64,000 bases of DNA from Candidatus Latescibacterota bacterium (GTDB taxonomy: Bacteria; Latescibacterota; UBA2968; GCA-2709665), in assembly GCA_965203805.1 (NCBI GenBank), contig OZ241917.1, positions 5,568,001 through 5,632,000 of the forward strand, written 5' to 3'. Position numbers and translations under genes: made by a program. The notes below the pieces were generated by a model. It was given only the letters and a program-made list of their open reading frames with translations, did not search any database and was not told where the DNA came from. This document shows positions 1 through 64,000 of this stretch, one piece after another. Each line of letters opens with the position of its first letter. Positions within the stretch are counted from its first letter, which is position 1.

Positions 1-75
1 TTTCAATATGTTGACGGCCGCGGCATCGGCTTCCGGCTGCCCGACGACAGCGGCTTCCTCAAACGTGGCTGACAC
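1..75 (-). CDS. 5' end of a gene running off the window (MSATFEEAAVVGQPEADAAAVNILK...)
   Basis: GTG at 75 preceded by AAAGGAGGG; open frame to window edge; good promoter upstream. Confidence 0.55.
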   Translation of the reverse strand, partial: MSATFEEAAVVGQPEADAAAVNILK

Positions 76-176
76 TGATGACGGCCCTCCTTTATTCGCT
101 CGAAATTCACTTATAGACATGCTCGATACAACCCGGGCGAAAGGGCGCCAGGGTCTACGGCGCGAGACAGGGTTCG

Positions 177-205
177 ATAATATAAGCCTGCCCTGTGCAG
201 GTCAA
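177..205 (-). promoter_or_regulatory. sigma70-type promoter
   Basis: TTGACC-17 nt-TATTAT on minus strand. Confidence 0.6.
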
Positions 206-243
206 GGGTTTTTTTATCATCCGGCGTTTTTCGGTGGACCCGC

Positions 244-2403
244 TTACGCGGTAACGTAGATGGGACTCGTCCAGGCTTTGGCGCCATCGGTCTGGGTGAC
301 CCGGACCCAGTAGGGATTGCAGCCGTCCGGGAGTTCGGACTCCCGCCAGGTGAAGGCGGTTTCCAGTCCGGCGTTTGCCGGCGCCTGCTCGAAGACAACG
401 GCGATATCGATTCCGCCCGCGGGAATCCGGACGGGCCCTTCCGCGATTTCCCCGAAGGTGACGGTATGGGACACAATATTCGTCCGGAAGTCGATGGCTG
501 TCCCCGTCGGCCCTTCGACGGTGAGGATCACACCGTCGGCATCACCCGTGGTGACGGATTTCCAGGTCACGGAGCGGTCGGAGACCGTCTTTATCCCCTC
601 AGAGGCCGAATCGAAGGCGTATCCTTCGGCGTCGCGTATCCGGCCCTGCGTAAGGGTTAGGCCGCCGTCCCAGCGAACCAGGCGGTTTCGCGCGCGGATG
701 CGCTGCCCCGACCAGGAAATGCGGATTCGGTCTCGTGACCGGGGGACGTTCCTGGGGTATTGGTATACGCGCGTCAGGCCTCTGAATATCTCCACGCGTT
801 CGATGGGCGCCGTGCCGATCACGTCGACCGCGATTTCCGGCGGCCCCGCCGCTTTCAGGTCCGAGCCCATCGGGTGGCCGTCGGCGGTGACGTTCACGAG
901 GATTCGCTGGCCCGTGGTGCCGTAACAGCGCCGGGCCTTCAGCGCCTGCCACAGCCCGCCCCGGCTGAGTTCGGTGGCGAAAACGCATGTGAGACCACCG
1001 TACACGCCGAAGGAACCGCTGCCGGGGTACGCGGCGCCGGGCCGGCCCTTGTGGTCGTCGCTTCCGGCAGTGAACCCGACCCGACAGCCGTTTTCGAGGG
1101 CCCACCTGAGGAACCATTCGAATTCCCCCCATTCCGAGTAGACCTCCACCAGTCGCTCGAGTTCGGGGTCGTGCCAGTCCAGATTGGCGTAGCGGCCGCC
1201 CACGTGCGGCACGAGCAGGACGTCGCTTCCCTTCATCGCCCTGTAAAGGTCCGTGACGTGCAGGCAATCCGTGTGGGCGTCGGATTCGTCCGGTATGAGG
1301 ACGTGGCTGGAGCGGTGCAGGGGTCCGGCGTCTCCGGGATAATACACGTTGTGATCGCCGCCCACCGGCGTGTTTCCGGACCATTCGTACCCGACGAACG
1401 CGACAAACCGTCCGGGATCGTTCTGCGTATTGGCCTGACGTTTGATTTCCTCCCAGACGGCTTCGGTGATCTGAAAATCATTCCCCTGATGTCCTGCGAA
1501 GTCGACGAAGGCCGACTCCCGCGCGAAGCGAAAGTACGACGATACCGGATTGGTTCCCACGGTTTCTTCGCTCTGTCCGTGCAGGTCGCCCCAGAATGGA
1601 CGGGTATCCGTGCCGCTTTCGACGCACCGCAGCGGATTGCTTACGGTTTTCAGGCCCAGACGCCTGTCGGAAACGCCGATGCGAAAGATGCCGCATCCGG
1701 GGGCGCGGACGTCGTCGAACCGGCGGGTTCCCCGATCTTCCGGGCAGAAGCTGAATGTCTCAGGGAGCCCGGAAAGGCCGCCGGCATCCACCGCGACTTC
1801 GCCGGTGTAGTCCCGGCACGGGTTCCCCCACACGTCCTCCGCCTTTATTCCCACCCAGGCGGATTCGCCGGGCGCGGTTTCCGAGGCGCAGACCGCGACA
1901 AGCTTGCGGGGGGCGCCGCTGACGATCGGTACGGCGGGCGAAGGCACTTCCACGTAGACCCAGGCGCCGCACCAGTCGACGGCTACGCGGAATTCAAACC
2001 GGTCCTTGCAGAAGGTCTGCGCGCGAATTCCCGGCGACCCGCCCGATGTGTCTCCCAGGATAAGGGTGACCGTGTCGCCTTCGGCAAGCGAGTCGTCGAA
2101 GACGTCGATGGTGACGCACCGGCGCCACGGCCGCACGTAGCGCTGCTTTTCGAAGGCGGGGCGGAGCGACGCGGGTCCCGTGGTGGATACCGAGGCGTAC
2201 CCCGGCGCGGCCGGATCGTCGAACCGGGGCGCCTCCCAGTCGCTGACGTCGCGCCACGCGATCTTAATGACGCCGCCGTCATCCACGCCGTATCGGCCGG
2301 CGTGATAGACGATACGCCACGTGCCGGTTGCGCCGGCCGTCACCGGGCGGTCCGGGTAAATTTCCGCCCACCCGTAACGTTCGCGAATTTCCGCTTCGCC
2401 CAT
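244..2403 (-). CDS. DUF3604-like protein with PHP-type metal-binding domain
   Basis: 719 aa; FWGDLHGQS, GYEWS, DHNV, PHVGG, EVYSEWG, GFTAGSDDH motifs; C-terminal AWTSPIYV typical of this family. Confidence 0.75.
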   Translation of the reverse strand: MGEAEIRERYGWAEIYPDRPVTAGATGTWRIVYHAGRYGVDDGGVIKIAWRDVSDWEAPRFDDPAAPGYASVSTTGPASLRPAFEKQRYVRPWRRCVTIDVFDDSLAEGDTVTLILGDTSGGSPGIRAQTFCKDRFEFRVAVDWCGAWVYVEVPSPAVPIVSGAPRKLVAVCASETAPGESAWVGIKAEDVWGNPCRDYTGEVAVDAGGLSGLPETFSFCPEDRGTRRFDDVRAPGCGIFRIGVSDRRLGLKTVSNPLRCVESGTDTRPFWGDLHGQSEETVGTNPVSSYFRFARESAFVDFAGHQGNDFQITEAVWEEIKRQANTQNDPGRFVAFVGYEWSGNTPVGGDHNVYYPGDAGPLHRSSHVLIPDESDAHTDCLHVTDLYRAMKGSDVLLVPHVGGRYANLDWHDPELERLVEVYSEWGEFEWFLRWALENGCRVGFTAGSDDHKGRPGAAYPGSGSFGVYGGLTCVFATELSRGGLWQALKARRCYGTTGQRILVNVTADGHPMGSDLKAAGPPEIAVDVIGTAPIERVEIFRGLTRVYQYPRNVPRSRDRIRISWSGQRIRARNRLVRWDGGLTLTQGRIRDAEGYAFDSASEGIKTVSDRSVTWKSVTTGDADGVILTVEGPTGTAIDFRTNIVSHTVTFGEIAEGPVRIPAGGIDIAVVFEQAPANAGLETAFTWRESELPDGCNPYWVRVTQTDGAKAWTSPIYVTA

Positions 2404-2707
2404 TTCTGTTTTCCTTCGGGAACCCTCCCGATGCGGTTGCCGGGCGGTCCGTTCGCCGGGCGCTCCTCACGGGTTGTCGCACGTCCCCGGGAAGCCTTCG
2501 ACGGCCACGGAGATGCGCCCGGTGGCGAATCAAGATATGGCTTATTCAAAGGGGAACAAGAGAAATCAGGGCCGGGTTTCACGCGCCTGTTCCGCTTGAC
2601 CCGTATCGGCTTTCGGGTTAACTTTCAGCAGATTGCGTCGATGGTGGTACCATCCCTTCCGTCCGTCTTCATCCGTGTCCGAGTTGCCCGGCACGTGGTC
2701 ACAGCCG

Positions 2708-2992
2708 ATGTCCGAAACCCTTCCCGTGGTCAGGCTGCTGTCCAGGAACGACTGCCATCTGTGCGACGTCGCGAAAGGGCGCATCGAGTCGGCCGGAAGG
2801 CGTGTCCGGTTTCGGCTGGAGATCGTCGACATCGACAGCGATCCTGATCTGGCCGCGCGATACGGGGAACGGATTCCCGTCGTACACGTGAACGGTGAAG
2901 AGATGTTCGCTTACCGCGTCAACGAACGGGTCCTGGTGCGAAAGCTGAAGTCGCTGTCGGCCCGGCCGAGGAGAAGCTATGGGTGGGAATGA
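2708..2992 (+). CDS. glutaredoxin-like protein (DUF836 type)
   Basis: CHLC motif, EIVDID...LAARYGERIPVV; start moved to ATG 2708. Confidence 0.85.
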   Translation: MSETLPVVRLLSRNDCHLCDVAKGRIESAGRRVRFRLEIVDIDSDPDLAARYGERIPVVHVNGEEMFAYRVNERVLVRKLKSLSARPRRSYGWE

Positions 2993-4313
2993 TCTGTTCG
3001 CCGGGCTCGAACCGGAGGCGCCGCTTGCGGACCGGATGAGGCCGCGCAGCCTGGATGAGGTCCGCGGGCAGGATCATCTCACGGCGGCGGCGGCGCCGTT
3101 TCGCAAGCTGATCGAAGGCGACCGGGCGCCGTCGATGATCTTCTGGGGACCGCCCGGATCGGGAAAGACCACGCTCGCGCGTCTCGTGGCCGACTCCACG
3201 AAGAGCCGGTTCGCGGCGTTCAGCGCGGTTACCTCCGGGGTGAAAGAGGTTAGGGAAATCGTTGCCCGCGCAAAGGGGGACCGCAGGACGGGGAGGCGGA
3301 CCACCCTGTTCATCGACGAGATTCACCGGTTCAATCGGGCGCAACAGGACGCGTTTCTGCCGCATGTCGAAGACGGTACCATCAGTCTGATCGGAGCCAC
3401 GACTGAAAACCCTTCGTTCGAGGTGAACGCGGCATTGCTTTCGCGCACGCAGGTGTTCGTTCTGAATCTGCTGGACGTCCCGGCAATATGCGATATCCTG
3501 GACGCCGCGCTTGCCGGCGACGGGCGCGGGCTGCCGGACGTCAGCGCCGACTCCGATGCCCTCGAGGCGATTGCGGGCGCGGCGGAGGGAGACGCCCGAC
3601 GCGCGCTGAACGTCCTGGAAATGGCCTCGGCGTCCCTGGGCCCGGGCGAACGGTTGACCGCGGAGTCCGTCCGGGCGGCGATGGGCGGCAAGGCGTTTCT
3701 GTACGACAAGAGCGGCGAGGAACACTACAATCTGATTTCGGCGCTTCACAAGAGCCTGAGGGACAGCGATCCGCACGCGTCGCTGTATTGGCTGGCACGC
3801 ATGATGGAAGCGGGCGAACACCCTCACTACATCCTCCGTCGCATGGTCCGGTTCGCGTCCGAAGACATCGGCAACGCCGACCCCCGGGCGCTTTCCGTTG
3901 CACTCGCCGCAAGGGACGCGTACGATTTTCTGGGCAGCCCGGAGGGCGATCTGGCCATTGCGCACGCAGCCGTCTATCTGGCCACCGCGGACAAGAGCAA
4001 CTCGGTCTACGCGGCCTACGGCGAAGCACGGAAGGATGTGATGGAACAGCCGAATCTGCCCGTGCCGATGCACCTCAGAAACGCACCGACGGGTCTGATG
4101 CAGGAATTGGGATACGGACAAGGCTATCAGTATGCGCATGACGATCCGGACGGATTCGCGGCGCAGAGCCATCTTCCGGAAAATCTGGAGGGTCGGGAAT
4201 ATTACCGGCCCACCGATCGGGGATACGAGCAGCGCATCAGGGAATTGATGGACTGGTGGGACGCATTGAGAGCGCGGAAGTCGCAGCTGGAGAGCAACCG
4301 GAACGACGATTGA
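2979..4313 (+). CDS. rarA: replication-associated recombination protein A (MgsA/RarA AAA+ ATPase)
   Basis: PLADRMRP, GPPGSGKTT, FIDEIHRFN, GATTENPSF, YDKSGEEHYNLISALHKS, HLRNAPT. Confidence 0.96.
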   Translation: MGGNDLFAGLEPEAPLADRMRPRSLDEVRGQDHLTAAAAPFRKLIEGDRAPSMIFWGPPGSGKTTLARLVADSTKSRFAAFSAVTSGVKEVREIVARAKGDRRTGRRTTLFIDEIHRFNRAQQDAFLPHVEDGTISLIGATTENPSFEVNAALLSRTQVFVLNLLDVPAICDILDAALAGDGRGLPDVSADSDALEAIAGAAEGDARRALNVLEMASASLGPGERLTAESVRAAMGGKAFLYDKSGEEHYNLISALHKSLRDSDPHASLYWLARMMEAGEHPHYILRRMVRFASEDIGNADPRALSVALAARDAYDFLGSPEGDLAIAHAAVYLATADKSNSVYAAYGEARKDVMEQPNLPVPMHLRNAPTGLMQELGYGQGYQYAHDDPDGFAAQSHLPENLEGREYYRPTDRGYEQRIRELMDWWDALRARKSQLESNRNDD

Positions 4314-4442
4314 CGTTCCAGAAGTGCATCCGGGATTGTGTATAAGTTGGAGGCTGTCTCACGCAATATGAGCGCGCCGGGGGTGCTTGAGTTTTCCACG
4401 TTCCTGCGATTCATCTGAAAACGACGAGAAGGGAGGCGAAAT

Positions 4443-4496
4443 ATGAGGCTGACCGCGACATTTCACCCGACCTGTCCGCCTCCTGAGGGTTTCTGA
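4443..4496 (+). CDS. putative leader peptide MRLTATFHPTCPPPEGF
   Basis: GGGAGG RBS at 4431-4436, 17-codon ORF, followed by terminator hairpin. Confidence 0.4.
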   Translation: MRLTATFHPTCPPPEGF

Positions 4497-4540
4497 CGGA
4501 TTCATAGCCGGTTATTTCGCAACTCGATTGCCTCTCCGGA

Positions 4541-4573
4541 GCCGCGGGCAGGGTTTTGTCCCGTGGTTTTTTT
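4541..4573 (+). terminator. intrinsic terminator upstream of sigma-4 HTH gene
   Basis: GCCGCGGG...CCCGTGGT stem followed by T7. Confidence 0.6.
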
Positions 4574-4622
4574 GTGCCCGCACGCGCGGTCTGCACGTAA
4601 CACGGAGGAGACGATCGAGCTT

Positions 4623-5015
4623 ATGTATCATCCGGATTTCTGGGAAGTACGGCTGGAACAGCGCGAACTGGAAGCGGTTCCCAACGAGGACGGCCTCTGG
4701 TTCGAGTCGCGGGAAGACAGGCGGCTGCGATACGTGCGGGAGGACCGGGTCGCGGCGGCGGCGTTGCGGATTCTCACCGCGGCGCCGGGTTGTCTGACGG
4801 AGAAACAGAGAGAGGCGACGCTGCTGTATTTCTGTCACGGGAAGACCCAGCGCGAAATCGCCGAGATTATGGGAATATCCAGGCGCGTGGTCAGCCAGCA
4901 CCTGTTCGGCATTACCCGCGGCGGGCGGAAAGTCGGTGGCGCGGTACGCAAACTGCGGAAATTCTGTGAGGATGAGGGGTTGGGATTCGGCGTCCGCGAA
5001 TCCGCATCGTCCTGA
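4623..5015 (+). CDS. sigma-70 region 4 type HTH protein
   Basis: LTEKQREATLLYF...GKTQREIAEIMGISRRVVSQHL; GGAGGAG upstream of ATG 4623 (start uncertain). Confidence 0.75.
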   Translation: MYHPDFWEVRLEQRELEAVPNEDGLWFESREDRRLRYVREDRVAAAALRILTAAPGCLTEKQREATLLYFCHGKTQREIAEIMGISRRVVSQHLFGITRGGRKVGGAVRKLRKFCEDEGLGFGVRESASS

Positions 5016-5030
5016 ACGTCGCCCGCATTG

Positions 5031-6233
5031 TCAGACCGCCCATTTTTTCATTTTATCTTCGTCGAGTTCAACGCCCAGCCCGGGCATTTCGAACGGTTCC
5101 AGCGTACCGTCCCGGTACCTGAACGGCGTCTTGCAGACGTCGTCCACCAGGAGGGCGGGCCCGACGAGGTCCGAGGGAACGGTAACGTTTTCGGAAGCGA
5201 CAGCGAGGTGCACGAATGCGGCGGTGCCGGGTCCCATCTCCACGGTGCTGCCCAGCAGCACGGGGATACCGGCGGCCTGCGCGACGTGGATCAGGCGCTG
5301 GCTGCGCAGGATGCCGCCGGCCTGGGAAGGGATCAGGTTGAAGACGTCCACCGCCCGGCGGCGTACGAGCGCCGTGGCGAAGCCATCGTCGAGATCCGCC
5401 ACGTGTTCGATAATCTGGACGGAGGTCTGTTTCCTGACGCGGGCCAGAGAACAGGCCGCTGCATCGGCGTTCCTGTTGATCCGTTCGGGGTGGTCGTTGG
5501 CCACGGCGCGATTCACCGCGACCACCGGGGTTTCGCATGCGTCGATGCCGGCGGCGGCCATATCCCGGATTTTTGCAATGGCCTCGTCCTCTTCCCAAGC
5601 GCCGCTGGCATCGGCCTTCAGATAGACGTCGGGGCCCGCCACCTCGCGGAAGCGCGCGATACGGTCCAGGTCGCGTGAGTGATCCTCGCCGACTTTCAGC
5701 TTGAATGCGCGAAGTCCCCGCGAGGCCATGCTCCGGATTTCCTCTTCAAGCGCGGCGAGTTCTTCGTGCAGCGAGAGGGCCCGCCGCATATAGGCGACCC
5801 AGCAGACGTCGACGCGTTCGTAGCGGCGCCCGCCCAGGAGTTCGAAAAGGGGGGCGCCGTAGTCTTTTCCGGCGAGGTCGAGCAGAGCGATCTCCACGCC
5901 GAACAGGATGAGACCCCGGAGTTCCGGGTGGATGCCCGCCGGCAGTTCCGCGGCGACACGTGCGTGCAACGCGTGGCGATCGGCGACGTCTTCGTCCTTC
6001 AACTCCCGCAAGAGGAAATCGCGCAGATCGGCGCCCGAGAGCGGGTTCATGCGGTCCGCAATGTCCGGGACTTCGCCCAGCCCGACGTGCTCCGTATCCG
6101 TGAAGAACTCCAGAATCTGATATCTGGATCGACTCAGGTCCTCGTCGGGTTGGAGGCCCCGCGGGTCTGCGGCATAGGTGGTGTAGATGCGCGGAACCGA
6201 GACTTCCCGCACGTGGATGTCGACGATCTTCAT
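5031..6233 (-). CDS. mandelate racemase/muconate lactonizing enzyme family
   Basis: ALLDLAGK...PLFELLGG, FKLKVG, acidic metal ligands, MPGLGVELDE. Confidence 0.88.
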   Translation of the reverse strand: MKIVDIHVREVSVPRIYTTYAADPRGLQPDEDLSRSRYQILEFFTDTEHVGLGEVPDIADRMNPLSGADLRDFLLRELKDEDVADRHALHARVAAELPAGIHPELRGLILFGVEIALLDLAGKDYGAPLFELLGGRRYERVDVCWVAYMRRALSLHEELAALEEEIRSMASRGLRAFKLKVGEDHSRDLDRIARFREVAGPDVYLKADASGAWEEDEAIAKIRDMAAAGIDACETPVVAVNRAVANDHPERINRNADAAACSLARVRKQTSVQIIEHVADLDDGFATALVRRRAVDVFNLIPSQAGGILRSQRLIHVAQAAGIPVLLGSTVEMGPGTAAFVHLAVASENVTVPSDLVGPALLVDDVCKTPFRYRDGTLEPFEMPGLGVELDEDKMKKWAV

Positions 6234-6251
6234 GGATGCGTACCTCCCGGT

Positions 6252-6590
6252 TCATACAGGGCCGGTGACGCCGAGCTGATTTCGCGAATACGAGAGGAGG
6301 GCGGCCGTAATGATGCTGGCAATGAGCAGCACCCCCGCCGGCATCAGCTTTCGGGTCCTGATGAACCGGCTCAGCGAGATCCCGGTAAGCAGTAGGGAAA
6401 GCATCAGACCGATGAGTAAACCCGTTGCCGGATCGGTCTGCCCGGTCCACCAGGCGTAGAGCGCAACCAGGCCGCTGATGCCGCCCGCGGCGAGCGAGAC
6501 CGAACTGTCCGACTTGAGCTTGCCCATCATGCCGCCCGCGATCAGCAGGATGCCGTATAACGCCAGGACGGTTTGCGCGAGTTGAAGCAT
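6252..6590 (-). CDS. TMEM14 family membrane protein
   Basis: YGILLIAGGMMG...SVSLAAGGISG...RFIRTRKLMPAG. Confidence 0.85.
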   Translation of the reverse strand: MLQLAQTVLALYGILLIAGGMMGKLKSDSSVSLAAGGISGLVALYAWWTGQTDPATGLLIGLMLSLLLTGISLSRFIRTRKLMPAGVLLIASIITAALLSYSRNQLGVTGPV

Positions 6591-6615
6591 GGGTACCTCC
6601 GGTGATGGTTGAGAT

Positions 6616-7620
6616 TCAGCCCGTGCGGTATTTTTCCACCGTCGCCATATCCAGCTTCACGCCGAGCCCCGGTGCTTCGGGCAGAATGAAGTGCCCGTCT
6701 TCTACGACCAGGGCGCCGTCCACGACGTCGGCCACGCGGGTGAACGGCAGTTCGTCGCATGGCAGGGTCGCGTTGGGTATGGTGGCCTGTACGTGCACGG
6801 AATAGGCCGCGAGGACCCCCAGGCACAACCCCCCCATCTGCACCCAGCAGGGCACGTCGTCGGCCTCCGCGAGGGAGGCGGCCTTCTTCACCTGCTGCGC
6901 CGGTCCCCCCAGGTTGACGTAGTCGATGCATTCGGCCTTCAGCGCGTTCAGTACCCCGCCCGGCGGCCCCAGGTGCAGCGCGATGGGGATATGTGTCTTT
7001 TCGCGCAGGAGGCGGTACCAGTCCAGGTTGTTCTTTCGCACGGGATCTTCGAAGTTGGCGACCGTCCCGAAGGGTTCCAGTTCGCCCGCCAGACGTGCGG
7101 CGACGCTGGGTCGCTGAAAGGCGGTATTGGGATCGACGCCGACGGTGTAATCGGGCCCGGCGGCGTCTTTCATGAGCCGGATCGTTTCCACGATGTTCCA
7201 CGGGCGCGCCTTGAGCTTGTGGTTGGTGAAGCCCAGACCGGCGCCGACCCCGGCTTCGGCCGCGGTCTCCTCGGGCTGCATGGCGCAGGACCAGTAGGAA
7301 ACGGGGATGCGGTCGCGGACCTTTTCGCCAAAGAATCGCCAGAGCGGGATGCCGTATGCCTGTCCGGCGACGTCCAGGAGCGCGCACGTGAAGGGATCGG
7401 GATGCGCGAACGGATCCTGGGAAAGGGCATCCTGCCCGGTGAGCGCGGCGGCTGCTTCCGCGAATTGCGCGGGTTCGCCCTGGCATTCGCCGATGCCCTC
7501 GATGCCGCCGTCGGTGTGGATGCGGCACAACGTGATGGAATAGATTTTGGGATGGTATCTTGCAATGGGCGGAACAGGCGGAATTTCCACTTCGAACAGG
7601 TCGACTTCGGTGATTTTCAC
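6616..7620 (-). CDS. mandelate racemase/muconate lactonizing enzyme family
   Basis: GTG 7620 with AAAGGAGG RBS; GIEGIGE, HKLKAR, VDPN, FEDP, APGLGVKLD. Confidence 0.88.
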   Translation of the reverse strand: MKITEVDLFEVEIPPVPPIARYHPKIYSITLCRIHTDGGIEGIGECQGEPAQFAEAAAALTGQDALSQDPFAHPDPFTCALLDVAGQAYGIPLWRFFGEKVRDRIPVSYWSCAMQPEETAAEAGVGAGLGFTNHKLKARPWNIVETIRLMKDAAGPDYTVGVDPNTAFQRPSVAARLAGELEPFGTVANFEDPVRKNNLDWYRLLREKTHIPIALHLGPPGGVLNALKAECIDYVNLGGPAQQVKKAASLAEADDVPCWVQMGGLCLGVLAAYSVHVQATIPNATLPCDELPFTRVADVVDGALVVEDGHFILPEAPGLGVKLDMATVEKYRTG

Positions 7621-7667
7621 TGCGGGCCTCCTTTGAAACGCGCGAGCCGTCCATCGGTCTCTACGGG

Positions 7668-9170
7668 CTACCGGTTTCGGGTTCGCAGACACTGCCTGAC
7701 GGCCGCGAGGCAGACTTCGACGACCGTGTCCGTATTCATGACGAGCGCGTGCACGTCGTCGCGATTGCCGGACATTTCGATGAGAAAGGCGGCCGGCGTG
7801 CCGCGCTCGGCCGCGTAGGAGATGCAATAGGGTTCGGGTGGGCGGAATCCGGTAATGCGGTCCATATTGACCTGCTGGTACGCGCCGGCGTACGGCTTCT
7901 GGGTCAGAAAACGGTCTTTCAGGCGGTCCCGGATATCGGCGTGAATCGCTGCGAGCAGTTCGCCGTCACCCTTGTGGGGCAGCATCATGATATAATCGGC
8001 TGTATGGAAGTCGATCACGCAGAGCGGCCGGCGTTCGTCGATGATTCGCTGGATGACCCGGGTCTCCCGTTCGGACGCGGGTTTCGTGCCCATGTAATTG
8101 TAGTCCCAGGGCATCCGCACGTCCTGCGTGTATTGGAAGTTCTCCCAATTGCAGTCGAAGTTGCGGTTCAGGTCGACCCCCCTTGAGTTCTGGCGGGTGA
8201 ACCGGTCGAATCCTCCCGGGTTCTGCACCGGCAGCATCTTGAAATGCAGTCTCCTCGTGTTCATCCCTTCCACGTCCGGATTCCGGCACAGGACTTCCGC
8301 AAGGCGCAGCAGGCCGTACGCGTTCTCCCACTCCCATCCGTGGATGGCGGCCCCGAAACACATGGTGGGGTTGGTTTCATCGCCGACGTTCAGGGAGTAG
8401 ATCGGCCTGCCGTCGCTGGAACGTCCTTCGTCCTCGACGTGGAGGTCCGGGACCTGTTCCGCGGTGTCGAACATCAGGTCGACGAAACCGTCGTAGGAAA
8501 GGCGTTCCGGATAGTGTTTTCCGTAATGGACGGCGTTATTGACGATATTTCCGAGGAAGAGGTATTTGTTCGTGCTCCCCCAGGAATTGTACCACGGGCG
8601 CACCGGCGATACGAGGTCCATCGCCACGATGCGGCCGTCTCCGACTTTCTCTTCCAGCATGACGGCGCCGCCGTTCAGGTTGGAGACGCCGAGAACGGTG
8701 ACACTTCCGGAAGTTTCCACGCCCATGATCTGACGCTGGAACATCTGGTTGGCGTAGGTCTGGTCCGGTGCGCTGGTGACGGTGCCGTACCACCATAAGA
8801 CGTCGCCGACGGCGTAGCCGCGGGTCACGTCGTTTTCGATTTCGATGCGCATTTCCGGACGGATCCGGTCCTGCACGTGGGTCTTGCTGAAGTGCAGGCC
8901 GCGGTTGCGCGCGTACTCGAACAGGCAGGAGATGACCTGCCCCCCGGAGTCCGCGAATGCGGTGACGGCGTGGTAGTCCAGATTCCGCAGGTTGCGCCCG
9001 TCGTTCACCACGGTGACGACGAATTCATGCTCGCCGAGAATGCCTTCGTCGTGAGGATCGTTCACGAAGTTCAGGCGTCTGACCTTGCCCGGGTACAGAA
9101 CGTCGAGATCGGCCGCGATCGTTCCGCCGGGGCCGTCCGTAAGCAGGAGGATGTTCTGATCGGATTGCAT
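7668..9170 (-). CDS. M14 family zinc carboxypeptidase with N-terminal extension
   Basis: IHGWE (HxxE), NPGG, RQNSRGVDLNRNF, IDFHT, FLIEM. Confidence 0.8.
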   Translation of the reverse strand: MQSDQNILLLTDGPGGTIAADLDVLYPGKVRRLNFVNDPHDEGILGEHEFVVTVVNDGRNLRNLDYHAVTAFADSGGQVISCLFEYARNRGLHFSKTHVQDRIRPEMRIEIENDVTRGYAVGDVLWWYGTVTSAPDQTYANQMFQRQIMGVETSGSVTVLGVSNLNGGAVMLEEKVGDGRIVAMDLVSPVRPWYNSWGSTNKYLFLGNIVNNAVHYGKHYPERLSYDGFVDLMFDTAEQVPDLHVEDEGRSSDGRPIYSLNVGDETNPTMCFGAAIHGWEWENAYGLLRLAEVLCRNPDVEGMNTRRLHFKMLPVQNPGGFDRFTRQNSRGVDLNRNFDCNWENFQYTQDVRMPWDYNYMGTKPASERETRVIQRIIDERRPLCVIDFHTADYIMMLPHKGDGELLAAIHADIRDRLKDRFLTQKPYAGAYQQVNMDRITGFRPPEPYCISYAAERGTPAAFLIEMSGNRDDVHALVMNTDTVVEVCLAAVRQCLRTRNR

Positions 9171-9194
9171 GGTGAATGCCGGTTGCCGGCCCGG

Positions 9195-10226
9195 TCACGA
9201 ACGATCGTCCGGTGGTCCCGTGAACGCTGCGGGGTTGACGACGTTTCTGAGCGGCTGGCCGAGCAGAGCCCTTCTGCAGATCTCGGCGGTACTGGTGCGC
9301 AGGTCCGCCAGGCTCTGCTCCGAGTAGAAGGCGGAATGCGGCGTCAGGAGCACGCGGTGGTGCGCGGGGTGGGCCGGGTCCCGCCAGGCGACGATGAGTG
9401 GATCATCCTCATCGAGCTGTTCCCATTCGAAAACGTCGATCCCGGCCCCCGCCAGACGACCGGATGCGACGGCGTGCGGGATCGACGACGTGTCAACGAT
9501 CGGGCCGCGGGCGGTGTTCACAAGGTACGAGCCTTCGGGCATGAGCGCGATGGCTTCGGCGTCGATCAGGTGGCGGGTCTCGTCCGTCAGCGGGCAGTGG
9601 ATGCTGAGCGTGAAGGCCTGCCCGAGGGTTTCCTCCAGGGTTTCCACGCGACGTATTCCGAGGGCCTTGGCGTATCCGTCCGGCTTATACGGGTCGTAGA
9701 AACAAACGTCCATCCCCAGCGCCTTTGCGCGCAGGGCGGCCGCGGTGCCGATCCGGCCCAGTCCGACGATCGCGAATACGCTGCCGCGGATGCGCTGCAG
9801 GGGCGCCGCCTGGGAGGGAGACCAGGGTCCCCGGGCGGCGCGCAGCCGGGAGTTGAGAAACGCAACGCCCCGGATCATTGAAACCGCCATGCCGACGGCC
9901 GCATCGGCCACGTCTTCGGTGCCGTAGTCGGGCACGTTGCAGACGGGAATGCCCAATTCACGCGCGCGGGCCACGTCAACATTATCGAAGCCGACGCCGC
10001 CCCGGGCGATGACTTTGCAATTCCGGAGGCGGTCCAGGGTCGGCGCGGAAATCACGATATAATGGTAGGGTATGATGGCGTGGGCGGTTTCGATCCGGCC
10101 CGCGAGTTCGTCTTCCCGGGTCGCGTTCAGAACCCGGACGTCTGCAACGTCGCGAAGGATTTCCCTCTCGAGATCGGGATTGGAGATGAAATCCGTGATG
10201 ACGACGTCTAATTTGCGTCTGGTCAT
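9195..10226 (-). CDS. D-2-hydroxyacid dehydrogenase (CtBP-like)
   Basis: GVGFDNVD, GLGRIG, LVNTARG, GIDVFE, TPHSAFYS. Confidence 0.92.
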   Translation of the reverse strand: MTRRKLDVVITDFISNPDLEREILRDVADVRVLNATREDELAGRIETAHAIIPYHYIVISAPTLDRLRNCKVIARGGVGFDNVDVARARELGIPVCNVPDYGTEDVADAAVGMAVSMIRGVAFLNSRLRAARGPWSPSQAAPLQRIRGSVFAIVGLGRIGTAAALRAKALGMDVCFYDPYKPDGYAKALGIRRVETLEETLGQAFTLSIHCPLTDETRHLIDAEAIALMPEGSYLVNTARGPIVDTSSIPHAVASGRLAGAGIDVFEWEQLDEDDPLIVAWRDPAHPAHHRVLLTPHSAFYSEQSLADLRTSTAEICRRALLGQPLRNVVNPAAFTGPPDDRS

Positions 10227-11482
10227 AAGGCATTGTACCCGAGCCCGCGCCAGCGCTCGCGGGCGGATTGGATGGCGTCCCGGCCCGGCTTCACGTAGCC
10301 CCGCGTGCTGGGCGGAGGCTGGCCGGGCCCCGCGTCTTCCGGATAGGGCGACCAGTGGTCCTCCACGTAGGGCGCGCAGGCCGTCTTCCGCCGGAAATCG
10401 GGAATCGGAAACGGGGCGCCGTTCTCAAGGCAGGAACGCCAGGCCTGCACGCCGACGGCGGCCATCGCCACGCCCCGGTACACGTTCAGATATGGCTGGC
10501 GGCCGGATCGGATGGCGCGCGCGAAGTGGAAATTCGTCCAGAAGTCCCCGCCTCCGTGGCCCGCCTTCCGGGCGAGATCACCGTGTTCGGGCCAGTCGGC
10601 GGTGTAGGTGCGGTCCACTGGCTGCCCCTTTTCCCGCAGCCAGTCTTCGTGGTGAATGCGGACGCAGCTCCAATGGTTGGGTTCGGCGGTGGCGATGAGA
10701 CCCCGTTCGCCGTGAATTTCGTAGCGCACCCTGTGGATGGAACTCAGCTGCAGGCCCAGGATCCGAAAGACGGCGCCGTTGTCCATCCGGACCAGAATCA
10801 GACCGCCCTGGTCTCCCACGCGCACGCGGTGGGGCGACTGGGTGGGCTCTTCGACGATGGACAACGCGTTGACGGAAACGGGCATGGTCCCCGTGATGCA
10901 CATCAGGGGAGCGAGCGCGTGGCTGCAGTAATAGGTGGGCGGGATCCAGTTTCGCCAGTGGTTCAGACCCGGTGAGATGCCCAGCCGCCAGTTTTCCTCG
11001 GCGGCGTGGTTGTATTCGCCTTCGGCGTAGGTGACGTTTCCGATTTCTCCGCCGCGGTAAAGCCGGCGCAGTTCCTGGTTGGCCGAGGAGAAGGGGTAGT
11101 TCTCGGCGAACATGTAGATGCGGCCGCTCGCCTCCACCGCGCGGCACAGCGCGACGCCTTCGGCGAGCGTCTTGCACGCGGCGGTCTCACTCATCACGTG
11201 TTTTTCCGCCTGAAGCGCCTTGATGGCGAAGGGCGCGTGCTCGTGGCTGTAATTCGCCAGGATGACCGCGTCCATATCATGTTCGAGAAAACGGTCGTAG
11301 TCAGTATAGGTCGCGACCCCGTATTCCCGGCCGACCTGTTCAAGCTTCTCCTTCCAAGTGTCGCAAAGCGCGACGAGCTTCATGCCCACGGCGCCGGTCG
11401 CTCCCCTGGCGAAGCTCTGACCCCGTCCCACGCCGATGACGCCCACCCGGATGGGTCGGTCACGGGACTCGGGTTTTGGCAT
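10223..11482 (-). CDS. Gfo/Idh/MocA family oxidoreductase
   Basis: IRVGVIGVGRG Rossmann start, KHVMSE, GHGGGD. Confidence 0.9.
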   Translation of the reverse strand: MPKPESRDRPIRVGVIGVGRGQSFARGATGAVGMKLVALCDTWKEKLEQVGREYGVATYTDYDRFLEHDMDAVILANYSHEHAPFAIKALQAEKHVMSETAACKTLAEGVALCRAVEASGRIYMFAENYPFSSANQELRRLYRGGEIGNVTYAEGEYNHAAEENWRLGISPGLNHWRNWIPPTYYCSHALAPLMCITGTMPVSVNALSIVEEPTQSPHRVRVGDQGGLILVRMDNGAVFRILGLQLSSIHRVRYEIHGERGLIATAEPNHWSCVRIHHEDWLREKGQPVDRTYTADWPEHGDLARKAGHGGGDFWTNFHFARAIRSGRQPYLNVYRGVAMAAVGVQAWRSCLENGAPFPIPDFRRKTACAPYVEDHWSPYPEDAGPGQPPPSTRGYVKPGRDAIQSARERWRGLGYNAL

Positions 11483-11555
11483 AAGCGGTGCTCCTTGCGG
11501 TCGTACAGTTGAGGATCGGTCGGGTCTTTGAATTGGCGGTGGTCAATCAGTGCGC

Positions 11556-12413
11556 TCAGCCTTCGAGCAGCCGCCTCAGATAGGCTCCCTGCCCGCCAAG
11601 TTTGGCGTCGTCGTCGCCGGGCCCGAAGTCTTCCAGCGAAAGGTACCCGGCATAGCCGACGTCTTTGAAGTCGCGGATGATCTGGCCGACGTCCGCAATC
11701 CCTTCCCTCATGTCGGCGAAGTCCCATTCCCATTCACGGGCGCCCATGCCGTCTCGACCGGTGGAGACGGGTTTTCCGTTTCCGACGTGGCAGTGCGCGA
11801 GATAGGGGCCGAGCAGCTCCATGCCCATTCTGGTGTCTTCCAGGCCCACGCGCAGCATGTTCGGAACATCGTAAATAGCGCCGATATGTTCCGGGTCCAG
11901 GTCGCGCAGCAGTTCGATGGCGCGCGAACAGGTGACGGCGACGGTGCCGACGTGGATCTCGTAGAGGATCCTGACGTTGTACTCCCTGGCGGTTTCGACG
12001 AGGGTTGCGAAACCCGCTCGCGCGTTGAGAAACTGGGGCCAGTAAGGCTGCGTCCGGTCGTGCCGTGGCGCGCCGATTCGGATCATCGGCGGGCTGTCGG
12101 GGTTCAGCGCCGCCGCGCCGCGGAACAGTTTCTCCACGACGTCGGTGTCTTCCAGCGTGACGTTCGGCGCCAGGGCGATCACCTGTATGCCGGTACGCCT
12201 CTCGGCGGCCCTGATCGCTTCGGCCTTTTGAATGATGTTGTCCGGACTGACGTCCGAGAGGTGGCGGCCCCAGAATGAGGGGGCCTCGCTATCGTCGCCG
12301 GGGTTGTAGCGGCAACGCAGTTCGATGCCGTCGTACCCGTGTTCGGCCAGCTTGTCGAACGTGCGGTCCAGGTCCCATCGGGGCAGCATGACAGACGTGC
12401 AGGAGAGTTTCAT
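11556..12413 (-). CDS. sugar phosphate isomerase/epimerase (xylose isomerase-like TIM barrel)
   Basis: GYDGIELR, YEIH, IYDVPNM, HCHV, GYLSLE; start ATG 12413. Confidence 0.85.
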   Translation of the reverse strand: MKLSCTSVMLPRWDLDRTFDKLAEHGYDGIELRCRYNPGDDSEAPSFWGRHLSDVSPDNIIQKAEAIRAAERRTGIQVIALAPNVTLEDTDVVEKLFRGAAALNPDSPPMIRIGAPRHDRTQPYWPQFLNARAGFATLVETAREYNVRILYEIHVGTVAVTCSRAIELLRDLDPEHIGAIYDVPNMLRVGLEDTRMGMELLGPYLAHCHVGNGKPVSTGRDGMGAREWEWDFADMREGIADVGQIIRDFKDVGYAGYLSLEDFGPGDDDAKLGGQGAYLRRLLEG

Positions 12414-12436
12414 TTTGCCTCCGGATTCGCTGCGTA

Positions 12437-13501
12437 TTACGGTATGAATCGGGTCTTCGGGCCGATCGCCAGAATGAATTCGGTGAGCAGGGCCACGGTC
12501 CGGTCCAGGTCCTTGAGAGACAGGATTTCCACGGGTGTGTGCATATAACGCAGCGCCACGCTGACCAGCCCGGTGGCCACGCCGGCGCGTGTGAGCTGTA
12601 TGGCGTTCGCGTCGGTTCCGGTTCCGCCGGACGCGGCTTCGATCTGATAAGGCACGTCGGCCTTTCGCGCCGCGGCCACGAGGCGTTTGAAGACAACCGG
12701 ATTGATGTTGGCGCCGCGGGCGATGACGGGCCCGGCGCCCACCTTGAGGTCGCCGTCGCGGCGTTTGTCCACGTCGGGGTGATCGGTCGCGCATGCGACG
12801 TCGAGGCCGATGCCGAGGCGCGGATCGATGCCGTACGCGCTGGTTTTCGCGCCGCGCAGGCCGATCTCCTCCTGAACGGTGGCAACGGCGTACAGGGCGG
12901 CCCGGGACGGTTTATCGGAGCGGGCGACACAGCGAAGGGTCTCCGCCGCGATATAGGCGCCCATTTTGTTGTCGAAGGCGCGGGAGACGGCCAGGTCTCC
13001 ACGGATCATTTCGAAATTGGGATCGTAGGTGACGGGGTCGCCGATGTCGACGATTTTTCCGGCCTCCTTCGCGTCTCCCGCACCGATGTCGATCCAGAGT
13101 TCATGGACCCCGGGCGTTTTCTTCCGGTCCTCCGCCGTCATCAGATGGATCGGTTTCTTGCCGAAGACGCCCGAGACGGCGCCGGATGACGTATGGATGC
13201 GGACTTTCCTGCCCGGGACGATATTCGTGTCGAAGCCGCCGATGGTGTTGACGTAGATAAACCCGTTGTCGTCTATATGGTTGACCTGAAATCCCAGTTC
13301 ATCCATATGTCCGGCCAGCATGATTCGCGGGCCGCCTTTGGCGTTGTGCACGGCAATCGCGTTGCCGTGCGCGTCGACCGTGACCCTGTCCGCGTATTTC
13401 TTCGTTTCCGCCGTCCAGACCTCACGAACGGGTCCTTCGTACCCGGATGGACCCGGGGCATTGAGCATGGCTTCGAGAAAAGCACGGGAAGACTTGCGCA
13501 T
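12437..13501 (-). CDS. M42 family metallo-aminopeptidase
   Basis: GPSGYE, AGHMDELG, AFDNK, VQEEIGLRGA, GTDA, RYMHTPVE. Confidence 0.93.
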   Translation of the reverse strand: MRKSSRAFLEAMLNAPGPSGYEGPVREVWTAETKKYADRVTVDAHGNAIAVHNAKGGPRIMLAGHMDELGFQVNHIDDNGFIYVNTIGGFDTNIVPGRKVRIHTSSGAVSGVFGKKPIHLMTAEDRKKTPGVHELWIDIGAGDAKEAGKIVDIGDPVTYDPNFEMIRGDLAVSRAFDNKMGAYIAAETLRCVARSDKPSRAALYAVATVQEEIGLRGAKTSAYGIDPRLGIGLDVACATDHPDVDKRRDGDLKVGAGPVIARGANINPVVFKRLVAAARKADVPYQIEAASGGTGTDANAIQLTRAGVATGLVSVALRYMHTPVEILSLKDLDRTVALLTEFILAIGPKTRFIP

Positions 13502-13511
13502 CGCTCTCCTT

Positions 13512-13740
13512 TCCCCTTTAATTCACGATTCGGAACTTACACGGATAAACAGGATGAACAGGATAAAACCGAAAAGCGCGAGAACAAGAACATCAGAAAC
13601 TACGAAACACGCGAAGAATACGAAAAAGGCGACAACCTGAATCATCCACAAAAACAGAACTCACATGGATGGACCTGCCTGCTGAAGCAGGCGAGGCAGG
13701 CAGGATGAACAGGATAAAAACCAAAGAACGCGAGAAAACG
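13512..13740 (+). repeat. cluster of ~9-bp-period triple repeats (CAGGATGAA-type x2, CACGAAA-type)
   Basis: CACGGATAAACAGGATGAACAGGATAAA at ~13540 repeated at ~13662 with a 27-nt insertion; inverted homolog at 34969-35043. Confidence 0.8.
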
Positions 13741-13896
13741 AAAATCCGTGCCAGTTCTTGCATCCGCGTGATGACCGCTGGCTAATTTATCACGGGGAGC
13801 ACCGTATTGTTAACATCCTCCCACTCTTCTTTGGTGGGCCTGGATGTCGGCTATTTGCAATTCATGAAAGTAAACGAAAGCTGACAACTGCTCTTT

Positions 13897-13924
13897 CTGA
13901 CCACTGACCACTGGCCACTGTCCA
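13897..13924 (+). repeat. tandem heptamer CTGACCA x4
   Basis: ctgacca ctgacca ctggcca ctgtcca. Confidence 0.8.
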
Positions 13925-13953
13925 CCATTTACTGCTCCTGGTAATAAAACTTC

Positions 13954-14982
13954 TCAGAATACAGCCCGTTTTCGGCATTGTTCGATGACCCGTATCAATT
14001 CACGCGATTCATGGGTTTTGATATAGGGCTCCGCGTTTCGGGTAAACGTCTCATGGATGTTCGCGTAGAAGTCGAGTTCCGCTTCGGGACGAATCGGCAC
14101 GGTCTCTTCCCGCCAGGGGAGCCGGTCCTGGTTGTCGTAACTGCGCCCCGGCGCCGCCCCTTCGATGACGGTCAGTGCCGGGGCCCGGGCGGGCTCGTAG
14201 TACCGGATACGGAAGGCGTTCTCTGACTGTACGAGGGTTCCATAGTGCCCGCAGACGTGCCAGGGCGGAAGGGGCAGGGACGCCGCCTGGTTGATTTCCA
14301 GATCGAGTAGCTGGTTCTCTTCGGTCTTGAGCCAGATTCTGACCACGTCGTCCGCGTCTCCACGTGTCGCAACCGCCCAGAGGTTGCATCGGATATCGGA
14401 AACGGGCGTGCCGTCGGAGAGGTTGAGCAGCTGGTCGATGTAGTGGGCGCCGTAGTTGTTGAGCATGCCGCCGCCGTTCTTGCGCAGGCTCTGCCAGTCG
14501 TTGCGCCGCACGTAACGCGTCAGCGACCGGCGGATGAGGTAGACCGGGCCGAGAATCCCGCTGTCGATAACACTCTTGAGCGTCTGCGTTTCAGCTGAAA
14601 GGCGATGCGGCTGGTAGACGAGCGCGCGGCGGCCGTGCCGTTCCGCTTCATCGACAATGCGGTCGGCCGACTTCAGCGTGGTGGTCATCGGCTTTTCGAG
14701 GATCACGTGACAGCCTTCGCGGAGCGCTCGCCGGGCATGACGTTCGTGAAGTCTCGTGGGGGTCGCAACGACCAGGACGTCCGGGCGTTCTTTTTCCCAG
14801 AAAGCGCGCATGGTCCTGTACGTCCGACAGCCGGAAAGCGCGGCGGCCTCCTCAAGGCGTTCCGTCAGCGGATCGATGACGGCATCGAGCCGATATTGGG
14901 GCGAGTCCTTGAGTTCCTTGAAATGCCTGGACCATCCGGCCCGGCCCAGTCCGGCAATTGCCACGTGCAGCGGTTCCGCCAT
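13954..14982 (-). CDS. Gfo/Idh/MocA family oxidoreductase
   Basis: VAIAGLGRAG, HVILEKP, GGGMLNNYGAHYIDQ; start ATG 14982. Confidence 0.9.
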   Translation of the reverse strand: MAEPLHVAIAGLGRAGWSRHFKELKDSPQYRLDAVIDPLTERLEEAAALSGCRTYRTMRAFWEKERPDVLVVATPTRLHERHARRALREGCHVILEKPMTTTLKSADRIVDEAERHGRRALVYQPHRLSAETQTLKSVIDSGILGPVYLIRRSLTRYVRRNDWQSLRKNGGGMLNNYGAHYIDQLLNLSDGTPVSDIRCNLWAVATRGDADDVVRIWLKTEENQLLDLEINQAASLPLPPWHVCGHYGTLVQSENAFRIRYYEPARAPALTVIEGAAPGRSYDNQDRLPWREETVPIRPEAELDFYANIHETFTRNAEPYIKTHESRELIRVIEQCRKRAVF

Positions 14983-15180
14983 GGGCGTGGTATCCTGAGG
15001 CGTAAAGTTCGAAAGTTGACGCCCTTGCATTCTCTGTCTATATTCGTGCGAACGGCACAAATAATATAGCCTTCGACCCAAATGTCCATAGAAATCGTCA
15101 GCAGCCCATGGGCTATGCGACGGTTTGGGATACGAAAGGCGGGCGGTTCTCGTTGTGTATCCATGAACGGGAGGTTTGCG

Positions 15181-15756
15181 GTGAGCGCAGGGTCAGGACC
15201 ATCGGGCGCTTCCGAAGGTGTGAAATCGACGACGATGCAGGCGGCCATCCTGGGCATGCTCGTTGTGAATATCCCACTGTTGCTGATCAGCTTCGGCATG
15301 GGGTACGCGTCGAGGTACGACTGGATGTCCGTTACCGTGGGCGCCCACCTGAAGGTGGGGCTTCTGGCCTCGTTTCTGACGGTCCTCACGCAGACGACAA
15401 CGATGTTTTACTTTATGGGAACGGGTTCGGCCATCAAGGCAGAGGTGCGTGAGCGCGGTCTGGATCAAGAGTTTCTGGCCCGTGCCCGTGGGTTCAAAGG
15501 CAGTTTTTTCTACCTGCTGACGTTCGGCATCCTGCTGATCATGGTCACGGCAATGATCGGCGGCGGCGCGCACGCCGACCTGCTCCTGGGCGTCGGCAAG
15601 GACGGACGGACGTTCTATTCCATTCTGCACGAGGTCCTTGCGGTCCTGAGCCTGCTGGTGAATATGATCGCCTTCATCCTGACGCCGGTCTATATCCAGA
15701 AAAATAACCGGCTGCTGGATGACGTTGGACGTACCCGGGCCGGGGCGCCGGAGTAA
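15181..15756 (+). CDS. hypothetical multi-pass membrane protein
   Basis: four hydrophobic segments; GTG 15181 after GGGAGG. Confidence 0.7.
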   Translation: MSAGSGPSGASEGVKSTTMQAAILGMLVVNIPLLLISFGMGYASRYDWMSVTVGAHLKVGLLASFLTVLTQTTTMFYFMGTGSAIKAEVRERGLDQEFLARARGFKGSFFYLLTFGILLIMVTAMIGGGAHADLLLGVGKDGRTFYSILHEVLAVLSLLVNMIAFILTPVYIQKNNRLLDDVGRTRAGAPE

Positions 15757-15818
15757 ACGACCGCGGCGGGACGCCAGCGCAACGTATCGCCCCCCGCAAG
15801 CCGATCATGGAGGAGGTT

Positions 15819-17534
15819 ATGGACAACCGTGAGGTCGCGGAAACCCTGGAAGAGATGGCGGCGCTGATGGAACTGAACGGCGAGGGCGGGTTTCGCATAC
15901 GCGCGTACGCCAATGCCGCCCGGGCAATCGATTCCCTCGGGGAACCGGTATCGGCGCTGGCGGCCGGGGGAAAGCTGGATACGGTCCGGGGCGTCGGGAA
16001 GGGACTCGCGGGGCGAATCAGCGAACTCGTGGAGACGGGGCGTCTGCCCGGTCTGGAGGAATTGAAGGCGTCCGTCCCGGAAGGGCTGATGGAGATGACG
16101 GAGATTCCCGGCCTGGGGGCGAAGAGAGTGCGGGCGATCTACGAAGAACTGGGCATCGTGGACGTCGATGCGCTCTCCAGAGCATGCGACTCCGGCGAGC
16201 TGGAATCGATGAGCGGTTTCGGCAGGAAAACGGCCGAACGGATCGCGAACGGCATTCAATACATGCAGAAGCACCGCGGCCGGTTTCTGTGCAATAACGC
16301 ACGCGATGAAGCGGAAGCGATTCGGGCGTATCTCGAAGGCCGGGGGAACGTGGACCGGCTGGCCGTGGCGGGAACGATACGGCGCCGCTGCGAAACGCAC
16401 GGTGAAATCGATCTGGTGGCGTGCGCAACGGATCCCGAAGGGCTTGCCGGGGCATTTGAGGGGTATCGTGAGGTGGAGGAAGTTCTGGAGACCGGAGCGA
16501 CGCCGCTGAGTGTTATGTTGAACTCCGGAATGCGCGCGAATCTGTGGATCGTGGCGGAGGAGGCGTACTCGGCTGCTCTCCATCACGTAACGGGTAGCGC
16601 ATCGCACGTCGCGCAAATGCGCGAGAGGGCGTCGGAAGTTGGATTGAGACTGAGCGAAGAAGGATTGTTTGACGGCGATCGCCGGATTCCCGGTGAGGAC
16701 GAGGCGGCGCTGTTCGAGGCGCTGGGTCTGTCCGAGGTCCCTCCGGAACTGCGGGAGGGCGGAGACGAGGTCCGAGTGGCCGCGGCCGGAGGGCTTCCCC
16801 GACTGGTGAGACGAGAGGATCTGCTGGGGACGCTTCACGTGCATACCCGGCACAGCGACGGCCGGGCGGACGTGATGGAGATGGCGAACGCTGCGGCCGA
16901 CCTGGGCTACACGTATATCGGGATTTGCGACCACAGCAGGGCGGCGGCCTATGCGAACGGCCTGACGGAGGACCGGGTCCGCGCCCAGTGGGAGGAAATC
17001 GACAGCGTCAATGCGGAACGAACGGACATCCGGGTGTTGAAGGGGATCGAGGTGGACATCCTGAGCGACGGGCGTCTGGACTTTGAGGACGAATTCCTGG
17101 CGGAGTTCGACGTTGTCGTGGCGTCGGTGCATTCCAGATTCGGCATGACCGAGGCCGAAGCGACCGAGCGGATCGTACGTGCGGTGCGCAACCCTCACGT
17201 GGACATTCTGGGGCACCCGACCGGGCGATTGTTGCTGGCCCGCGAGGGGTATCCGCTGGATCACCGCGCCGTTATCGACGCGGCGGCCGAGTCCAATACG
17301 GCCATTGAGCTGAACGCCAATCCCCGGCGCCTGGACATGGACTGGCGGCATATCGGATACGCGCGGGAAAAAGGCGTGAAGATTTCTATCAACACCGATG
17401 CCCACAGTATCGAGGGTCTGGAGCAGATGGACCACGGTCTGGGCTGCGGCCGAAAGGGCGGGCTGACCGCCGCGGAGGTCCTTAACGCGATGACTATTGA
17501 TGGTTTCATGTCATGGCGCAACGAATCTGAATAA
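15819..17534 (+). CDS. polX: DNA polymerase X / PHP 3'-5' exonuclease, polymerase site altered
   Basis: MDNREVA, FRIRAY, HhH motifs, VPPELREG; PHP motifs LHVHT, DHS, GIEVD, SVHS, GHPTGR, NTDAH. Confidence 0.93.
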   Translation: MDNREVAETLEEMAALMELNGEGGFRIRAYANAARAIDSLGEPVSALAAGGKLDTVRGVGKGLAGRISELVETGRLPGLEELKASVPEGLMEMTEIPGLGAKRVRAIYEELGIVDVDALSRACDSGELESMSGFGRKTAERIANGIQYMQKHRGRFLCNNARDEAEAIRAYLEGRGNVDRLAVAGTIRRRCETHGEIDLVACATDPEGLAGAFEGYREVEEVLETGATPLSVMLNSGMRANLWIVAEEAYSAALHHVTGSASHVAQMRERASEVGLRLSEEGLFDGDRRIPGEDEAALFEALGLSEVPPELREGGDEVRVAAAGGLPRLVRREDLLGTLHVHTRHSDGRADVMEMANAAADLGYTYIGICDHSRAAAYANGLTEDRVRAQWEEIDSVNAERTDIRVLKGIEVDILSDGRLDFEDEFLAEFDVVVASVHSRFGMTEAEATERIVRAVRNPHVDILGHPTGRLLLAREGYPLDHRAVIDAAAESNTAIELNANPRRLDMDWRHIGYAREKGVKISINTDAHSIEGLEQMDHGLGCGRKGGLTAAEVLNAMTIDGFMSWRNESE

Positions 17535-17540
17535 GCGTGA

Positions 17541-17698
17541 AACATGGATGAACCTGCCTGCTGAAGCAGGCGAGGCAGGCAGGATGAGCAGGATTAAGAC
17601 CACAAACCGCAGAACCGTTACTGTGTCCCGCTTTGATTGAGTTATTGTAGGGTTTTTCCCGAATTTGCCTTTAATCCTGTCTATCCTGTGTATCCATG
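17541..17698. repeat. inverted pair of CATGGAT/CAGGAT repeats; right arm is the intron target
   Basis: left arm AACATGGATGAA[27 nt]CAGGATGAGCAGGATTAA, right arm TTAATCCTGTCTATCCTGTGTATCCATG|TT. Confidence 0.8.
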
Positions 17699-18483
17699 GT
17701 GCGCCGTGAAAAGGCGCGGAACTCCAGTGGGTGAGAGTCCCACCCGACAAATGTTGCTGCGGTCGGTAGCAACCGGAGCGGGGGTGAAGGTAACGACATC
17801 TCCGAAGCCTCCGGTGTAAAGGGTCGCAAGGCGACTCGGCGAGTATGCGGGCCGAAACGTGCAGTGAACGCTGAGCAGGCCTCGAAAAAGGTAATGCGGG
17901 AGCCGACCCGCCCATGGATCGGGGAAGGCCGCCGTCGTTGGAAAAAGAGAGCAACGCGCGCATCCAACGGTCCCGCCTGCCTGTCCGAGGGACGCAGGCA
18001 GGCCGGGGTAATGGCGAAGGCACGTATACAAGGAGATCCGACGCAACACGGGAAGCCCCAGCGGTGGTGTATAGACACCAACCGGACGCCCGTGAGGGAC
18101 AGGCCGGGCCGTATGGGGTGGCGGACAGGCTCGTAGTACCCGTGAAGCCGGGTAATGCCGGTGGAGGGAAGGGGCCTGACTTCGGATGTGCTTGTGAAGG
18201 GGACAACGGTCGGGAGAGTGGCGCAAGCCTATTACCTCCTCTAAAAGTAGATGAGGCGACTCCAGAGCAAGCTTGGGCTTCAGGTGAAGCTGTCCGGGCA
18301 GTGCGGGCAGCGTGTGCCTGAAGGCGACGTCCGTCGGAGAGCCGGATGCGGGAAAACCGCACGTCCGGTTCGATGAGCGGGATGTGGAAACGGAGCACGG
18401 AGCGGCTATTGAGGCACCGCCAGACGAAAGGGGCGGAAACAGATAGGCCACTCCTAAACCACCGCGCCACATCTCGACTCTAC
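17699..18483 (+). mobile_element. ORF-less group II intron, copy 1 (785 nt)
   Basis: starts GTGCG, ends CTCGACTCTAC; domain V GAGCCGGATGCGGGAAAACCGCACGTCCGGTTC at 18339-18371; domain III AGTACCCGTGAAGCCGGGTAATGCCGGTGGAGGGAAGG; no RT ORF. Confidence 0.95.
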
Positions 18484-18561
18484 TTCGATGACTTTCGCAG
18501 TCATTCGGCCACAGTCATCAACTGCAATAACAACGGACGGATAGGATAAGCAGGAGGCAAC

Positions 18562-19326
18562 TTGGAACGCGAAGATATCTTTGACAATGTTCAGTCCATT
18601 GTTGAGAAAAAGGACCTTTACGCCGCGAGCGAGTTCGTGTTTGGTCTCTGGGACGAGACCGACGTCGTGAAGACTTTTGAAGACCTCCTGCTGGACTGCT
18701 ACTGGAAGGCCAAATCCATCGAGCAGGTGATCCACTTTGCCAACGCTGGCATCCACTATTGTCTCGCCAGGGCGTGGTCTTCAGGCGACCTGGGCGACGA
18801 CCTCTACGACGAAATCTACGACGATCCCGAGAGGGAGCTTCTGTTCGCCGCCAAGCGGATGGCCACGAATGCCGCATCCTTCACCTGGATCGGCTGGAAC
18901 GAACCGGACATTGAGATTACGCGCGAGCAGAGGCGGCGCGGAATCGCGTTCGCGCGGTACAGCGTCAGGCAACTGCGTGAACTGGACCCGACTGGCGCGC
19001 AGCTTGCCTATACGTACTGGTATCTCGCCGCGCACCTGATGGCGAATGAATCCTATGCCGATGCGCTGTCGGTGTTCGGGGAGGCTCGTGATCACAGCGC
19101 CTCCGCAGGCGGAGATCCCGATCAACCGGCGATGTTCGACGGATACATCGGGCTGACGAAGATCCTTTCCGGCGACAACGAAACCGGCGAATCGGAATTC
19201 GATTCGGCGGTTGCCGCCCTCGAATCCCGCGATAGCGAAGACGCCGCCTTCTACGCGAAACAACTCGTCGACGTCAGGACATTTTTTGAACGGCGGTTGG
19301 CATCAGACGCTGGAGACGGGCGTTGA
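18562..19326 (+). CDS. hypothetical alpha-helical (TPR-like) protein
   Basis: 254 aa, TTG start after AGGAGG; helical repeat-like pattern. Confidence 0.7.
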   Translation: MEREDIFDNVQSIVEKKDLYAASEFVFGLWDETDVVKTFEDLLLDCYWKAKSIEQVIHFANAGIHYCLARAWSSGDLGDDLYDEIYDDPERELLFAAKRMATNAASFTWIGWNEPDIEITREQRRRGIAFARYSVRQLRELDPTGAQLAYTYWYLAAHLMANESYADALSVFGEARDHSASAGGDPDQPAMFDGYIGLTKILSGDNETGESEFDSAVAALESRDSEDAAFYAKQLVDVRTFFERRLASDAGDGR

Positions 19327-19360
19327 CGGCCACCTTACCGCTTCCGAATTCCAATAACGC

Positions 19361-19426
19361 AATCCTCACGCGGAGACACAAAGACACAAAGAAAAACGAA
19401 AACAGATACTGTCGCATTTTGCGACA
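19361..19426 (+). repeat. intergenic spacer repeat, copy 1
   Basis: AATCCTCAC.CGGAG...GATACTGTCGCATTTTGCGACA shared with 21478-21523 and 23110-23205. Confidence 0.8.
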
Positions 19427-19461
19427 ACAGTGCGTCTCCTTCATACGAGGTACGTAACGAG

Positions 19462-21462
19462 ATGGCTTCACGAAGCAAAAAGACAAATCCTGCAAAGCCC
19501 GTTGATCCTTTTTCGGAACTGACATGGGACGATCTGGAGGAATGGGCCGGCAGTCGCATCGTCGCCCGGGGCCGGTCCTATCAGAGAAAAGGGTCCGTAC
19601 GGGAATTGCAACGCGACGACGAAGGCGCCTTGGTCGCCTGGGTGGCGGGCAGTCGCCGCTACGCTACACGGGTGAGCATCGAGGGAAGCAAGGACCTGAT
19701 ATCCGAATGTACCTGTCCCTACTGGACGACGTGCAAACACGCGGTGGCGGTCGTGGTGGAATACCTGGAGACGGCAAAGACGGGAAACACGGTCGGCCGG
19801 ATTGAGGCAGACGACCCGCGCGTTGAGGCGTTGGACGCAGATTTGGAAATCTTCACCGATGCGGAAGAATTCGACGCGTTGCAACTGGATGAGGAGTACG
19901 TCGAGACACTTTCCGAGAGCGTCGGGAGCGGGCAATCCCGGGATGCTTCCTTGCGCGCCTACCTGCAAGAGCATACCACCGCCGAGCTTGTAGCGTTGCT
20001 GCTGGAACTTGCCGAAACCCACGACGAAGTGCGCCAATCGCTCGAAGACCGCCGCAGTCTGACCTCGGGGCAGACCCGCAAAGTCCTGCAGAGAATCCGC
20101 TCCGAAATCGCGGCCCTGGAAGAACCCGCCTGGGACCACCATCACTACGGGACCCAGGCGGTCAATACGGAGCGCCTCAAGGCGATGCTCCAGGCGCTGG
20201 TGGCGTCCGGACAGGTAGACGCTGCCGTGTGTCTGGGACCGGAACTGCTTGCCGCCGGAACTCAGGCGCTGGAATACGAGCACGAGGGGGAGTCGAGCGC
20301 ATCGATCGGCGCCTGCCTCGACGTTCTTTTCAGGGCGCTGGACAGGAGTTCCATGTCTCCCGCGGACCGGATTGAATGGGTCCTGGATATGGCCCTGGCG
20401 GACGAGTACGAACTTTGCAGCGAAGCATTTGAAAATCTCTGGGACAAAGACTATGCGAAGAGCGATTGGTCGGAGGTGTGCGACCGCCTGGCCCAGCGTC
20501 TCGAGGCCCGTGAGCAAACGCCCGTAGTCGACGGACGTTCGACTGACTACAAACGACGCCTGATCGTCGACTGGCTCATCAGTGCCATGGAAAAGGCTGG
20601 AAGGGAGGAGGAGATCCTGCCTCTGTGCAAGCGCGAAGCCCCCATCACCCTCACCTACAATCGCCTGGTGGATCGCCTGATGGCCGAAGGCGCGTGGGAC
20701 GAGGCGCGGCGCTGGTGCCGGCAGGGGCTCGAGGCGATTCAGGACAGGTATCCAGGACTGCAAGCGCAGCTTCGAGAGCGACTGCGGACAATCAACCAAC
20801 ACAGCGGCAATCCGCTTGCCGGGCTGGCCATACAGGCGGAGGAATTTTTCGCCAGTCCCGACTCGGAGGGATTCCTGGCTCTCTGCAATGCCGCCCGCGG
20901 GCAGGGGGTTGGCGAGGGCGTCGAGGCGTGGGGACGGCACTATCTGCAGACCGGCCGGCGGCCTCGACGCGGCAGGAAGCGCAAGAGCGCCCCGGATATG
21001 GACTGGCCCCTTCCCGCTCCGGAAGTCGAAATGCCGGCGCCACGCGACAAGGTTGAGGCGCCGATGGTCGACGCGCTGATCCGGCTGGCCATTGCCGAGA
21101 AGAAGCCGAACGAGGTTGTGAAGTGGTACGACTATGAAAGCCGATCTGAAGCTCCATACTGGATGCACGATGACTCTCTGGACGACAACGTGGCCGAGGC
21201 CATCGCATCGACGCATCCCGACCGGGCGGTGGCAATCTGGAAGGACCTGGCGGAAGCGGAGATCGCCCGGGTAAAACCGGCGGGATACCGGGAGGCGGTT
21301 CCCTATCTGCGCAAGGTCAGAGATGTACTCACCCGATCAGGTCGCGAGGGGGAGTGGGAAGAGTACCTCGCCGCCTTGAGGCAGCAAAACAAGCGCAGGC
21401 CCCGATGCATCGAACAACTGTATCGACTCGAGGACGGCCGCCGGCGGATCATAGATGACTGA
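19462..21462 (+). CDS. SWIM zinc finger family protein
   Basis: RGRSY, VAGSRRY, CTCPYWTTCKHAVAV; helical C-terminus ending LRQQNKRRPR. Confidence 0.88.
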   Translation: MASRSKKTNPAKPVDPFSELTWDDLEEWAGSRIVARGRSYQRKGSVRELQRDDEGALVAWVAGSRRYATRVSIEGSKDLISECTCPYWTTCKHAVAVVVEYLETAKTGNTVGRIEADDPRVEALDADLEIFTDAEEFDALQLDEEYVETLSESVGSGQSRDASLRAYLQEHTTAELVALLLELAETHDEVRQSLEDRRSLTSGQTRKVLQRIRSEIAALEEPAWDHHHYGTQAVNTERLKAMLQALVASGQVDAAVCLGPELLAAGTQALEYEHEGESSASIGACLDVLFRALDRSSMSPADRIEWVLDMALADEYELCSEAFENLWDKDYAKSDWSEVCDRLAQRLEAREQTPVVDGRSTDYKRRLIVDWLISAMEKAGREEEILPLCKREAPITLTYNRLVDRLMAEGAWDEARRWCRQGLEAIQDRYPGLQAQLRERLRTINQHSGNPLAGLAIQAEEFFASPDSEGFLALCNAARGQGVGEGVEAWGRHYLQTGRRPRRGRKRKSAPDMDWPLPAPEVEMPAPRDKVEAPMVDALIRLAIAEKKPNEVVKWYDYESRSEAPYWMHDDSLDDNVAEAIASTHPDRAVAIWKDLAEAEIARVKPAGYREAVPYLRKVRDVLTRSGREGEWEEYLAALRQQNKRRPRCIEQLYRLEDGRRRIIDD

Positions 21463-21477
21463 GCCGGAGTATCAACC

Positions 21478-21523
21478 AGCGGTTACGTCCGGCTCTCACC
21501 AAACGGAATCCTCACACGGAGCC
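21478..21523 (+). repeat. intergenic spacer repeat, truncated copy 2
   Basis: AGCGGTTACGTC...AATCCTCACACGGAGCC. Confidence 0.75.
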
Positions 21524-21533
21524 ATAAAACCCC

Positions 21534-23087
21534 ATGAACGTTGAAGACCGTCTGCTGCTGTCCGGCCGCAACCTTCTCGGCAGTCTGTCGCGCGACGACG
21601 GCTACCTGCCGTATTGGCACATGGCCGTCGACGGCAACATGGGCGCGATGTACCAGTTTCGGCCATACTGCACCGGCCACAACGTGGGACGCTGGTGGAA
21701 CACAATGCTGCGGCTTGAGCGCGCCGCCGGCTTCGAGATCCCGGAAGAGATTGAAGCTGCGATGCTGGAGAATAGCCAACGCCTGTCCGACAACGCCAGC
21801 GGCATCTTCCTCGAGGACGTCGACCCCCGGGACCCGGCGACCTGGTACATCCACTCCTACCGCGAGACCCTGCTGTCCTTCGGACTGCTTGTCGAATGCC
21901 GCGGCAGCGGCCGCGCCGCCGAGTGGGGCAACCGGGCGATCGAGGGGATGAGCCGCGCCAGCCGGGACCTGATGGAGTGGAGGTTCTCGTTCGACGGCGG
22001 ACCCGAGCGGGCAAAGCACGGCAGCAGCGCCGCGCCGGCCTACACCCACGGCCGCGCCATCGAGGGCCTGCTCTGTTTCCACGCGGCCACCCGCGATCCG
22101 GCCGCACTCGAGGAAGCGGAGCGCCTGGCCGATTTCCACTTCGAAACCCTGGTGAACGCGGACGGCAGCCTCGCCGGGGGCTGCGGCCACCACACCCACT
22201 CGTATCTGAACACCCTCCGCGGCCTGCTGATGCTGGCCGTGCTCCAGGGTTCGCTCGAACGCCAGGAGCAGATATACAAGACCTACCGGGAGGCCGTATC
22301 CGGGATGATCACCCGCTCGGGGTTCATCACCCACGACATCGGCGCCCGTTATGGCGGCGACATCGCCTCGGCAGGGGACATCGCCCACATCGCCCTGTTG
22401 CTGTGGGACCGGTTCGCCGACCCCGGACTGCTCGACGATGCCGAGCGCATCGCGCGGGCCCGGCTGTTCCCGGCGCAGGTGCGGGAACCGGTTCCGATCC
22501 GGCCGGCCGAAGCTGCCGACGCCCGGGACTGCTACCGCGACCTCGCCAATCGCTTCGTGGGCGCCATCGGCGGCTCTGTAGGCCACGTCCGCGGCCAGAC
22601 CTGCGTCACCGATTTCACCGCCGCTGCCCTGCACAGCCTTATCGAGCTCTGGATCCGGACCGTCGACGTCGAGGGAGAGTTCGTCCGCGTCAACTTCCAC
22701 TTCGATCGCGAGTTGCCGGAGGTGGGGGTGAAGGCGGAGCGCGACGAAAACCAGGGCCGGGTCACCGTGGTCAACCGAACCGGAAAGGAGCTGCGGCTGC
22801 GCTTCCCGGGCTGGGCCGATGAGGCGACCTGCTCGTTGACCGTAGACGGCCGGCCCGTCGAGGCAGCGATGGAGAACGGGTTCGTGGTGGTGGCGCAGGC
22901 CGAAGGGGCTACGACCAGCGAGATGCGCTTCGCTCTTCCCGAGTACGAGGAGGAGGAACTGTCGCGGGACGAGTCCGCCGAAGCGGAGACGGTGACCTTT
23001 CGGTGGCGCGGCGACGAGATCGTGGACGTCAGCAGCGGCGGTCCCTACCTGAAGCCGCATCCGAAATTGCGCCGGTCGATGCTGTAA
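21534..23087 (+). CDS. putative (alpha/alpha)6-barrel glycoside hydrolase-like protein (GH127-like)
   Basis: GHHTHS, LDDAERIARARL, VRVNFHF, LRLRFPGWA resemble GH127-type proteins. Confidence 0.55.
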   Translation: MNVEDRLLLSGRNLLGSLSRDDGYLPYWHMAVDGNMGAMYQFRPYCTGHNVGRWWNTMLRLERAAGFEIPEEIEAAMLENSQRLSDNASGIFLEDVDPRDPATWYIHSYRETLLSFGLLVECRGSGRAAEWGNRAIEGMSRASRDLMEWRFSFDGGPERAKHGSSAAPAYTHGRAIEGLLCFHAATRDPAALEEAERLADFHFETLVNADGSLAGGCGHHTHSYLNTLRGLLMLAVLQGSLERQEQIYKTYREAVSGMITRSGFITHDIGARYGGDIASAGDIAHIALLLWDRFADPGLLDDAERIARARLFPAQVREPVPIRPAEAADARDCYRDLANRFVGAIGGSVGHVRGQTCVTDFTAAALHSLIELWIRTVDVEGEFVRVNFHFDRELPEVGVKAERDENQGRVTVVNRTGKELRLRFPGWADEATCSLTVDGRPVEAAMENGFVVVAQAEGATTSEMRFALPEYEEEELSRDESAEAETVTFRWRGDEIVDVSSGGPYLKPHPKLRRSML

Positions 23088-23109
23088 TGGGGTTGCCGGG
23101 ACCTGGCGT

Positions 23110-23205
23110 AGCGGTTACGTCGGGCTTCCGCCAACACAATCCTCACACGAAGCCGCAAATGCACAGAGGAAAAACCGAAAGCCGATACTGTCGCATTTTG
23201 CGACA
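23110..23205 (+). repeat. intergenic spacer repeat, copy 3
   Basis: AGCGGTTACGTC...AATCCTCACACGAAGCC...GATACTGTCGCATTTTGCGACA. Confidence 0.8.
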
Positions 23206-23246
23206 CTTTCCAAATGCCGATTACCGTGGCGGTCGTCGAGATTTAT

Positions 23247-23271
23247 GTAGGGGCGGTTCGCGAACCGCCCC
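23247..23271 (+). repeat. GTAG-type REP palindrome
   Basis: GTAGGGGCGGTTCGCGAACCGCCCC. Confidence 0.75.
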
Positions 23272-23444
23272 GTGGTGGCGTTGTGGATGCGGCGGTGGGA
23301 CGAGGCCCGTGCCTGTATTGACGCCGCTCGTCGGGTTGGATGGAATATCAAAAGAACGGAATTTCGGACATTGAAGTTGCTTGGGGGAAATACAAGGGGC
23401 GTGATTACGGTGGGTGAAAAGCCGAGGGGATAAGCCGCAGGGGA

Positions 23445-23678
23445 TTACCGGGCGTCTAATCTGGCTTCGTTCTTGGCAATACGCTCGCCGAAAGAGTCCA
23501 GGCGTTTGTCGATTTCGATCAATTGCGCTGAGATTTTATCGAAACGATCATTCATTCTCTCTTCAAGGCTGCTATTAAGTGACCATACAATGCCCCACAC
23601 TGCGGTTAGCAGTGTTACCAGGAAGATTGCCATTCTCAAATTTTCGCCACTGAAAAATTTGCTGCTGGAAGTGTCCAT
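23445..23678 (-). CDS. small single-TM coiled-coil protein
   Basis: 77 aa; TM then RLDSFGERIAKNEARL, paralog at 58066-58314. Confidence 0.8.
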   Translation of the reverse strand: MDTSSSKFFSGENLRMAIFLVTLLTAVWGIVWSLNSSLEERMNDRFDKISAQLIEIDKRLDSFGERIAKNEARLDAR

Positions 23679-23721
23679 AGCGCACCTTCACAGTTTTACT
23701 CCAAGCTTGCTTCTCTCGGAA

Positions 23722-23751
23722 AGATTACGCTAAAGAATCACATCTTGTCAA
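23722..23751 (-). promoter_or_regulatory. sigma70-type promoter of small TM gene
   Basis: TTGACA-18-TAATCT. Confidence 0.6.
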
Positions 23752-23876
23752 GCCGAAAATTAAAAACATCCTTCAACTTTCCTATCCCTTTCTTTAGCTT
23801 TTACTATCTCTTTTTTGACTGCAAGTTCTGGCCGCCTGCGCGTGGCGGCATTGAATTCAGCAAGTGAGGTTTTTCC

Positions 23877-24119
23877 GTGGCCCATACCAGTGAAGTCGCC
23901 TTTAATTTTGCGTTGTCGGACATATTGCGGACGAAACATCCCTGCTGGCGGGACAGGATCAGTGCGGAACAAAAGAACATCGTGTATGACAAAGCTTGGC
24001 AACCGGACGTGGTAATTCGACCGCCCGGCGGACGCGCCACTGTTGCGAAATGCAACGCTTCTTTGGCATCGGCGTGGATGATGATGGCAGCGGTATTATG
24101 GAACGGCAAAGCCGGTTAG
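23877..24119 (+). pseudogene. 5' remnant of a paralog of the R-M gene at 31362
   Basis: MAHTSEVAFNFALSDILRTKHPCWRDRISAEQ...QPDVVIRPPGG matches MPQTSEIAFNFEFSNVLRSKHPRWRDRTSAEQ...QPDVVIRPPGG. Confidence 0.9.
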
Positions 24120-24409
24120 GAATTCGACAAGTCGATCTCTACACTCAAGATCCGGCACGGCGAGGGCGCGGAGTTTTCTGTGAAGTAGCACGTAGACTTC
24201 CTGTCATTGTTCCAGAGTCGAGGAGAGGATAGCGAGAGGCGAAAGGAGGGAATCAACAATGCCACTCGACTTATCCATTACTTACGAAGATAGGTTTTTC
24301 CTGGGGCGGTTCGCGCACCGACCACAGGATCCCGAGCGTTCAACACCGTTTTGAAAGAACAAGACCTTTGAGTTCTGAATGACAATGCCATCGGCCAAGT
24401 CCTTAACTA

Positions 24410-25567
24410 CTACTTAATTGGTTAAATTAGAGTAGTTTTCTTCAAGGGCTTTGGGTCGGACTTTTGTGGCTTTCCACTGGAAGGGATGTGCGTTCTCGTT
24501 GTAGGCGTCAATGAAGTGATTGATGGCGGTCCGCAAGTCTCGAATCGAGGTGAAGGAGCCGCCTTTGAGCGCGCTTCTCCACAGGATGCTGAACCAGATT
24601 TCGATCTGGTTGAGCCAGGATGCGTGGGTGGGGGTGTAGTAGAAGTGGACATTGGGATGGCGCGGCAGCCAGCGGTCATTCTTGGGCTTGTGGGTGTTCA
24701 GGTTGTCGAGGATGATGTGGAGTTCCTGATCGGGGTATTCGGCGACAAGTTCGTTCATAAAGCTCAGAAACTGGCGTCGTTTGCGCCTTTTGTAATGCCC
24801 GGCCTTGACGAGGCCGGTGGCGACGTTCAATGCAGCGAATAACGTGGTGGTGCCGTTTCTCTTGTATTCGTGGTTAAAGCCGGTTACGGCCTTGCCGTTG
24901 GGCAGCTTGAGCCATCCCTGTACCCTTTCCAACGCCTGAATCGCGGGCTTTTCGTCGACGCACAAGACAATCGCATTTTTGGGAGGTTCCAGATACAACC
25001 CCACGATGGCTGCGGCCTTGGTGGCAAATTCCGGATCGGTGCTGATACACCAGCTGCGCCTTCTGGCCAGCGAAATGCCGTGGTTGCGCAAGACCTGCCA
25101 GACATAGTGGACAGAAATTCCCAGCTTGTCGGCCAACAACGGACCGGTCCAGTTTCCATAGCCCTTGGGCGGGGCATCGTCCAAGGCCTCCAAAATGCGC
25201 TTTTCGCTTGACTGGTCGTACTTGGCAGGCTTGCCCGATCTCGCCTTGTCCTGCAACCCGGAAAGACCCGACTCGTGAAAGCGCCGGCGCCACTTGCACA
25301 CCGTGGCCTCGCGCGTTCCCAGATCCCTGGCGATGTCCCGGTTCGCATCGCCCTGGGACGCTGAAAGAACAATCCGGGCGCGCAGCACATAACGGTGTTG
25401 CGTCTTGCCTGAACGTGTCCAACTCAACAGCGTCTCTTTTTCCTCGTCACGCAACGTGATCAACACGGCGGGGCGGCTCATAGGCGGTCTCCTCTCCACA
25501 GTTGAACTGAGATCGATTCCCTATGAGCACAAGATATATTATTTCGCTTTTTTTGTCAAGTAAGTAC
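24410..25567 (-). mobile_element. IS630 family insertion sequence
   Basis: imperfect TIRs (C/G)TACTTA(A/C)TTG, TA at 24408-9 and 25568-9; intact transposase inside. Confidence 0.88.
24414..25481 (-). CDS. IS630 family transposase
   Basis: RARIVL, KWRRRF, VLCVDEK, EYKRNGT, ILDNLNTHK, SWLNQIEIWF. Confidence 0.95.
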   Translation of the reverse strand: MSRPAVLITLRDEEKETLLSWTRSGKTQHRYVLRARIVLSASQGDANRDIARDLGTREATVCKWRRRFHESGLSGLQDKARSGKPAKYDQSSEKRILEALDDAPPKGYGNWTGPLLADKLGISVHYVWQVLRNHGISLARRRSWCISTDPEFATKAAAIVGLYLEPPKNAIVLCVDEKPAIQALERVQGWLKLPNGKAVTGFNHEYKRNGTTTLFAALNVATGLVKAGHYKRRKRRQFLSFMNELVAEYPDQELHIILDNLNTHKPKNDRWLPRHPNVHFYYTPTHASWLNQIEIWFSILWRSALKGGSFTSIRDLRTAINHFIDAYNENAHPFQWKATKVRPKALEENYSNLTN

Positions 25568-25612
25568 TACTCATGTTTTCATTCCAATTCTAAGGAAAGG
25601 AAGGCAGTCAAT

Positions 25613-27019
25613 ATGGGTGCTCTCGACGACATATTAAAGGATGCACAACGCGCACGGCTCATCCCGGTCGTTGCAGATTCCAAAAAGGAAGAACGAATTG
25701 TATCCATCCTGCTCGCGACATTGCGTGTGGTGGGTCCGTTTGCGGAGCAATTTCTGGATCAATTCGGGGTTAGGGTCGGAAAAACATCAGACTTGTACAC
25801 CCACACCGAGGTAAATTTCGAGGCTTCTGATGGGAGCGGCCCGGACCGACCAGACGGAGTCTTAAGCCTCGTCGGGCGCAGATCGAAGTGGACAGCGCTA
25901 CTTGAAGCCAAAATCGACAATTTTGAAATATCCGAAAACCAAGTACAACGATATGCCGATATAGCGCGCAGTTACGAGATTGATGCTGTAATCACGTTGT
26001 CAAATCAACTGGCGCCTTCGCCAACACATGTTCCGTATTCGCTCCCAAAGAGGCGAAGTAAACGTGTTGAGTTTTTTCACGTTTCCTGGAGAAGCATTCT
26101 CACGCAAGCATTGCTGATTCTGAGAGATAAAGAACAATGGATAAAATGTAAAAAGATGACTCACGAACAGGCTTTCATTCTGGAAGAGATGACACGCTAC
26201 TTCAGACATCCAAGTACCGGCATTAGAGGTTTCGTTCAGATGAATCCGGAATGGGGGTCGCTCGTTCGAGGAGTCCGTAATCAGCAGCAGTTCAAACGAT
26301 CTTCGTTCGAGATCGAAAATACCGTCGGCGCGTGGCATCAGGAGGAACGCGATTTGTGTCTGATATTAAGCCGTCGCATTGGCAAGCGGGTGGAGATTCG
26401 CATTGCACCTAGGCATCGGGCGAATGCCGGAAAGCGCCTCCAAGATGCGTGCAATTCATTGATTGAATCGCAAGAATTGCGCTGTTGCTTCGGCATACCG
26501 AATGCCGTCAGCGATGTCGAAGTAACGGCTAGCCTACAACGCCGAATGGTCTCCTGTTCAATGAAGCTAAATGCTCCAGGTGACAGAAAACGATCCAGCG
26601 CCAGAGTAAACTGGCTTGTTCGGCAGTTGCGGGATGTTGAGAGCGACGATGTCGATGTACGCGCGTTCTGGCCCAGGGGAGGGGGACGAACCCAAGAATC
26701 TCTATCTAGGGTTAGGACAGATCCCAAGTGTCTTGACATCAATCGACCAGGTGCTGCGCCGACAAGCTTTGAAGTAATCATGAATAGAGAACTTGCTGGC
26801 CGGTTTTCGGGACGACGGACATTCATAGAGGATTTGGAAAAATTGGTACCGGATTTTTACGACCAAATTGGCCAGAAATTGCGCCGTTGGGTTCAGCCAC
26901 CTCCATCGATTGATAAACAAGACTCAATTGAGACGCCCGACAATGTCGAGTCAACCAACGAGCCCAATCAGGACGATATCTCGCAGTCTGAGGCGGATCG
27001 CCCCCAAATTACGCAATAG
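25613..27019 (+). CDS. PD-(D/E)XK nuclease-like protein
   Basis: RPDGVL...TALLEAKI...QVQRY...DAVITLSNQ; start ATG 25613 (upstream ATG lies in the IS). Confidence 0.7.
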   Translation: MGALDDILKDAQRARLIPVVADSKKEERIVSILLATLRVVGPFAEQFLDQFGVRVGKTSDLYTHTEVNFEASDGSGPDRPDGVLSLVGRRSKWTALLEAKIDNFEISENQVQRYADIARSYEIDAVITLSNQLAPSPTHVPYSLPKRRSKRVEFFHVSWRSILTQALLILRDKEQWIKCKKMTHEQAFILEEMTRYFRHPSTGIRGFVQMNPEWGSLVRGVRNQQQFKRSSFEIENTVGAWHQEERDLCLILSRRIGKRVEIRIAPRHRANAGKRLQDACNSLIESQELRCCFGIPNAVSDVEVTASLQRRMVSCSMKLNAPGDRKRSSARVNWLVRQLRDVESDDVDVRAFWPRGGGRTQESLSRVRTDPKCLDINRPGAAPTSFEVIMNRELAGRFSGRRTFIEDLEKLVPDFYDQIGQKLRRWVQPPPSIDKQDSIETPDNVESTNEPNQDDISQSEADRPQITQ

Positions 27020-27235
27020 TTGAGTAACAGAATCTTGGAATTTCCGATCGTGCGTCTGGCAACTGCCTGAACTAGATCCGACCGTCGATCAATTGGCGAT
27101 GCTCTAAGCATACATGGGTTTCTTCAAGCGGTGTACCTGCGGAGGTCTTTGAGGGAATTCCCGAAGAGTTGCGATTGATAAGTTACCCAGAAATTCCGTC
27201 ACAATTGGTTAAGTAGATTTGGAGTAATCAGAAAG

Positions 27236-30200
27236 ATGGAACACACACACATCGTTCACGCTGAAGAACTTGATCGGTACGCGAATACCAGAAATAGCCA
27301 CGCTGTGATACCGGAATTACTCTACTGGCTTGTGAAGCAGTCCATCACCAATGCGTCCGTATGCCGAATTCCTTACGGAGATGCAATAAACCAGCCAGGG
27401 TGGGATGGAATCGTGCAGGCTGAATCGGCGTTTCTTGAATTTGTACCGGCCGGGACATCCTATTGGGAAGTCGGAACAGGATCGAGTCCACAGGACAAGG
27501 CAAACGCCGAGTTCAATAAGCGGACGAAGGAAATGTCCGAAAAGGACCGCGCAGGTGCGTCATTTGTCTTCGTGACGCCGCGTACTCGGGAGTGGAGCGG
27601 TCAGCAGCAGACTCGGTGGATTAAAGGCCGAAAAGACCGGGGCTGGATGCAAATCCGAATTATTGATGGCGTCAAGCTCGCAGATTGGCTAAGGGAGTTT
27701 CCATCTATCGGCCGGTGGATGGCGAAAAAGATCGGATTAACCAAAACCTTAGGTGGTCTTTCGACTCCGAGGGAACACTGGGAAGATATCAAGGCGCTTG
27801 CGGAGCCGGACGACCCTCCCCTTCCCCCAAAGCTTTTTACTGAAGGGCGTGGGAACGCCAGCAACGCCCTGCAGGCACTCTTCGAAGGAAAGGAGTCAAG
27901 GCTATTGCTATTCGCAGAGAGCCGATCGGACGTTGGCGACTTTGTTGCAGCCCATATCGAAACACTCGATAAAGAGCCGGCACGAAGCTATTCCTACCGC
28001 TGCTTGTATGTTTCAGAAGAGGATGCATGGCGCTCGGTCGTAGAACTGAAAAATTCACACGTACTGTTAGCGGACCCCTGTCTTGGCCTGGAGTCTACGG
28101 AACGCGCTGATTTACTGACACTTGCCAAGCGAAAGGGACACGCGGTAGTTGTCCCACTTTGCGGGGCGTGGGCGGAAGGTTCACCAGAAATCATCAAACT
28201 ACGTAGTCCGTCACAGTTTCAGATTGAAACCATACTCAAAGAAGCAGGGTACAAAGAAATTCGGTCACGCGAGTTGGCGAGGATTGGAGGTGATCAAGTC
28301 TCGGCATTACGTCGGCATCTTCAGGGCCTTGGATCGGTACCTCCCTACGCGACATGGAATAATGCGAGGCATATCGCGGAAGCGGGGCTTGCCGGAAAAT
28401 GGGATGGAAAAAACGAGGATGATCGGGTTGCCATTGAACTGTTGGTGGGAAAAGGTTACGGGGAGTGGATCGAGAGCCTGAGACCTGACGCGCTTCGCTC
28501 GGACTCTCCCCTCGTTCAGCTTGATGAGAAATGGCGTTTTGTGGCACGCGGTGAAGCGTGGGGTGCGTTGGGAAATAGAATAACGGATGAGGATCTGCTT
28601 CGGCTCCAGAAGACAGCGATCAGAGTTCTGGGTGAAAGGGATCCACAATTCGACCTGCCGAAAGAGGAACGATACGCGGCGGGAATCTACGATAAGCGTC
28701 TCAAACACTCCCGATTCTTTCGCGAAGGGTTGGCTGAAACACTAGCATTAGTTGGAAGCCGGTCGGAAGCACTTTCCGCATGTTCTGTTGGGCAGGCTGA
28801 AAACGTGGCTCGGAATTCCGTCAGTGGACTGTTGGACAATACTAACTGGGATCGATGGGCGAGCTTAGATTCTTTGCTACCGTTGCTCGCCGAAGCATCC
28901 CCGGATGGATTCCTCGACGCGGTAGAGTCCGTGTTGCATGACCTCGACAATTCCCCATTCCACGAGCTATTTGCTCAAGAGGGCAGTGGAGGGATAGGTG
29001 GAGGGACCTATTTGAGTGGCCTGTTGTGGGCGCTGGAAACACTTGCGTGGCATCCGGATTTCCTAATGCGAGTCGCTGTAATCCTGTCTGATATGGCATC
29101 GATTGATCCCGGAGGTAATTGGACAAATCGGCCAATGAACTCATTAATTGACATATTATTGCCGTGGCACGTGCAGACTTGCGCATCACTTGAAAAGAGA
29201 GTGGCGGCGGTTGAGACAGTACTCGGCGAACATCCGCAGGAGGGTTGGGAGTTAATTCTTGGTCTGCTGCCGCACAGTCACGGATCCACCAGCGGTTGCC
29301 ATCGGCCGACTTGGCGGAATCTTATCCCGAATGATTGGGACGAAGGAGTTCTCCTTGTCGATTATCGGGAGCAGGTAAACACCTACGCAAAACTAGCTGT
29401 TGAACTGTCAAAAAAGAGCGCAGATAGACTAACGGAGCTTATCAGCCGTTTATCCGAATTGCCGGATTTTGCACGGAAGAGTCTTTTAGGTCATTTGTCG
29501 TCAGAGGAAGTTATGGCGTTATCCCAGACCAAACGCCTGGTAATCTGGGAAAGATTGAAAGGAGTAGCTACCCAACATCGAAAATATCCCGATGCGAACT
29601 GGGCGATGTCGGAAACAGCGGTCGCGGAAATTGATACCGTAGTGAAACGTCTGGCCCCAGAATCAGCTGAGCTTAAATTTAAACATCTCTTCAGCGATCG
29701 TGACTATGATCTAACGGACGGCAAGGGCGATTTCCAAGAGCAGCAACGGCGCCTTGCCGAGGCTCGCGCGGATGCCATGGACACGATACTGAAAACCGGG
29801 GGGACACTTGCAGCGTTGGCATTCGCTCGAAGTGTTGCATCTCCTTTCGAAGTCGGAAGCGCGTTGGTTGGTATCGAAAATGAGAAAATCGAGAAGGAGT
29901 TTCTTCCATCCTTGCTAAACTCAAAGGATGAAGCGGATACACAGTTATTATCCGGTTTCATACGGGCGAAATTTCGAGAAATGGGTTGGACGTGGGTTGA
30001 TCGGATTCTTGGGCAAGAATGGACATGCAAACAGAAAAGTGTGTTTCTGGCACTACTTCCATTCGAAGACGGCGTATGGATTCGAGTAAAAGACCAACTC
30101 GGGGCAGAGAACGAGGGGCTCTATTGGCGAAATGTAGTTGCAAATCCATTCTCGCAATTCAAAGATCCGTCTTTGGCGATTGGGAAATTGATCGAATTCG

Positions 30201-31042
30201 ACCGTGCTCCTGACGCGATCGAATGTATTTTTTTCACGACTGGAGACGACGCTAGATTTGATGAAAACCTTGCGATTCGGGCACTCTTGGCCGTGAAGGA
30301 CACGTCTACCGACAGTAGACGACTTGATCCACGTCACACCGCCGAGGTAATTGTACGCCTTCAGAAGTCATGTACAGTCGATTCGGACGTGCTTTTTGAG
30401 ATCGAATGGAAGTTCCTTAAATTGCTCGACGAGTTTTCGGCTGGGTCTCCAGTGACTCTAGAAAAACGATTGGCTACGGCCCCGGCGTTTTTTGCCGAGG
30501 TGATTGCGTTGGTTTATCGTTCAGACAAGGAACACGACAGCGGCGTCGAACCGGGCGAGCAGACAAAGAAACTAGCGGACCATGCCTACAGTCTCCTAAA
30601 CGTATGGAAAACTTGCCCTGGTAAGCTACCGGATGGCTCGTTCGATTCGGATGTCTTTCAGAGGTGGTACGAAGAGGTGACCGACATAACCAAAGATTCT
30701 GGTCACAGCGAAGTTGCGCAGTTGGAGATGGGCAATGTATTGACATTTGCACCGCCAGATCCTTGCGGCCTATGGATTCACAAGGTGGCCGCGGCTGCGT
30801 TGAACGGAAGAAACGCAGAGAAAATGCGTTCGGGATTCACCAGTAAGCTCATAAATCGACGAGGGGCCTATTGGGGAACTGGAGGCAAGGGAGAACGAGA
30901 GTTGGCGGAGAAATACAACCAACAAGCGGATGAGCTAGATTTAAATGGCTTTCCTCGATTTGGTGCCGATATACGAGATCTAGCGAAGCTATATGAGAGG
31001 CGGGCAGAATATGAATCGAAAAGAGGTCGAATTGAAGGGTGA
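27236..31042 (+). CDS. large protein with N-terminal restriction-endonuclease-like domain and helical C-terminus; candidate defence protein
   Basis: 1268 aa; PGWDG...YWEVGT...KANAEFNKRT, FVFVTPR; no intact Walker A seen; LLWALETLAW, GNWTNRP helical region. Confidence 0.6.
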   Translation: MEHTHIVHAEELDRYANTRNSHAVIPELLYWLVKQSITNASVCRIPYGDAINQPGWDGIVQAESAFLEFVPAGTSYWEVGTGSSPQDKANAEFNKRTKEMSEKDRAGASFVFVTPRTREWSGQQQTRWIKGRKDRGWMQIRIIDGVKLADWLREFPSIGRWMAKKIGLTKTLGGLSTPREHWEDIKALAEPDDPPLPPKLFTEGRGNASNALQALFEGKESRLLLFAESRSDVGDFVAAHIETLDKEPARSYSYRCLYVSEEDAWRSVVELKNSHVLLADPCLGLESTERADLLTLAKRKGHAVVVPLCGAWAEGSPEIIKLRSPSQFQIETILKEAGYKEIRSRELARIGGDQVSALRRHLQGLGSVPPYATWNNARHIAEAGLAGKWDGKNEDDRVAIELLVGKGYGEWIESLRPDALRSDSPLVQLDEKWRFVARGEAWGALGNRITDEDLLRLQKTAIRVLGERDPQFDLPKEERYAAGIYDKRLKHSRFFREGLAETLALVGSRSEALSACSVGQAENVARNSVSGLLDNTNWDRWASLDSLLPLLAEASPDGFLDAVESVLHDLDNSPFHELFAQEGSGGIGGGTYLSGLLWALETLAWHPDFLMRVAVILSDMASIDPGGNWTNRPMNSLIDILLPWHVQTCASLEKRVAAVETVLGEHPQEGWELILGLLPHSHGSTSGCHRPTWRNLIPNDWDEGVLLVDYREQVNTYAKLAVELSKKSADRLTELISRLSELPDFARKSLLGHLSSEEVMALSQTKRLVIWERLKGVATQHRKYPDANWAMSETAVAEIDTVVKRLAPESAELKFKHLFSDRDYDLTDGKGDFQEQQRRLAEARADAMDTILKTGGTLAALAFARSVASPFEVGSALVGIENEKIEKEFLPSLLNSKDEADTQLLSGFIRAKFREMGWTWVDRILGQEWTCKQKSVFLALLPFEDGVWIRVKDQLGAENEGLYWRNVVANPFSQFKDPSLAIGKLIEFDRAPDAIECIFFTTGDDARFDENLAIRALLAVKDTSTDSRRLDPRHTAEVIVRLQKSCTVDSDVLFEIEWKFLKLLDEFSAGSPVTLEKRLATAPAFFAEVIALVYRSDKEHDSGVEPGEQTKKLADHAYSLLNVWKTCPGKLPDGSFDSDVFQRWYEEVTDITKDSGHSEVAQLEMGNVLTFAPPDPCGLWIHKVAAAALNGRNAEKMRSGFTSKLINRRGAYWGTGGKGERELAEKYNQQADELDLNGFPRFGADIRDLAKLYERRAEYESKRGRIEG

Positions 31043-31361
31043 CGGATCTCCATTCAACTTGCGCATAGCTGCATTTTCCGATTGAAGCATCTCATCGCGG
31101 CATTATACGTGCTTGCGAATGCATTAAGAAAAGGTAATTCGTGTGGCGGGAATTCTGATAAGCGGGCGATACATCGGACTGTCGAGAATACTGGCTGGCG
31201 AGAGTACCACGGGGAAGCGGATGTCGCTTCCCCGGTCGCGACCCTCGAATCCACACGACAACGAGGACGTCTCGGTCTACCTCGTGTGGCTCGTAACCAT
31301 CTCTGCTTGCTCGGAGATGTAGAGTGAATGCAGCTGTGATCGTAACAGATAAGGTTATCGG

Positions 31362-34271
31362 ATGCCCCAAACAAGCGAAATCGCCTTCAATTTCGAGTTC
31401 TCCAATGTACTGCGCTCGAAACATCCGCGCTGGCGCGACCGCACCAGTGCAGAACAAACGAACGTACTCCGGGAACCTGGCCTGCAGCCGGACGTGGTAA
31501 TTCGACCGCCGGGAGGCGTCCCGGTCGTGCTCGAGACCGAGTTTGAACCGGCACGTACTGTCGAAGAAGACGCCAAAAAACGACTGGGGTTCTATTTGAA
31601 GTATGCAGGAGATCCGATAGAGCAGACGATTGCCGTCCAGATACCGAAAGGCCTTAGCCAGGCGCCTCAGGCAGACCTTAAGAGCTGCATCGAGGCCGCT
31701 GAGTACCGCTACTGCACGTATTCGCTTCAAAGGGGAGATGCGGCAATGCGTTGGCCGGTCACCGGATGGCTAGTCGGTGACATAGACGACCTCGCGACCA
31801 GTATTGAGAACGTGTCGCTGTCCGAGCGGTTACTTGCTGAGGGAACCCAAATACTCGAGCAGAGCATTGGCGAAGCCGCCAACAAGCTGCGGGAGTCCGC
31901 GGGTGCGAATGCGCTGGCGCAAATGGCGAATTCCCTCCATCAGGATGATGGAGAACAAACGTCGCGAATGGCTATGGCAATCGTCGCCAACGCACTCGTC
32001 TTCCACACTGCGATTGTCGAAGCCCACGAGATTGACACGATCGATCAATTGCGGATTCCGGGTCGAAACGACGTGAGCAAGAGCCGTTTGCTCGTTTGCT
32101 GGCAGCATATCCTCAATCACATCAACTACTATCCAATATTCCGGATCGCGTCCGACTTGCTTCTTCCGATTCCCAATGGCACGGCCAACGCCGTGCTGAA
32201 CCGCCTAGCTCAGGCGGCCAGTGATCTGGCTGGTCTCGGTGCTACAACTCTGCACGACCTCTCCGGTCGAATGTTCCAAACGCTTATCGCCGACCGAAAG
32301 TTTCTCGCCACGTTTTACACGCTCCCCACTTCTGCAGCACTGCTCGCTGAGTTGGCGGTATCCCGCATGGATGCTCAGACCGACTGGTCCGACCCGGAGG
32401 CGCTCACACGTCTCCAGGTTGCCGACTTGGCATGTGGAACGGGCGCGCTGCTCTCGGCTGCGTACCGAGCCCTCGCAGCGCGTTATCGTCGGGCCGGCGG
32501 AGACGATCAAGGGATCCATCGGCAGATGATTGAGAGCGCCCTTATCGCGGCGGACATCATGCCGGCCGCTTCACATCTTACTGCGTCAATGTTGTCGAGC
32601 GCGCATCCGGGCACGACCTTTGGCCGCACCCGTGTTCACACGTTGCCATACGGGACGCAAGGTCAGGACAAGCGGCATACGATGGCGTTGGGCGCACTTG
32701 ATCTGATTGAGGATGACGCTTCACCGTCGCTGTTTGGTACCGGTGCCACAGTAGTGCACGGTACTGCTAAAGATGCCGCAATGGAAGGTAGTCAAGACAT
32801 AAACCTTTCCCGCGAAACGGCTGATTTGGTGATTATGAATCCACCGTTCACAAGACCGACCAATCACGAAAAGGCAGACGTTCCGGTACCGTCATTTGCT
32901 GGGTTGAGCAAGACCGAAGACGAGCAACGGGCTATGGCCAAGAGGTTAGCCGAGATTCGTCGGCGGATTTCCAATCCAGTGGGTCATGGCAATGCCGGTT
33001 TGGCATCTAACTTCATAGACCTCGCGCATGTTAAGACCAAACCGGGCGGCGTCCTTGCAGTAGTGCTACCGGCTGTGTGTGTGAGCGGGGAATCTTGGAA
33101 GGAGGTTCGCCGACTGCTTGAATCCGAATATGATGATCTTATACTCGTGACTATAGCCGCATTCGGCCAGACGGATCGAGCTTTTTCGGCTGACACTGGC
33201 ATGGCCGAGACACTCATAGTTGCGACGAAGTGCCGCTTCAGACGAGAATCAAAACGTCGAGAAGCACTTTTCGTCAATCTTTTCCATCGGCCGCGCAGCT
33301 TAGCGGAGGCATTTGAGATGGCGCGGGCGGTGAGTCTTGAAGAGCTGCAAGGTCGGCACGGGCGACTGTACGTGGGTGACAGTGAGATTATCGGCACGTA
33401 CATTCGAGCTCCGTTATACGAGGGCGGTTGCACATCCCTCCGAGAAACCTCGATTGCTGCTACCGCAGTTGAATTAAAGGCCGGACAGCTCAGCCTTCCG
33501 CAGGGCTTCTCTACTGCAATTCAATTGACTCAGCTCGGAAGTCTTGGTGAGGAAGGACTATACCATCTCGACATATCCGGTGGAATAACCAATGGTGTGC
33601 CGCGAGGACCGTTTGAACTCATTCCGATTCAGGGTGTTCCGCAGTATCCAGTGCTGCGAAGGCACAACGCAAAGCGTGAACGAAGCCTCGTTGTACCGCC
33701 CGATAGCGAGGGAGAGGTGAAATTCGGCTGCGACGAGCGGGCCATCGCCGTTTGGAATCGCACGGCCTCACGTCTACACTTCAATCTCGATTTCCGAATC
33801 AACTCACAAAGCCTCACTGCGTGTCTCACGCCAGCCAAAGCGATTGGCGGTCGTGCGTGGCCCAACTTCATTCCGGAGCGGGAAGAATGGACCGTTCCGC
33901 TGGTTTTGTGGTCCAACACGACCCTGGGTCTACTATGTTTTTGGTGGGCTGGTACACGACAACAGCAGGGTCGGGCGTGTCTCACCATCACCCAGTTGCC
34001 GAGACTGACGGTCCTGGACCCGCGCACCCTCAGCGCTGAACAGTTGGCCGTGGCAAGTCTCATCTTTGAGCAGTTCAGCGAGAGGGAATTTCTGCCAGCC
34101 AACGAGGCGTATCGCGACGATGTGCGACAGGACCTCGACCGTGCCGTCCTGGTGGATTTGCTGCACCTACCCGAAGAAACTTTGGAACCGCTTGCCATCT
34201 TGCGCGATCAATGGTGCGCCGAACCAAGCGTCCATGGGGGAAAGAAGACGAGGATTGATACGGAGACATGA
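31362..34271 (+). CDS. fused restriction-modification enzyme (type IIG-like N6-adenine methyltransferase plus nuclease)
   Basis: ATFYT, VADLACGTGALL (motif I), VIMNPPF (motif IV), N-terminal QPDVV...LETEF. Confidence 0.85.
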   Translation: MPQTSEIAFNFEFSNVLRSKHPRWRDRTSAEQTNVLREPGLQPDVVIRPPGGVPVVLETEFEPARTVEEDAKKRLGFYLKYAGDPIEQTIAVQIPKGLSQAPQADLKSCIEAAEYRYCTYSLQRGDAAMRWPVTGWLVGDIDDLATSIENVSLSERLLAEGTQILEQSIGEAANKLRESAGANALAQMANSLHQDDGEQTSRMAMAIVANALVFHTAIVEAHEIDTIDQLRIPGRNDVSKSRLLVCWQHILNHINYYPIFRIASDLLLPIPNGTANAVLNRLAQAASDLAGLGATTLHDLSGRMFQTLIADRKFLATFYTLPTSAALLAELAVSRMDAQTDWSDPEALTRLQVADLACGTGALLSAAYRALAARYRRAGGDDQGIHRQMIESALIAADIMPAASHLTASMLSSAHPGTTFGRTRVHTLPYGTQGQDKRHTMALGALDLIEDDASPSLFGTGATVVHGTAKDAAMEGSQDINLSRETADLVIMNPPFTRPTNHEKADVPVPSFAGLSKTEDEQRAMAKRLAEIRRRISNPVGHGNAGLASNFIDLAHVKTKPGGVLAVVLPAVCVSGESWKEVRRLLESEYDDLILVTIAAFGQTDRAFSADTGMAETLIVATKCRFRRESKRREALFVNLFHRPRSLAEAFEMARAVSLEELQGRHGRLYVGDSEIIGTYIRAPLYEGGCTSLRETSIAATAVELKAGQLSLPQGFSTAIQLTQLGSLGEEGLYHLDISGGITNGVPRGPFELIPIQGVPQYPVLRRHNAKRERSLVVPPDSEGEVKFGCDERAIAVWNRTASRLHFNLDFRINSQSLTACLTPAKAIGGRAWPNFIPEREEWTVPLVLWSNTTLGLLCFWWAGTRQQQGRACLTITQLPRLTVLDPRTLSAEQLAVASLIFEQFSEREFLPANEAYRDDVRQDLDRAVLVDLLHLPEETLEPLAILRDQWCAEPSVHGGKKTRIDTET

Positions 34272-34520
34272 TTGCGCCAACACACATGCCGACTTGGATC
34301 CAACGCGATTCTGGTCTTCGAGGTTGTTGACGGGGGGTATCAGCCGACGAAGACTGAGTCGGAAGAGGACGTGAGTATTGACGCCACGCAGGAAGAGGCT
34401 TTCAGGGTGATGCTTGCGAACGATCCCCGGTGGTAAAATCGGACACGGGGGAAAAGTCAATGAAGGAATTCGAGGCGTGGTTGGAGAACTGTTGAGACAG
34501 GGAAGGGGTTTGCTCTTCGT

Positions 34521-34706
34521 TTATCCACTTCTGAGAAAGGGAATAACAATTGCGCCAACGGCGAGAATGATAATTGCCCACAGTTTTCGATCTATGCTGA
34601 CATAGAGCTTTTCCATAAACTCTATTCGTTTGTCCATCTGTTGAGACAAGCCTTTGAGTTCCGCCAGGCTTTCGGCGTGATAATCATGATCCTGGGTGTT
34701 AGCCAT
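34521..34706 (-). CDS. small coiled-coil protein with C-terminal TM
   Basis: 61 aa; GGGAGAG RBS; QMDKRIEFMEK...LWAIIILAVGAIVIPFL. Confidence 0.75.
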   Translation of the reverse strand: MANTQDHDYHAESLAELKGLSQQMDKRIEFMEKLYVSIDRKLWAIIILAVGAIVIPFLRSG

Positions 34707-34748
34707 CGCTCACTCTCCCAGTTCACTGCTGGTTTTGCTTTTCTGGAA

Positions 34749-34777
34749 ATAGTATGCGGAAACGTTCGACTTGTCAA
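34749..34777 (-). promoter_or_regulatory. sigma70-type promoter of small TM gene
   Basis: TTGACA-17-TACTAT. Confidence 0.65.
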
Positions 34778-34968
34778 TGAAAATTAAGACTCTTCTCGGA
34801 ACTTACCACGTGAATAATCCACGAAATTTCTCCGTTTTCTTGATTAACCTGTTATTTTTTTTGAATATTCGGTGCATGACATAAGGAAAACCGTTAAAGT
34901 TCAGGGATCTCGGTGGTCGGAGTGATGACTTGCGGTCTATGGTGTATCGATCCGTTGTCTTTCTCGTT

Positions 34969-35043
34969 TTCTCGCGCCTTTTTCGTCTATATCCTGCCCA
35001 TCCTCTCTATCTATGTAAGTTCCGCTTTATGAATCAAAAGGGA
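34969..35043 (-). repeat. diverged inverted copy of 13512-13584 repeat
   Basis: TTCTCGCGC...TATCCTG..CATCCT...TATC..TGTAAGTTCCG...TGAAT.AAA.GGGA. Confidence 0.75.
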
Positions 35044-35292
35044 TCAATGAGTTTCATTAAAAATCTGTGACCTTTTACCCCCGAAAACATCCGCCGAACT
35101 ACCGTTGGCACGATTGTATATGGTCCCTTCTATCAGGGTGACACTTCATGTTCGACTGACCGACCCTTTGCTGAACGCTACAAAGAGCGCTCTTCGCTTG
35201 CGCGAACCGGAGACGTTGCATTACTTCTGTTTTCTTTAGAGCGGTACCGGTTGTCAGTGTCGCGCGACGCGAATTCATCCGCAGCAATATGC

Positions 35293-35317
35293 GGGCAACT
35301 TTGAAAGTTGCCCCTAC
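35293..35317 (-). repeat. GTAG-type REP palindrome
   Basis: GGGCAACTTTGAAAGTTGCCCCTAC. Confidence 0.75.
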
Positions 35318-35329
35318 AAATCCAACATC

Positions 35330-35426
35330 GGCGCATCGAGGTCAAAACCTGCCTTCTGAGCAGAACTGGGCCTGTCTGCCGGTCCAACGGGACAGGTAGG
35401 CGCAGGCAGGTGTTCTCGCTTCCGGG
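35330..35426. repeat. REP-like palindrome carrying nested CCTGCC micro-insertions (diverged copy)
   Basis: homologous to 37914-38010. Confidence 0.8.
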
Positions 35427-35709
35427 TGTCGCAGCTGCAGGTTTCAGTTTGCAGCCGTCAGCTTGCAGCGGTAAACGACACGGCCTGTCGGCGCCGAGCG
35501 GCGGCGTTTTTTTCTCCCCTTTTCCCTTAGCGAGAAAAATACTGGGCCTAAACAAATAAAAAACAATAAGCTATGATTTGCAATTTAGATTCCGTAATCG
35601 CGCACCTATATGGCGTAAGCGAGTCGCAGTTCATCCACATCTTCGAGACTTTTCACGAAGATTGGGATAATCAAGCGCGCTTGGATGCAGCGCTGCGCCA
35701 TTTCCGGAC

Positions 35710-36873
35710 ATGGAGGAGTCGCCAATGACACTGCGCGTCAATGTCAAACCGGAGATGTTTCGCTGGGCGCGCGAGCGGGCGGGCATTCACGTGGACGCTC
35801 TCGTTAAGCGATTTCCCAGGTATCCTGAGTGGGAAAGCGGTGAGAAACAGCCGACGCTCAAGCAACTGGAGAAGCTTGCCCGGGTCACCTATGCGCCGAT
35901 CGGTTCGTTCTTTCTCTCTGCGCCACTTGATGAACCGGTCCCTATACCTGACATGCGAACGATCGGCAATGAGTTCGTCGGACGGCCCAGCGTCGAACTT
36001 TTGGAAACTGTTTATCTCTGCTTACGGCGCCAGGATTGGTACCGTGACAATGCACGCATTGAGGGAGAAGATCCGCTGGCGTTTGTGGGTTCCGCTACAA
36101 CTGGCAGCGACGTTGAGACCACTGCGGAAGAGATTAGAGCCGAACTGGGTTTCGACGTCGAGGAGAGGAACGATCTACGTACCTGGACCGAGGCGCTAAG
36201 ACGCTTTATTCAGCAGGCCGATGCACTGGGCGTATTGGTGATGACAAGCGGGATCGTTGGCAACAACACCCGCCGCAGGCTGGACCCCGAAGAGTTTCGG
36301 GGCTTCGCCCTGAGCGACGATCTTGCACCACTTGTCTTTATTAACGGTGCCGACACCAAAGCGGCTCAGATGTTTACGCTGGCACATGAACTCGGGCACA
36401 TCTGGCTTGGCGAATCTGCGCTTTCCGATGCTGACGTGGTTTCCGTGCCTGCCCACGAAATAGAGGGTTGGTGCAACCGTGTCGCCGCCGAGCTTCTCGT
36501 GCCACTCAGGTCCTTACTTGAGAGTTACCGTAAGAGGGAGGAACTTCCAATCCAGCTGAACCGCCTTGCTCGCCAATTCAAAGTCAGCACCTTGGTCGTA
36601 CTGCGTCGGCTCCACGATGGCGGCGTGCTCGACCGTGATGCGCTTGGGTCCGCCTACGCCCAAGAACTGGATCGAATAGGCAACATTGAAAAGACGAGCG
36701 GCGGGAGCTTCCATCCCACGCTCAAGGCGCGTGTGGGTGGGCGGTTTGGCGGCGCCATTGTGACCAGCACACTGGGAGGGAGGACTTCGTTTTCCGAGTC
36801 CTTCCGTCTTCTCGGAATCAAGAAGGCATCGACGTTACGGGCATTTGCCACAAGTCTGAAAGTGGGATCGTAG
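35710..36873 (+). CDS. XRE-HTH / ImmA-IrrE family metallopeptidase
   Basis: WARERAG...WESGEKQPTLKQL HTH; FRGFAL, FTLAHELGHIWL, CNRVAAELL. Confidence 0.93.
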   Translation: MEESPMTLRVNVKPEMFRWARERAGIHVDALVKRFPRYPEWESGEKQPTLKQLEKLARVTYAPIGSFFLSAPLDEPVPIPDMRTIGNEFVGRPSVELLETVYLCLRRQDWYRDNARIEGEDPLAFVGSATTGSDVETTAEEIRAELGFDVEERNDLRTWTEALRRFIQQADALGVLVMTSGIVGNNTRRRLDPEEFRGFALSDDLAPLVFINGADTKAAQMFTLAHELGHIWLGESALSDADVVSVPAHEIEGWCNRVAAELLVPLRSLLESYRKREELPIQLNRLARQFKVSTLVVLRRLHDGGVLDRDALGSAYAQELDRIGNIEKTSGGSFHPTLKARVGGRFGGAIVTSTLGGRTSFSESFRLLGIKKASTLRAFATSLKVGS

Positions 36874-37161
36874 ATGGCATATTTGCTTGATGCAGACGCT
36901 TTTATCCGTGCCAAGAACTTGCATTACGGCTTCGAAATATGTCCTGGGTTCTGGGATTGGCTGGTCACGGCGAACGAACGGGGAATCGTTTTCAGCATTG
37001 AAAAAGTCGCCGACGAAGTCGCAGCCGGCGATGACGACCTTGCGATTTGGGCAGACTGTCCTGGCGACTTCTCCGTTGTCCGGCGACCTGCTTTTTTAGA
37101 CAATTGTGACGGCAACACGAAGGCGAACACGTTACGGGAACTGCTGGGTGTTGCGGGTTAA
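36874..37161 (+). pseudogene. truncated DUF4411 (PIN-like) partner of IrrE gene
   Basis: YLLDADAFIRAKNLHYGFEICPGFWDWL...DDDLAIWA then similarity stops at about residue 61. Confidence 0.85.
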
Positions 37162-37315
37162 TTTCAATTGAGAACATTTAGGCACACCCGTTCAAGTAAA
37201 TTTCGCGACGGGTTTGTTTAGTCCGAATGGCATCAATTGGAACGCGTTAAACGCCAAGACATTCCTGGACGCATTTGGCGCGGAGGATCCGCCGCGTCCC
37301 GAACGCACCACCTAT

Positions 37316-37378
37316 GTCGATTGCGTGATAGACATTGAAGCCATCTACGAAAAACATGGTTCGATTGTAGTGTCTCAC
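37316..37378 (-). pseudogene. 5' remnant of NYN domain gene
   Basis: RTMFFVDGFNVYHAID after AAGGAAG RBS and GTG 37378. Confidence 0.75.
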
Positions 37379-37400
37379 GTCACTTCCTTTTCTACAAAAC

Positions 37401-37497
37401 AAAAAAAACCCGGACCCACTTGGGAATCCGGGGGCTCCAGGATCGTTCTTCTGGAGGGAGGATACAGGATAATAACTAAATCCAGTGATGTTGTCTA
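37401..37497 (-). promoter_or_regulatory. promoter, leader hairpins and terminator upstream of NYN remnant
   Basis: TAGACA-17-TATTAT; hairpins 37435-37456 and 37409-37432 followed by T8. Confidence 0.6.
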
Positions 37498-37913
37498 GAA
37501 AATCCAAATAAAACAAGCCCTATTCGCGAATTCGAACCAGCCACTGTTTGATCCGGACCGCCTGAGGATGGTCGGGTTCGAGTTTCGGCGCGAAATTCGC
37601 CGACAATGACTCTGGGGAGAGTACCCCGAAAACTTAAAGCTTGAGGATTTGAAGACTCTGCTGAGAAGGATTGGAACTGAATTTAGGGACGAATATCATA
37701 TTCCTCTGCAGAAGCGTTTCTGCTACACTGAGGAATTGTCTAAAGTTGCTGCGTTCGTCCGATGCTTCGTAGACAGACTCAATACAGACAGCGACAATGT
37801 TGAAAAAACGACAAGGGTTGTATCTGAAAGTCAATGATCACCCATCAGTCCACAGCTTGAATCGAAAAACCAATGCGTTGACGTGAGCGCCATAAACCTT
37901 CAGGATCAGAAGA

Positions 37914-38010
37914 GGCGCATCGAGGGCAAGACCTGCCTGCCGAGCAGAACTCGGCCTGTCTGCCGTTCCAACGGGACAGGCAGGCGCAGGCAGGTGCCCT
38001 CGCTCCCGGG
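37914..38010. repeat. REP-like palindrome with two nested CCTGCC micro-insertions
   Basis: CGAGGGCAAGA[37932-37994]TGCCCTCG; inner element 37955-37984. Confidence 0.8.
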
Positions 38011-38106
38011 AGAGCGGTGAGACGCAGGACGATTGAGGACCGCACCCCGCCGATCTCGCGCTCCGATTTCTTGCCCTGTTTCTTGTTGTAAACTGCGACG
38101 ATTCAA

Positions 38107-41100
38107 TCATTTCGCAACGCTATCGTGTTGGCTGCTCCCCACACCATTCAGCGATTTTTCAGCTTCTGACGCCGCGTCCTGCATGGCGCCTTCCAGGTTT
38201 TCCACCCTGACCTCGCGCCGGGGCTGCAGGTAGACGAACACCATTTCTTTGACCTCCTTTCCGGTGGCCTCGCGGATGGCGTAGGCATAGGCGCCGCCTT
38301 GAAGGCGATAGTCCTCCTTGAGGGGGCCGGACGCCTCGGCCGCGCTGACGGAATCGGTCTTGAAGTCGACCACCACCAGGTCGCCGTCTTCTTCAAACAG
38401 CAGGTCGATGAAACCGTGAAGGGAACCATCGCCGATGGCGACCGCCACCGGTACCTCACGCCAGAAACGCCTTGAAGCCACTGCCCGCCTCACGATGGCG
38501 CTCTCCACGGCAACGCGAGACAGACGGGCGATTTGATCGTAGCGACCGGGTATGCCCTCCGCCGCGGCCTGAGCGCGGGTCCGGTCATCAATACCGGCGC
38601 CAGTATCTAGGTCGATCGACTGAAGTACGGCGTGGACCGCCCGGCCGACCGACGTTCCCGCACGCCCTCGCCGCCACGGCTCGGAAGACTCGGGCTCGCC
38701 CTTTTGCTCGCGCAAACCACCACCCAGCGACGTCGCCGCTACGGACGAGGGTCGCCCCATTTCGGCATTCAACGCCGCGCGCTGATTCAACCACTTCTCG
38801 CGCGACTCGACGGAGTGCTCTACGTCGTCCTCAGGGTTTAATCCGTCGTCGCGCGCCTCTTGCAGATCCGGTGTTACGACGGGGTCATCCACGCAGATGG
38901 GCTCCCAAAGTCCCGGTGCTTCTGCCAGGTGCCCGGATATCGCACCCGCAGGGGACTTCTGGCCGCCCTTCGCCCGACGCCGCAGACTCAGCACGAGGTG
39001 GTCGCGGGCGCGGGTGGCGGCCACGTACATCAGGCGGATATACTCCGCATCGGATGTCTTTTTCTCCCTTTCGGCCAGTTCTTCGAATCCGTCGGTGAAA
39101 AAACCGAGTTTTTTGGGCCCAAGTCTCACTTCGACGGAGCCCGAGCTGCGGTCGACGAGCAGGGCGTCAGTCATGCTTTTTCTCTCTGAGTTGATTCCGG
39201 TCAGAATGACCACCGGAAACTCGAGACCTTTGGCGGCGTGAACGGTCATTACCCTCACCGCCTGTTCGTCCGATTCCGGTACCGGGGTCTCCGTGACGCG
39301 AGCCCGTTCGTTCATCTGATCCTCTACCCATACCAGAAAGGCCCGCAACGACGTTCCCCCCGAGCCGGCGAACTGGCGCGCCCGTTCCACCAGAAATCGG
39401 TAGCGGCGCCACTGCTCCCGCATGCGCGGGTGTCCGGTCGACGCTTCCATCAATCCGCGGTCGCGGACAAATCGGTCGATGAAACTGCCGGGCGTCTCCC
39501 ACAGACGCCGGGAATGGTAGGCGCTGAGTACGCCAAGAGCATCCGATACCGGGCCGGCGCCGCGTCCGGCCCGTGGATGCAGATAGTCGAATCCACCCCC
39601 GCCTTGAAAGTGCCTGAACAGATCGACGTCGCTGCATCCGAACGCCGGCGAGCGGAGCGCCGCGACAACGGCGACCTGATCGCCGGGATCGTCGATGGCC
39701 CTGAGGCAGTTCAACAGGTCGCGTATTTCCTGCGTTTCGAAGATGAGCGACGCGCTCTCCAGGCGGTAAGGTATTCCCGCGGCTTCAAGGCTCCTTTGCA
39801 ATATCGAAACGCCGGTACGGCCGGGCATCAGAATGCAGATGTCGGAATACGTGACCGATGTGTAGGTCTCGCTTCCGTTAGCCTCCGTAGCCTGACTGTC
39901 CAGTTTCTGCCACCTTTCGTCTGTCATTCGACGAATCAGTGCGGCGATATCCGTCGCTTCCATCCTGCGGATCCCGTCGATGTCGCCTTCCACCGCCACG
40001 TCGGACAGCGCCCAAACCTCCGGGCCGATGCCCGACGCCGGTCCACCGACCCAACGTGGGGCCATGTTCTCATACCCGGCCTGGTAATATCCCTCGTCTT
40101 CGGCTCGTTCCCGATCCTGCCCCATCCATTGTAAAAAAAGACAGTTGACCCAGGCGACGAGCCTCCGGTGCGATCGGAAATTCTGCGTGAGGCGGACCGT
40201 GCGGCCGCCCGCGAGCGCCATCCGTTCCTTCACCCTTTCCATCTGGGCCACGTCGGCACGGCGAAAACGGTAAATCGACTGCTTGGGATCGCCAACGGCG
40301 AATATCGCGCCGTTCCTGGGTTCCACTTGGTCCCATGCTCGAGGACGGGCATCGTCCGTGCGCCCCGGCGGTACGTCTTCGCAAAGGAACATGGCGATTT
40401 CGGCCTGTATCGGGTCGGTGTCCTGGACTTCGTCGATGAGCACGTGCGTGAACCGCCCGCGAAAGTGGTCCCGCACCGGGATATCGTCGCGGAGCAGGTC
40501 GCGCGCCCAGACCAGCAGGTCGTGGAACTCCGCCCGGCCTTCGGATCGCCTCTTCTCGGCGTACTCGAGAGCGAACTGCCGTACCCCCGCGAGAATCGGA
40601 TTCAAGACAGCGTGTCGGACCAGATTCAATTCAGTTTCTGTCGCAGCATGCAACTCATTGAGGCGTTCCTTGAGTACTTTACAGGCGTTGATTCCCGTTT
40701 CATGGTCGACGCGCCAATCCTTCTGGCTGCCCCTGCTGCATCTGAGCGGCAGCATTTGACGCAACAGTTGGTAGGCGATGGGCGATCCCGGGTCGGCATC
40801 CGCGAGCCTGCGTGCGGCTCCCGACCTGCTCTGAACGTGGAGGTACAAAGCGTCGTCGTCGACGGACTTCGCATACCGGCAGAGACGTTCCAGTTCTGGC
40901 CACGTCTTCAAGAGCGTCTCAACCGCTTTAGCGTCCCCGCGCGGCGAGGAATTGAAGCGCTTGCCGTGAAGGTCCGCGTAGTTTTCGTGAAATTCCCTCG
41001 CGGTGCTTCGAAGATGGGCAAGGGTCATGTCCAGCGTGAGGGCCAGCGCGAGGTGAGGCGCGAGAATCGAGTCTTCCTCCAGCATGTCGTCGATCCAGTC

Positions 41101-41571
41101 CTCCCATTCTTCATTGAACCGGATTCCCGCGGTGATGTCATCCGTCGTTTCGAAGCCCGGCGGCAAACCCGCTTCCAGCGGTCTTTCGTGTAGCAGCGTC
41201 GCGGCGAATGAATGCAGCGTCTGTATGGCGGCTTGGTCCAGATCCTTGATTCCCCTGGCGCAGGCCTTACGTTCATCCTCGGAACGGGACGCGTCTCCGG
41301 CTGCAACTTCCAATCCCTGGCGCACGCGGTCCCGTAACTCCGAGGCAGCCGCTTCGGTGAAAGTTATGGCTGCAATCCGGTCCAGCGTCGTCTTTCCCGT
41401 CGCCACCAGATTCACAACCCGTTTCACAAGGCTGGTCGTCTTGCCGGTACCGGCGCTGGCTTCGACGAACAGCGTTCCATCCAGGTCCTCTTCGATGATG
41501 CGACGGGAACATGCGTCGGCAGGGATGAAATCCGGCCGGCCTCCACCGGGCAGGTTCGGTCGAGCCGTCAT
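38107..41571 (-). CDS. addA: AddA-like UvrD helicase / PD-(D/E)XK nuclease
   Basis: EASAGTGKT, AITFTEAAA, LIDEVQDT, VGDPKQSIYRFRRAD, MTVHAAKGLEF, YVAATRARD, GFIDLL...VVDFKT. Confidence 0.88.
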   Translation of the reverse strand: MTARPNLPGGGRPDFIPADACSRRIIEEDLDGTLFVEASAGTGKTTSLVKRVVNLVATGKTTLDRIAAITFTEAAASELRDRVRQGLEVAAGDASRSEDERKACARGIKDLDQAAIQTLHSFAATLLHERPLEAGLPPGFETTDDITAGIRFNEEWEDWIDDMLEEDSILAPHLALALTLDMTLAHLRSTAREFHENYADLHGKRFNSSPRGDAKAVETLLKTWPELERLCRYAKSVDDDALYLHVQSRSGAARRLADADPGSPIAYQLLRQMLPLRCSRGSQKDWRVDHETGINACKVLKERLNELHAATETELNLVRHAVLNPILAGVRQFALEYAEKRRSEGRAEFHDLLVWARDLLRDDIPVRDHFRGRFTHVLIDEVQDTDPIQAEIAMFLCEDVPPGRTDDARPRAWDQVEPRNGAIFAVGDPKQSIYRFRRADVAQMERVKERMALAGGRTVRLTQNFRSHRRLVAWVNCLFLQWMGQDRERAEDEGYYQAGYENMAPRWVGGPASGIGPEVWALSDVAVEGDIDGIRRMEATDIAALIRRMTDERWQKLDSQATEANGSETYTSVTYSDICILMPGRTGVSILQRSLEAAGIPYRLESASLIFETQEIRDLLNCLRAIDDPGDQVAVVAALRSPAFGCSDVDLFRHFQGGGGFDYLHPRAGRGAGPVSDALGVLSAYHSRRLWETPGSFIDRFVRDRGLMEASTGHPRMREQWRRYRFLVERARQFAGSGGTSLRAFLVWVEDQMNERARVTETPVPESDEQAVRVMTVHAAKGLEFPVVILTGINSERKSMTDALLVDRSSGSVEVRLGPKKLGFFTDGFEELAEREKKTSDAEYIRLMYVAATRARDHLVLSLRRRAKGGQKSPAGAISGHLAEAPGLWEPICVDDPVVTPDLQEARDDGLNPEDDVEHSVESREKWLNQRAALNAEMGRPSSVAATSLGGGLREQKGEPESSEPWRRGRAGTSVGRAVHAVLQSIDLDTGAGIDDRTRAQAAAEGIPGRYDQIARLSRVAVESAIVRRAVASRRFWREVPVAVAIGDGSLHGFIDLLFEEDGDLVVVDFKTDSVSAAEASGPLKEDYRLQGGAYAYAIREATGKEVKEMVFVYLQPRREVRVENLEGAMQDAASEAEKSLNGVGSSQHDSVAK

Positions 41572-44500
41572 TCGGGTTCCTCCACGTCGTTCGCGAGCAA
41601 ACGGTAGCCGGAAAGCAGTGAATCCTCCTTCTTGCGCTCCCAGAGCTCGGTCCTTCTGGCCGCGCACAGGGTATCGAAATCGCAGAACCTGCAGTTTTCC
41701 GGGCCGCCGAACCCGTCCGGTCCCGGATTGGCGGGAAACACGCCGCCCTGAATGCCCGATACAATCGCTGACAGCGCGGCCTGGAACCGTGCCCGCACCG
41801 CGTCGTCCTCCAGATCGGAGTCCTCAGGAGGGTGAAACGCGAAACCGCCGCGGGTTGTCGTGAACCAGTAAGCGGCCCTGATTTCGCCGGCGCCGGTGAC
41901 GAACCGGCGGGCGGCCAGGGAGTACACGCTCAACTGGAGTCGCCTTCCCCGATCGATCGGGTCATTGCTCAACCGTTCGTACTGCCTGGCGCCGCCGGTC
42001 TTGTAGTCGATCACGAGGACAGAGCGCGACGTCGGGTTGACGTCGACCCGGTCGATGTACCCGCGAAATCGTACTCCGGTTCGGGGTTCCGTCACCTCCG
42101 GCGAGCCGCCGTGACCGAAACCCGCCTCGACCAGAACGTGACCGGTGCCGCAACGAGCACGGAGTTTCGCATCCTCTTCGATGAAGGTCTCCAGGTCGGC
42201 CCGGATGTCCTGCTTTTCCAGATTCCAGATCAGAGGTTTTCCCGTGACGCCACGCGACTCGGCGAGATCGAACTCCTCCCCTGCGATCCGAAACAACCTC
42301 CGGCGCAACGGGTCGCTCCATTCCGATCCTGGCGGCGGTAGCTTGTGTTCCTCAATGATCTCCGTCATGAACCGCTCCAGAATCCGGTGTATCAACGAAC
42401 CGCGTTCCAGGGGGGTCATGGAGGTCGTTTCTTCCGGCGCTTCGAGCGCGCTAAGTCTCAACACGTGGCCAAGGAAGTAGCTGAATGGACACCTGGCCCA
42501 ACTCTCCAGGCGCGTGGCCGAGACCGGCGCCCGGCGGAGTCCCCGCAGAAAATCCGCTTCTCGCGCGACAGATGACAGATCGCCGTCGAACTCCGTCAAC
42601 CGGCTCTGGTTCCGGCGTAGCGCCAACTTCGCGGCGTGGGCAAGAGTTCCCTCTCCGGAGAAGGGATGATCGAGAAGCGCAAATCCGCCCCGCCTCCACC
42701 GCAGGAGCCGGTGGAGTTGGTAGTCGTGCCGGTCGGCCGCGGCCGCGTCAGCGATAGTGACCAGCGCCTGTTCCGCCGACTCGTCGGCGGTTAACCACTC
42801 CCGATCCGGCAGCCGGCCCAGACCGCTTGCACGTACTGGTGAGCCCTCCATGATCGATGCCTGCTCGAGGAACCAGCGCGAGGGAAATGCTTCCCGTTGG
42901 GATGCTGGGTCGGCCACAGGATACGACAACTCACGGCGGGAGGACGCAGACGCAGCGGCGAGGTAGTCGTAGCGTTCCTCGGCGACCCTTTGCTTCAGGC
43001 GTGAGTCTCCCCCGGCGGCGTGCCAGTCCGATTCCGGCAGCAGGGGGTCGGGGCGAAACGGCGGCGGCATCCCGCCCTCGATCATGCCTACCATCCAGAC
43101 TCTCTCGAAGCGCATACCGGCTGCGCCGCGGACCGGGGACACGAACACGCCCGTTCCAATAGTCCCCAGGTGTCCGATCGTCGACCGCAGCGAATCCTCC
43201 ACAGTCTTCTTGAACTCGTCAAGCGTGGTCCCCGCGCGGATGCTTTCTGCGGCTTCGAGTTCCTCGATGGCGCGCCGGATCTTATCCAGGGAAGTCTTCT
43301 CATCGTCGGGGACGTCGCGGTCCAGGTCCAGATAGCGATTGAGGAGATCATTTGCCCACCGGCAGAACGCGCTCCAGGGACTTCCGTCCTTCGGCGGCTC
43401 GACGTCCGCCCGCAGTTTTTCGACGAAGGACGACACCTGGCGCGCGGCAGCAGCCTCGGACCTCATGCGTTCGGCGCGGGCTTCGGTTATCTCCTCCCCG
43501 GCAGCCAGTCGATGGGCCGCGTCGGTGAGTCGCTCCGCGTAATGGTTCAGCCGGTCTCGCCACTGCTCCGCACCCCGGACGATTCCCGCCTTTCGGGTGA
43601 GGGCGTCCCACCGGCTGGGGTTGAAGCCGGCAGCGGCCGCACCGGCGGGACGGACGGGACAGCCCGTCAGCCACGCCATGACGTCTTCACGCCGCATGTC
43701 GCTTCCGGACATCGCAAGCAGTCCGATTAGCGTACGTCCGGCGGCGGAGTCGGCCAGCGTCGACCTGTCCGGCCCCGCAACCGGAATCCGGGACATGCGC
43801 ATTTCGTCCAGGATGAGCGTGGCGTAAGGGTTGTCCATCCGGTATAGAACGGCCATCCGGTGGAAGGGAATTCCATCTTCCTCAGCTTCGCGGACGATTC
43901 GCCGAATCACCCACCTCAGTTCCTCGTGGGCATTGGGCGCGATATGCATTTTGGCATTGCGGGACAACAGCGGCATTGCGGCGTCGTCCTGAACGGCAGG
44001 AACGGGTTCTCCAAGCACGGGTACGAGCGCTTTTTTCAGCATGTCGACGGGTCTGTCGGCCGTCGCGTCGCCCGTCATTCCAAGGAGAACGTAGCATCGA
44101 CGTTGTTCTGCGAGAACCTGTACGAGCTTCGTCTCCGACGGGCCGGCGTCACGCGGAAGAAAAAATACGATTGTGCCAAGGTCCTCGAGGCCGGGGAGTT
44201 CGCCGTGAGTGGCGGCTTCTGCAGCCGCATGCGCCAGGTCTTCCGAATCGTACCACTCGCTACGGGTGTTTCGGCGGAATTCGCGAAATAACCGGACAAC
44301 TTCGCCGCACGCGCTACCCTTTTCCTGCAACCTGGCGAGAACGTCGTCGGCGACCCTCCGCAGTTCGGAGAATGACTGTCTTAGACTGGCCTGCGTCGCC
44401 GGATGTTGTCTGACATCCCTCAAACGTTCCGTGGCCCCGTCCAGCGAATCTCGGACCAAGACGCCTTCCAGGACTGCCGGAAGCGGCTTGCGGCCCGCCC

Positions 44501-44765
44501 GCGCAAGGGCCGCCGCTCCGAGAAGCTCCGACAACATCGGCATGACAACGAACCGGACATTGACGAAACTGCTGCGCCCCAACTCCTGGCGAAGGCTGAG
44601 GTTCACGTAGCTCGACGGACCGACCACGGTAACGGGAGCCAGCGCATCACCGCCCTTCGCTTCTCGAACCAACCGCCAGAGCGTCTCTCTCAACGCCGGC
44701 GACTGCCGTCCCGTGATCAATCTTCCCCGGTTCGGTGGCTTTGTGTACTTTGGGTCTGCCTGCAA
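41568..44765 (-). CDS. addB: AddB-like inactive helicase / PD-(D/E)XK nuclease with Fe-S cysteines
   Basis: SATRLESWARCPFSYF, GYIDRVD, IDYKTG, QLSVY, CRFCDFDTLC; ATGA overlap with addA. Confidence 0.85.
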   Translation of the reverse strand: MQADPKYTKPPNRGRLITGRQSPALRETLWRLVREAKGGDALAPVTVVGPSSYVNLSLRQELGRSSFVNVRFVVMPMLSELLGAAALARAGRKPLPAVLEGVLVRDSLDGATERLRDVRQHPATQASLRQSFSELRRVADDVLARLQEKGSACGEVVRLFREFRRNTRSEWYDSEDLAHAAAEAATHGELPGLEDLGTIVFFLPRDAGPSETKLVQVLAEQRRCYVLLGMTGDATADRPVDMLKKALVPVLGEPVPAVQDDAAMPLLSRNAKMHIAPNAHEELRWVIRRIVREAEEDGIPFHRMAVLYRMDNPYATLILDEMRMSRIPVAGPDRSTLADSAAGRTLIGLLAMSGSDMRREDVMAWLTGCPVRPAGAAAAGFNPSRWDALTRKAGIVRGAEQWRDRLNHYAERLTDAAHRLAAGEEITEARAERMRSEAAAARQVSSFVEKLRADVEPPKDGSPWSAFCRWANDLLNRYLDLDRDVPDDEKTSLDKIRRAIEELEAAESIRAGTTLDEFKKTVEDSLRSTIGHLGTIGTGVFVSPVRGAAGMRFERVWMVGMIEGGMPPPFRPDPLLPESDWHAAGGDSRLKQRVAEERYDYLAAASASSRRELSYPVADPASQREAFPSRWFLEQASIMEGSPVRASGLGRLPDREWLTADESAEQALVTIADAAAADRHDYQLHRLLRWRRGGFALLDHPFSGEGTLAHAAKLALRRNQSRLTEFDGDLSSVAREADFLRGLRRAPVSATRLESWARCPFSYFLGHVLRLSALEAPEETTSMTPLERGSLIHRILERFMTEIIEEHKLPPPGSEWSDPLRRRLFRIAGEEFDLAESRGVTGKPLIWNLEKQDIRADLETFIEEDAKLRARCGTGHVLVEAGFGHGGSPEVTEPRTGVRFRGYIDRVDVNPTSRSVLVIDYKTGGARQYERLSNDPIDRGRRLQLSVYSLAARRFVTGAGEIRAAYWFTTTRGGFAFHPPEDSDLEDDAVRARFQAALSAIVSGIQGGVFPANPGPDGFGGPENCRFCDFDTLCAARRTELWERKKEDSLLSGYRLLANDVEEPE

Positions 44766-45224
44766 GATCTGTCCTTCCTCGGAATGGACCGCTCAATTGG
44801 AGATTGGGTTGGTTACGTCGATAATTTACTATCTTTATTGAATTTATGGAATACCTTCAGCTTGTGCAGGATACAACTCGGCAGATCCAATGCGGCCTTC
44901 GACTCGGCAAGTGGGAAGGCGTCAGTCCGCTATCGAGGGCAGAAACGAGAAACCACCCGTCGCGGAAGTAAAGTAACGTCGAGTCGTGCATTGTTGTCAA
45001 TTGCAATCACGACGTCGATAACACCGAAACAGGGGTGGCGCTCCGCCGGATGACGATTTGGCGCAGTCTGTCTCTGATCCTTGAAAGCAACCATGGGGCG
45101 GCTCACAAATCCATTTGACTCGTGCCGCTTACCATTGACGACGCCTTCGCTTGACGTTATTTTGCTCTGCAGGATTGCGAGTCCGGATCGAACACAATGG
45201 ACAGTTTAAGACATCGAGGTCTCC

Positions 45225-46013
45225 ATGAATCTGAATCTGAACGGAAAAGTCGCGCTTGTCACGGGCGGGAACCGCGGGATCGGTCTCGCGACAGCGATGG
45301 GCCTGGCGAAGGAGGGGTGCGACGTTGCGGTCTGCGCCCGGCGGCAGGAGACGTTGGAAGAGGCAGCGGCGAAAATCGAGGCGCTCGGCGTCCGCGTTGC
45401 GCCCATCCGGGCGGACGTGCAGGACGCGGAAGACGCGGCGCGGTTTGTGGAGGAATCCGCTGCACGGCTTGGCGGGATCGATATTCTCATCAACAACGTG
45501 GGCGGCCGGTCCGGCGACCGGCTGATGGATTCGACCGACGAGGACTGGGTGGAGACCTTCGACAAGAACGTGTTCCATGGCGTACGGCTGACCCGGCTTG
45601 TGGTTCCTCATATGCGGGCGCGGGGCGGCGGTTCGGTGGTGTTCATCTCGTCCATATCGGGATGGATACCGCAGCTGAGCGGCGCGGTTCAGTACGGCGC
45701 GTCCAAGGCCGCCCAAATCTTCATGGCCGAACCCATGGCGCTCGAACTGGTGCACGACCGTATCCGCGTGAACGTGGTATCGCCGGGGTCGATCATTTTC
45801 GAAGGCGGCGGCTGGGACGGTATGCGTCAGGAAAAACCGGAGGTGTTCGCCGCTTACGAGAGAGATGGATTTCCCATGGGCGGTCTAGGATCTCCGGATG
45901 ACGTCGCCGACGTGGTTGTGTTCCTAGCGTCGGACCGCGCCCGCTGGGTGAACGGCGAAAACGTCCGCGCGGACGGCCTCGAACAGCCGGTCCCCGCGGT
46001 GCGGCCGTGGTAG
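45225..46013 (+). CDS. SDR family oxidoreductase
   Basis: TGGNRGIG, INNVG, YGASK, VSPG. Confidence 0.93.
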   Translation: MNLNLNGKVALVTGGNRGIGLATAMGLAKEGCDVAVCARRQETLEEAAAKIEALGVRVAPIRADVQDAEDAARFVEESAARLGGIDILINNVGGRSGDRLMDSTDEDWVETFDKNVFHGVRLTRLVVPHMRARGGGSVVFISSISGWIPQLSGAVQYGASKAAQIFMAEPMALELVHDRIRVNVVSPGSIIFEGGGWDGMRQEKPEVFAAYERDGFPMGGLGSPDDVADVVVFLASDRARWVNGENVRADGLEQPVPAVRPW

Positions 46014-46024
46014 ACGCGTAGCAA

Positions 46025-46699
46025 ATGAGGAAATGCGATACGATGGAGCCGGACGAAGACCTGGACGCGAGGCGGTCGAGGACGCGGGCGATCATCGGAA
46101 AGTTAAAGGGCATCTATCCTGACGCCGAATGTTCGCTGTCTTACGAGAATCCGCTACAGTTGCTGATCGCCACGATGCTCTCGGCACAGTGTACCGACGA
46201 ACGCGTCAATATGGTGACGCCCGGTCTCTTCGAGCGGTGTCCGACGGCCGTGGATTATGCCGATGCGCCCGTGGAAGAATTGGAGGATCTGATCCGCTCG
46301 ACCGGTTTTTTTCGCAACAAAGCGCGTAACATCCAGGGGTGCTGCCGGGCGCTGGTGGAAAACCACGGCGGAGAGGTGCCGCGGACTCTGGATGAACTGG
46401 TGGCTCTCGACGGCGTTGGAAGAAAGACCGCCAACGTCGTTCTGGGCAACGCGTTCGGCATTGCCGAAGGCGTGGTCGTGGACACGCACGTGCGACGGAT
46501 TTCCAATCGACTCGGCCTGACCCGCAGGCAGGACCCTGTCAAAATCGAACAGGACCTGATCGCGCTGGTACCGAAGAAAGACTGGGTGGACCTGCCGCAT
46601 CTGTTCATTCATCACGGACGGGCGATCTGCAGCGCGCGGTCGCCGGATTGCGACGCATGCGGTGTCGGCGCGCTGTGTCCTTCACAGGGCCGGGCCTGA
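46025..46699 (+). CDS. nth: endonuclease III
   Basis: LSAQCTDERVN, GFFRNKA, GVGRKTANVV, VDTHV, C-x6-C-x2-C-x5-C cluster; start may be 46043. Confidence 0.96.
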   Translation: MRKCDTMEPDEDLDARRSRTRAIIGKLKGIYPDAECSLSYENPLQLLIATMLSAQCTDERVNMVTPGLFERCPTAVDYADAPVEELEDLIRSTGFFRNKARNIQGCCRALVENHGGEVPRTLDELVALDGVGRKTANVVLGNAFGIAEGVVVDTHVRRISNRLGLTRRQDPVKIEQDLIALVPKKDWVDLPHLFIHHGRAICSARSPDCDACGVGALCPSQGRA

Positions 46700-46813
46700 C
46701 GACTTCCACCGTGTGATTCGGTGGCTCCGCGTTCCGGATTCCCACGCCACGGGAAGTGTCGGCCGGCGTCTTCCCCACTGACAGGAATTGTGGGTTTTTT
46801 TCGAATTTGGGGC

Positions 46814-46842
46814 TTGACTTTCGATATTCGGAACGATAAATT
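46814..46842 (+). promoter_or_regulatory. sigma70-type promoter upstream of dksA-like gene
   Basis: TTGACT-17-TAAATT. Confidence 0.5.
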
Positions 46843-47030
46843 TTCGTCCGAAAAATTCAGGACGCATTCGAAGATTGGCCGGGATTGTCCTACGCCGACG
46901 TTACATGCTGCCCACCGAACAATCGGTTGTTTCGCGAAGGCGCCGGTGCATTTCGCGCAGCAGGGCCTGAACCAAATCGGGTGCAGGTGATACGATACCA
47001 CGGTCTGGCGCCTGGGAGATCAAAGGGAAT

Positions 47031-47465
47031 ATGGCTGAGAAACTGACTCCTGAAAAGCTGGCGTTTTACCAGAAGCTGCTGCTGGATCGAAAGAAAGATC
47101 TGCTGAAACAGACCAGCCTGGAAGATGCCGACATTGACGAACTCAGAAAAGACCGTTCGGCGGATCCTTTCGATATGGCAGGGAACGCAACTTCTCTGGA
47201 GTTGATGGCGACCCTGGGTAATAACGAACGGCGCGAGCTGGCCGAGATCGATCATGCGCTGGGCAAGATCGAAGACGGAACCTACGGCATCTGCGAAGTG
47301 TCGGGGGAGATGATCGGCGAGATGCGCCTGGAAGCCATTCCCACGGCCCGTTATACCATGCAGGTCCAGCAGGAGAGAGAGCGAAATCCTCAGGTTGTCG
47401 ACCGTCCGAGGCGTCGGGCGATCTCTGCCGAAGACCTGCCCATGAGTGGAGACGAAGATACCTGA
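47031..47465 (+). CDS. TraR/DksA family transcription factor (single Cys)
   Basis: DPFDMA tip, IDHALGKIEDGTYGICEVSG, RLEAIPTARY. Confidence 0.9.
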   Translation: MAEKLTPEKLAFYQKLLLDRKKDLLKQTSLEDADIDELRKDRSADPFDMAGNATSLELMATLGNNERRELAEIDHALGKIEDGTYGICEVSGEMIGEMRLEAIPTARYTMQVQQERERNPQVVDRPRRRAISAEDLPMSGDEDT

Positions 47466-47484
47466 GATGGAGCGAGATGGGAGC

Positions 47485-47518
47485 AAAAGAGGCGATTCTG
47501 AGCGGGATCGCCTTTTTT
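47485..47518. terminator. bidirectional-type intrinsic terminator
   Basis: AAAAGAGGCGATTCT-GAGC-GGGATCGCCTTTTTT. Confidence 0.8.
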
Positions 47519-47629
47519 CGTGGCGGGTCCGGATGCGTGCGCGCGTGAACCAGGTCGGGGTAATTGAAGAAAATAAAACGAGACGGGTTTCGGTTCGAAC
47601 CAAGATCGTATCGGGAGACCGGTGAAGCG

Positions 47630-48592
47630 ATGATTGACAAGAAACAGATCGTTCGACAGCTGGATATGCTGCGAGAACTCGCATCGCGAAGATATGGCGC
47701 GACGATCCAGGAACTTGAGAGGCATTTCGAGGTATCGCGGAGGACAATTGAGCGCGACCTTGGAGACCTTGGCGAGGCCGGGTTTCCACTGCTACCGGAA
47801 AAACAAGGCCGCCAAAACACCTGGAGACTCCTTCACGACAAGGAGATTCCTCCCCTTAACTTCCCTGCAGGCGAACTCATTGCCATGACCTATATCGGCG
47901 GAATCATCGAGGAGTCGCCCTTTAAGACCGAATATCAGAAAAGCCTGAACAGGATCCGGGCAACGCTGCCGGAAAAGATGCGCGTATTCCTGGAACAGGC
48001 GGCCTATCATCCGCATATTCGCGGACAGAAGGCTCAAGTAACACCTGAGGTATTTCGTAGAGCACAAGAGGCAATCGCGGAGCGCAAGCTCTGTAACGTG
48101 ACTTACCGTGCTATGAGTACCGGTGAAAGCAAGACCTATCCTATTCTGCCGTTCAGGTTTCTGTACCATTACGACGGTGTATATCTGCTCTGCCGCAATC
48201 CGAAATATGGGAATTTACTGACCCTCGCCGCGGAGCGGATTCAGGATATCCGGATCACGTCCCAGGTGTTTGACGCGGCGGAAGAATCTGATATTGAAGA
48301 GCAACTCAACCAGGCATTCGGTGTCGTTCTTGAAGCACCGATCGAGGTTAGCGTCCGCTTCTCGCCATCCCAGGCGCCGTATATCAGACAACGGATATGG
48401 CACCCCACCCAGGAGATCGAGGAATTGGACGACGACGGGATCATTCTTCACTTTCGCGCAGGTGGCCTCTATGAGATCAAGTCGTGGATTCTGAGCCACG
48501 GCGCAAGCGCCGAAGTCCTGGCGCCATCGTCCTTGCGTGCCGAAATTTCCGAGGAACTTGAAAAAAATCTGAGATCTTACAAAAAAACCTGA
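47630..48592 (+). CDS. wHTH-WYL-WCX transcriptional regulator
   Basis: HTH ELERHFEVSRRTIERDLGDL; WYL region AIAERKLCNVTY...PFRF...VYLL...ERI; WHPTQ, WILSHGASAEVLAPSSLR. Confidence 0.93.
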   Translation: MIDKKQIVRQLDMLRELASRRYGATIQELERHFEVSRRTIERDLGDLGEAGFPLLPEKQGRQNTWRLLHDKEIPPLNFPAGELIAMTYIGGIIEESPFKTEYQKSLNRIRATLPEKMRVFLEQAAYHPHIRGQKAQVTPEVFRRAQEAIAERKLCNVTYRAMSTGESKTYPILPFRFLYHYDGVYLLCRNPKYGNLLTLAAERIQDIRITSQVFDAAEESDIEEQLNQAFGVVLEAPIEVSVRFSPSQAPYIRQRIWHPTQEIEELDDDGIILHFRAGGLYEIKSWILSHGASAEVLAPSSLRAEISEELEKNLRSYKKT

Positions 48593-48596
48593 CTAC

Positions 48597-48631
48597 ATGC
48601 GACGCGGTTTGTCGTATATCCTGTTTAACTT
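48597..48631 (+). promoter_or_regulatory. DriD-like WYL operator plus -10 element
   Basis: ATGCGAC-N7-GTCGTAT at 48597-48617, TAACTT at 48626-48631. Confidence 0.7.
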
Positions 48632-48663
48632 GAGGCGTGTTCATTGGAAACACGCCTCTTTTT
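48632..48663 (+). terminator. intrinsic terminator after WYL gene
   Basis: GAGGCGTGTT-CATTGGA-AACACGCCTC-TTTTT. Confidence 0.8.
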
Positions 48664-48745
48664 GTTGCCCTGCGTCCGGAATGGCACGGCGAAGGCGTCG
48701 ACAGTCGAACCTTGGAAATCGAATTGCAGGAGAGGATCTCAATCA

Positions 48746-51532
48746 ATGGACCCACGGGAACTCAGGGAACTGTCTTCGAGAAGTGGACATTTTTCGTCCG
48801 CCAGCGAATACAGTGTGTATATCTCGCGCACCTACCTGCTGAACATATTCCGTGCTGCCCAGTTCAACCGAAGCATTCGGTCGGACCTCGTTGACTGGTT
48901 GGAGGATGACGAGACCACTCCAAAGCTCCTGAATGTCGGTTGGATTGTTCAAGACGGACACAAAAAAAGGGCAGTTATCAGAAACATCAAGCGTGCTGTT
49001 CAGGATCTCGAGCAGAAGACCGTAAGGCCACCTGAATCGGCCCCCGACACTACTGCAACCCGACTGGTCGTCGAACGTTTTTCGCTTAGCCCCGCGGCCG
49101 CCGCGCTACTCGAACTGGCGCACAGCTATAGCCATTGTTCTCCCACTAAAGAGATTTGGGACGCATTCTGCCACTCATGTTCAAGTTCGGTTGATAGACT
49201 GGAAGTCTTCCTGGGGCGCCCGCGACTCGAGATCGAGAGGGGTCTCAGAGAACTCGCTAGCTCCGGTATCACAGATTGGCGGACGGGCACGCGACCGAAC
49301 AAATACCACGATCCGGACGACCTCATAGAAGATTGGTTCTACGAAGTATGGTATCCGCCAGTGCGGGATATGGAAGAATTGACTGCTCGCCTGGTCGGTG
49401 AACCCTGTGTTGCCCGATTGTGTTTCGATGACTTCGCCCACGTCACAGAACGCAAGACCGTTCGCCGAACTTTGAGTGCAGTAATGCTCCAGCGATCCAA
49501 CGGCGCGCCGGTAAGGGGCGTCAACATCCTGCTCGTGGGTCGGGCGGGTACTGGCAAGACCGAATTCGCAAAGACGATCGCAGCGACATCCGGCTTGACA
49601 CTCTATTCCGTTGGGGAAATGGGAAATGGTGACGAAGAATCCTGCGATACCGACAACGACAGGCGCGCCGACCGTCGCAATGAACTGCGCATGGCGCAAA
49701 CACTGCTTCAGACCATGCCCGAAGCCGCGATTTTGTGCGACGAGGCGGAGGACGCGCTGGAGTCCACCAGCGGCTCCCGCCTCGTCAACCACCGGATGAT
49801 GGAGGAAAATCCCGTTCCGGTGATTTACACCGCGAACAGTTTAAAAGACCTGGACGAGAGCATGCTCCGGCGTTTCACGATGGTCGTCAGATTTAGGGCC
49901 CACGGCCCGACGCGTCAGGCTGCCATTTTAGGCCGAATGCTGGCCGAAAGCGGCATCGAGCGCGTCGATCCGGACGCATGCGCCAGGAAACTCGTCGACC
50001 GACTTGAGTGCCCCCCGGGGGTCGTGGCCAAAGCCATCGAGACGACGCGTCTGGTCGGCGGCACGGAGGCGGATCTCTACGAATTCTGCGAACGGTCCGA
50101 ACGCACCATCGCCGCACATAAAGCGCGCCCGCGTCTGGGGCCACCGATTGGGGCTGCGTTGCCGTGGAATGCGTTTTCGCACCTGGGGCCTACAGCCGAA
50201 GACGTGAGACAGACCCTTGCGGCCGCGATGGATTCGAAGCCAGGAGGCATCAATGTCCTCTTGTACGGACCTCCGGGAACCGGGAAAACCGAATTTGCAC
50301 GTACGCTCTGCGGCGAAGTGGGTGCACGCATGTACGCGATCGGCGACAATAAAGTTGGTTCCGAGACGCGTGTTGCCGTATCCCGTACGAAAACACTCGA
50401 TTATGCGCTGGAGTCATTGGCCGACGAGCCCGACTCGGTGATTTTCTTCGATGAAATGGAGGACTTCGACAGCGTGGAGAAACACTGGCTGAATCGCATC
50501 GTCGAAGAAAATCCGGTGCCCATCATCTGGGCGTGCAACTCGATTGGCTTCTACCGGATGATTCAGCCGTTCTTCATCGACCGGATGATGCACGCGATCG
50601 AATTCCACCGCATGTCCGTCGGCGCGAGGAAGCGTGTGTTCTCCGGTATTCTCACCAATGCACAGGTGCCTGATCCGGAAGCACGGCGATTTGCGACGGA
50701 ACTGGCGCACGACGACAGAATAACCCCCAGGCACCTGGCTCTGGCCGCACATCAGGCGGCTATGATCGCGGGGAACGCGGATGTCATCCGGCGCAATATT
50801 GAACAAAAAGTGAAACTGCGTTACGGCGTCCGTCCGGTCGAAAGCGTCCCCATCGAGAACTACAACCTGTCTCTGGTCAACGCGGATACGAATCTGGAAG
50901 CATTGACCGCACGGATGGTTGGAATCGGCCCGAAGCGTTTCGCGCTTTGTCTGTACGGCCCGCCCGGAACCGGGAAGACGGCTTTTGTGCGCCACATTGC
51001 AGAACGAATGGGAATGGAATTGTTGCCGAAACGAGCCTCGGATCTGCTCAGCATGTGGGTGGGGCAAACGGAACAGCAGATGGCCGCAGCCTTTGCTGAA
51101 GCTATTGAGACAGGCTCATTCCTTGTATTCGACGAGGCCGACTCCCTCCTGATGGACCGGGAGCACGCCGTGCGGTCGTGGGAAACCAGCATGGTTAATG
51201 AGTTGCTCAGCCAGATGGAGCGGCACCCGCTTCCCTTCGCCTGCACGACGAATCGGCGGGAAGCGCTCGATCCGGCGGCCGCCCGCCGCTTCATGTTCAG
51301 GGTCGAGTTCTTCTACATGGATAGACAGCGCGTCGAAAGGGCTTTCAGGTTCTTCTATGGCTGTGAAGCGCCCGTGGAGGCACTTGCGCTGAACAAACTC
51401 ACGCCCGCGGATTTCGCAAATGTCCGCGAGCGTGCGAAGATCATGAATTTTCTCAACGATCCGGAGCGTATCGGCCGCGAACTCGCGGAAGAGTGCCACG
51501 CGAAGCCGGGCGGCTCACCGGTGGGCTTCTGA
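48746..51532 (+). CDS. AAA+ ATPase with three tandem AAA modules
   Basis: Walker A GRAGTGKT, GPPGTGKT, GPPGTGKT; Walker B ILCDE, IFFDE, LVFDE; C-terminal VGF; AGGAGAGG RBS. Confidence 0.92.
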   Translation: MDPRELRELSSRSGHFSSASEYSVYISRTYLLNIFRAAQFNRSIRSDLVDWLEDDETTPKLLNVGWIVQDGHKKRAVIRNIKRAVQDLEQKTVRPPESAPDTTATRLVVERFSLSPAAAALLELAHSYSHCSPTKEIWDAFCHSCSSSVDRLEVFLGRPRLEIERGLRELASSGITDWRTGTRPNKYHDPDDLIEDWFYEVWYPPVRDMEELTARLVGEPCVARLCFDDFAHVTERKTVRRTLSAVMLQRSNGAPVRGVNILLVGRAGTGKTEFAKTIAATSGLTLYSVGEMGNGDEESCDTDNDRRADRRNELRMAQTLLQTMPEAAILCDEAEDALESTSGSRLVNHRMMEENPVPVIYTANSLKDLDESMLRRFTMVVRFRAHGPTRQAAILGRMLAESGIERVDPDACARKLVDRLECPPGVVAKAIETTRLVGGTEADLYEFCERSERTIAAHKARPRLGPPIGAALPWNAFSHLGPTAEDVRQTLAAAMDSKPGGINVLLYGPPGTGKTEFARTLCGEVGARMYAIGDNKVGSETRVAVSRTKTLDYALESLADEPDSVIFFDEMEDFDSVEKHWLNRIVEENPVPIIWACNSIGFYRMIQPFFIDRMMHAIEFHRMSVGARKRVFSGILTNAQVPDPEARRFATELAHDDRITPRHLALAAHQAAMIAGNADVIRRNIEQKVKLRYGVRPVESVPIENYNLSLVNADTNLEALTARMVGIGPKRFALCLYGPPGTGKTAFVRHIAERMGMELLPKRASDLLSMWVGQTEQQMAAAFAEAIETGSFLVFDEADSLLMDREHAVRSWETSMVNELLSQMERHPLPFACTTNRREALDPAAARRFMFRVEFFYMDRQRVERAFRFFYGCEAPVEALALNKLTPADFANVRERAKIMNFLNDPERIGRELAEECHAKPGGSPVGF

Positions 51533-51642
51533 TGGCTGGCTGCGACGGATTCATCCGGTGCAATCGTGTATGCACTCAAGCCGAAGAAAGTGAGTTTCAA
51601 ATAACATTTTAATTAACAGTAAATTATTTAGAAAGAAGATTA

Positions 51643-51885
51643 AGCTCAATTCGAAAAAAGACAACCGATAAACTGGCCACAAAAAGCACAAAATACACAA
51701 AGGGAATCGGTGCAAGACGACATGTGTCGCAACGCCCTGACCTTGCAGATATTTCCTTGTCTTTCGGCTATACGCCCTGGAACAGGATGGCTGTTTTTGA
51801 GCCTCTTATGGCAATTTGCCGTAATTCGAAAAATCCAGCAATCCGAAACCGTGGAGAAAACTCCCGCTAAATGACGAATCAAGGT
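51643..51885. mobile_element. MITE-like element A
   Basis: TA|AGCTCAATTCG ... CGAATCAAGGT|TA; ends match element B. Confidence 0.5.
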
Positions 51886-51953
51886 TAGAGGAAGACCCTG
51901 GAAAAGGGCGTCTGTGGATCGACATTCTCTGTGGGCAAAGACCGGGAGGAAAG

Positions 51954-52607
51954 ATGGATCGAAAGGACTTGTCAATCGCGCGTTTGATCCGCCGGCGGTT
52001 TCAGGACCTCGGTATCACCCGCGGTGAGCTTGTTCGTCGAATGGGATACGCCAATATTGCGAAGGGATGCAGGCGCATCGACCAGATCTGTGGTGGCCGT
52101 GTTGAATTCGCGGAGAACCTCCGGGTCGAGCTTGCAGAGGGCCTTGAGGTGGAAGTCAAGGTGATCGACGAGTCCATTGAGGTCACCCGTGCGGAACTGT
52201 TTGCAGCGGAAGACAAGGCCTATCGTGCGTCATTCAAGCCCCACGCCGTGATTCTGACGGAGCAAAGTGTACCGAGTCAGATCACGTTTTACGCGATGAC
52301 CGGCGGGGCCCGTCATCGGATTATTGCGTTCAAGGACGGGTCGACTCCTGAATCGTACGAGAAACAGGCACGAGAAGCCCTTCCGCGCGTGGTTCCCTTT
52401 TTAGGAAAGCCAACCGGTTATGTCATAAACTATAGTCCTGAATTTGCTCTGAGATTCAACAAGGATGGCAGGCTCGTCGCGAGGCTCAACCGCGCATTCC
52501 GTGTGGGGCAATCAAACGCTGCTATCGGCGGCAAGGAGATCGACGAGAAAACCTGGGCGTCGCTCCTCGGGGACGTAACTTTCCGTTCCTCGCTCGAAGT
52601 GGATTGA
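51954..52607 (+). CDS. hypothetical protein with N-terminal XRE-like HTH
   Basis: GITRGELVRRMGYANIAKGCRRIDQI; GGGAGG RBS. Confidence 0.7.
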   Translation: MDRKDLSIARLIRRRFQDLGITRGELVRRMGYANIAKGCRRIDQICGGRVEFAENLRVELAEGLEVEVKVIDESIEVTRAELFAAEDKAYRASFKPHAVILTEQSVPSQITFYAMTGGARHRIIAFKDGSTPESYEKQAREALPRVVPFLGKPTGYVINYSPEFALRFNKDGRLVARLNRAFRVGQSNAAIGGKEIDEKTWASLLGDVTFRSSLEVD

Positions 52608-52748
52608 CGCCCATCGTACGGGATAACCACAGCTTCATCCTTTGAGGACAACCAGGTCTGAAAACAACACCAGAGCTACCGGTACACCCTTGTAGCTCTG
52701 CATTTTACGGGTTGGAAAACCGCAGAATCTCCGTTAGCGGAGTGAACT

Positions 52749-53302
52749 ATGGACAAGGAAGCGTGCGATTTCCAGGAAGAAAGCGTTGGCTTAGCGGAGA
52801 CGTCAACTTGGCTTGAAATAACGCGAATATTTGGCTCTCTGCTGGATATACGCGATTACGTCCACAAGATTATGATGTCGGACTCGTGGGCATATGCAGG
52901 AAGTATGGCAGGCTTCCTTCACGGCCCCTCGCTGTCGCCGAGAACGCCACGAATTCGGTATGGCACTCAACGGCCATACTTATGTTCCCTTCCCTTAAAT
53001 CAAACACCTTTGGTGCTACCATTGATGCTGTCTGTGTGCGGCAACGATGGTTCATCTGCCATCAGATGGCCCATATGGCAACGGGCCATCTGGTCTATAC
53101 CCATTTGGGAAAGGTGGCAACTCACGGACCGGAATTCGCAGATGCATACCTTAATCTTGTCATAGAGATGTTGGGTGTTACTGAGGGTGCGAGGCTGTTA
53201 GCGGCCTTCGAACGCTATGGCGTAGAGCACCAGGTCACATCCTTCGACGCGCCCACGAGCGCACAGATGGAGGCATATTACCGTGAGTACGCTCTAAGGT
53301 GA
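52749..53302 (+). pseudogene. frameshifted SprT/TIGR04338-like metallohydrolase
   Basis: N-part DFQEESVGLAE...RDYVHKI in one frame; ICHQMAH (HExxH lost) and HGPEFADAYLNLV in another. Confidence 0.6.
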
Positions 53303-53514
53303 TATGGGCTTATGGCCCGTTTTATGGGGTAATAACCCCGGAAATTCAGGGCTCGTTGGCACAGAATTTACGCCTCTATATGGCGGAAGGGTCGGTCAAG
53401 CGGGTGCGCCCATCCCGTAGAGGCTGGCCAATATCTGCCGACACTAACAGATGTAGATTTCACTCCTATCGACAGCCGTCAGCCTGCCGACCCTTCAGCC
53501 AAAGGAGAAAGGTA

Positions 53515-53745
53515 ATGAACCGAGTTGGAGTTACACCCGTCGGAATAGTTGAGATCGAATCCTATGAGCATGCGGGAGGAAGTTGGATTGCACTAACTCC
53601 CCGGCCTCTTGGAAAGCCTGCCAATCCGAGGCCACCCCGGACCTCCTCGCTATCTCTCGGAGGGGCGCAGGAGCTGGCGGAGCGACTGCTTACCAAGGTG
53701 GACGATCTACGACGGGGAGACATGGGCGCCTACCCTGAACCTTAA
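53515..53745 (+). CDS. small hypothetical protein
   Basis: AAGGAGAAAGG RBS before ATG 53515; 76 aa. Confidence 0.5.
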   Translation: MNRVGVTPVGIVEIESYEHAGGSWIALTPRPLGKPANPRPPRTSSLSLGGAQELAERLLTKVDDLRRGDMGAYPEP

Positions 53746-53919
53746 GTTGTGGCGCAGATCGGCGGAGTTGCGTATGTTGATCCCGCCCTACTTTGAACAG
53801 CGGCAGACCGGAGGTCAAGCGGTTTCCATTGGCCGTCAAGGTTGGCGAGCACCTACCGCCCCAACGGATGTAGATTGTACCCCCTGCGGCTAGGCACCAG
53901 CCTGCATCCCGTCTGCATT

Positions 53920-53956
53920 GCCCCGATAACCCAACGTTATCGGGGCTATTTATTTT
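53920..53956 (+). terminator. intrinsic terminator
   Basis: GCCCCGATAAC-CCAAC-GTTATCGGGGC then T-rich run. Confidence 0.7.
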
Positions 53957-54103
53957 CGCTTAAAACCGCGTGTTAGCGCCGAATTGGCCCTCATTTTGCC
54001 TCTTGATAGGGGTGTCCCCAACCCTGGCGGGCACTGGAGTTAACCCAGGTCGTTCTGCAGGAACGACGTAGCGAAAGGACACACCCCTACGAGCGTCATC
54101 GAG

Positions 54104-54958
54104 ATGTACCAGCGGTTCCCTGACCAGGAGGCCTGCATCGACCACCTGGAGGAAATCAGATTCGGTTACAGACCATTCTGCCCACTGTGCGGATGCGTCT
54201 ACGTGGCCCGTAAGACCGACGGTAACCGGATCGGACGCTGGACCTGCTACGGCTGTAGATCGAGCTATAACGTCCTGTCCGGTACGCTGTTCGCGGGAAC
54301 CAGGATTCCCCTGCAAAAGTGGTTTTACGCAATCGACCTGATGCTTGCGGCAGCGAAGGGAATCTCAAGCTACCAAATGGCGCGGCATCTGGCCATGGAC
54401 CAGAAGACGGCCTGGTCAATGATGCAACGAATACGGATGTCGATGTTCTTAGCCCGGAACCGGCTGATCCTTAAGGGATTGGTTGAAGCCGATGAAACCT
54501 ATGTCGGAGGCGATGCACGGCCCGGCAGTAACCAAGGATGGGGAACCACTAAGTTGCCTGTCCTCGGCATTGTTGAGCGAGGAGGACGGGTTGTAGCGAG
54601 TCCGCTTAACGAGGTAACGGCCGAATCAATCCGCGAGTTCTTTGAGAATACGGTTATGGAAGGTTCGGAGCTACACACGGACGGACTCATTGCCTACCAA
54701 AATCTCAAGAACATCGTCTGCCACAGAGTGGTTAAGCGGCATCAGAAACGATTCCGTAACAACATCCATACCAACACGATCGAGGGGTTTTGGTCGATCA
54801 TCAAGCGGGCATGGAAGGGAACGTTCCACAATTACGGCAAGGAGCGGGCGCACCTGTATGCCGCTGAGACGTGTTATCGGTTCAACGCTCGAAAGAATCC
54901 GGATGGGTTTAACGACTTCATTATAGGGGAGCTATTCGGCGACAAAGACCCCATCTAA
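54104..54958 (+). mobile_element. IS1595 family transposase (element ends not identified)
   Basis: zinc ribbon CPLCG..CYGC, GISSYQMARHL, VEADETYVGG, LHTDG, HTNTIEGFWSIIKR. Confidence 0.92.
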
Positions 54959-55107
54959 TCCCGTTGGTCTGGATCTTTCAGGGCCCTGTCGATCAGAGAA
55001 TCGGCAGGGCTTTCTTTATTGGTCTCCGCGTCAAGGAATTCCTGCACTGTATCCTTCGCGCCCTGTCCGTCTGTGACCTTCTGGATCAATTCCTTTGCAG
55101 TTTTCAT
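54955..55107 (-). CDS. small hypothetical protein
   Basis: MKTAKELIQKVTDG...; GGGGA RBS; convergent with transposase. Confidence 0.5.
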   Translation of the reverse strand: MKTAKELIQKVTDGQGAKDTVQEFLDAETNKESPADSLIDRALKDPDQRD

Positions 55108-55564
55108 GCTATCCCCAAATGTAGAGCGTAGGGAGATTTTGTCAGCAACGGTCTTGACCATGCAGTCTCGACATGTTATATTTACGGCGTCAACGATTGG
55201 GCAGCTTCCCGCATGTCGGGTAGCCTACCAAATACAACAACGGAATTAAAGGGACACGGGTAGCTCCCATGTCCTCCGTGAATAGGTCGGACCTTCCCGC
55301 ATCCTCAAAGCTGCGTGATCGTTGACACTACCCGACACCCATACCCGGGTGACAGTGTCAACGGTATTCTACGCCGGAGAATGCGATGCGAAGCCCACTC
55401 GCAGCCGTAACGCTATTGGTCTGTGTGAATATCCCACCAACAGTCAACTGTCCACCCGATGGCGCCCTGCCTCACGTGTATCCGAGCGGGAAGCAATCTG
55501 CTTCCCGACACCAATCAAGCCTTAACTGGCCGTAACTTCGGGGGTTCGCATTACCCGGAGTCTA

Positions 55565-55757
55565 ACCTTGATTCGACATTTTTCGGTTAGGTTAAATCGA
55601 ATATGGGCTAGTTAATAAAGGCGATTTGACGTCGGATTTCCAGGATACTTCAGGTCACTGGACGTGAACGGAAAAAATGTCCATTTCGACGACTTTATCG
55701 GCCCAATTCGGAAGGATTTGTCGCGGCGCCGCGTTGCGGCTTTTGTCGAATTAAGGC
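55565..55757. mobile_element. MITE-like element B
   Basis: TA|ACCTTGATTCGACA ... TGTCGAATTAAGGC|TA, 12/14 inverted match. Confidence 0.6.
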
Positions 55758-55864
55758 TAAGCCCTAAACGCCTTGGAGCGTTACAGAAAGTCGCCTGATT
55801 TATTTCACAAGGGGGATATATGAGCATCAAAGAGAAACGCAACGCCATGCGTATGGGAAACAGA

Positions 55865-56392
55865 ATGAAAACGACCCTTATCAGCGCAACATTGCTTTGC
55901 GCCTTACTCGCCTGTGGTGACGATAAGCCTACTGAACCAGCCCCGCCAGACAATGCCCTTGTGGGGAATTGGCGATTCAGCGGATCGGAGTTGCCGCAAG
56001 CGTCTGCTGACAGGTTTTTGGAAAATTTGAAGGTAATTGGTTTTGATTCAAGCGCCGCAGTCACGTTGGTTAGCGAGTTTAAGGCATCGATTGACAGGGG
56101 AACGCAGGGTTCCGGGTTTAGTGTGTGGCGCATCAATGCAGACGGCACATGGTCAGACAATGACGGGGGAAACGGCACCTATACTGTTGCTGGTGACCGT
56201 CTAACGGTTTCCTCTCCTGACAACCCAACGCTGACCGGGCGGTATTTTGTGACTGATACGGCATTGACGTTTGATGTTGCCATTTTGGAACTCCTTAAAC
56301 AGCTTCAGGATATTGATTCTCCAGTAGAGGAAAGACAGTTTAACATCCTATTTGGAGGTGTGAATACTCGGCTTATCTTCCAGAAGATATAA
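55865..56392 (+). CDS. lipoprotein, lipocalin-like beta barrel
   Basis: signal peptide with LLAC lipobox, LVGNW, INADGTW, GTYTVAGDRLT. Confidence 0.75.
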   Translation: MKTTLISATLLCALLACGDDKPTEPAPPDNALVGNWRFSGSELPQASADRFLENLKVIGFDSSAAVTLVSEFKASIDRGTQGSGFSVWRINADGTWSDNDGGNGTYTVAGDRLTVSSPDNPTLTGRYFVTDTALTFDVAILELLKQLQDIDSPVEERQFNILFGGVNTRLIFQKI

Positions 56393-56445
56393 AATTCGTT
56401 GGTCACTGGGGACGATGTGACTTTGGGTTATAACCCCCCCAAACA

Positions 56446-57470
56446 ATGGGGGCGGTCTCCCGCATCCGGTCCACCACCCGCTGGTCGTTCACCTTGCCCG
56501 AAATGCCAGGGACTGCGACAGGTCGCACGGACCGAGGAAGACGACGTCCAGGTCGGACCGGGCGTTTATCGCGTCCAGGCTCTCCACGCTTTCCACGTGG
56601 ATCAGGACCATGGATTCCCTGGTGCGCCGTGAAAAGGCGCGGAACTCCAGTGGGTGAGAGTCCCACCCGACAAATGTTGCTGCGGTCGGTAGCAACCGGA
56701 GCGGGGGTGAAGGTAACGACATCTCCGAAGCCTCCGGTGTAAAGGGTCGCAAGGCGACTCGGCGAGTATGCGGGCCGAAACGTGCAGTGAACGCTGAGCA
56801 GGCCTCGAAAAAGGTAATGCGGGAGCCGACCCGCCCATGGATCGGGGAAGGCCGCCGTCGTTGGAAAAAGAGAGCAACGCGCGCATCCAACGGTCCCGCC
56901 TGCCTGTCCGAGGGACGCAGGCAGGCCGGGGTAATGGCGAAGGCACGTATACAAGGAGATCCGACGCAACACGGGAAGCCCCAGCGGTGGTGTATAGACA
57001 CCAACCGGACGCCCGTGAGGGACAGGCCGGGCCGTATGGGGTGGCGGACAGGCTCGTAGTACCCGTGAAGCCGGGTAATGCCGGTGGAGGGAAGGGGCCT
57101 GACTTCGGATGTGCTTGTGAAGGGGACAACGGTCGGGAGAGTGGCGCAAGCCTATTACCTCCTCTAAAAGTAGATGAGGCGACTCCAGAGCAAGCTTGGG
57201 CTTCAGGTGAAGCTGTCCGGGCAGTGCGGGCAGCGTGTGCCTGAAGGCGACGTCCGTCGGAGAGCCGGATGCGGGAAAACCGCACGTCCGGTTCGATGAG
57301 CGGGATGTGGAAACGGAGCACGGAGCGGCTATTGAGGCACCGCCAGACGAAAGGGGCGGAAACAGATAGGCCACTCCTAAACCACCGCGCCACATCTCGA
57401 CTCTACTTAAGCCGCTCGAAGATCTGCCCCCCTTCCAAGAAGTACCGGGCCACACGTGTATAGGGCCAGG
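56446..57470 (-). pseudogene. HpcH/HpaI aldolase fragment interrupted by intron copy 2
   Basis: removing the intron restores QIFERLNRESMVLIHVESVESLDAI...LDVVFLGPCDLSQSL; frameshifts on both sides. Confidence 0.8.
56622..57406 (+). mobile_element. ORF-less group II intron, copy 2 (785 nt)
   Basis: same length and, by eye and by identical ORF translations, same sequence as 17699-18483. Confidence 0.95.
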
Positions 57471-57499
57471 CGTACAGATCCCACACAACGAGGCGAGTT

Positions 57500-57910
57500 A
57501 TGGCGCGCAAGAAAAGTATAAAAGGGCACGCCCCCGGCGATGCGCGGACGGCGGCTGACGCGGCGGCGGAGAAGGAGGCCAGGGCGAAAGCGGCCGAGTG
57601 GCGGGAAATCGCCGAGCAAGCGGCCGACGATTATTCGAAGCGCGAAGGCAAATTTACGCGGAAGCTCACAGAATCGGAGGCGCAGGGCGCCCTTGCGAGG
57701 GGATGTATTGCGGCGAAGGGCGCAGCCAAAGCCTGGGCAGCCGTAGCGGACAAGTGGGAGGCCGGTGACCGGGACCGGGCAAAGCAGTACGAGGAGGAAG
57801 CAAACGCCGCGATGATGGATTCCCTGGACGGCCTCGACAAAGCGGACGAACTCTGGAAGATGGAGCAGGAGGGGAAATCGGCCTCGCAGGGTGGTACGAA
57901 ACGACCTTAG
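57500..57910 (+). CDS. hypothetical Ala-rich helical protein
   Basis: 136 aa ORF with GAGG RBS; no family recognised. Confidence 0.6.
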   Translation: MARKKSIKGHAPGDARTAADAAAEKEARAKAAEWREIAEQAADDYSKREGKFTRKLTESEAQGALARGCIAAKGAAKAWAAVADKWEAGDRDRAKQYEEEANAAMMDSLDGLDKADELWKMEQEGKSASQGGTKRP

Positions 57911-58065
57911 AGCCGGATCCATGGGCCAAGCCACCATAATCTATATTAAACTCGGAGGGGAGTTTTTTCACCAAATGTTGGCACGAAGGGGTCAGCATAA
58001 CAACGCCTGCCAATTGACATACTGGCAGGCGGGTTGTTGACGAAATTGTGTGATGCGGTGGATTC

Positions 58066-58314
58066 TTAATCTTTGGCGTTCAGCCTTGCTTCGTTCGCGG
58101 CGATGCGTTCACCGAAGGAATCCAATCGTGAGTCGATTTTGTCCAGGCGAACTTCGATTCTGTCGAATCGTCTATCAATACGCCGTTCCAGATCGCTTGT
58201 CATATAATACACAATTCCAAAGGTGGCGATGAAATTGGAGGTTGCCAACGCCAGGACGGCCACGATGATTCTGGTGGTTTCGGCGCTCCAGAATTTACCG
58301 TTACTTGCATTCAT
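58066..58314 (-). CDS. small single-TM coiled-coil protein
   Basis: paralog of 23445-23678 (RLDSFGERIAANEARL); TTGACA-16-TAGATT at 58363-58390. Confidence 0.8.
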   Translation of the reverse strand: MNASNGKFWSAETTRIIVAVLALATSNFIATFGIVYYMTSDLERRIDRRFDRIEVRLDKIDSRLDSFGERIAANEARLNAKD

Positions 58315-58450
58315 CGGGTACCCCCCGGATTGAACTCTTCCAGGTAGCTGTGATACAGTAAAAATCTAACAAATCGAGGGGGTTTGTCAAGCCTGACCTT
58401 GATTCGAACTAATCAGGCTGATAGAGTAACTGAACGAGGGCAAGATCATA

Positions 58451-58925
58451 CTCTGCAAATCCAGAATCATGGCGGGACGCCAGTGCGAGAAGCGTCTGTG
58501 GCTGGAGGTGCATCGGCGGGATCTCATCGCATACGACCCGGACGTAAAGCACCGCCTGGCGGTTGGCGAGGACGTCAATGTCGTGGCGCGTGCCCAACAT
58601 CCGGGCGGAGTACTGATCGAATACGATGACGGTGCGGCTCGTGGACCTCCTTCCCATCGTGCGAAGGACGTACTATCACCCTGATATGCTCGGTTCGTGG
58701 TCGATCAAGAAGGTCTTGCCAACGGTCGCGCCGCACCTCGACTACGGATCGCTCGGTGAAGTCCGGGACGGAGCCGCTGCAGGAACGGCTTATCTGCGGA
58801 TTATCGATCCTGAAACCGATGCCGCCGAGCCCCGGCGGCTGGAGCGGGAGTTGTTGGAATACTGCAAGCTCGACACGCTGGGGATGATGGAACTCGTGAA
58901 ATTTCTTTCTCAAAGTGGCCGGTAA
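58451..58925 (+). pseudogene. internally deleted DUF2779-type (nuclease-like) gene
   Basis: N-term LCKSRIMAGRQCEKRLWL joined out of frame to C-term YYHPDMLGSWSIKKVLP...LLEYCKLDT. Confidence 0.8.
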
Positions 58926-59075
58926 CAAGCTTCACATTCACAAGCAAGGAATCCAATGTCGGACACACCGAGTTTCCGAAGGACGACAAAAAAAAGTCAC
59001 GGAGCCGTTGTCAGATGAACGATGTGTGCGAAGTCTCATAATCGTAGAAGGGAACCGACAGATAGGAGGTGTACG

Positions 59076-59879
59076 GTGGATAACGAAGAGTACCTGAAGG
59101 AAGTTAATAACGCGCTTGCGAGAGACGAAACCCTACTCGGACGTGTCTGGAAACACACTTTTCCTGTTGAAAAATCTCCTGACGAGATTTCAAAGGAATT
59201 GGACAAGGCTACAAGCGGTTTCGTCTACAATTATAGGCGTTACCTTGGCGCAATGTTAAATGGAGAAATTCCCGACAAACCAACCCTTGCCAAACAGACT
59301 GAACGCGCTTTGCGGAGTTTCCAAAAGCGGCATCGAGGAGTTCTAAGCAAAGGGACTGAACAGGAACTAAAGCTACGTGAGGAAAAGTGTGCATCAATCG
59401 CAAACAACCCCGAGGAAGTGGAAAGGGAGAATGCAGATATTGAGATTGAAACCATAAGACGAATTGGAGAATTCGAAAAGGCAAACGTACCGGGAATATA
59501 TCTTTATACGTATCCTCGTTATTTAAGTGCGCCGATAGAACCGTCTAATGATGATTCCACCATGAGGACATTTATGAAAATTGGTATTTCCGAGAAGAAT
59601 GCGCGCGAGCGTATCCGACAACAGACTACAGGAATGCCGGAACCGCCGAAGATAATCGAAATCTGGGTCGTTGATAACGATGATGACGTAAAACTGTTAG
59701 AATCCAAAATCAAGCATCACTTAAACACGATAGGTCACGGAAGGTCAGGCAGCAAACGACGGGAGTGGTTCTTGACGAACGAAGAAACAGTAGTATCGAC
59801 CATCAATCTAATTGGTCTCACCCGTTTCGCTGATCACGTGAAAGAAACATCTGCAAACGCGGAGAATGTAGGTGAATAG
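59076..59879 (+). CDS. GIY-YIG (T5orf172-like) nuclease domain protein
   Basis: GIYLY, MKIGIS, RERIRQQTTGMPE, LESKIKHHL, REWF; GTG 59076 after AGGAGG. Confidence 0.85.
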   Translation: MDNEEYLKEVNNALARDETLLGRVWKHTFPVEKSPDEISKELDKATSGFVYNYRRYLGAMLNGEIPDKPTLAKQTERALRSFQKRHRGVLSKGTEQELKLREEKCASIANNPEEVERENADIEIETIRRIGEFEKANVPGIYLYTYPRYLSAPIEPSNDDSTMRTFMKIGISEKNARERIRQQTTGMPEPPKIIEIWVVDNDDDVKLLESKIKHHLNTIGHGRSGSKRREWFLTNEETVVSTINLIGLTRFADHVKETSANAENVGE

Positions 59880-60017
59880 AGGACATACTTGCTCGTCTAA
59901 TCGCGTATGAGAATAAGGTAAAACGCTGGAAGGAAGAGAATTGGAACCGTGATCATTGCTACGAAATGCGCGGGAACATCTGTCTGGACATACAGGGAAT
60001 ATTGGGAGTGATTTTGC

Positions 60018-60308
60018 ATGAGCAGAACATACCGACGGCAGCGCCAGAAAGATAGTTATTACCGGTGGGTCGACTTCAATCTGGAAACCAAACCAGGACG
60101 ACACTACGGGGATCGTCACATAACCAGAATGGAACACCTTTCGGCGCGCGTGTTCAGGGACGTCTGCAGGGGTGACTGGAGCGACGTGAGGGGCAAGCTG
60201 CGTCTGGGCCGTGCTTTGCGGATTTGCTCCAAGTATATTATACGTCAGGAGCTTGTCAAAATGGATCGTAAGGAAGGAGGAGAATCGCATGGCGCCAGAG
60301 ATGGCTGA
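60018..60308 (+). CDS. small basic hypothetical protein
   Basis: MSRTYRR start, GGGAG RBS. Confidence 0.5.
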   Translation: MSRTYRRQRQKDSYYRWVDFNLETKPGRHYGDRHITRMEHLSARVFRDVCRGDWSDVRGKLRLGRALRICSKYIIRQELVKMDRKEGGESHGARDG

Positions 60309-60547
60309 CATTCCGGATAATTTCCGACACCTAAGTCAATTTCAATGAATCCCGCAATGGACACGTCCGACTTTTATGGATTTGCAACAAAGGAACTCGC
60401 CTAGGACACCGCGATCTCATTACATTTTCGCTTGCCGGATTCTCATGGAGAACGTCCACGTACACTTTGGCGACCACTTTGAATCCGATACAATTCGACA
60501 AGCCGTCCGCAAGACACCAACAACCACAAGAGATCGGAGTGTAAGTG

Positions 60548-61522
60548 ATGACCGTTTGGGCATTTAACCGAGCGACTGATGATGACGCTAGACAATCTCT
60601 GTATCAATCCATCAGGATGGGGAAATCACGTTTTGGCTGGTCTTCGTTAGATGAACACAATTTGAGATTAAAGGATAACTGGTCTGACAATCACTCGAGG
60701 AATTTGTTTCTCTTACAGATAAGTAAGGGTGATTGGATTGTTCACGTAAACACACCGAGTTGGGGACGATGTATCGCAGTTCGGGTGGTTTCGGAATACG
60801 GCTTTGATGAAGGATTGGATGTCCCGTGGGGCAAGGATTTCCGACATTGTTTCGAAATCGACGTTGAATCGATCATTGAATTTAACCGGAGGGATCCAAA
60901 TGTTCTACCGTCAGTCAACTTGAATCCCAGATATCGGTATCAGAGAGTCTATGCAGCTGAGGACTTTCTCAAGTCGATTGAAAATTTGAAACACAACGTG
61001 ATCAACCTCAATTCTGGAGAGAGTAAGGAAGAATTCCACCTGAAGGATGGGACAAACCGATATCTTTCTGAGATTGCGAAACTAATCCACGAAACACACA
61101 AAAGCAAGCGACTTGAGCCATTCCTTGCAAAGGTCTTCCGAAAAATACGTGGCGTGGTTGATGTCGACGAAAACGGTTCTGGTTGGAGAAGCGATTATGG
61201 TGCCGATCTTATCGTTACAATGCGCTCGCCCTTGGGGCACTTGGAGATTGAAAACAAGATCATCGTTCAGATCAAGTCCTTCTCGGGCAGCCACTACGAA
61301 GTTGGCGCTGTTGATCAGGTACAAGCGGGAATTGAGAAATTCAATGGTACGGCTGGGATGATCATAACAACAGCGGGGAAGACCGAAAAATTGGAAAACA
61401 AAATCCGGGAGACATCCGAGGCCATAGATCGACCAATAGATTTACTGGCTGCCGATGATGTCGCAAAGTTCGTGTTAAAGATCGCACCAGAACTGCTGTT
61501 TCGGCTGGACGGAATTTCCTGA
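60548..61522 (+). CDS. Mrr-like restriction endonuclease (type IV candidate)
   Basis: C-terminal GADLIV...IIVQIKS...GMIITTA; N-terminal RFGWS...ISKGDWIV PUA/EVE-like region. Confidence 0.8.
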   Translation: MTVWAFNRATDDDARQSLYQSIRMGKSRFGWSSLDEHNLRLKDNWSDNHSRNLFLLQISKGDWIVHVNTPSWGRCIAVRVVSEYGFDEGLDVPWGKDFRHCFEIDVESIIEFNRRDPNVLPSVNLNPRYRYQRVYAAEDFLKSIENLKHNVINLNSGESKEEFHLKDGTNRYLSEIAKLIHETHKSKRLEPFLAKVFRKIRGVVDVDENGSGWRSDYGADLIVTMRSPLGHLEIENKIIVQIKSFSGSHYEVGAVDQVQAGIEKFNGTAGMIITTAGKTEKLENKIRETSEAIDRPIDLLAADDVAKFVLKIAPELLFRLDGIS

Positions 61523-61838
61523 CGGGAGTACAAGAATTCGGGGTTGTATCTTGCGTCGATGCGAGGGGCATCTGGACGAAATGTAACCCTGATGTGGATA
61601 ATTGGGGGACGGAGAGGCTGCGTAGGTCGCGAAAGTTTCATTCCGTGAGCATTGCACGTGGTTGGCGGTTGACGCCAATAGTACCGTGTGTCTGGATGCC
61701 TGCGCTGAGAGACTTCAATGCATATGCTGTTTGATTCGGTTATCCATCGCGCAACTTTCCGATAGATTTCCATCCGAGAAATCGCAAGAGATACCGCGCA
61801 AACGTCGGTGAGTTGGGTGAGGACGGCCGTGCAAACCA

Positions 61839-61863
61839 GGGCAACCACACGGGTTGCCCCTAC
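61839..61863 (-). repeat. GTAG-type REP palindrome
   Basis: GGGCAACCACACGGGTTGCCCCTAC. Confidence 0.75.
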
Positions 61864-61966
61864 AATGCTGGGATCCGATACACCCGAAGCCCCGGTCTTC
61901 GGTCACGAAATACTCAGTGGCCTGGAATTGTCATTGACCTCCAGAATTTATGTAGTAAAATTAATC

Positions 61967-62061
61967 ATGCGGATCAAGTTCGACGCGGCGACGCCCAGAG
62001 GATCAATAGCATGAGGAGGGCAAATGAACGAGAACGACGGCTCTACGGCCCGAGGTTTTGA
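61967..62061 (+). pseudogene. brnT: internally deleted BrnT toxin
   Basis: MRIKFDAA fused out of frame to QRINSMRRANERERRLY; promoter TTGACC-16-TAAAAT at 61934-61961. Confidence 0.8.
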
Positions 62062-62281
62062 CCCCGACACTGCACCCGATCTCTCGAAGGACGGCTGGCC
62101 GGAAAAGTTCGCCAGGGCGCCCGTACGTCGGGGCCGTCCCCCGAAGGCGCGACCGAAAGTGTCGACCACGATCCGGTTGTCCCAGGAGGTCGTCGATCAT
62201 TTTCGCGCCGGAGGGCGCGGCTGGCAGACACGGATCGACAACGCCCTGCGCGACTGGATCAAACGACACGACGTCGCTTGA
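62024..62281 (+). CDS. brnA: BrnA antitoxin
   Basis: RRGRPP...KVSTTIRLSQEVVDHFRAGGRGWQTRIDNALR. Confidence 0.92.
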   Translation: MNENDGSTARGFDPDTAPDLSKDGWPEKFARAPVRRGRPPKARPKVSTTIRLSQEVVDHFRAGGRGWQTRIDNALRDWIKRHDVA

Positions 62282-62945
62282 TCGGATCCTGCCGCACTGC
62301 ATTGCGGTAGCCGGCCCATGAAAGACCGGTCTACTCGCATGAGCCGAACCGCCCGGGGTCCATCCCGAAATACATGCGGCAAGATGTCTGCCGACGGGAC
62401 GGGTCGGCCACAGCATGATGGTGGAATCCGACTTGCGCTGAGATTGCCGATGATTCATTGGGTTTGTGTGGATTGCACGCGAACAAGGGGCGACTTCAAG
62501 GATGGTCGCCCCTTTTGTTTCGGTCGTGATTGTAGTGCATTTGTCTGAGCCGGCGCCGATCACGCCGCGGACGGCGAGGCCCGTGGATATACCGTAGGGG
62601 CGGGGGGCGTTCGTCTGCAGTGATGTGTTTGCCCTTACGATGTCGATTGGAGACGGCTACGAAAAGAAATGTGGCGTCGTATATTGCTAATATTCGCGGG
62701 ATGCGATTGACTTACAGACTTGATCCCGTATCTTGTATAAACGGTGCCGTCCCTATCTCCCCAAAGGCCCCCGAAATCTTGCATGGCGAATTTCGATACC
62801 ATCTCAAAACGCCTGATTCAGACAGGATTCTTCTTTGCGGTTGATGCGTTAGGCTGAAGAGTGATGTTTATACACTTAGGGGTTTGCAGCGCGAGAACGA
62901 GAAGTGTGGATGTACAAACAAGGGGCAATTGATAAAGGAGAAAAA

Positions 62946-63303
62946 ATGGGTGCTGGTGACGTGATACGGGAGGATGAAAGTGATGCTAACGCGGAGGTAG
63001 CCAGGGCCTTGCGGACTTGCGGAGAATTGCGGACAGGCAAGAGCAGGATGTTGACGGAGGAGGAGACGGTTCGTTTTTTTATGAAACTGGAGAGGAAGTG
63101 GGGCAAGAGATCCACAAGAGGCGATATGGGGGAATGTGATGAAGTGTAAAATCAGGGTTGTAGAATCGGTATGCGGCCCTACAGTAGCAAATAGGGAATG
63201 AGTGGTTAAGTTGCCGAAGCGGAATGAAGGGCAGTCTTTCGATGACGTTGTGGCGGCGTCGATCCGTCCGGCAGTGATTAAGGAGACGGATCGACCCGAT
63301 AAG
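62946..63303 (+). pseudogene. decayed antitoxin / RelE-ParE-like toxin pair
   Basis: short ORF EVARALR...RTGKSRML then MKCKIRVVES...RE*V...QSFDDVVAA with in-frame stop. Confidence 0.45.
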
Positions 63304-63323
63304 TGATCGTGAGGGCATTGACG

Positions 63324-63809
63324 ATGGAAAAGCACATATTCCTTGCCATAGGTGCCTCTGTTGCCGTTGTCGGTTTATTGATTACCGCGGCTGGTCTCAT
63401 CTTCAAGAGCGGGAAGTGGAAGGGAGAAGTTGACTCCGACAGGAAAGCGTTTAAGGAATTCATGGATAAAATCGAGAAGAAGATCGAAGAAGTCCTGGAA
63501 CGACTTCCTTCTCGCAGGGTTGTAACTCAGGCCAGCCCGTTGCAGTTGACGGATTTTGGAAAGGAAATCGCTGAAGAAATCGAAGCTGAGAAGTGGGCAG
63601 AGAGAATTGTCACACGTTTAACCAAGGAAGTTAAGGGCAAGGGTCCTTATGATATACAACAATATTGTTTTGAATATGTTGGAACTTTCGAATTCGATGA
63701 GATCAAGGATGAGGATCTACGGGGGTGCGCATATATGCGGGGGATTGAACTGGATGATGTTAAGCGAGTGTTGGCCGTTGTATTGCGGGATAGACTGTTG
63801 AGTTCTTGA
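63324..63809 (+). CDS. hypothetical N-terminally membrane-anchored protein
   Basis: TM, coiled coil FKEFMDKIEKKIEEV, SPLQLTDFGKEIA, VVLRDRLL. Confidence 0.8.
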   Translation: MEKHIFLAIGASVAVVGLLITAAGLIFKSGKWKGEVDSDRKAFKEFMDKIEKKIEEVLERLPSRRVVTQASPLQLTDFGKEIAEEIEAEKWAERIVTRLTKEVKGKGPYDIQQYCFEYVGTFEFDEIKDEDLRGCAYMRGIELDDVKRVLAVVLRDRLLSS

Positions 63810-64000
63810 GTGGGTGGCCGACCTGCCTTATGCCATGTTTGATTGTGTGTCGGCAGGCTAACATAGTAAATCGTTCCCATTGCGTAGATTCCAGCCTGGA
63901 CCGATACCCTACGTACCAATACGACGTTAGCGAGATCGTAGAAGGGATCCGAATCGGAGACGAGTTTAGCGCACGTACGATGTGATAGTCTGGATTGCAA

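Follow-up and report, generated by a model that had tools for sequence, protein, structure and literature searches.

Within the window, the whole 64,000-nt stretch of DNA analysed here, lies an ORF-less group II intron (copy 1, c1; Table 1), which is inserted at the end of one arm of an inverted pair of dispersed repeats. It is matched by two Rfam models, the D1-D4 model RF02003 (102.4 bits at 17725-17862, cut-off 49) and the D5/D6 model RF00029 (46.9 bits at 18337-18483, cut-off 40, with the full model matched). Its boundaries were set by the points at which the flanks of different copies diverge and by an empty orthologous site, and the conserved ends of group II introns, GUGYG on the 5′ side and AY on the 3′ side, are found there as GTGCG at 17699 and CTCTAC ending at 18483, the same ends being present in all six full copies of this genome. 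Beyond the 3′ end of c1 the sequence continues with TT.

Table 1. Features of the c1 locus and of related elements in the window (window coordinates; ↓ marks the insertion point)
Feature	Position	Strand	Basis
Unoccupied ATCCATG↓T in another repeat 1 copy	13663-13670	-	Pattern match
Left arm: second repeat 1 copy, inverted, with unoccupied ATCCATG↓T at 17542-17549	17542-17600	-	Sequence
31-nt mini hairpin (CCTGCCTG..CAGGCAGG) within left arm	17553-17583		Absent at the orthologous G012 locus; 151-copy family
Right arm: repeat 1 core (..TTTAATCCTGTCTATCCTGTGTATCCATG), homing site of c1	17660-17698	+	Consensus and copy-number profile
IBS1 (ATCCATG), last 7 nt of 5′ flank	17692-17698	+	Exact complement of EBS1
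Group II intron copy 1 (c1), ORF-less, 785 nt, GTGCG...CTCTAC	17699-18483	+	Rfam matches; flank divergence; empty orthologous site
Probable EBS2 (AAGGU), intron 190-194	17888-17892	+	Variants pair with flank -14 to -10
EBS1 (CAUGGAU)	17913-17919	+	Best covarying partner of flank -1 to -5; 7/7 pairs compensatory
27-nt mini hairpin inside intron, same family as the 31-nt left-arm hairpin	17976-18002		Comparison of copies
Candidate EBS3 (A), intron 313	18011	+	Best partner of first 3′ exon base
Domain IV remnant, in place of the 1376-nt ORF segment of full-length relatives	18178-18332	+	Alignment of 785-nt and 1979-nt forms
Domain V	18339-18372	+	RF00029 alignment
Domain VI, with long distal insertion (~90 nt, unusual) and bulged A in ..CGACUCUAC	18375-18483	+	RF00029 alignment
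IBS3 (T), first 3′-flank base	18484	+	T at 70/73 sites without the intron's G next
Repeat 2 copy, ~200-nt MITE-like, ends TAACCTTGATTCGACA and (as read) reverse complement of TGTCGAATTAAGGCTA	55563-55761	+	Carries unoccupied B-type homing-site family
Intron copy 2 (c2), 100% identical to c1, non-repeat site, flank TTCCCTG↓TT	56622-57406	+	Sequence comparison

The RT-maturase ORF that characterises domain IV of mobile group II introns is absent from the 785 nt of c1, which holds a 155-nt remnant instead. When the ORF-less form is aligned with the 1979-nt form found in relatives, positions 1-479 of the former correspond to 1-452 of the latter and positions 635-785 to 1829-1979, the replaced segment measuring 155 nt in the one and 1376 nt in the other; the letters left over in domain IV look, when read by eye, like a diverged start of the ORF. 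A mini hairpin of the 151-copy family that is also represented in the left arm resides within the intron in c1, c3, c5 and c6 (and in c2, which is identical to c1), is absent from c4, and is likewise missing from the 758-nt copies of the relative G001 and from one contig of a public RNA run. The element is best explained as an internally deleted representative of a family of bacterial, IIB-like group II introns that spans the genus.

The 5′ flank of c1 ends the right arm of the inverted pair, as had been proposed in an earlier, sequence-only reading of this locus: the outer 7 nt of the two arms are CATGGAT at 17543-17549 and ATCCATG at the edge of the intron, and further in, the arms are 83% complementary (17580-17597 with 17671-17688). 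The two unoccupied minus-strand ATCCATG↓T sites that the same reading had placed near 13663 and 17542 are also present (Table 1), and a third unoccupied match to ATCCATGT lies on the minus strand at 51315-51322. Three matches to this 8-mer are not above chance for the window, since 18 of 100 shuffles reach three, and the case made below therefore rests on the genome and its relatives.

In the minimum free energy fold of the intron there is no textbook EBS1 hairpin, C215 and U221 being paired and EBS1 having a mean probability of 0.69 of being unpaired. Because thermodynamic folding alone does not provide the canonical hairpin, covariation was used for the assignment of EBS1. The candidate loop, CATGGAT, is flanked in c1 by ..GCCGACCCGCC and CGGGGAAGGC, and it had been named as EBS1 in the sequence-only reading as the exact complement of the flank that directly precedes GTGCG. 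An unbiased scan, in which every column in an alignment of 46 distinct intron 5′ parts was scored for complementarity to each flank position, returned intron positions 215-219 as the top partners of flank positions -1 to -5, with 88-95% of sequences paired by 3-5 types of pair. The loop is CATGGAT and the flank ATCCATG in subfamily A, and TGACGAT and TTCGTCA in subfamily B, with further loop/flank pairs among relatives (TTTCGAA/TTCGAAA, TTGCGAA/TTCGCAA, TGAATTA/TAATTCA, TGTCAGC/GCTGACA and TGACGGC/GCTGTCA). In a formal count over 54 sequences, both sides change at each of the seven pairs of the EBS1-IBS1 helix, and 92.3% of cells are paired. A structure comprising EBS1 and EBS2 has 81.6% of its cells paired, compared with 59.5% in shuffles (none of 500 as high) and at most 47% in slid controls whose partner was moved by 1-3 columns; the tested structure was derived from the same sequences, which favours it over the slid versions, and the margin is large. 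EBS1 lies where the sequence-only reading had put it.

The remaining contacts are less sharply defined. Variants of the probable EBS2 and its flank partner include AAGGT/ACCTT, AGGC/GCCT, AGCT/GGCT, AGCC/GGTT and CGTT/AACG, and the helix is weaker than that of EBS1 (66.7% of cells paired); against repeat 1, the A-type target, EBS2 forms only about 3 bp (AGG/CCU), with a shift of 1 nt. Between intron position 313, which a scan of the same kind picked out as the candidate EBS3, and the first base of the 3′ exon, the pairs counted in 35 copies are T-A 26, G-C 4, A-T 1 and T-G 2, and all but one of the 22 A-type copies have a T directly 3′ of the intron. Other candidates for EBS2 were rejected: the loop TATAGA (GGTGGTG..CACC, intron ~365-380) belongs to domain II in the fold and does not vary in step with the flanks, and the GGACAGG motifs near intron 400 and 425, considered as partners of CCTGTCC, vary among copies with the same target and are constant across lineages with different targets.

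Throughout the genome, which was searched as one contig of 5.87 Mb, ATCCTGTNNATCCATG occurs at 75 sites, where the next letter is T in 70 cases and A or C in three, and where the intron follows in two (c1 and c3). The consensus of this repeat, referred to as repeat 1, is TTTTTGGTTTTTATCCTGTTCATCCTGTCCATCCATG↓T. Its copy-number profile peaks at -50 to -1 and is down to 1 beyond +25, which places the insertion site near the 3′ edge of the repeat, and the MITE-like traits shown for repeat 1 are its copy number, intergenic position and sharp 3′ boundary. ORFs of at least 150 aa extend over 25 of 77 repeat 1 sites, compared with 90% of the genome, and over 92 of the 115 ATCCATGT sites outside the repeat. 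The CATGGAT intron is found in only three of the 14 genomes of the genus. The 16-mer of repeat 1, on the other hand, occurs in every one of the 14, at 10-93 copies per genome, and in two of seven other genomes of the family, whereas a reversed control pattern has 0 matches in all 22 family genomes, and the repeat is therefore older and more widespread than the A-type intron.

This genome contains six full ORF-less copies of the intron and three 5′ fragments. Subfamily A consists of the near-identical copies c1, c2 and c3, the last of which (genome positions 134676-135460) is identical to c1 at 783 of 785 positions, and subfamily B of c4, c5 and c6, at 89-90% identity. The second copy in the window, c2, is matched by the same pair of Rfam models (56648-56785 and 57260-57406) and has its EBS1 at 56836-56842. 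Its flank fits the EBS1 target at five of seven positions, or at five of six by the count of the sequence-only reading. A minus-strand frame runs unbroken over the c2 site, which was considered as a possible gene disruption, but all that can be recognised in the frame is a 40-aa HpcH-like remnant that misses the cut-off (E = 0.0045), and its upstream part overlaps a plus-strand ORF, so that the disruption of an intact gene cannot be claimed. A strand bias relative to replication is expected of endonuclease-less introns; with the origin and terminus assumed, all three A copies, and seven of the nine copies and fragments taken together, would be co-directional with replication, but the cumulative GC skew is weak and the replichores that it implies are very unequal. 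In four public runs (the probable source isolate, coral-sample DNA, coral-sample RNA and marine RNA) no contig joins 17698 to 18484, so that the runs gave no sign of splicing or of a polymorphic empty site; contigs from the RNA runs cover the intron and not its flanks and, as contigs of a multicopy element, provide no evidence of excision or expression.

The 22 family genomes were searched with a pattern for the A-type EBS1 hairpin, which yielded 22 copies, three in this genome, 12 in G001 and seven in G008. Directly upstream of 18 of them is the ATCC(T/G..)ATCCATG of repeat 1, so that the association with the repeat, which the sequence-only reading had suggested looking for in the flanks of other copies, recurs across three species. 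The four off-repeat copies are c2 (TTCCCTG↓T), L043 (GTCCATG↓G), L047 (GTCCATG↓T) and L052 (ATCCATG↓T). The wider upstream flanks are unrelated, apart from one pair among the 22 with weak, offset similarity, and the A-type copies are thus separate insertions. The repeat holds 38.5% of all ATCCATGT sites, against which a count of 18 among 22 has a binomial P of 4e-5, whereas against an intergenic-only null (52/75, or 69%, in the repeat) P is 0.15 and not significant, the null frequencies in both cases being those of this genome alone and not of G001 or G008. Targeting beyond IBS1 and IBS3 is accordingly unproven, and much of the enrichment may stem from purifying selection against genic insertions. 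The flanks of L043, L047 and L052, read by eye, share T-17, A-16 and C-13 with the repeat site (and C-14 in L043 and L052), which hints at recognition beyond the 8 nt, and all 11 of the ORF-containing A-type copies reside in repeat 1. Occupancy of the repeat in this genome is low, at 2 of 75 sites. Together with the modest number of repeat sites under long ORFs, the 18 repeat-borne copies support the earlier view that the intron uses an intergenic repeat as a safe harbour, subject to two qualifications: selection after insertion may have contributed to the harbour as much as targeting has, and, as this genome has no intron reverse transcriptase, homing here at the present time is doubtful.

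The c1 locus is preserved without its intron in other species. In G012, the same end of the PolX gene, the inverted repeat pair and the 3′ flank are all present, and ATCCTGTGTATCCATG↓TTTGGTG.. is uninterrupted. The empty site is also found in G004, G009, G014 and G005, making five of the seven relatives' loci examined, and the loci of the other two, G001 and G003, gave no match to the search expression.

Similar relationships exist elsewhere in the intron family, and the sequence-only reading had missed that sister lineages occupy two other dispersed repeats. The B-type site, TAACCTTGATTCGTCA↓TTATTCGGGG.., is the start of repeat 2, a short, non-coding element of ~200 nt with ~75 copies and terminal inverted repeats, all of which are hallmarks of a MITE-like element. 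Its ends form 16-nt terminal inverted repeats that match at 13 of 16 positions in the window copy, as read, and the B-type intron is positioned precisely where the terminal repeat gives way to the interior of the element, at its inner edge. Two of the three full B copies, c4 and c5, lie in repeat 2, the third, c6, is at a look-alike site outside it, and 20 B-type sites in this genome are unoccupied. In G003, all eight copies examined occupy the same position in that genome's version of repeat 2, with EBS1 changed to match, and in one further lineage of G001 all five copies are in a third repeat; several other lineages have flanks that start TA(A/G)CCT... Living in dispersed repeats is a habit of the whole intron family, within which the A lineage represents one retargeting event.

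Full-length relatives indicate what c1 has lost. Half of the A-type copies (11 of 22; all seven in G008 and four in G001) are too long for the ORF-less form. Seven of them, three from G008 and four from G001, were fetched in full and measure 1978-1979 nt, with 463 codons in an open frame; the remaining four extend past the ends of their 3026-nt loci. The IEP, 441 aa when read from the first ATG, comprises RVT_1 (96-317, 126 bits) and GIIM (340-407, 51 bits) domains, has nothing after GIIM, and thus lacks the C-terminal D/En endonuclease domain. Searches with the IEP against the PDB and plasmids matched only generic group II RTs, the nearest plasmid-borne IEPs being those of Planctomyces sp. 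(62%) and Frigoriglobus (61%). In this genome, a domain search gave no match to GIIM, and no homologue or pseudogene trace of the 441-aa IEP was found (best tblastn E = 1.1). The sole RT encoded here is a protein of 522 aa that scores 71.6 against a 300-bit cut-off for group II and bears some likeness to defence RTs. The identity of c1 and c2 suggests that the last moves of A copies were recent, and an RT-bearing copy may have been lost since then or may reside on a replicon outside the single-contig assembly.

Several findings are established here: the intron has been identified and bounded, EBS1 and IBS1 covary, the copies are distributed as described, the orthologous site is empty, and this genome has no intron RT gene. 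The main explanation proposed for them, and one that is likely to be right, is EBS-guided homing of an ORF-less intron into the core of a mostly intergenic repeat. Base pairing would set the target, with EBS1 (CAUGGAU) recognising ATCCATG and EBS3 (A) the T that follows, and a weak EBS2 contact and probably protein contacts would extend recognition to about -17. The resulting site of 8 nt or more would coincide with the conserved core, close to one end, of a short dispersed repeat older than the A lineage. Since that core belongs to a repeat that is mostly intergenic, fresh copies would land and survive mostly in copies of the repeat, where nothing is interrupted. Sister lineages would have kept the ribozyme and altered EBS1, and sometimes EBS2, to fit other repeats, the commonest of their targets being the inner edge of the 16-nt terminal inverted repeat of the ~200-nt MITE-like element. 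Movement probably took place by retrohoming, in which the intron would reverse splice into DNA at replication forks and be primed by nascent strands, a route that is established for endonuclease-less introns. The ORF-less copies, finally, would have been moved in trans by the RT of full-length copies, which appears to have been lost recently from this genome.

It could instead be that insertion occurs at any ATCCATG↓T and that genic copies are purged, so that survivors pile up in the repeat through biased retention alone. Long ORFs do cover 80% of the non-repeat ATCCATGT sites against 32% of the repeat sites, the 18 of 22 copies are no different from the intergenic-only expectation, EBS2 pairs weakly with repeat 1, and the same alternative was raised for the introns of Thermosynechococcus elongatus by Mohr et al. 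(2010; PMC2882425). Yet the distal features of the repeat site recur at three of the four off-repeat sites, every ORF-containing copy is found in the repeat, and the sister lineages display the same habit with quite different targets. Retention bias would also still grant the central claim, namely that EBS1 is fitted to a motif for which most of the tolerated occurrences are those of the repeat, and by itself it seems a rather unlikely account. Far less credible is a single entry into one repeat copy followed by passive multiplication, through transposition or duplication of the MITE-like repeat. The targets resemble mobile elements, repeat 2 with its 16-nt terminal inverted repeats and ~75 copies being a case in point, but the introns of any one genome show few or no differences, while the repeat sequences that surround them vary, both before the site (TGTGTATCCATG, TGTCCATCCATG, TGTATATCCATG) and after it (TAAGTT, TGAGTT, TTCCCC, TTCGAT). 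Moreover, five species keep the c1 repeat without an intron at the orthologous locus, four copies are inserted at IBS1-like sites that belong to no repeat, and most copies of the repeat are empty, so that such hitch-hiking deserves scarcely any weight.

A further possibility concerns the present state of the copies rather than the way in which they reached the repeat: those in this genome may be immobile relics, capable at most of splicing, left behind by a burst of movement that stopped once no RT-encoding copy remained. The chances of this appear evenly balanced. The lack of any GIIM match, IEP homologue or pseudogene trace in this genome, the decay evident in the three 5′ fragments and the small number of occupied sites are what stranded copies would be expected to leave, and ORF-less introns are described in the review PMC4424553 as immobile unless a related IEP acts in trans. 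However, c1 and c2 are identical at 785 of 785 positions and c3 differs at only two, which places the last moves in the recent past, and an RT could be encoded on a plasmid or other replicon outside the single-contig assembly. Conceivably, although quite improbably, homing into repeats and the missing enzyme are parts of one larger picture, in which the intron family and the MITE-like repeats would constitute a nested parasite system. The ancestral homing site would have been the inner edge of the 16-nt terminal inverted repeat, lineages would have followed repeat variants through changes in EBS1, one lineage would have switched to the opposite strand a few nucleotides further in, and the ORF-less copies of this genome would have moved very recently without a resident intron RT. 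Were this the case, mobilisation by an unrelated RT, here the lone 522-aa protein, or by an RT-independent route would be implied.

EBS-guided homing into dispersed repeats, the explanation favoured here, can be compared with several known systems. Bacterial group II introns insert into intergenic DNA or other mobile elements as a rule (PMC12584367). The TeI3/TeI4 introns of T. elongatus form a family that proliferated within genomes and includes ORF-less derivatives with ORF remnants that are mobilised in trans; their EBS sequences have diverged to new targets, with a preference for other mobile elements and intergenic DNA (Mohr et al. 2010, PMC2882425). The proliferated family, the ORF-less derivatives with remnants, the EBS divergence and the insertion into mobile elements or intergenic DNA are all shared with the introns described here. 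The targets named for TeI3/TeI4, however, are other introns and an IS200-family element, as opposed to MITE- or REP-like repeats that are short, non-coding and present in tens of copies, and the present pattern differs further in extending over many species of a genus and in including a focal genome without the driver RT. RmInt1 of Sinorhizobium meliloti likewise has its homing site in a multicopy mobile element, ISRm2011-2 (PMC1802570), although that target is a protein-coding insertion sequence.

Subgroup IIC introns, which are reported at transcription terminators and attC sites (PMC4424553; PMC12584367), resemble the present family in lacking the endonuclease and in being specialised on abundant intergenic motifs. 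They rely on a DNA hairpin and very short IBS pairings, whereas the introns described here have a covarying 7-nt IBS1 and an EBS2 candidate; the very short IBS1, absent EBS2 and hairpin-dependent target of subgroup IIC are not features of this family. The introns of Methanosarcina acetivorans that home into other introns (PMC4424553) also exploit a self-renewing, non-essential homing site, but their target is another intron and not an independent repeat family. In Pseudomonas putida KT2440, copies of a group II intron adjoin extragenic repeats, as they do here, although only two of nine copies lie beside REP sequences, and the table row that records them (Tobes and Pareja 2006, PMC1525189) is silent on EBS complementarity to REP. 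With regard to the missing enzyme, ORF-less bacterial introns are described in a 2015 review (PMC4424553) as rare and nearly always accompanied by a related IEP in the genome, with one known exception, C.te.I1 of Clostridium tetani, an ORF-less intron in a genome without an IEP gene. The present introns share that condition, but C.te.I1 is a single copy in a gene and uses alternative 3′ splice sites, whereas six full copies exist here, mostly in repeats.

A literature search, with subscription journals outside its scope, found no prior description of group II intron targeting to such repeats. The present case differs from the known systems in its short, non-coding targets present in tens of copies and in a 7-nt IBS1 fitted to the repeat core, as well as in the presence of several EBS-differentiated lineages on different repeats over a genus and of a focal genome without the RT. 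The genome represents a rare case of multiple ORF-less introns in a bacterium without an intron RT, for which the 2015 review lists a single example. The family as a whole offers a clean system in which to tell targeting from post-insertion selection and a natural retargeting series of EBS1, EBS2 and EBS3 together with their sites, which is directly testable by mobility assay.

All 11 ORF-containing copies of the A-type introns, which carry the EBS1 CATGGAT and home to repeat 1, reside inside that repeat, and the four A-type copies that lie off the repeat are all ORF-less (G000, the genome containing the window, and its relatives G001 and G008). Dispersed repeats also accommodate other lineages. 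The homing-site family of the sister B-type introns is repeat 2, a MITE-like element bounded by terminal inverted repeats of 16 nt (TAACCTTGATTCGNCA..) and without an Rfam family match at the gathering threshold in a search within the window. A third repeat (..AATAAATGGAAGCTGACA/ACTGCTCTTCCTGACCACTGG..) houses a further intron lineage of G001, with all five of its copies located there (loci L064-L068). G000 has a sequence matching this third repeat at about 3603385 (minus strand), with a repeat-1 core about 300 nt downstream of it, a hint that the repeats may be modules of larger composite elements.

The family X DNA polymerase gene stops just upstream of the repeat pair, and at least G012 among the other species retains the pair 3′ of this gene. 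Copy 2 of the intron is antisense to, and 10 nt upstream of, a remnant resembling HpcH/HpaI aldolases. Outside the window, about 20 repeat-1 cores are packed within 8 kb (G000:C1 about 5765900-5773700), some of them regularly spaced at 130-260 nt.

Features in the window adjoining or related to the introns and their repeats
Feature	Window positions	Strand	Remarks
Family X DNA polymerase gene	15807-17534	+	HHH_8, pol beta thumb and PHP domains
Mini hairpin	13674-13704
Mini hairpin	17553-17583
Mini hairpin	17976-18002
Mini hairpin	56899-56925
Repeat 2, MITE-like element	about 55563-55761		about 200 nt; about 75 genomic copies
40-aa remnant like the middle of HpcH/HpaI aldolases	56492-56611	-	E = 0.0045, below cut-off

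A pattern search recovers 151 mini hairpins (CCTGCCTG..CAGGCAGG) across the genome, most of them 27-37 nt long, and none in the reversed control. Intron copies differ in the presence or absence of a mini hairpin at three positions. The mini hairpins behave like independent insertions, because one of them is missing at the orthologous G012 locus. Public sequencing runs X8 and X16 were compared with window positions 17300-18900: contigs of a coral metatranscriptome cover the intron, one of them lacking the 27-nt mini hairpin, and none extends over the flanks past 18487. A marine metatranscriptome contig, with 1376 letters where the focal intron has its 155-nt remnant, represents the ORF-containing intron form.

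At one locus in the related genome G004 (L007, contig C52), the 5′ flank of an intron copy is the 3′ end of another copy (..CCCTACTCTAC/GTGCG), which makes these introns tandem or nested.

G000 carries six full introns, all of them ORF-less, plus three fragments, but nowhere in its single-contig assembly is there a gene for an intron reverse transcriptase-maturase, or a remnant of one. Its sole reverse transcriptase is a 522-aa protein with RVT_1 only (G000:C1 about 1678993-1680561, corresponding to L001 733-2301, minus strand), whose top NCBIfam match, Drt4, scores 82.5 bits, far under the cut-off. The focal intron itself continues for 111 nt after domain V (18373-18483), a stretch that is 98% conserved between ORF-less and full-length forms; its domain VI is unusually long, holding about 90 extra nucleotides according to the Rfam alignment.

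Follow-up and report, generated by a model that had tools for sequence, protein, structure and literature searches.

WYL activators such as DriD and PafBC are global damage-response regulators, and WYL repressors guard defense operons. What does a WYL regulator do when its gene directly precedes that of a large tandem-AAA ATPase, and how is the latter gene switched on? We pursued this question in a 64,000-nucleotide stretch of a Candidatus Latescibacterota genome (assembly GCA_965203805.1, contig OZ241917.1, positions 5,568,001 to 5,632,000), here termed the window, to which all coordinates below refer. A first-pass annotation had proposed that a WYL activator, triggered by single-stranded nucleic acid, starts transcription of the ATPase gene from within the arm of a terminator.

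Domain architecture of the regulator

The regulator gene (47630..48592, plus strand; ATG at 47630, TGA at 48590-48592) codes for a 320-aa protein with a winged HTH (aa 9-55), a WYL domain (140-209) and a WCX dimer domain (237-312), for all of which the Pfam cut-offs were exceeded (HTH_11, 1.7e-8; WYL, 6.6e-10; WCX, 1.6e-21). The same domain order is seen in DriD, the homodimeric wHTH-WYL-WCX activator of Caulobacter crescentus (PDB 8tp8, 9pfq). A sequence search of the PDB recovered five matches at E-values up to 0.01, all of them DriD constructs, with 9pfq and 8tp8 aligning to residues 6-313 (E about 1e-12); BrxR and CapW were absent at this threshold. The recognition helix SRRTIER (aa 36-42) aligns with R36, R37, T38, E40 and R41 of DriD, and the regulator residues R38, E41 and R42 are identical in the PDB alignment to Arg37, Glu40 and Arg41, which are described in PMC10853764 as reading the DNA bases. 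A further likeness, to the mycobacterial PafBC, is that two arginines four residues apart read GTC. As judged from its sequence, the regulator is a DriD-family protein of the homodimeric type; the DriD-like nature claimed for it at first pass is upheld by full-length PDB matches to DriD only and by the retained base-reading residues. Unlike PafBC, with its two adjacent WYL genes, it is a single gene, no second WYL gene being detected with Pfam among its neighbors.

The overall likeness to DriD is nevertheless low (E 9e-13 for the full-length entry), and most ssDNA-contact residues differ. Among the seven ssDNA-binding residues named in PMC10853764 (Y168, R176, R178, Y192, R204, R207 and Y240), only Y168 and Y192 are identical in the regulator when counted on the PDB alignment, with R176 changed to K and R178, R204, R207 and Y240 replaced. 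As most of these contacts are replaced, the ligand of the regulator may not be ssDNA, which renders the single-stranded trigger proposed earlier doubtful.

The tandem-AAA ATPase

The ATPase gene (48746..51532, plus strand; ATG at 48746) codes for 928 aa with three separate PF00004 AAA stretches in Pfam, in agreement with its initial description as a triple-AAA protein. An all-helical N-terminal region (48746..49510, plus strand; aa 1-255) is weakly winged-helix-like at aa ~97-220 (best Z 7.3, below the safe level). AAA module 1 (49511..50125, plus strand) has a Walker A GRAGTGKT (aa 265-272), a Walker B with D332 and E333, and the arginines R375/R376; across 57 homologues G265, R266, T269-T272, D332, R375 and R376 are invariant, and A267, G268 and E333 are present in at least 90%. 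Module 2 (50234..50815, plus strand) displays a Walker A GPPGTGKT (aa 508-515) and a Walker B D569/E570, with G508, P510, G511, G513, K514, D569 and E570 invariant in the same set and P509 and T515 in at least 90%. Module 3 (50918..51532, plus strand) belongs to the classic clade and combines a Walker A GPPGTGKT (aa 738-745), a pore-loop WVG (771-773), a Walker B D796/E797 and R847/R848. Of its Walker A residues, G738, G741, G743 and K744 alone show no variation in the 57 homologues (P739 in at least 90%); outside the Walker A the pore-loop G773 and D796, E797, R847 and R848 are invariant as well.

The best solved matches of module 3, by both sequence and fold, are the type II classic-clade ATPases VAT, Cdc48/p97 and Rix7, with E-values down to 2e-29 against the VAT/Cdc48/p97 D-domains. 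These have two AAA modules per chain versus three here, and modules 1 and 2 of the ATPase, unlike them, have no typical pore loop. Its N-terminal domain is helical, whereas that of the VAT/Cdc48 type is a double-psi barrel, and the whole-chain fold match to type II unfoldases is poor (TM about 0.2-0.3). Nevertheless, because the last module is Cdc48/VAT-like with an intact pore loop, we regard the ATPase as most likely a protein- or nucleoprotein-remodeling unfoldase by analogy. The best PADLOC and NCBIfam match for module 3 is IetA of the IetAS defense pair, a likeness limited to this one AAA module. Membership in IetAS was rejected: the NCBIfam IteA model gave 95.9 bits where the cut-off is 510, and the neighbors scanned include no IetS-like protease gene. 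The three-module family is uncharacterized and spans more than 100 sequence clusters.

A conserved block between the two genes

Four nucleotides (CTAC) past the regulator stop lies a 21-bp palindrome (48597..48617, strandless), ATGCGAC-GCGGTTT-GTCGTAT, which reads ATACGAC-N7-GTCGCAT on the opposite strand. The first-pass annotation had put this gap at five bases, and the elements that it listed, namely the box, TAACTT, a 10-bp hairpin and the ATPase gene, are all present in the sequence. It had given the DriD site as ATACGAC-N7-GTCGTAT, just as printed in PMC10853764 (ATACGAC(X)7GTCGTAT); the box differs from that printed consensus at one base. In the 5.87-Mb genome the pattern ATRCGAC-N7-GTCGYAT occurs once and the reversed control pattern not at all. 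Two genomic sites lie within one mismatch of the DriD consensus, the box above being the sole one of the two with a correctly spaced TAnnnT. Another site with this geometry, at two mismatches, was set aside as not credible since minus-strand genes have their 3' ends there, and the suggested genome scan for further boxes found no second credible site. DriD, in contrast, acts globally on several targets (didA, recA, bapE and others), whereas the single genomic site here lies after the regulator's own gene.

Across six loci of the genus the box arms are conserved and the spacer is variable, the boxes of relatives reading ATACGAC...GTCGTAT or ...GTCGCAT. Upstream of the regulator gene there is no box and little conservation: mean pairwise identity within the genus is 83% for the block from stop codon to T-run, 42% for the leader beyond it and 46% upstream of the regulator gene. 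The regulator gene is directly upstream of the ATPase gene in 18/18 loci (6 of this genus and 12 of a sister family, the ATPases of the latter sharing 55-61% identity), and the succession of stop codon, 4 nt, box, N8, TAnnnT, hairpin and T-run recurs in all 18 across the two families, though many of these loci are close kin and the counts overstate their independence. A 19th locus, from a third family, has the box, N8 and TAGGTT before a two-AAA relative. Thus, the palindrome, on whose conservation the original proposal had been staked, is kept throughout these loci, and by these sequence criteria the box is a DriD-type site, a conserved cis element before the ATPase gene and a putative binding site.

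The hexamer TAACTT (48626-48631) follows the box after 8 nt. Together with the half-site TGTCGT and the intervening 10 nt it forms a candidate promoter core (48610..48631, plus strand), whose spacing equals that of the PafBC promoter motif given in PMC8635444, tGTCgg(N10)tA(N3)T, which has no -35. PafBC, which activates by sigma adaptation, is described there with the same promoter grammar; it differs from the present case as a heterodimer of two genes that uses a single half-site and controls about 150 genes, versus a single gene, a palindrome with two arms and a single target here. A sigma-70 scan found no two-hexamer promoter at the core, and a suitably spaced -35-like hexamer is absent from all 18 loci, where those positions form the variable spacer; TAnnnT at PafBC-like spacing is found in all 18 and in the third-family locus. 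Likewise, the DriD box overlaps the -35 position in promoters that lack a good one. By our own reading of the three DriD promoters printed in the Methods of PMC13004042, the 20-bp box is followed after 9 nt by CAAGGT, CAATCT or CAAGCC, placing cA at the same offset.

Directly downstream lies the predicted intrinsic terminator of the regulator gene (48632..48663, plus strand), with a 10-bp stem, a 7-nt loop and TTTTT. Its arms, GAGGCGTGTT and AACACGCCTC, occupy 48632-48641 and 48649-48658, six of the ten pairs are G-C, and the T-run at 48659-48663 follows immediately. The region folds at -16.8 kcal/mol (z -4.25 versus shuffles), and across loci 95% of cells are paired, with four pairs changed on both sides, versus 33-68% for slid controls. 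This covariation, the G+C-rich stem and the U-run identify a conserved predicted terminator, as the hairpin had been called at the outset. From the position of the -10 we infer a transcription start at 48637..48639 (plus strand), 6-8 nt past it and inside the left arm; the start near 48638 foreseen at first pass agrees with this -10-like element at WYL-activator spacing. RNA beginning at 48637 has a folding energy on a par with its shuffles (z 0.01).

The unconserved leader (48664..48745, plus strand) carries a Shine-Dalgarno-like GGAGAGG at 48729-48735. Sigma-54-type motifs (TGGCAY-N5-TTGCY) follow the T-run and precede the ATPase start codon in 7/12 sister-family leaders, and the strict pattern was found in 0/6 loci of this genus. 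A loose match in the window at 48713-48728, lost in the closest relative, would start transcription past the ribosome-binding site. The genome has rpoN. Three further sister-family ATPase copies have neither regulator nor box, and a regulator-less ATPase paralogue has a near-consensus sigma-54-type motif; these motifs and copies suggest that the ATPase family can be expressed without the box switch.

Phyletic spread and genomic context of the pair

A search for WYL-AAA neighbors, advised at first pass, showed the pair to recur beyond the 18 loci in lineages with the opposite gene order, ATPase then regulator, comprising Alphaproteobacteria-like contigs and plasmids. Two-AAA relatives were present at 28 metagenome loci. 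At least 1000 nt of downstream sequence was available for 17 of them, and 12 of the 17 have a WYL gene directly after the ATPase gene; for one of these WYL proteins the match to DriD reaches E 1.4e-71. Twelve of the 23 loci with a callable ATPase ORF have, some 60 nt before the ATPase, a box of the form [AG]CGTC-N7-GACG[CT]. Two Rhodobacterales plasmids are annotated with an AAA ATPase followed by a WYL protein, with GTGCGTC-N7-GTCGCAT lying 58 nt ahead of the ATPase in one of the two. Since these distant two-AAA relatives have the box upstream and a DriD homologue downstream, the regulator-ATPase link is old and independent of gene order. The pairing is absent from PADLOC and was not found in literature searches, consistent with the earlier remark that it is not a characterized system.

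The pair is present in 5/14 congeners and, with scoring of the two best candidates in each genome, in 1/401 genomes sampled from another phylum. In one congener both genes have decayed jointly, a remnant regulator gene with an in-frame stop being joined through a deletion to a piece from late in the ATPase gene. A 217-aa ORF (51954..52607, plus strand), with no Pfam or PADLOC match, occurs in 5/5 congeneric loci carrying the pair and in 0/6 examined loci without an intact pair, and is absent from the sister family; its association with the pair is thus confined to this genus, and it may or may not belong to the module.

Further neighbors include an IS1595 transposase and T5orf172 and Mrr-like genes, two relatives have GmrSD or McrB-like neighbors, and the plasmid relatives adjoin HEPN, PD-(D/E)XK and ADP-ribosylglycohydrolase genes. 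CapW of CBASS and BrxR of BREX are likewise local WYL regulators with palindromic sites beside a patchy, island-borne gene. With due reserve, we raise the possibility that the pair is an undescribed mobile stress or anti-invader system of several phyla and plasmids, whose sole effector would be an unfoldase transcribed only when the WYL sensor meets an abnormal nucleic acid, and in this lineage from a promoter set in the regulator's own terminator, so that insulation and switching would be combined in a single 60-bp block; a dimer of the three-module chain might then form a six-module ring. A chromosomal DNA-damage-response unit, as opposed to an anti-phage or conflict system, is also conceivable if doubtful. 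This alternative concerns the role and not the switch, and draws on the damage-response functions of DriD and PafBC and on the position of the pair beside AddAB, an EndoIII-like glycosylase and DksA. However, these flanking repair genes are conserved in congeners without the pair, which occupies a variable spot between conserved genes, and both the patchy distribution and the genes adjoining the plasmid relatives speak against it.

The proposed switch

We consider it fairly probable that the locus is a self-contained two-gene module, in which a DriD-type regulator activates, in a ligand-dependent manner, a terminator-nested promoter with the ATPase gene as its target. The ligand-bound regulator would recruit or adapt RNA polymerase, as DriD and PafBC do; because the half-site lies 10 nt before the -10 and there is no -35, polymerase would start only with the regulator. 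Read-through RNA from the regulator gene would contain the whole hairpin and stop, whereas the activated transcript would lack most of the left arm and continue into the ATPase gene. The ATPase would remain off in the absence of the regulator's signal, which is probably a nucleic acid, for example ssDNA to which damage or invading DNA gives rise. Unlike in DriD, the target would be a tandem-AAA ATPase and the promoter abuts a terminator.

The geometry, the absent -35 and the family likeness favor activation, and we deem the opposite sign unlikely, namely a BrxR- or CapW-like repressor whose box across the core promoter blocks RNA polymerase until the ligand frees the protein from the DNA. The box, at about -41 to -21 of the predicted start, could equally block polymerase and suits occlusion, the WYL regulators beside defense genes studied in PMC9122601 and PMC11662680 are repressors, and the surroundings resemble a variable, defense-island-like spot. 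Against this, an unaided promoter would be weak, as none of the 18 loci has a -35-like hexamer at the right distance, and the spacing of box and -10 equals that of two activators, PafBC and DriD, as far as their promoters are printed in the sources. Further, the PDB sequence matches are to DriD and include neither BrxR nor CapW (E up to 0.01), and the operators through which CapW and BrxR repress precede their own operons, whereas the box here lies downstream of the regulator gene and shows activator promoter grammar.

It is very improbable that the block is merely the 3' end of the regulator gene, with two hairpins ending or stabilizing its mRNA and an unrelated ATPase promoter in the leader: the box can itself fold as an 8-bp RNA hairpin, also listed as a weak terminator-like hairpin, and the sigma-54-type motifs of the sister-family leaders and the regulator-less paralogue, with rpoN at hand, would suit this, but the box matches the printed DNA site of the nearest characterized relative, whose residues for reading the bases recur in the regulator, none of the six genus loci shows the strict sigma-54 pattern, the loose match is misplaced and not retained, and in the opposite-order lineages, where the box is upstream of the ATPase gene and the regulator gene downstream, the box cannot serve as a regulator 3' element.

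Conclusions

Under the favored reading of ligand-dependent activation, a DriD-type protein dedicated to a single adjoining tandem-AAA ATPase gene would represent a new, testable target class for these regulators. The nesting of a promoter against a terminator would provide a compact natural element with low leak and high inducibility, and the pair offers a handle on an uncharacterized three-module AAA+ family. If it is true that the ATPase is an induced unfoldase acting on invaders or damaged chromosomes, it would constitute a new effector logic.

Organization of the regulator-ATPase pair

The DriD-family regulator, a 320-aa protein matched by the Pfam models HTH_11, WYL and WCX, is encoded on the plus strand from an ATG at 47630 to a TGA at 48590-48592. 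Four bases (CTAC) past this stop begins the 21-bp palindromic box, ATGCGAC-GCGGTTT-GTCGTAT (48597-48617), which is followed after eight bases by TAACTT (48626-48631), a hairpin GAGGCGTGTT / AACACGCCTC (48632-48658; 10 pairs, 6 of them G-C, with a 7-nt loop), a TTTTT run (48659-48663) and an 82-nt leader with GGAGAGG that ends at 48745. The plus-strand ORF of a 928-aa ATPase, in which PF00004 (AAA) is matched in three separate stretches, occupies 48746-51532. The sequence bears out the layout described in the first-pass annotation (WYL gene, box, TAACTT, hairpin, ATPase gene), and its observation as a whole is confirmed; the box indeed lies closely 3' of the WYL stop, with a gap of four bases in place of the five that it had given.

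Across an alignment of 57 ATPase homologues, all or most of the Walker A glycines and the lysine of each module are invariant; in Walker B, the aspartate of modules 1-3 and, for modules 2 and 3, the glutamate are likewise invariant, and conservation is 90% or higher at E333 and the other Walker A positions. Module 3 belongs to the classic AAA clade and has both a WVG pore loop and paired arginines; VAT, Cdc48, p97 and Rix7 are the solved proteins closest to it. Modules 1 and 2 retain their Walker motifs and lack the typical pore loop. The AlphaFold model of the protein is confident (mean pLDDT 82) and renders the N-terminal 255 residues as helical. Within that region, residues 97-220 display a weak winged-helix likeness in fold searches (Z 5-7.3), the Pfam match of the N-terminal domain is at E 0.18 only, and its Atlas lead is to a winged-helix variant family present in a minority of one cluster. 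A whole-chain fold search recovered generic two-AAA matches only, with poor TM. Full-length homologues with all three modules fall in more than 100 clusters at 40-94% identity, with Gemmatimonadota and Rhodospirillales among their source labels; the clusters looked up gave no name for these homologues.

The regulator and its putative cognate box

A sequence search of solved structures with the regulator (E up to 0.01) returned five sequences, all of them DriD constructs, and the full-length DriD match aligned with regulator residues 6-313. The consensus site of DriD is given as ATACGAC(X)7GTCGTAT in PMC10853764, exactly as the first-pass annotation had given it. The base-reading residues named in that paper, Arg37, Glu40 and Arg41, align with identical residues of the regulator (SRRTIER, aa 36-42), and the protein-to-site match is, as judged by sequence, specific rather than generic. 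By our alignment count, of the seven DriD residues that the same paper names as important in ssDNA binding, the regulator has two as identical tyrosines and one as an arginine-to-lysine change, and the other four are replaced. The putative ligand pocket is less well kept than the base-reading residues, and the ligand may be something other than ssDNA.

The genome (5.87 Mb) has a single occurrence of the motif ATRCGAC-N7-GTCGYAT and none of its reversed control, and a regulon search of the whole genome found no second credible box; the genome scan proposed in the first-pass annotation led back to the single credible copy in the window. Only one more site comes within a single mismatch of the DriD consensus; it is located outside the window, at about 3,671,936-3,671,980, within a longer inverted repeat with 12-base arms around AGGAC, and no TAnnnT is present at the right offset from it.

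Conservation and distribution of the pair

The ATPase is found in 5 of 14 other genomes of the window's genus, in 0 of 7 genomes from other genera of its family and in 12 of 21 genomes of one sister-family genus. The regulator gene stands immediately 5' of the ATPase gene in all 18 loci (18/18), and 18/18 likewise retain the 21-bp box starting 4 nt beyond the stop, TAnnnT 8 nt after the box, and then the hairpin with its T-run; the palindrome, on whose conservation the first-pass annotation had staked its proposal, is thus kept in 18/18. Within the genus the arms of the box are kept around the spacers GCGGTTT, GCGGTTC, TTAGTTC and CTGTTTC; sister-family boxes have YRYGAC as their distal arm and GTCATAY as their proximal one. 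Mean pairwise identity within the genus is 83% from the stop codon to the T-run and 84% at the end of the regulator CDS, 42% in the leader and 46% in the region 5' of the regulator gene; no box was found 5' of the regulator gene. When the hairpin is compared across the loci, 95% of cells are paired and 4 pairs are changed on both sides, with slid controls at 33-68%. At the sister-family locus L098 (about 650-1500), an insert of about 900 nt containing tandem GCCACAAAAG-like repeats separates the T-run from the start of the ATPase.

More distant relatives were also recovered. A locus of a third family has a WYL gene, CCGCGAC-N7-GTCGCAC, eight bases, TAGGTT and then a two-AAA relative, with no clear terminator. 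A scan of genome contigs with the full-length ATPase alignment, which rested on generic Walker motifs, gave one full-length relative (L008) and otherwise mostly unrelated AAA proteins; in L008 a WYL-WCX gene lies about 3.5 kb 3' of the ATPase and is not adjacent to it.

Lineages with the reverse gene order

Scanning metagenomes by a family-specific linker motif gave 28 loci, 27 of which carry two-AAA-type relatives, the remaining one (L172) giving no ATPase match. An ATPase ORF was callable in 23 of them, and at least 1000 nt of 3' sequence was available in 17; 12 of these 17 have a same-strand WYL gene directly 3' of the ATPase, and 12 of the 23 have a box, [AG]CGTC-N7-GACG[CT], about 60 nt 5' of the ATPase start. 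These loci represent about six distinct versions, because several are near-identical. Nine bases past the 20-bp site, those with the box have CATTCC, CAATGC, CATCCC or TATCCC, and CCTTCC in one locus; the WYL protein of one metagenome locus matches DriD at E 1.4e-71. Relatives are also present in twelve plasmid records, and in the two of these that we inspected, from Leisingera thetidis and Fuscovulum blasticum, the annotation has an AAA family ATPase followed by a WYL domain-containing protein. The Fuscovulum plasmid bears GTGCGTC-N7-GTCGCAT 58 nt 5' of the ATPase and the Leisingera plasmid a degenerate box only. No relative was found in metagenomes with a narrower N-terminal-domain alignment, nor was one found among viral contigs.

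Since the box stands 5' of the ATPase in the reverse-order lineages, it follows the ATPase gene and not the regulator gene. The search for WYL-AAA neighbours suggested in the first-pass annotation has uncovered the pair in 18 loci and in these metagenome and plasmid lineages, and the link between regulator, box and ATPase is well supported by comparison across loci.

On the same two inspected Rhodobacterales plasmids, NZ_CP109792.1 (L176) and NZ_CP020471.1 (L177), the genes for the two-AAA ATPase and the WYL protein are followed by one for an ADP-ribosylglycohydrolase and then by a PD-(D/E)XK or HEPN gene, and this string may constitute a larger conflict-type cassette.

A proposed promoter nested against a terminator

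PafBC-dependent promoters are described as carrying the motif tGTCgg(N10)tA(N3)T without a -35 element (PMC8635444), the counterpart of which in the window is TGTCGT, ten bases and TAACTT. In a 2026 cryo-EM study (PMC13004042), DriD sites overlap the -35 place, with a constant spacing to the -10, and DriD promoters are reported to be without good -35 elements. By our reading of its Methods, three DriD promoters have CAAGGT, CAATCT and CAAGCC nine bases past the 20-bp site, which is the offset of TAACTT from the box in the window. In the 18 loci the would-be -35 positions coincide with the variable spacer of the box, and a sigma-70 two-hexamer scan detected no promoter at the box/TAACTT region. 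With a -10 at 48626-48631, transcription would start at about 48637-48639, within the 10-nt left arm of the hairpin. The folding energy of RNA with the entire hairpin is -16.8 kcal/mol (z -4.25 versus shuffles), and an RNA beginning at 48637 is no more stably folded than shuffled sequence (z 0.01). We infer that this grammar is best read as a promoter nested against the terminator, with the regulator acting as an activator; repression by the regulator is a possible alternative. The DriD geometry as first published, with the box end at -36, would imply TTCATT in the hairpin loop as the -10 and a start near 48652; we set this hexamer aside because it is not conserved and lacks an A at position 2, and both geometries place the start inside the hairpin.

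Seven of 12 sister-family leaders (L088, L089, L091-L094 and L097) carry a sigma-54-type motif, TGGCAY-N5-TTGCY, past the T-run and ahead of the ATPase start, with no further matches on either strand in the 19 loci scanned, including 6 loci of the window's genus. Three extra ATPase copies in the sister family are without regulator and without box. One of these regulator-less paralogues has a near-consensus sigma-54 promoter, CTGGCACGGTATTTGCTT, 5' of it (about 1866-1883 of locus L180), and the genome encodes RpoN, the rpoN product. Hence, the ATPase family is not bound to the DriD-type switch everywhere, and it may be under enhancer-binding-protein control as well. A loose sigma-54 match in the window (48713-48728) was rejected, as its start would fall past the ribosome-binding site; it is lost in the closest relative.

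Genomic setting and turnover

Upstream of the pair, an AddA/AddB-type helicase-nuclease pair with UvrD helicase and PD-(D/E)XK domains is encoded on the minus strand (38107-44765), and between it and the regulator lie plus-strand genes for an SDR (short-chain dehydrogenase), an EndoIII-like glycosylase and a DksA/TraR zinc-finger protein, the last with a terminator of its own at about 47480-47515. The genes upstream of the pair are kept in congeners. Downstream, a 217-aa ORF (orf217, 51954-52607) without a family match is found 3' of the ATPase in 5/5 congeners with the pair, and was found neither in the sister family nor in six loci without the intact pair. It may have come in as cargo, in one insertion with the pair, and is unrelated to a DUF7424 gene 3' of the ATPase in a sister-family locus. 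Beyond it, an island-like variable stretch (52749-61522), with G+C below that of the upstream DNA, holds two small ORFs without family match, an IS1595-family transposase (54104-54958), a T5orf172/GIY-YIG-like gene (59022-59879; weak PADLOC PDC-S57 match) and an Mrr-like nuclease gene (60545-61522; weak PDC-S02 match).

Six genomes without the intact pair have other DNA between dksA and a second glycosylase paralogue. One of these congeners, L137, retains a decayed module (1192-2200): its regulator gene is interrupted by an in-frame stop and, through a deletion, runs at the 3' end into a piece corresponding to ATPase residues about 705-725. Box and terminator have been lost, along with most of the ATPase. 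Between L005, a congener, and L099, of the sister family, one ATPase has a single in-frame TAG and another is down to about 500 aa; the cut-down version, matching residues 495-928, comes immediately after a box-terminator block that is still intact. The sister-family pair is placed after nfeD-floA, and the genes downstream are variable.

Relationship to known systems

No PADLOC model covers the regulator-ATPase module; the likeness of the ATPase to IetA of PADLOC is limited to one AAA module, and against the NCBIfam IteA model, whose cut-off is 510, it scores only 95.9. The pairing was not found in the literature searched on WYL or DriD regulators with AAA, tandem or triple AAA ATPases, defence or operons, in agreement with the remark in the first-pass annotation that it is not a known characterised system. 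The regulatory type itself is already known; the ATPase as the effector of such a regulator is uncharacterised. The regulator-box-ATPase module is worth testing at the bench.
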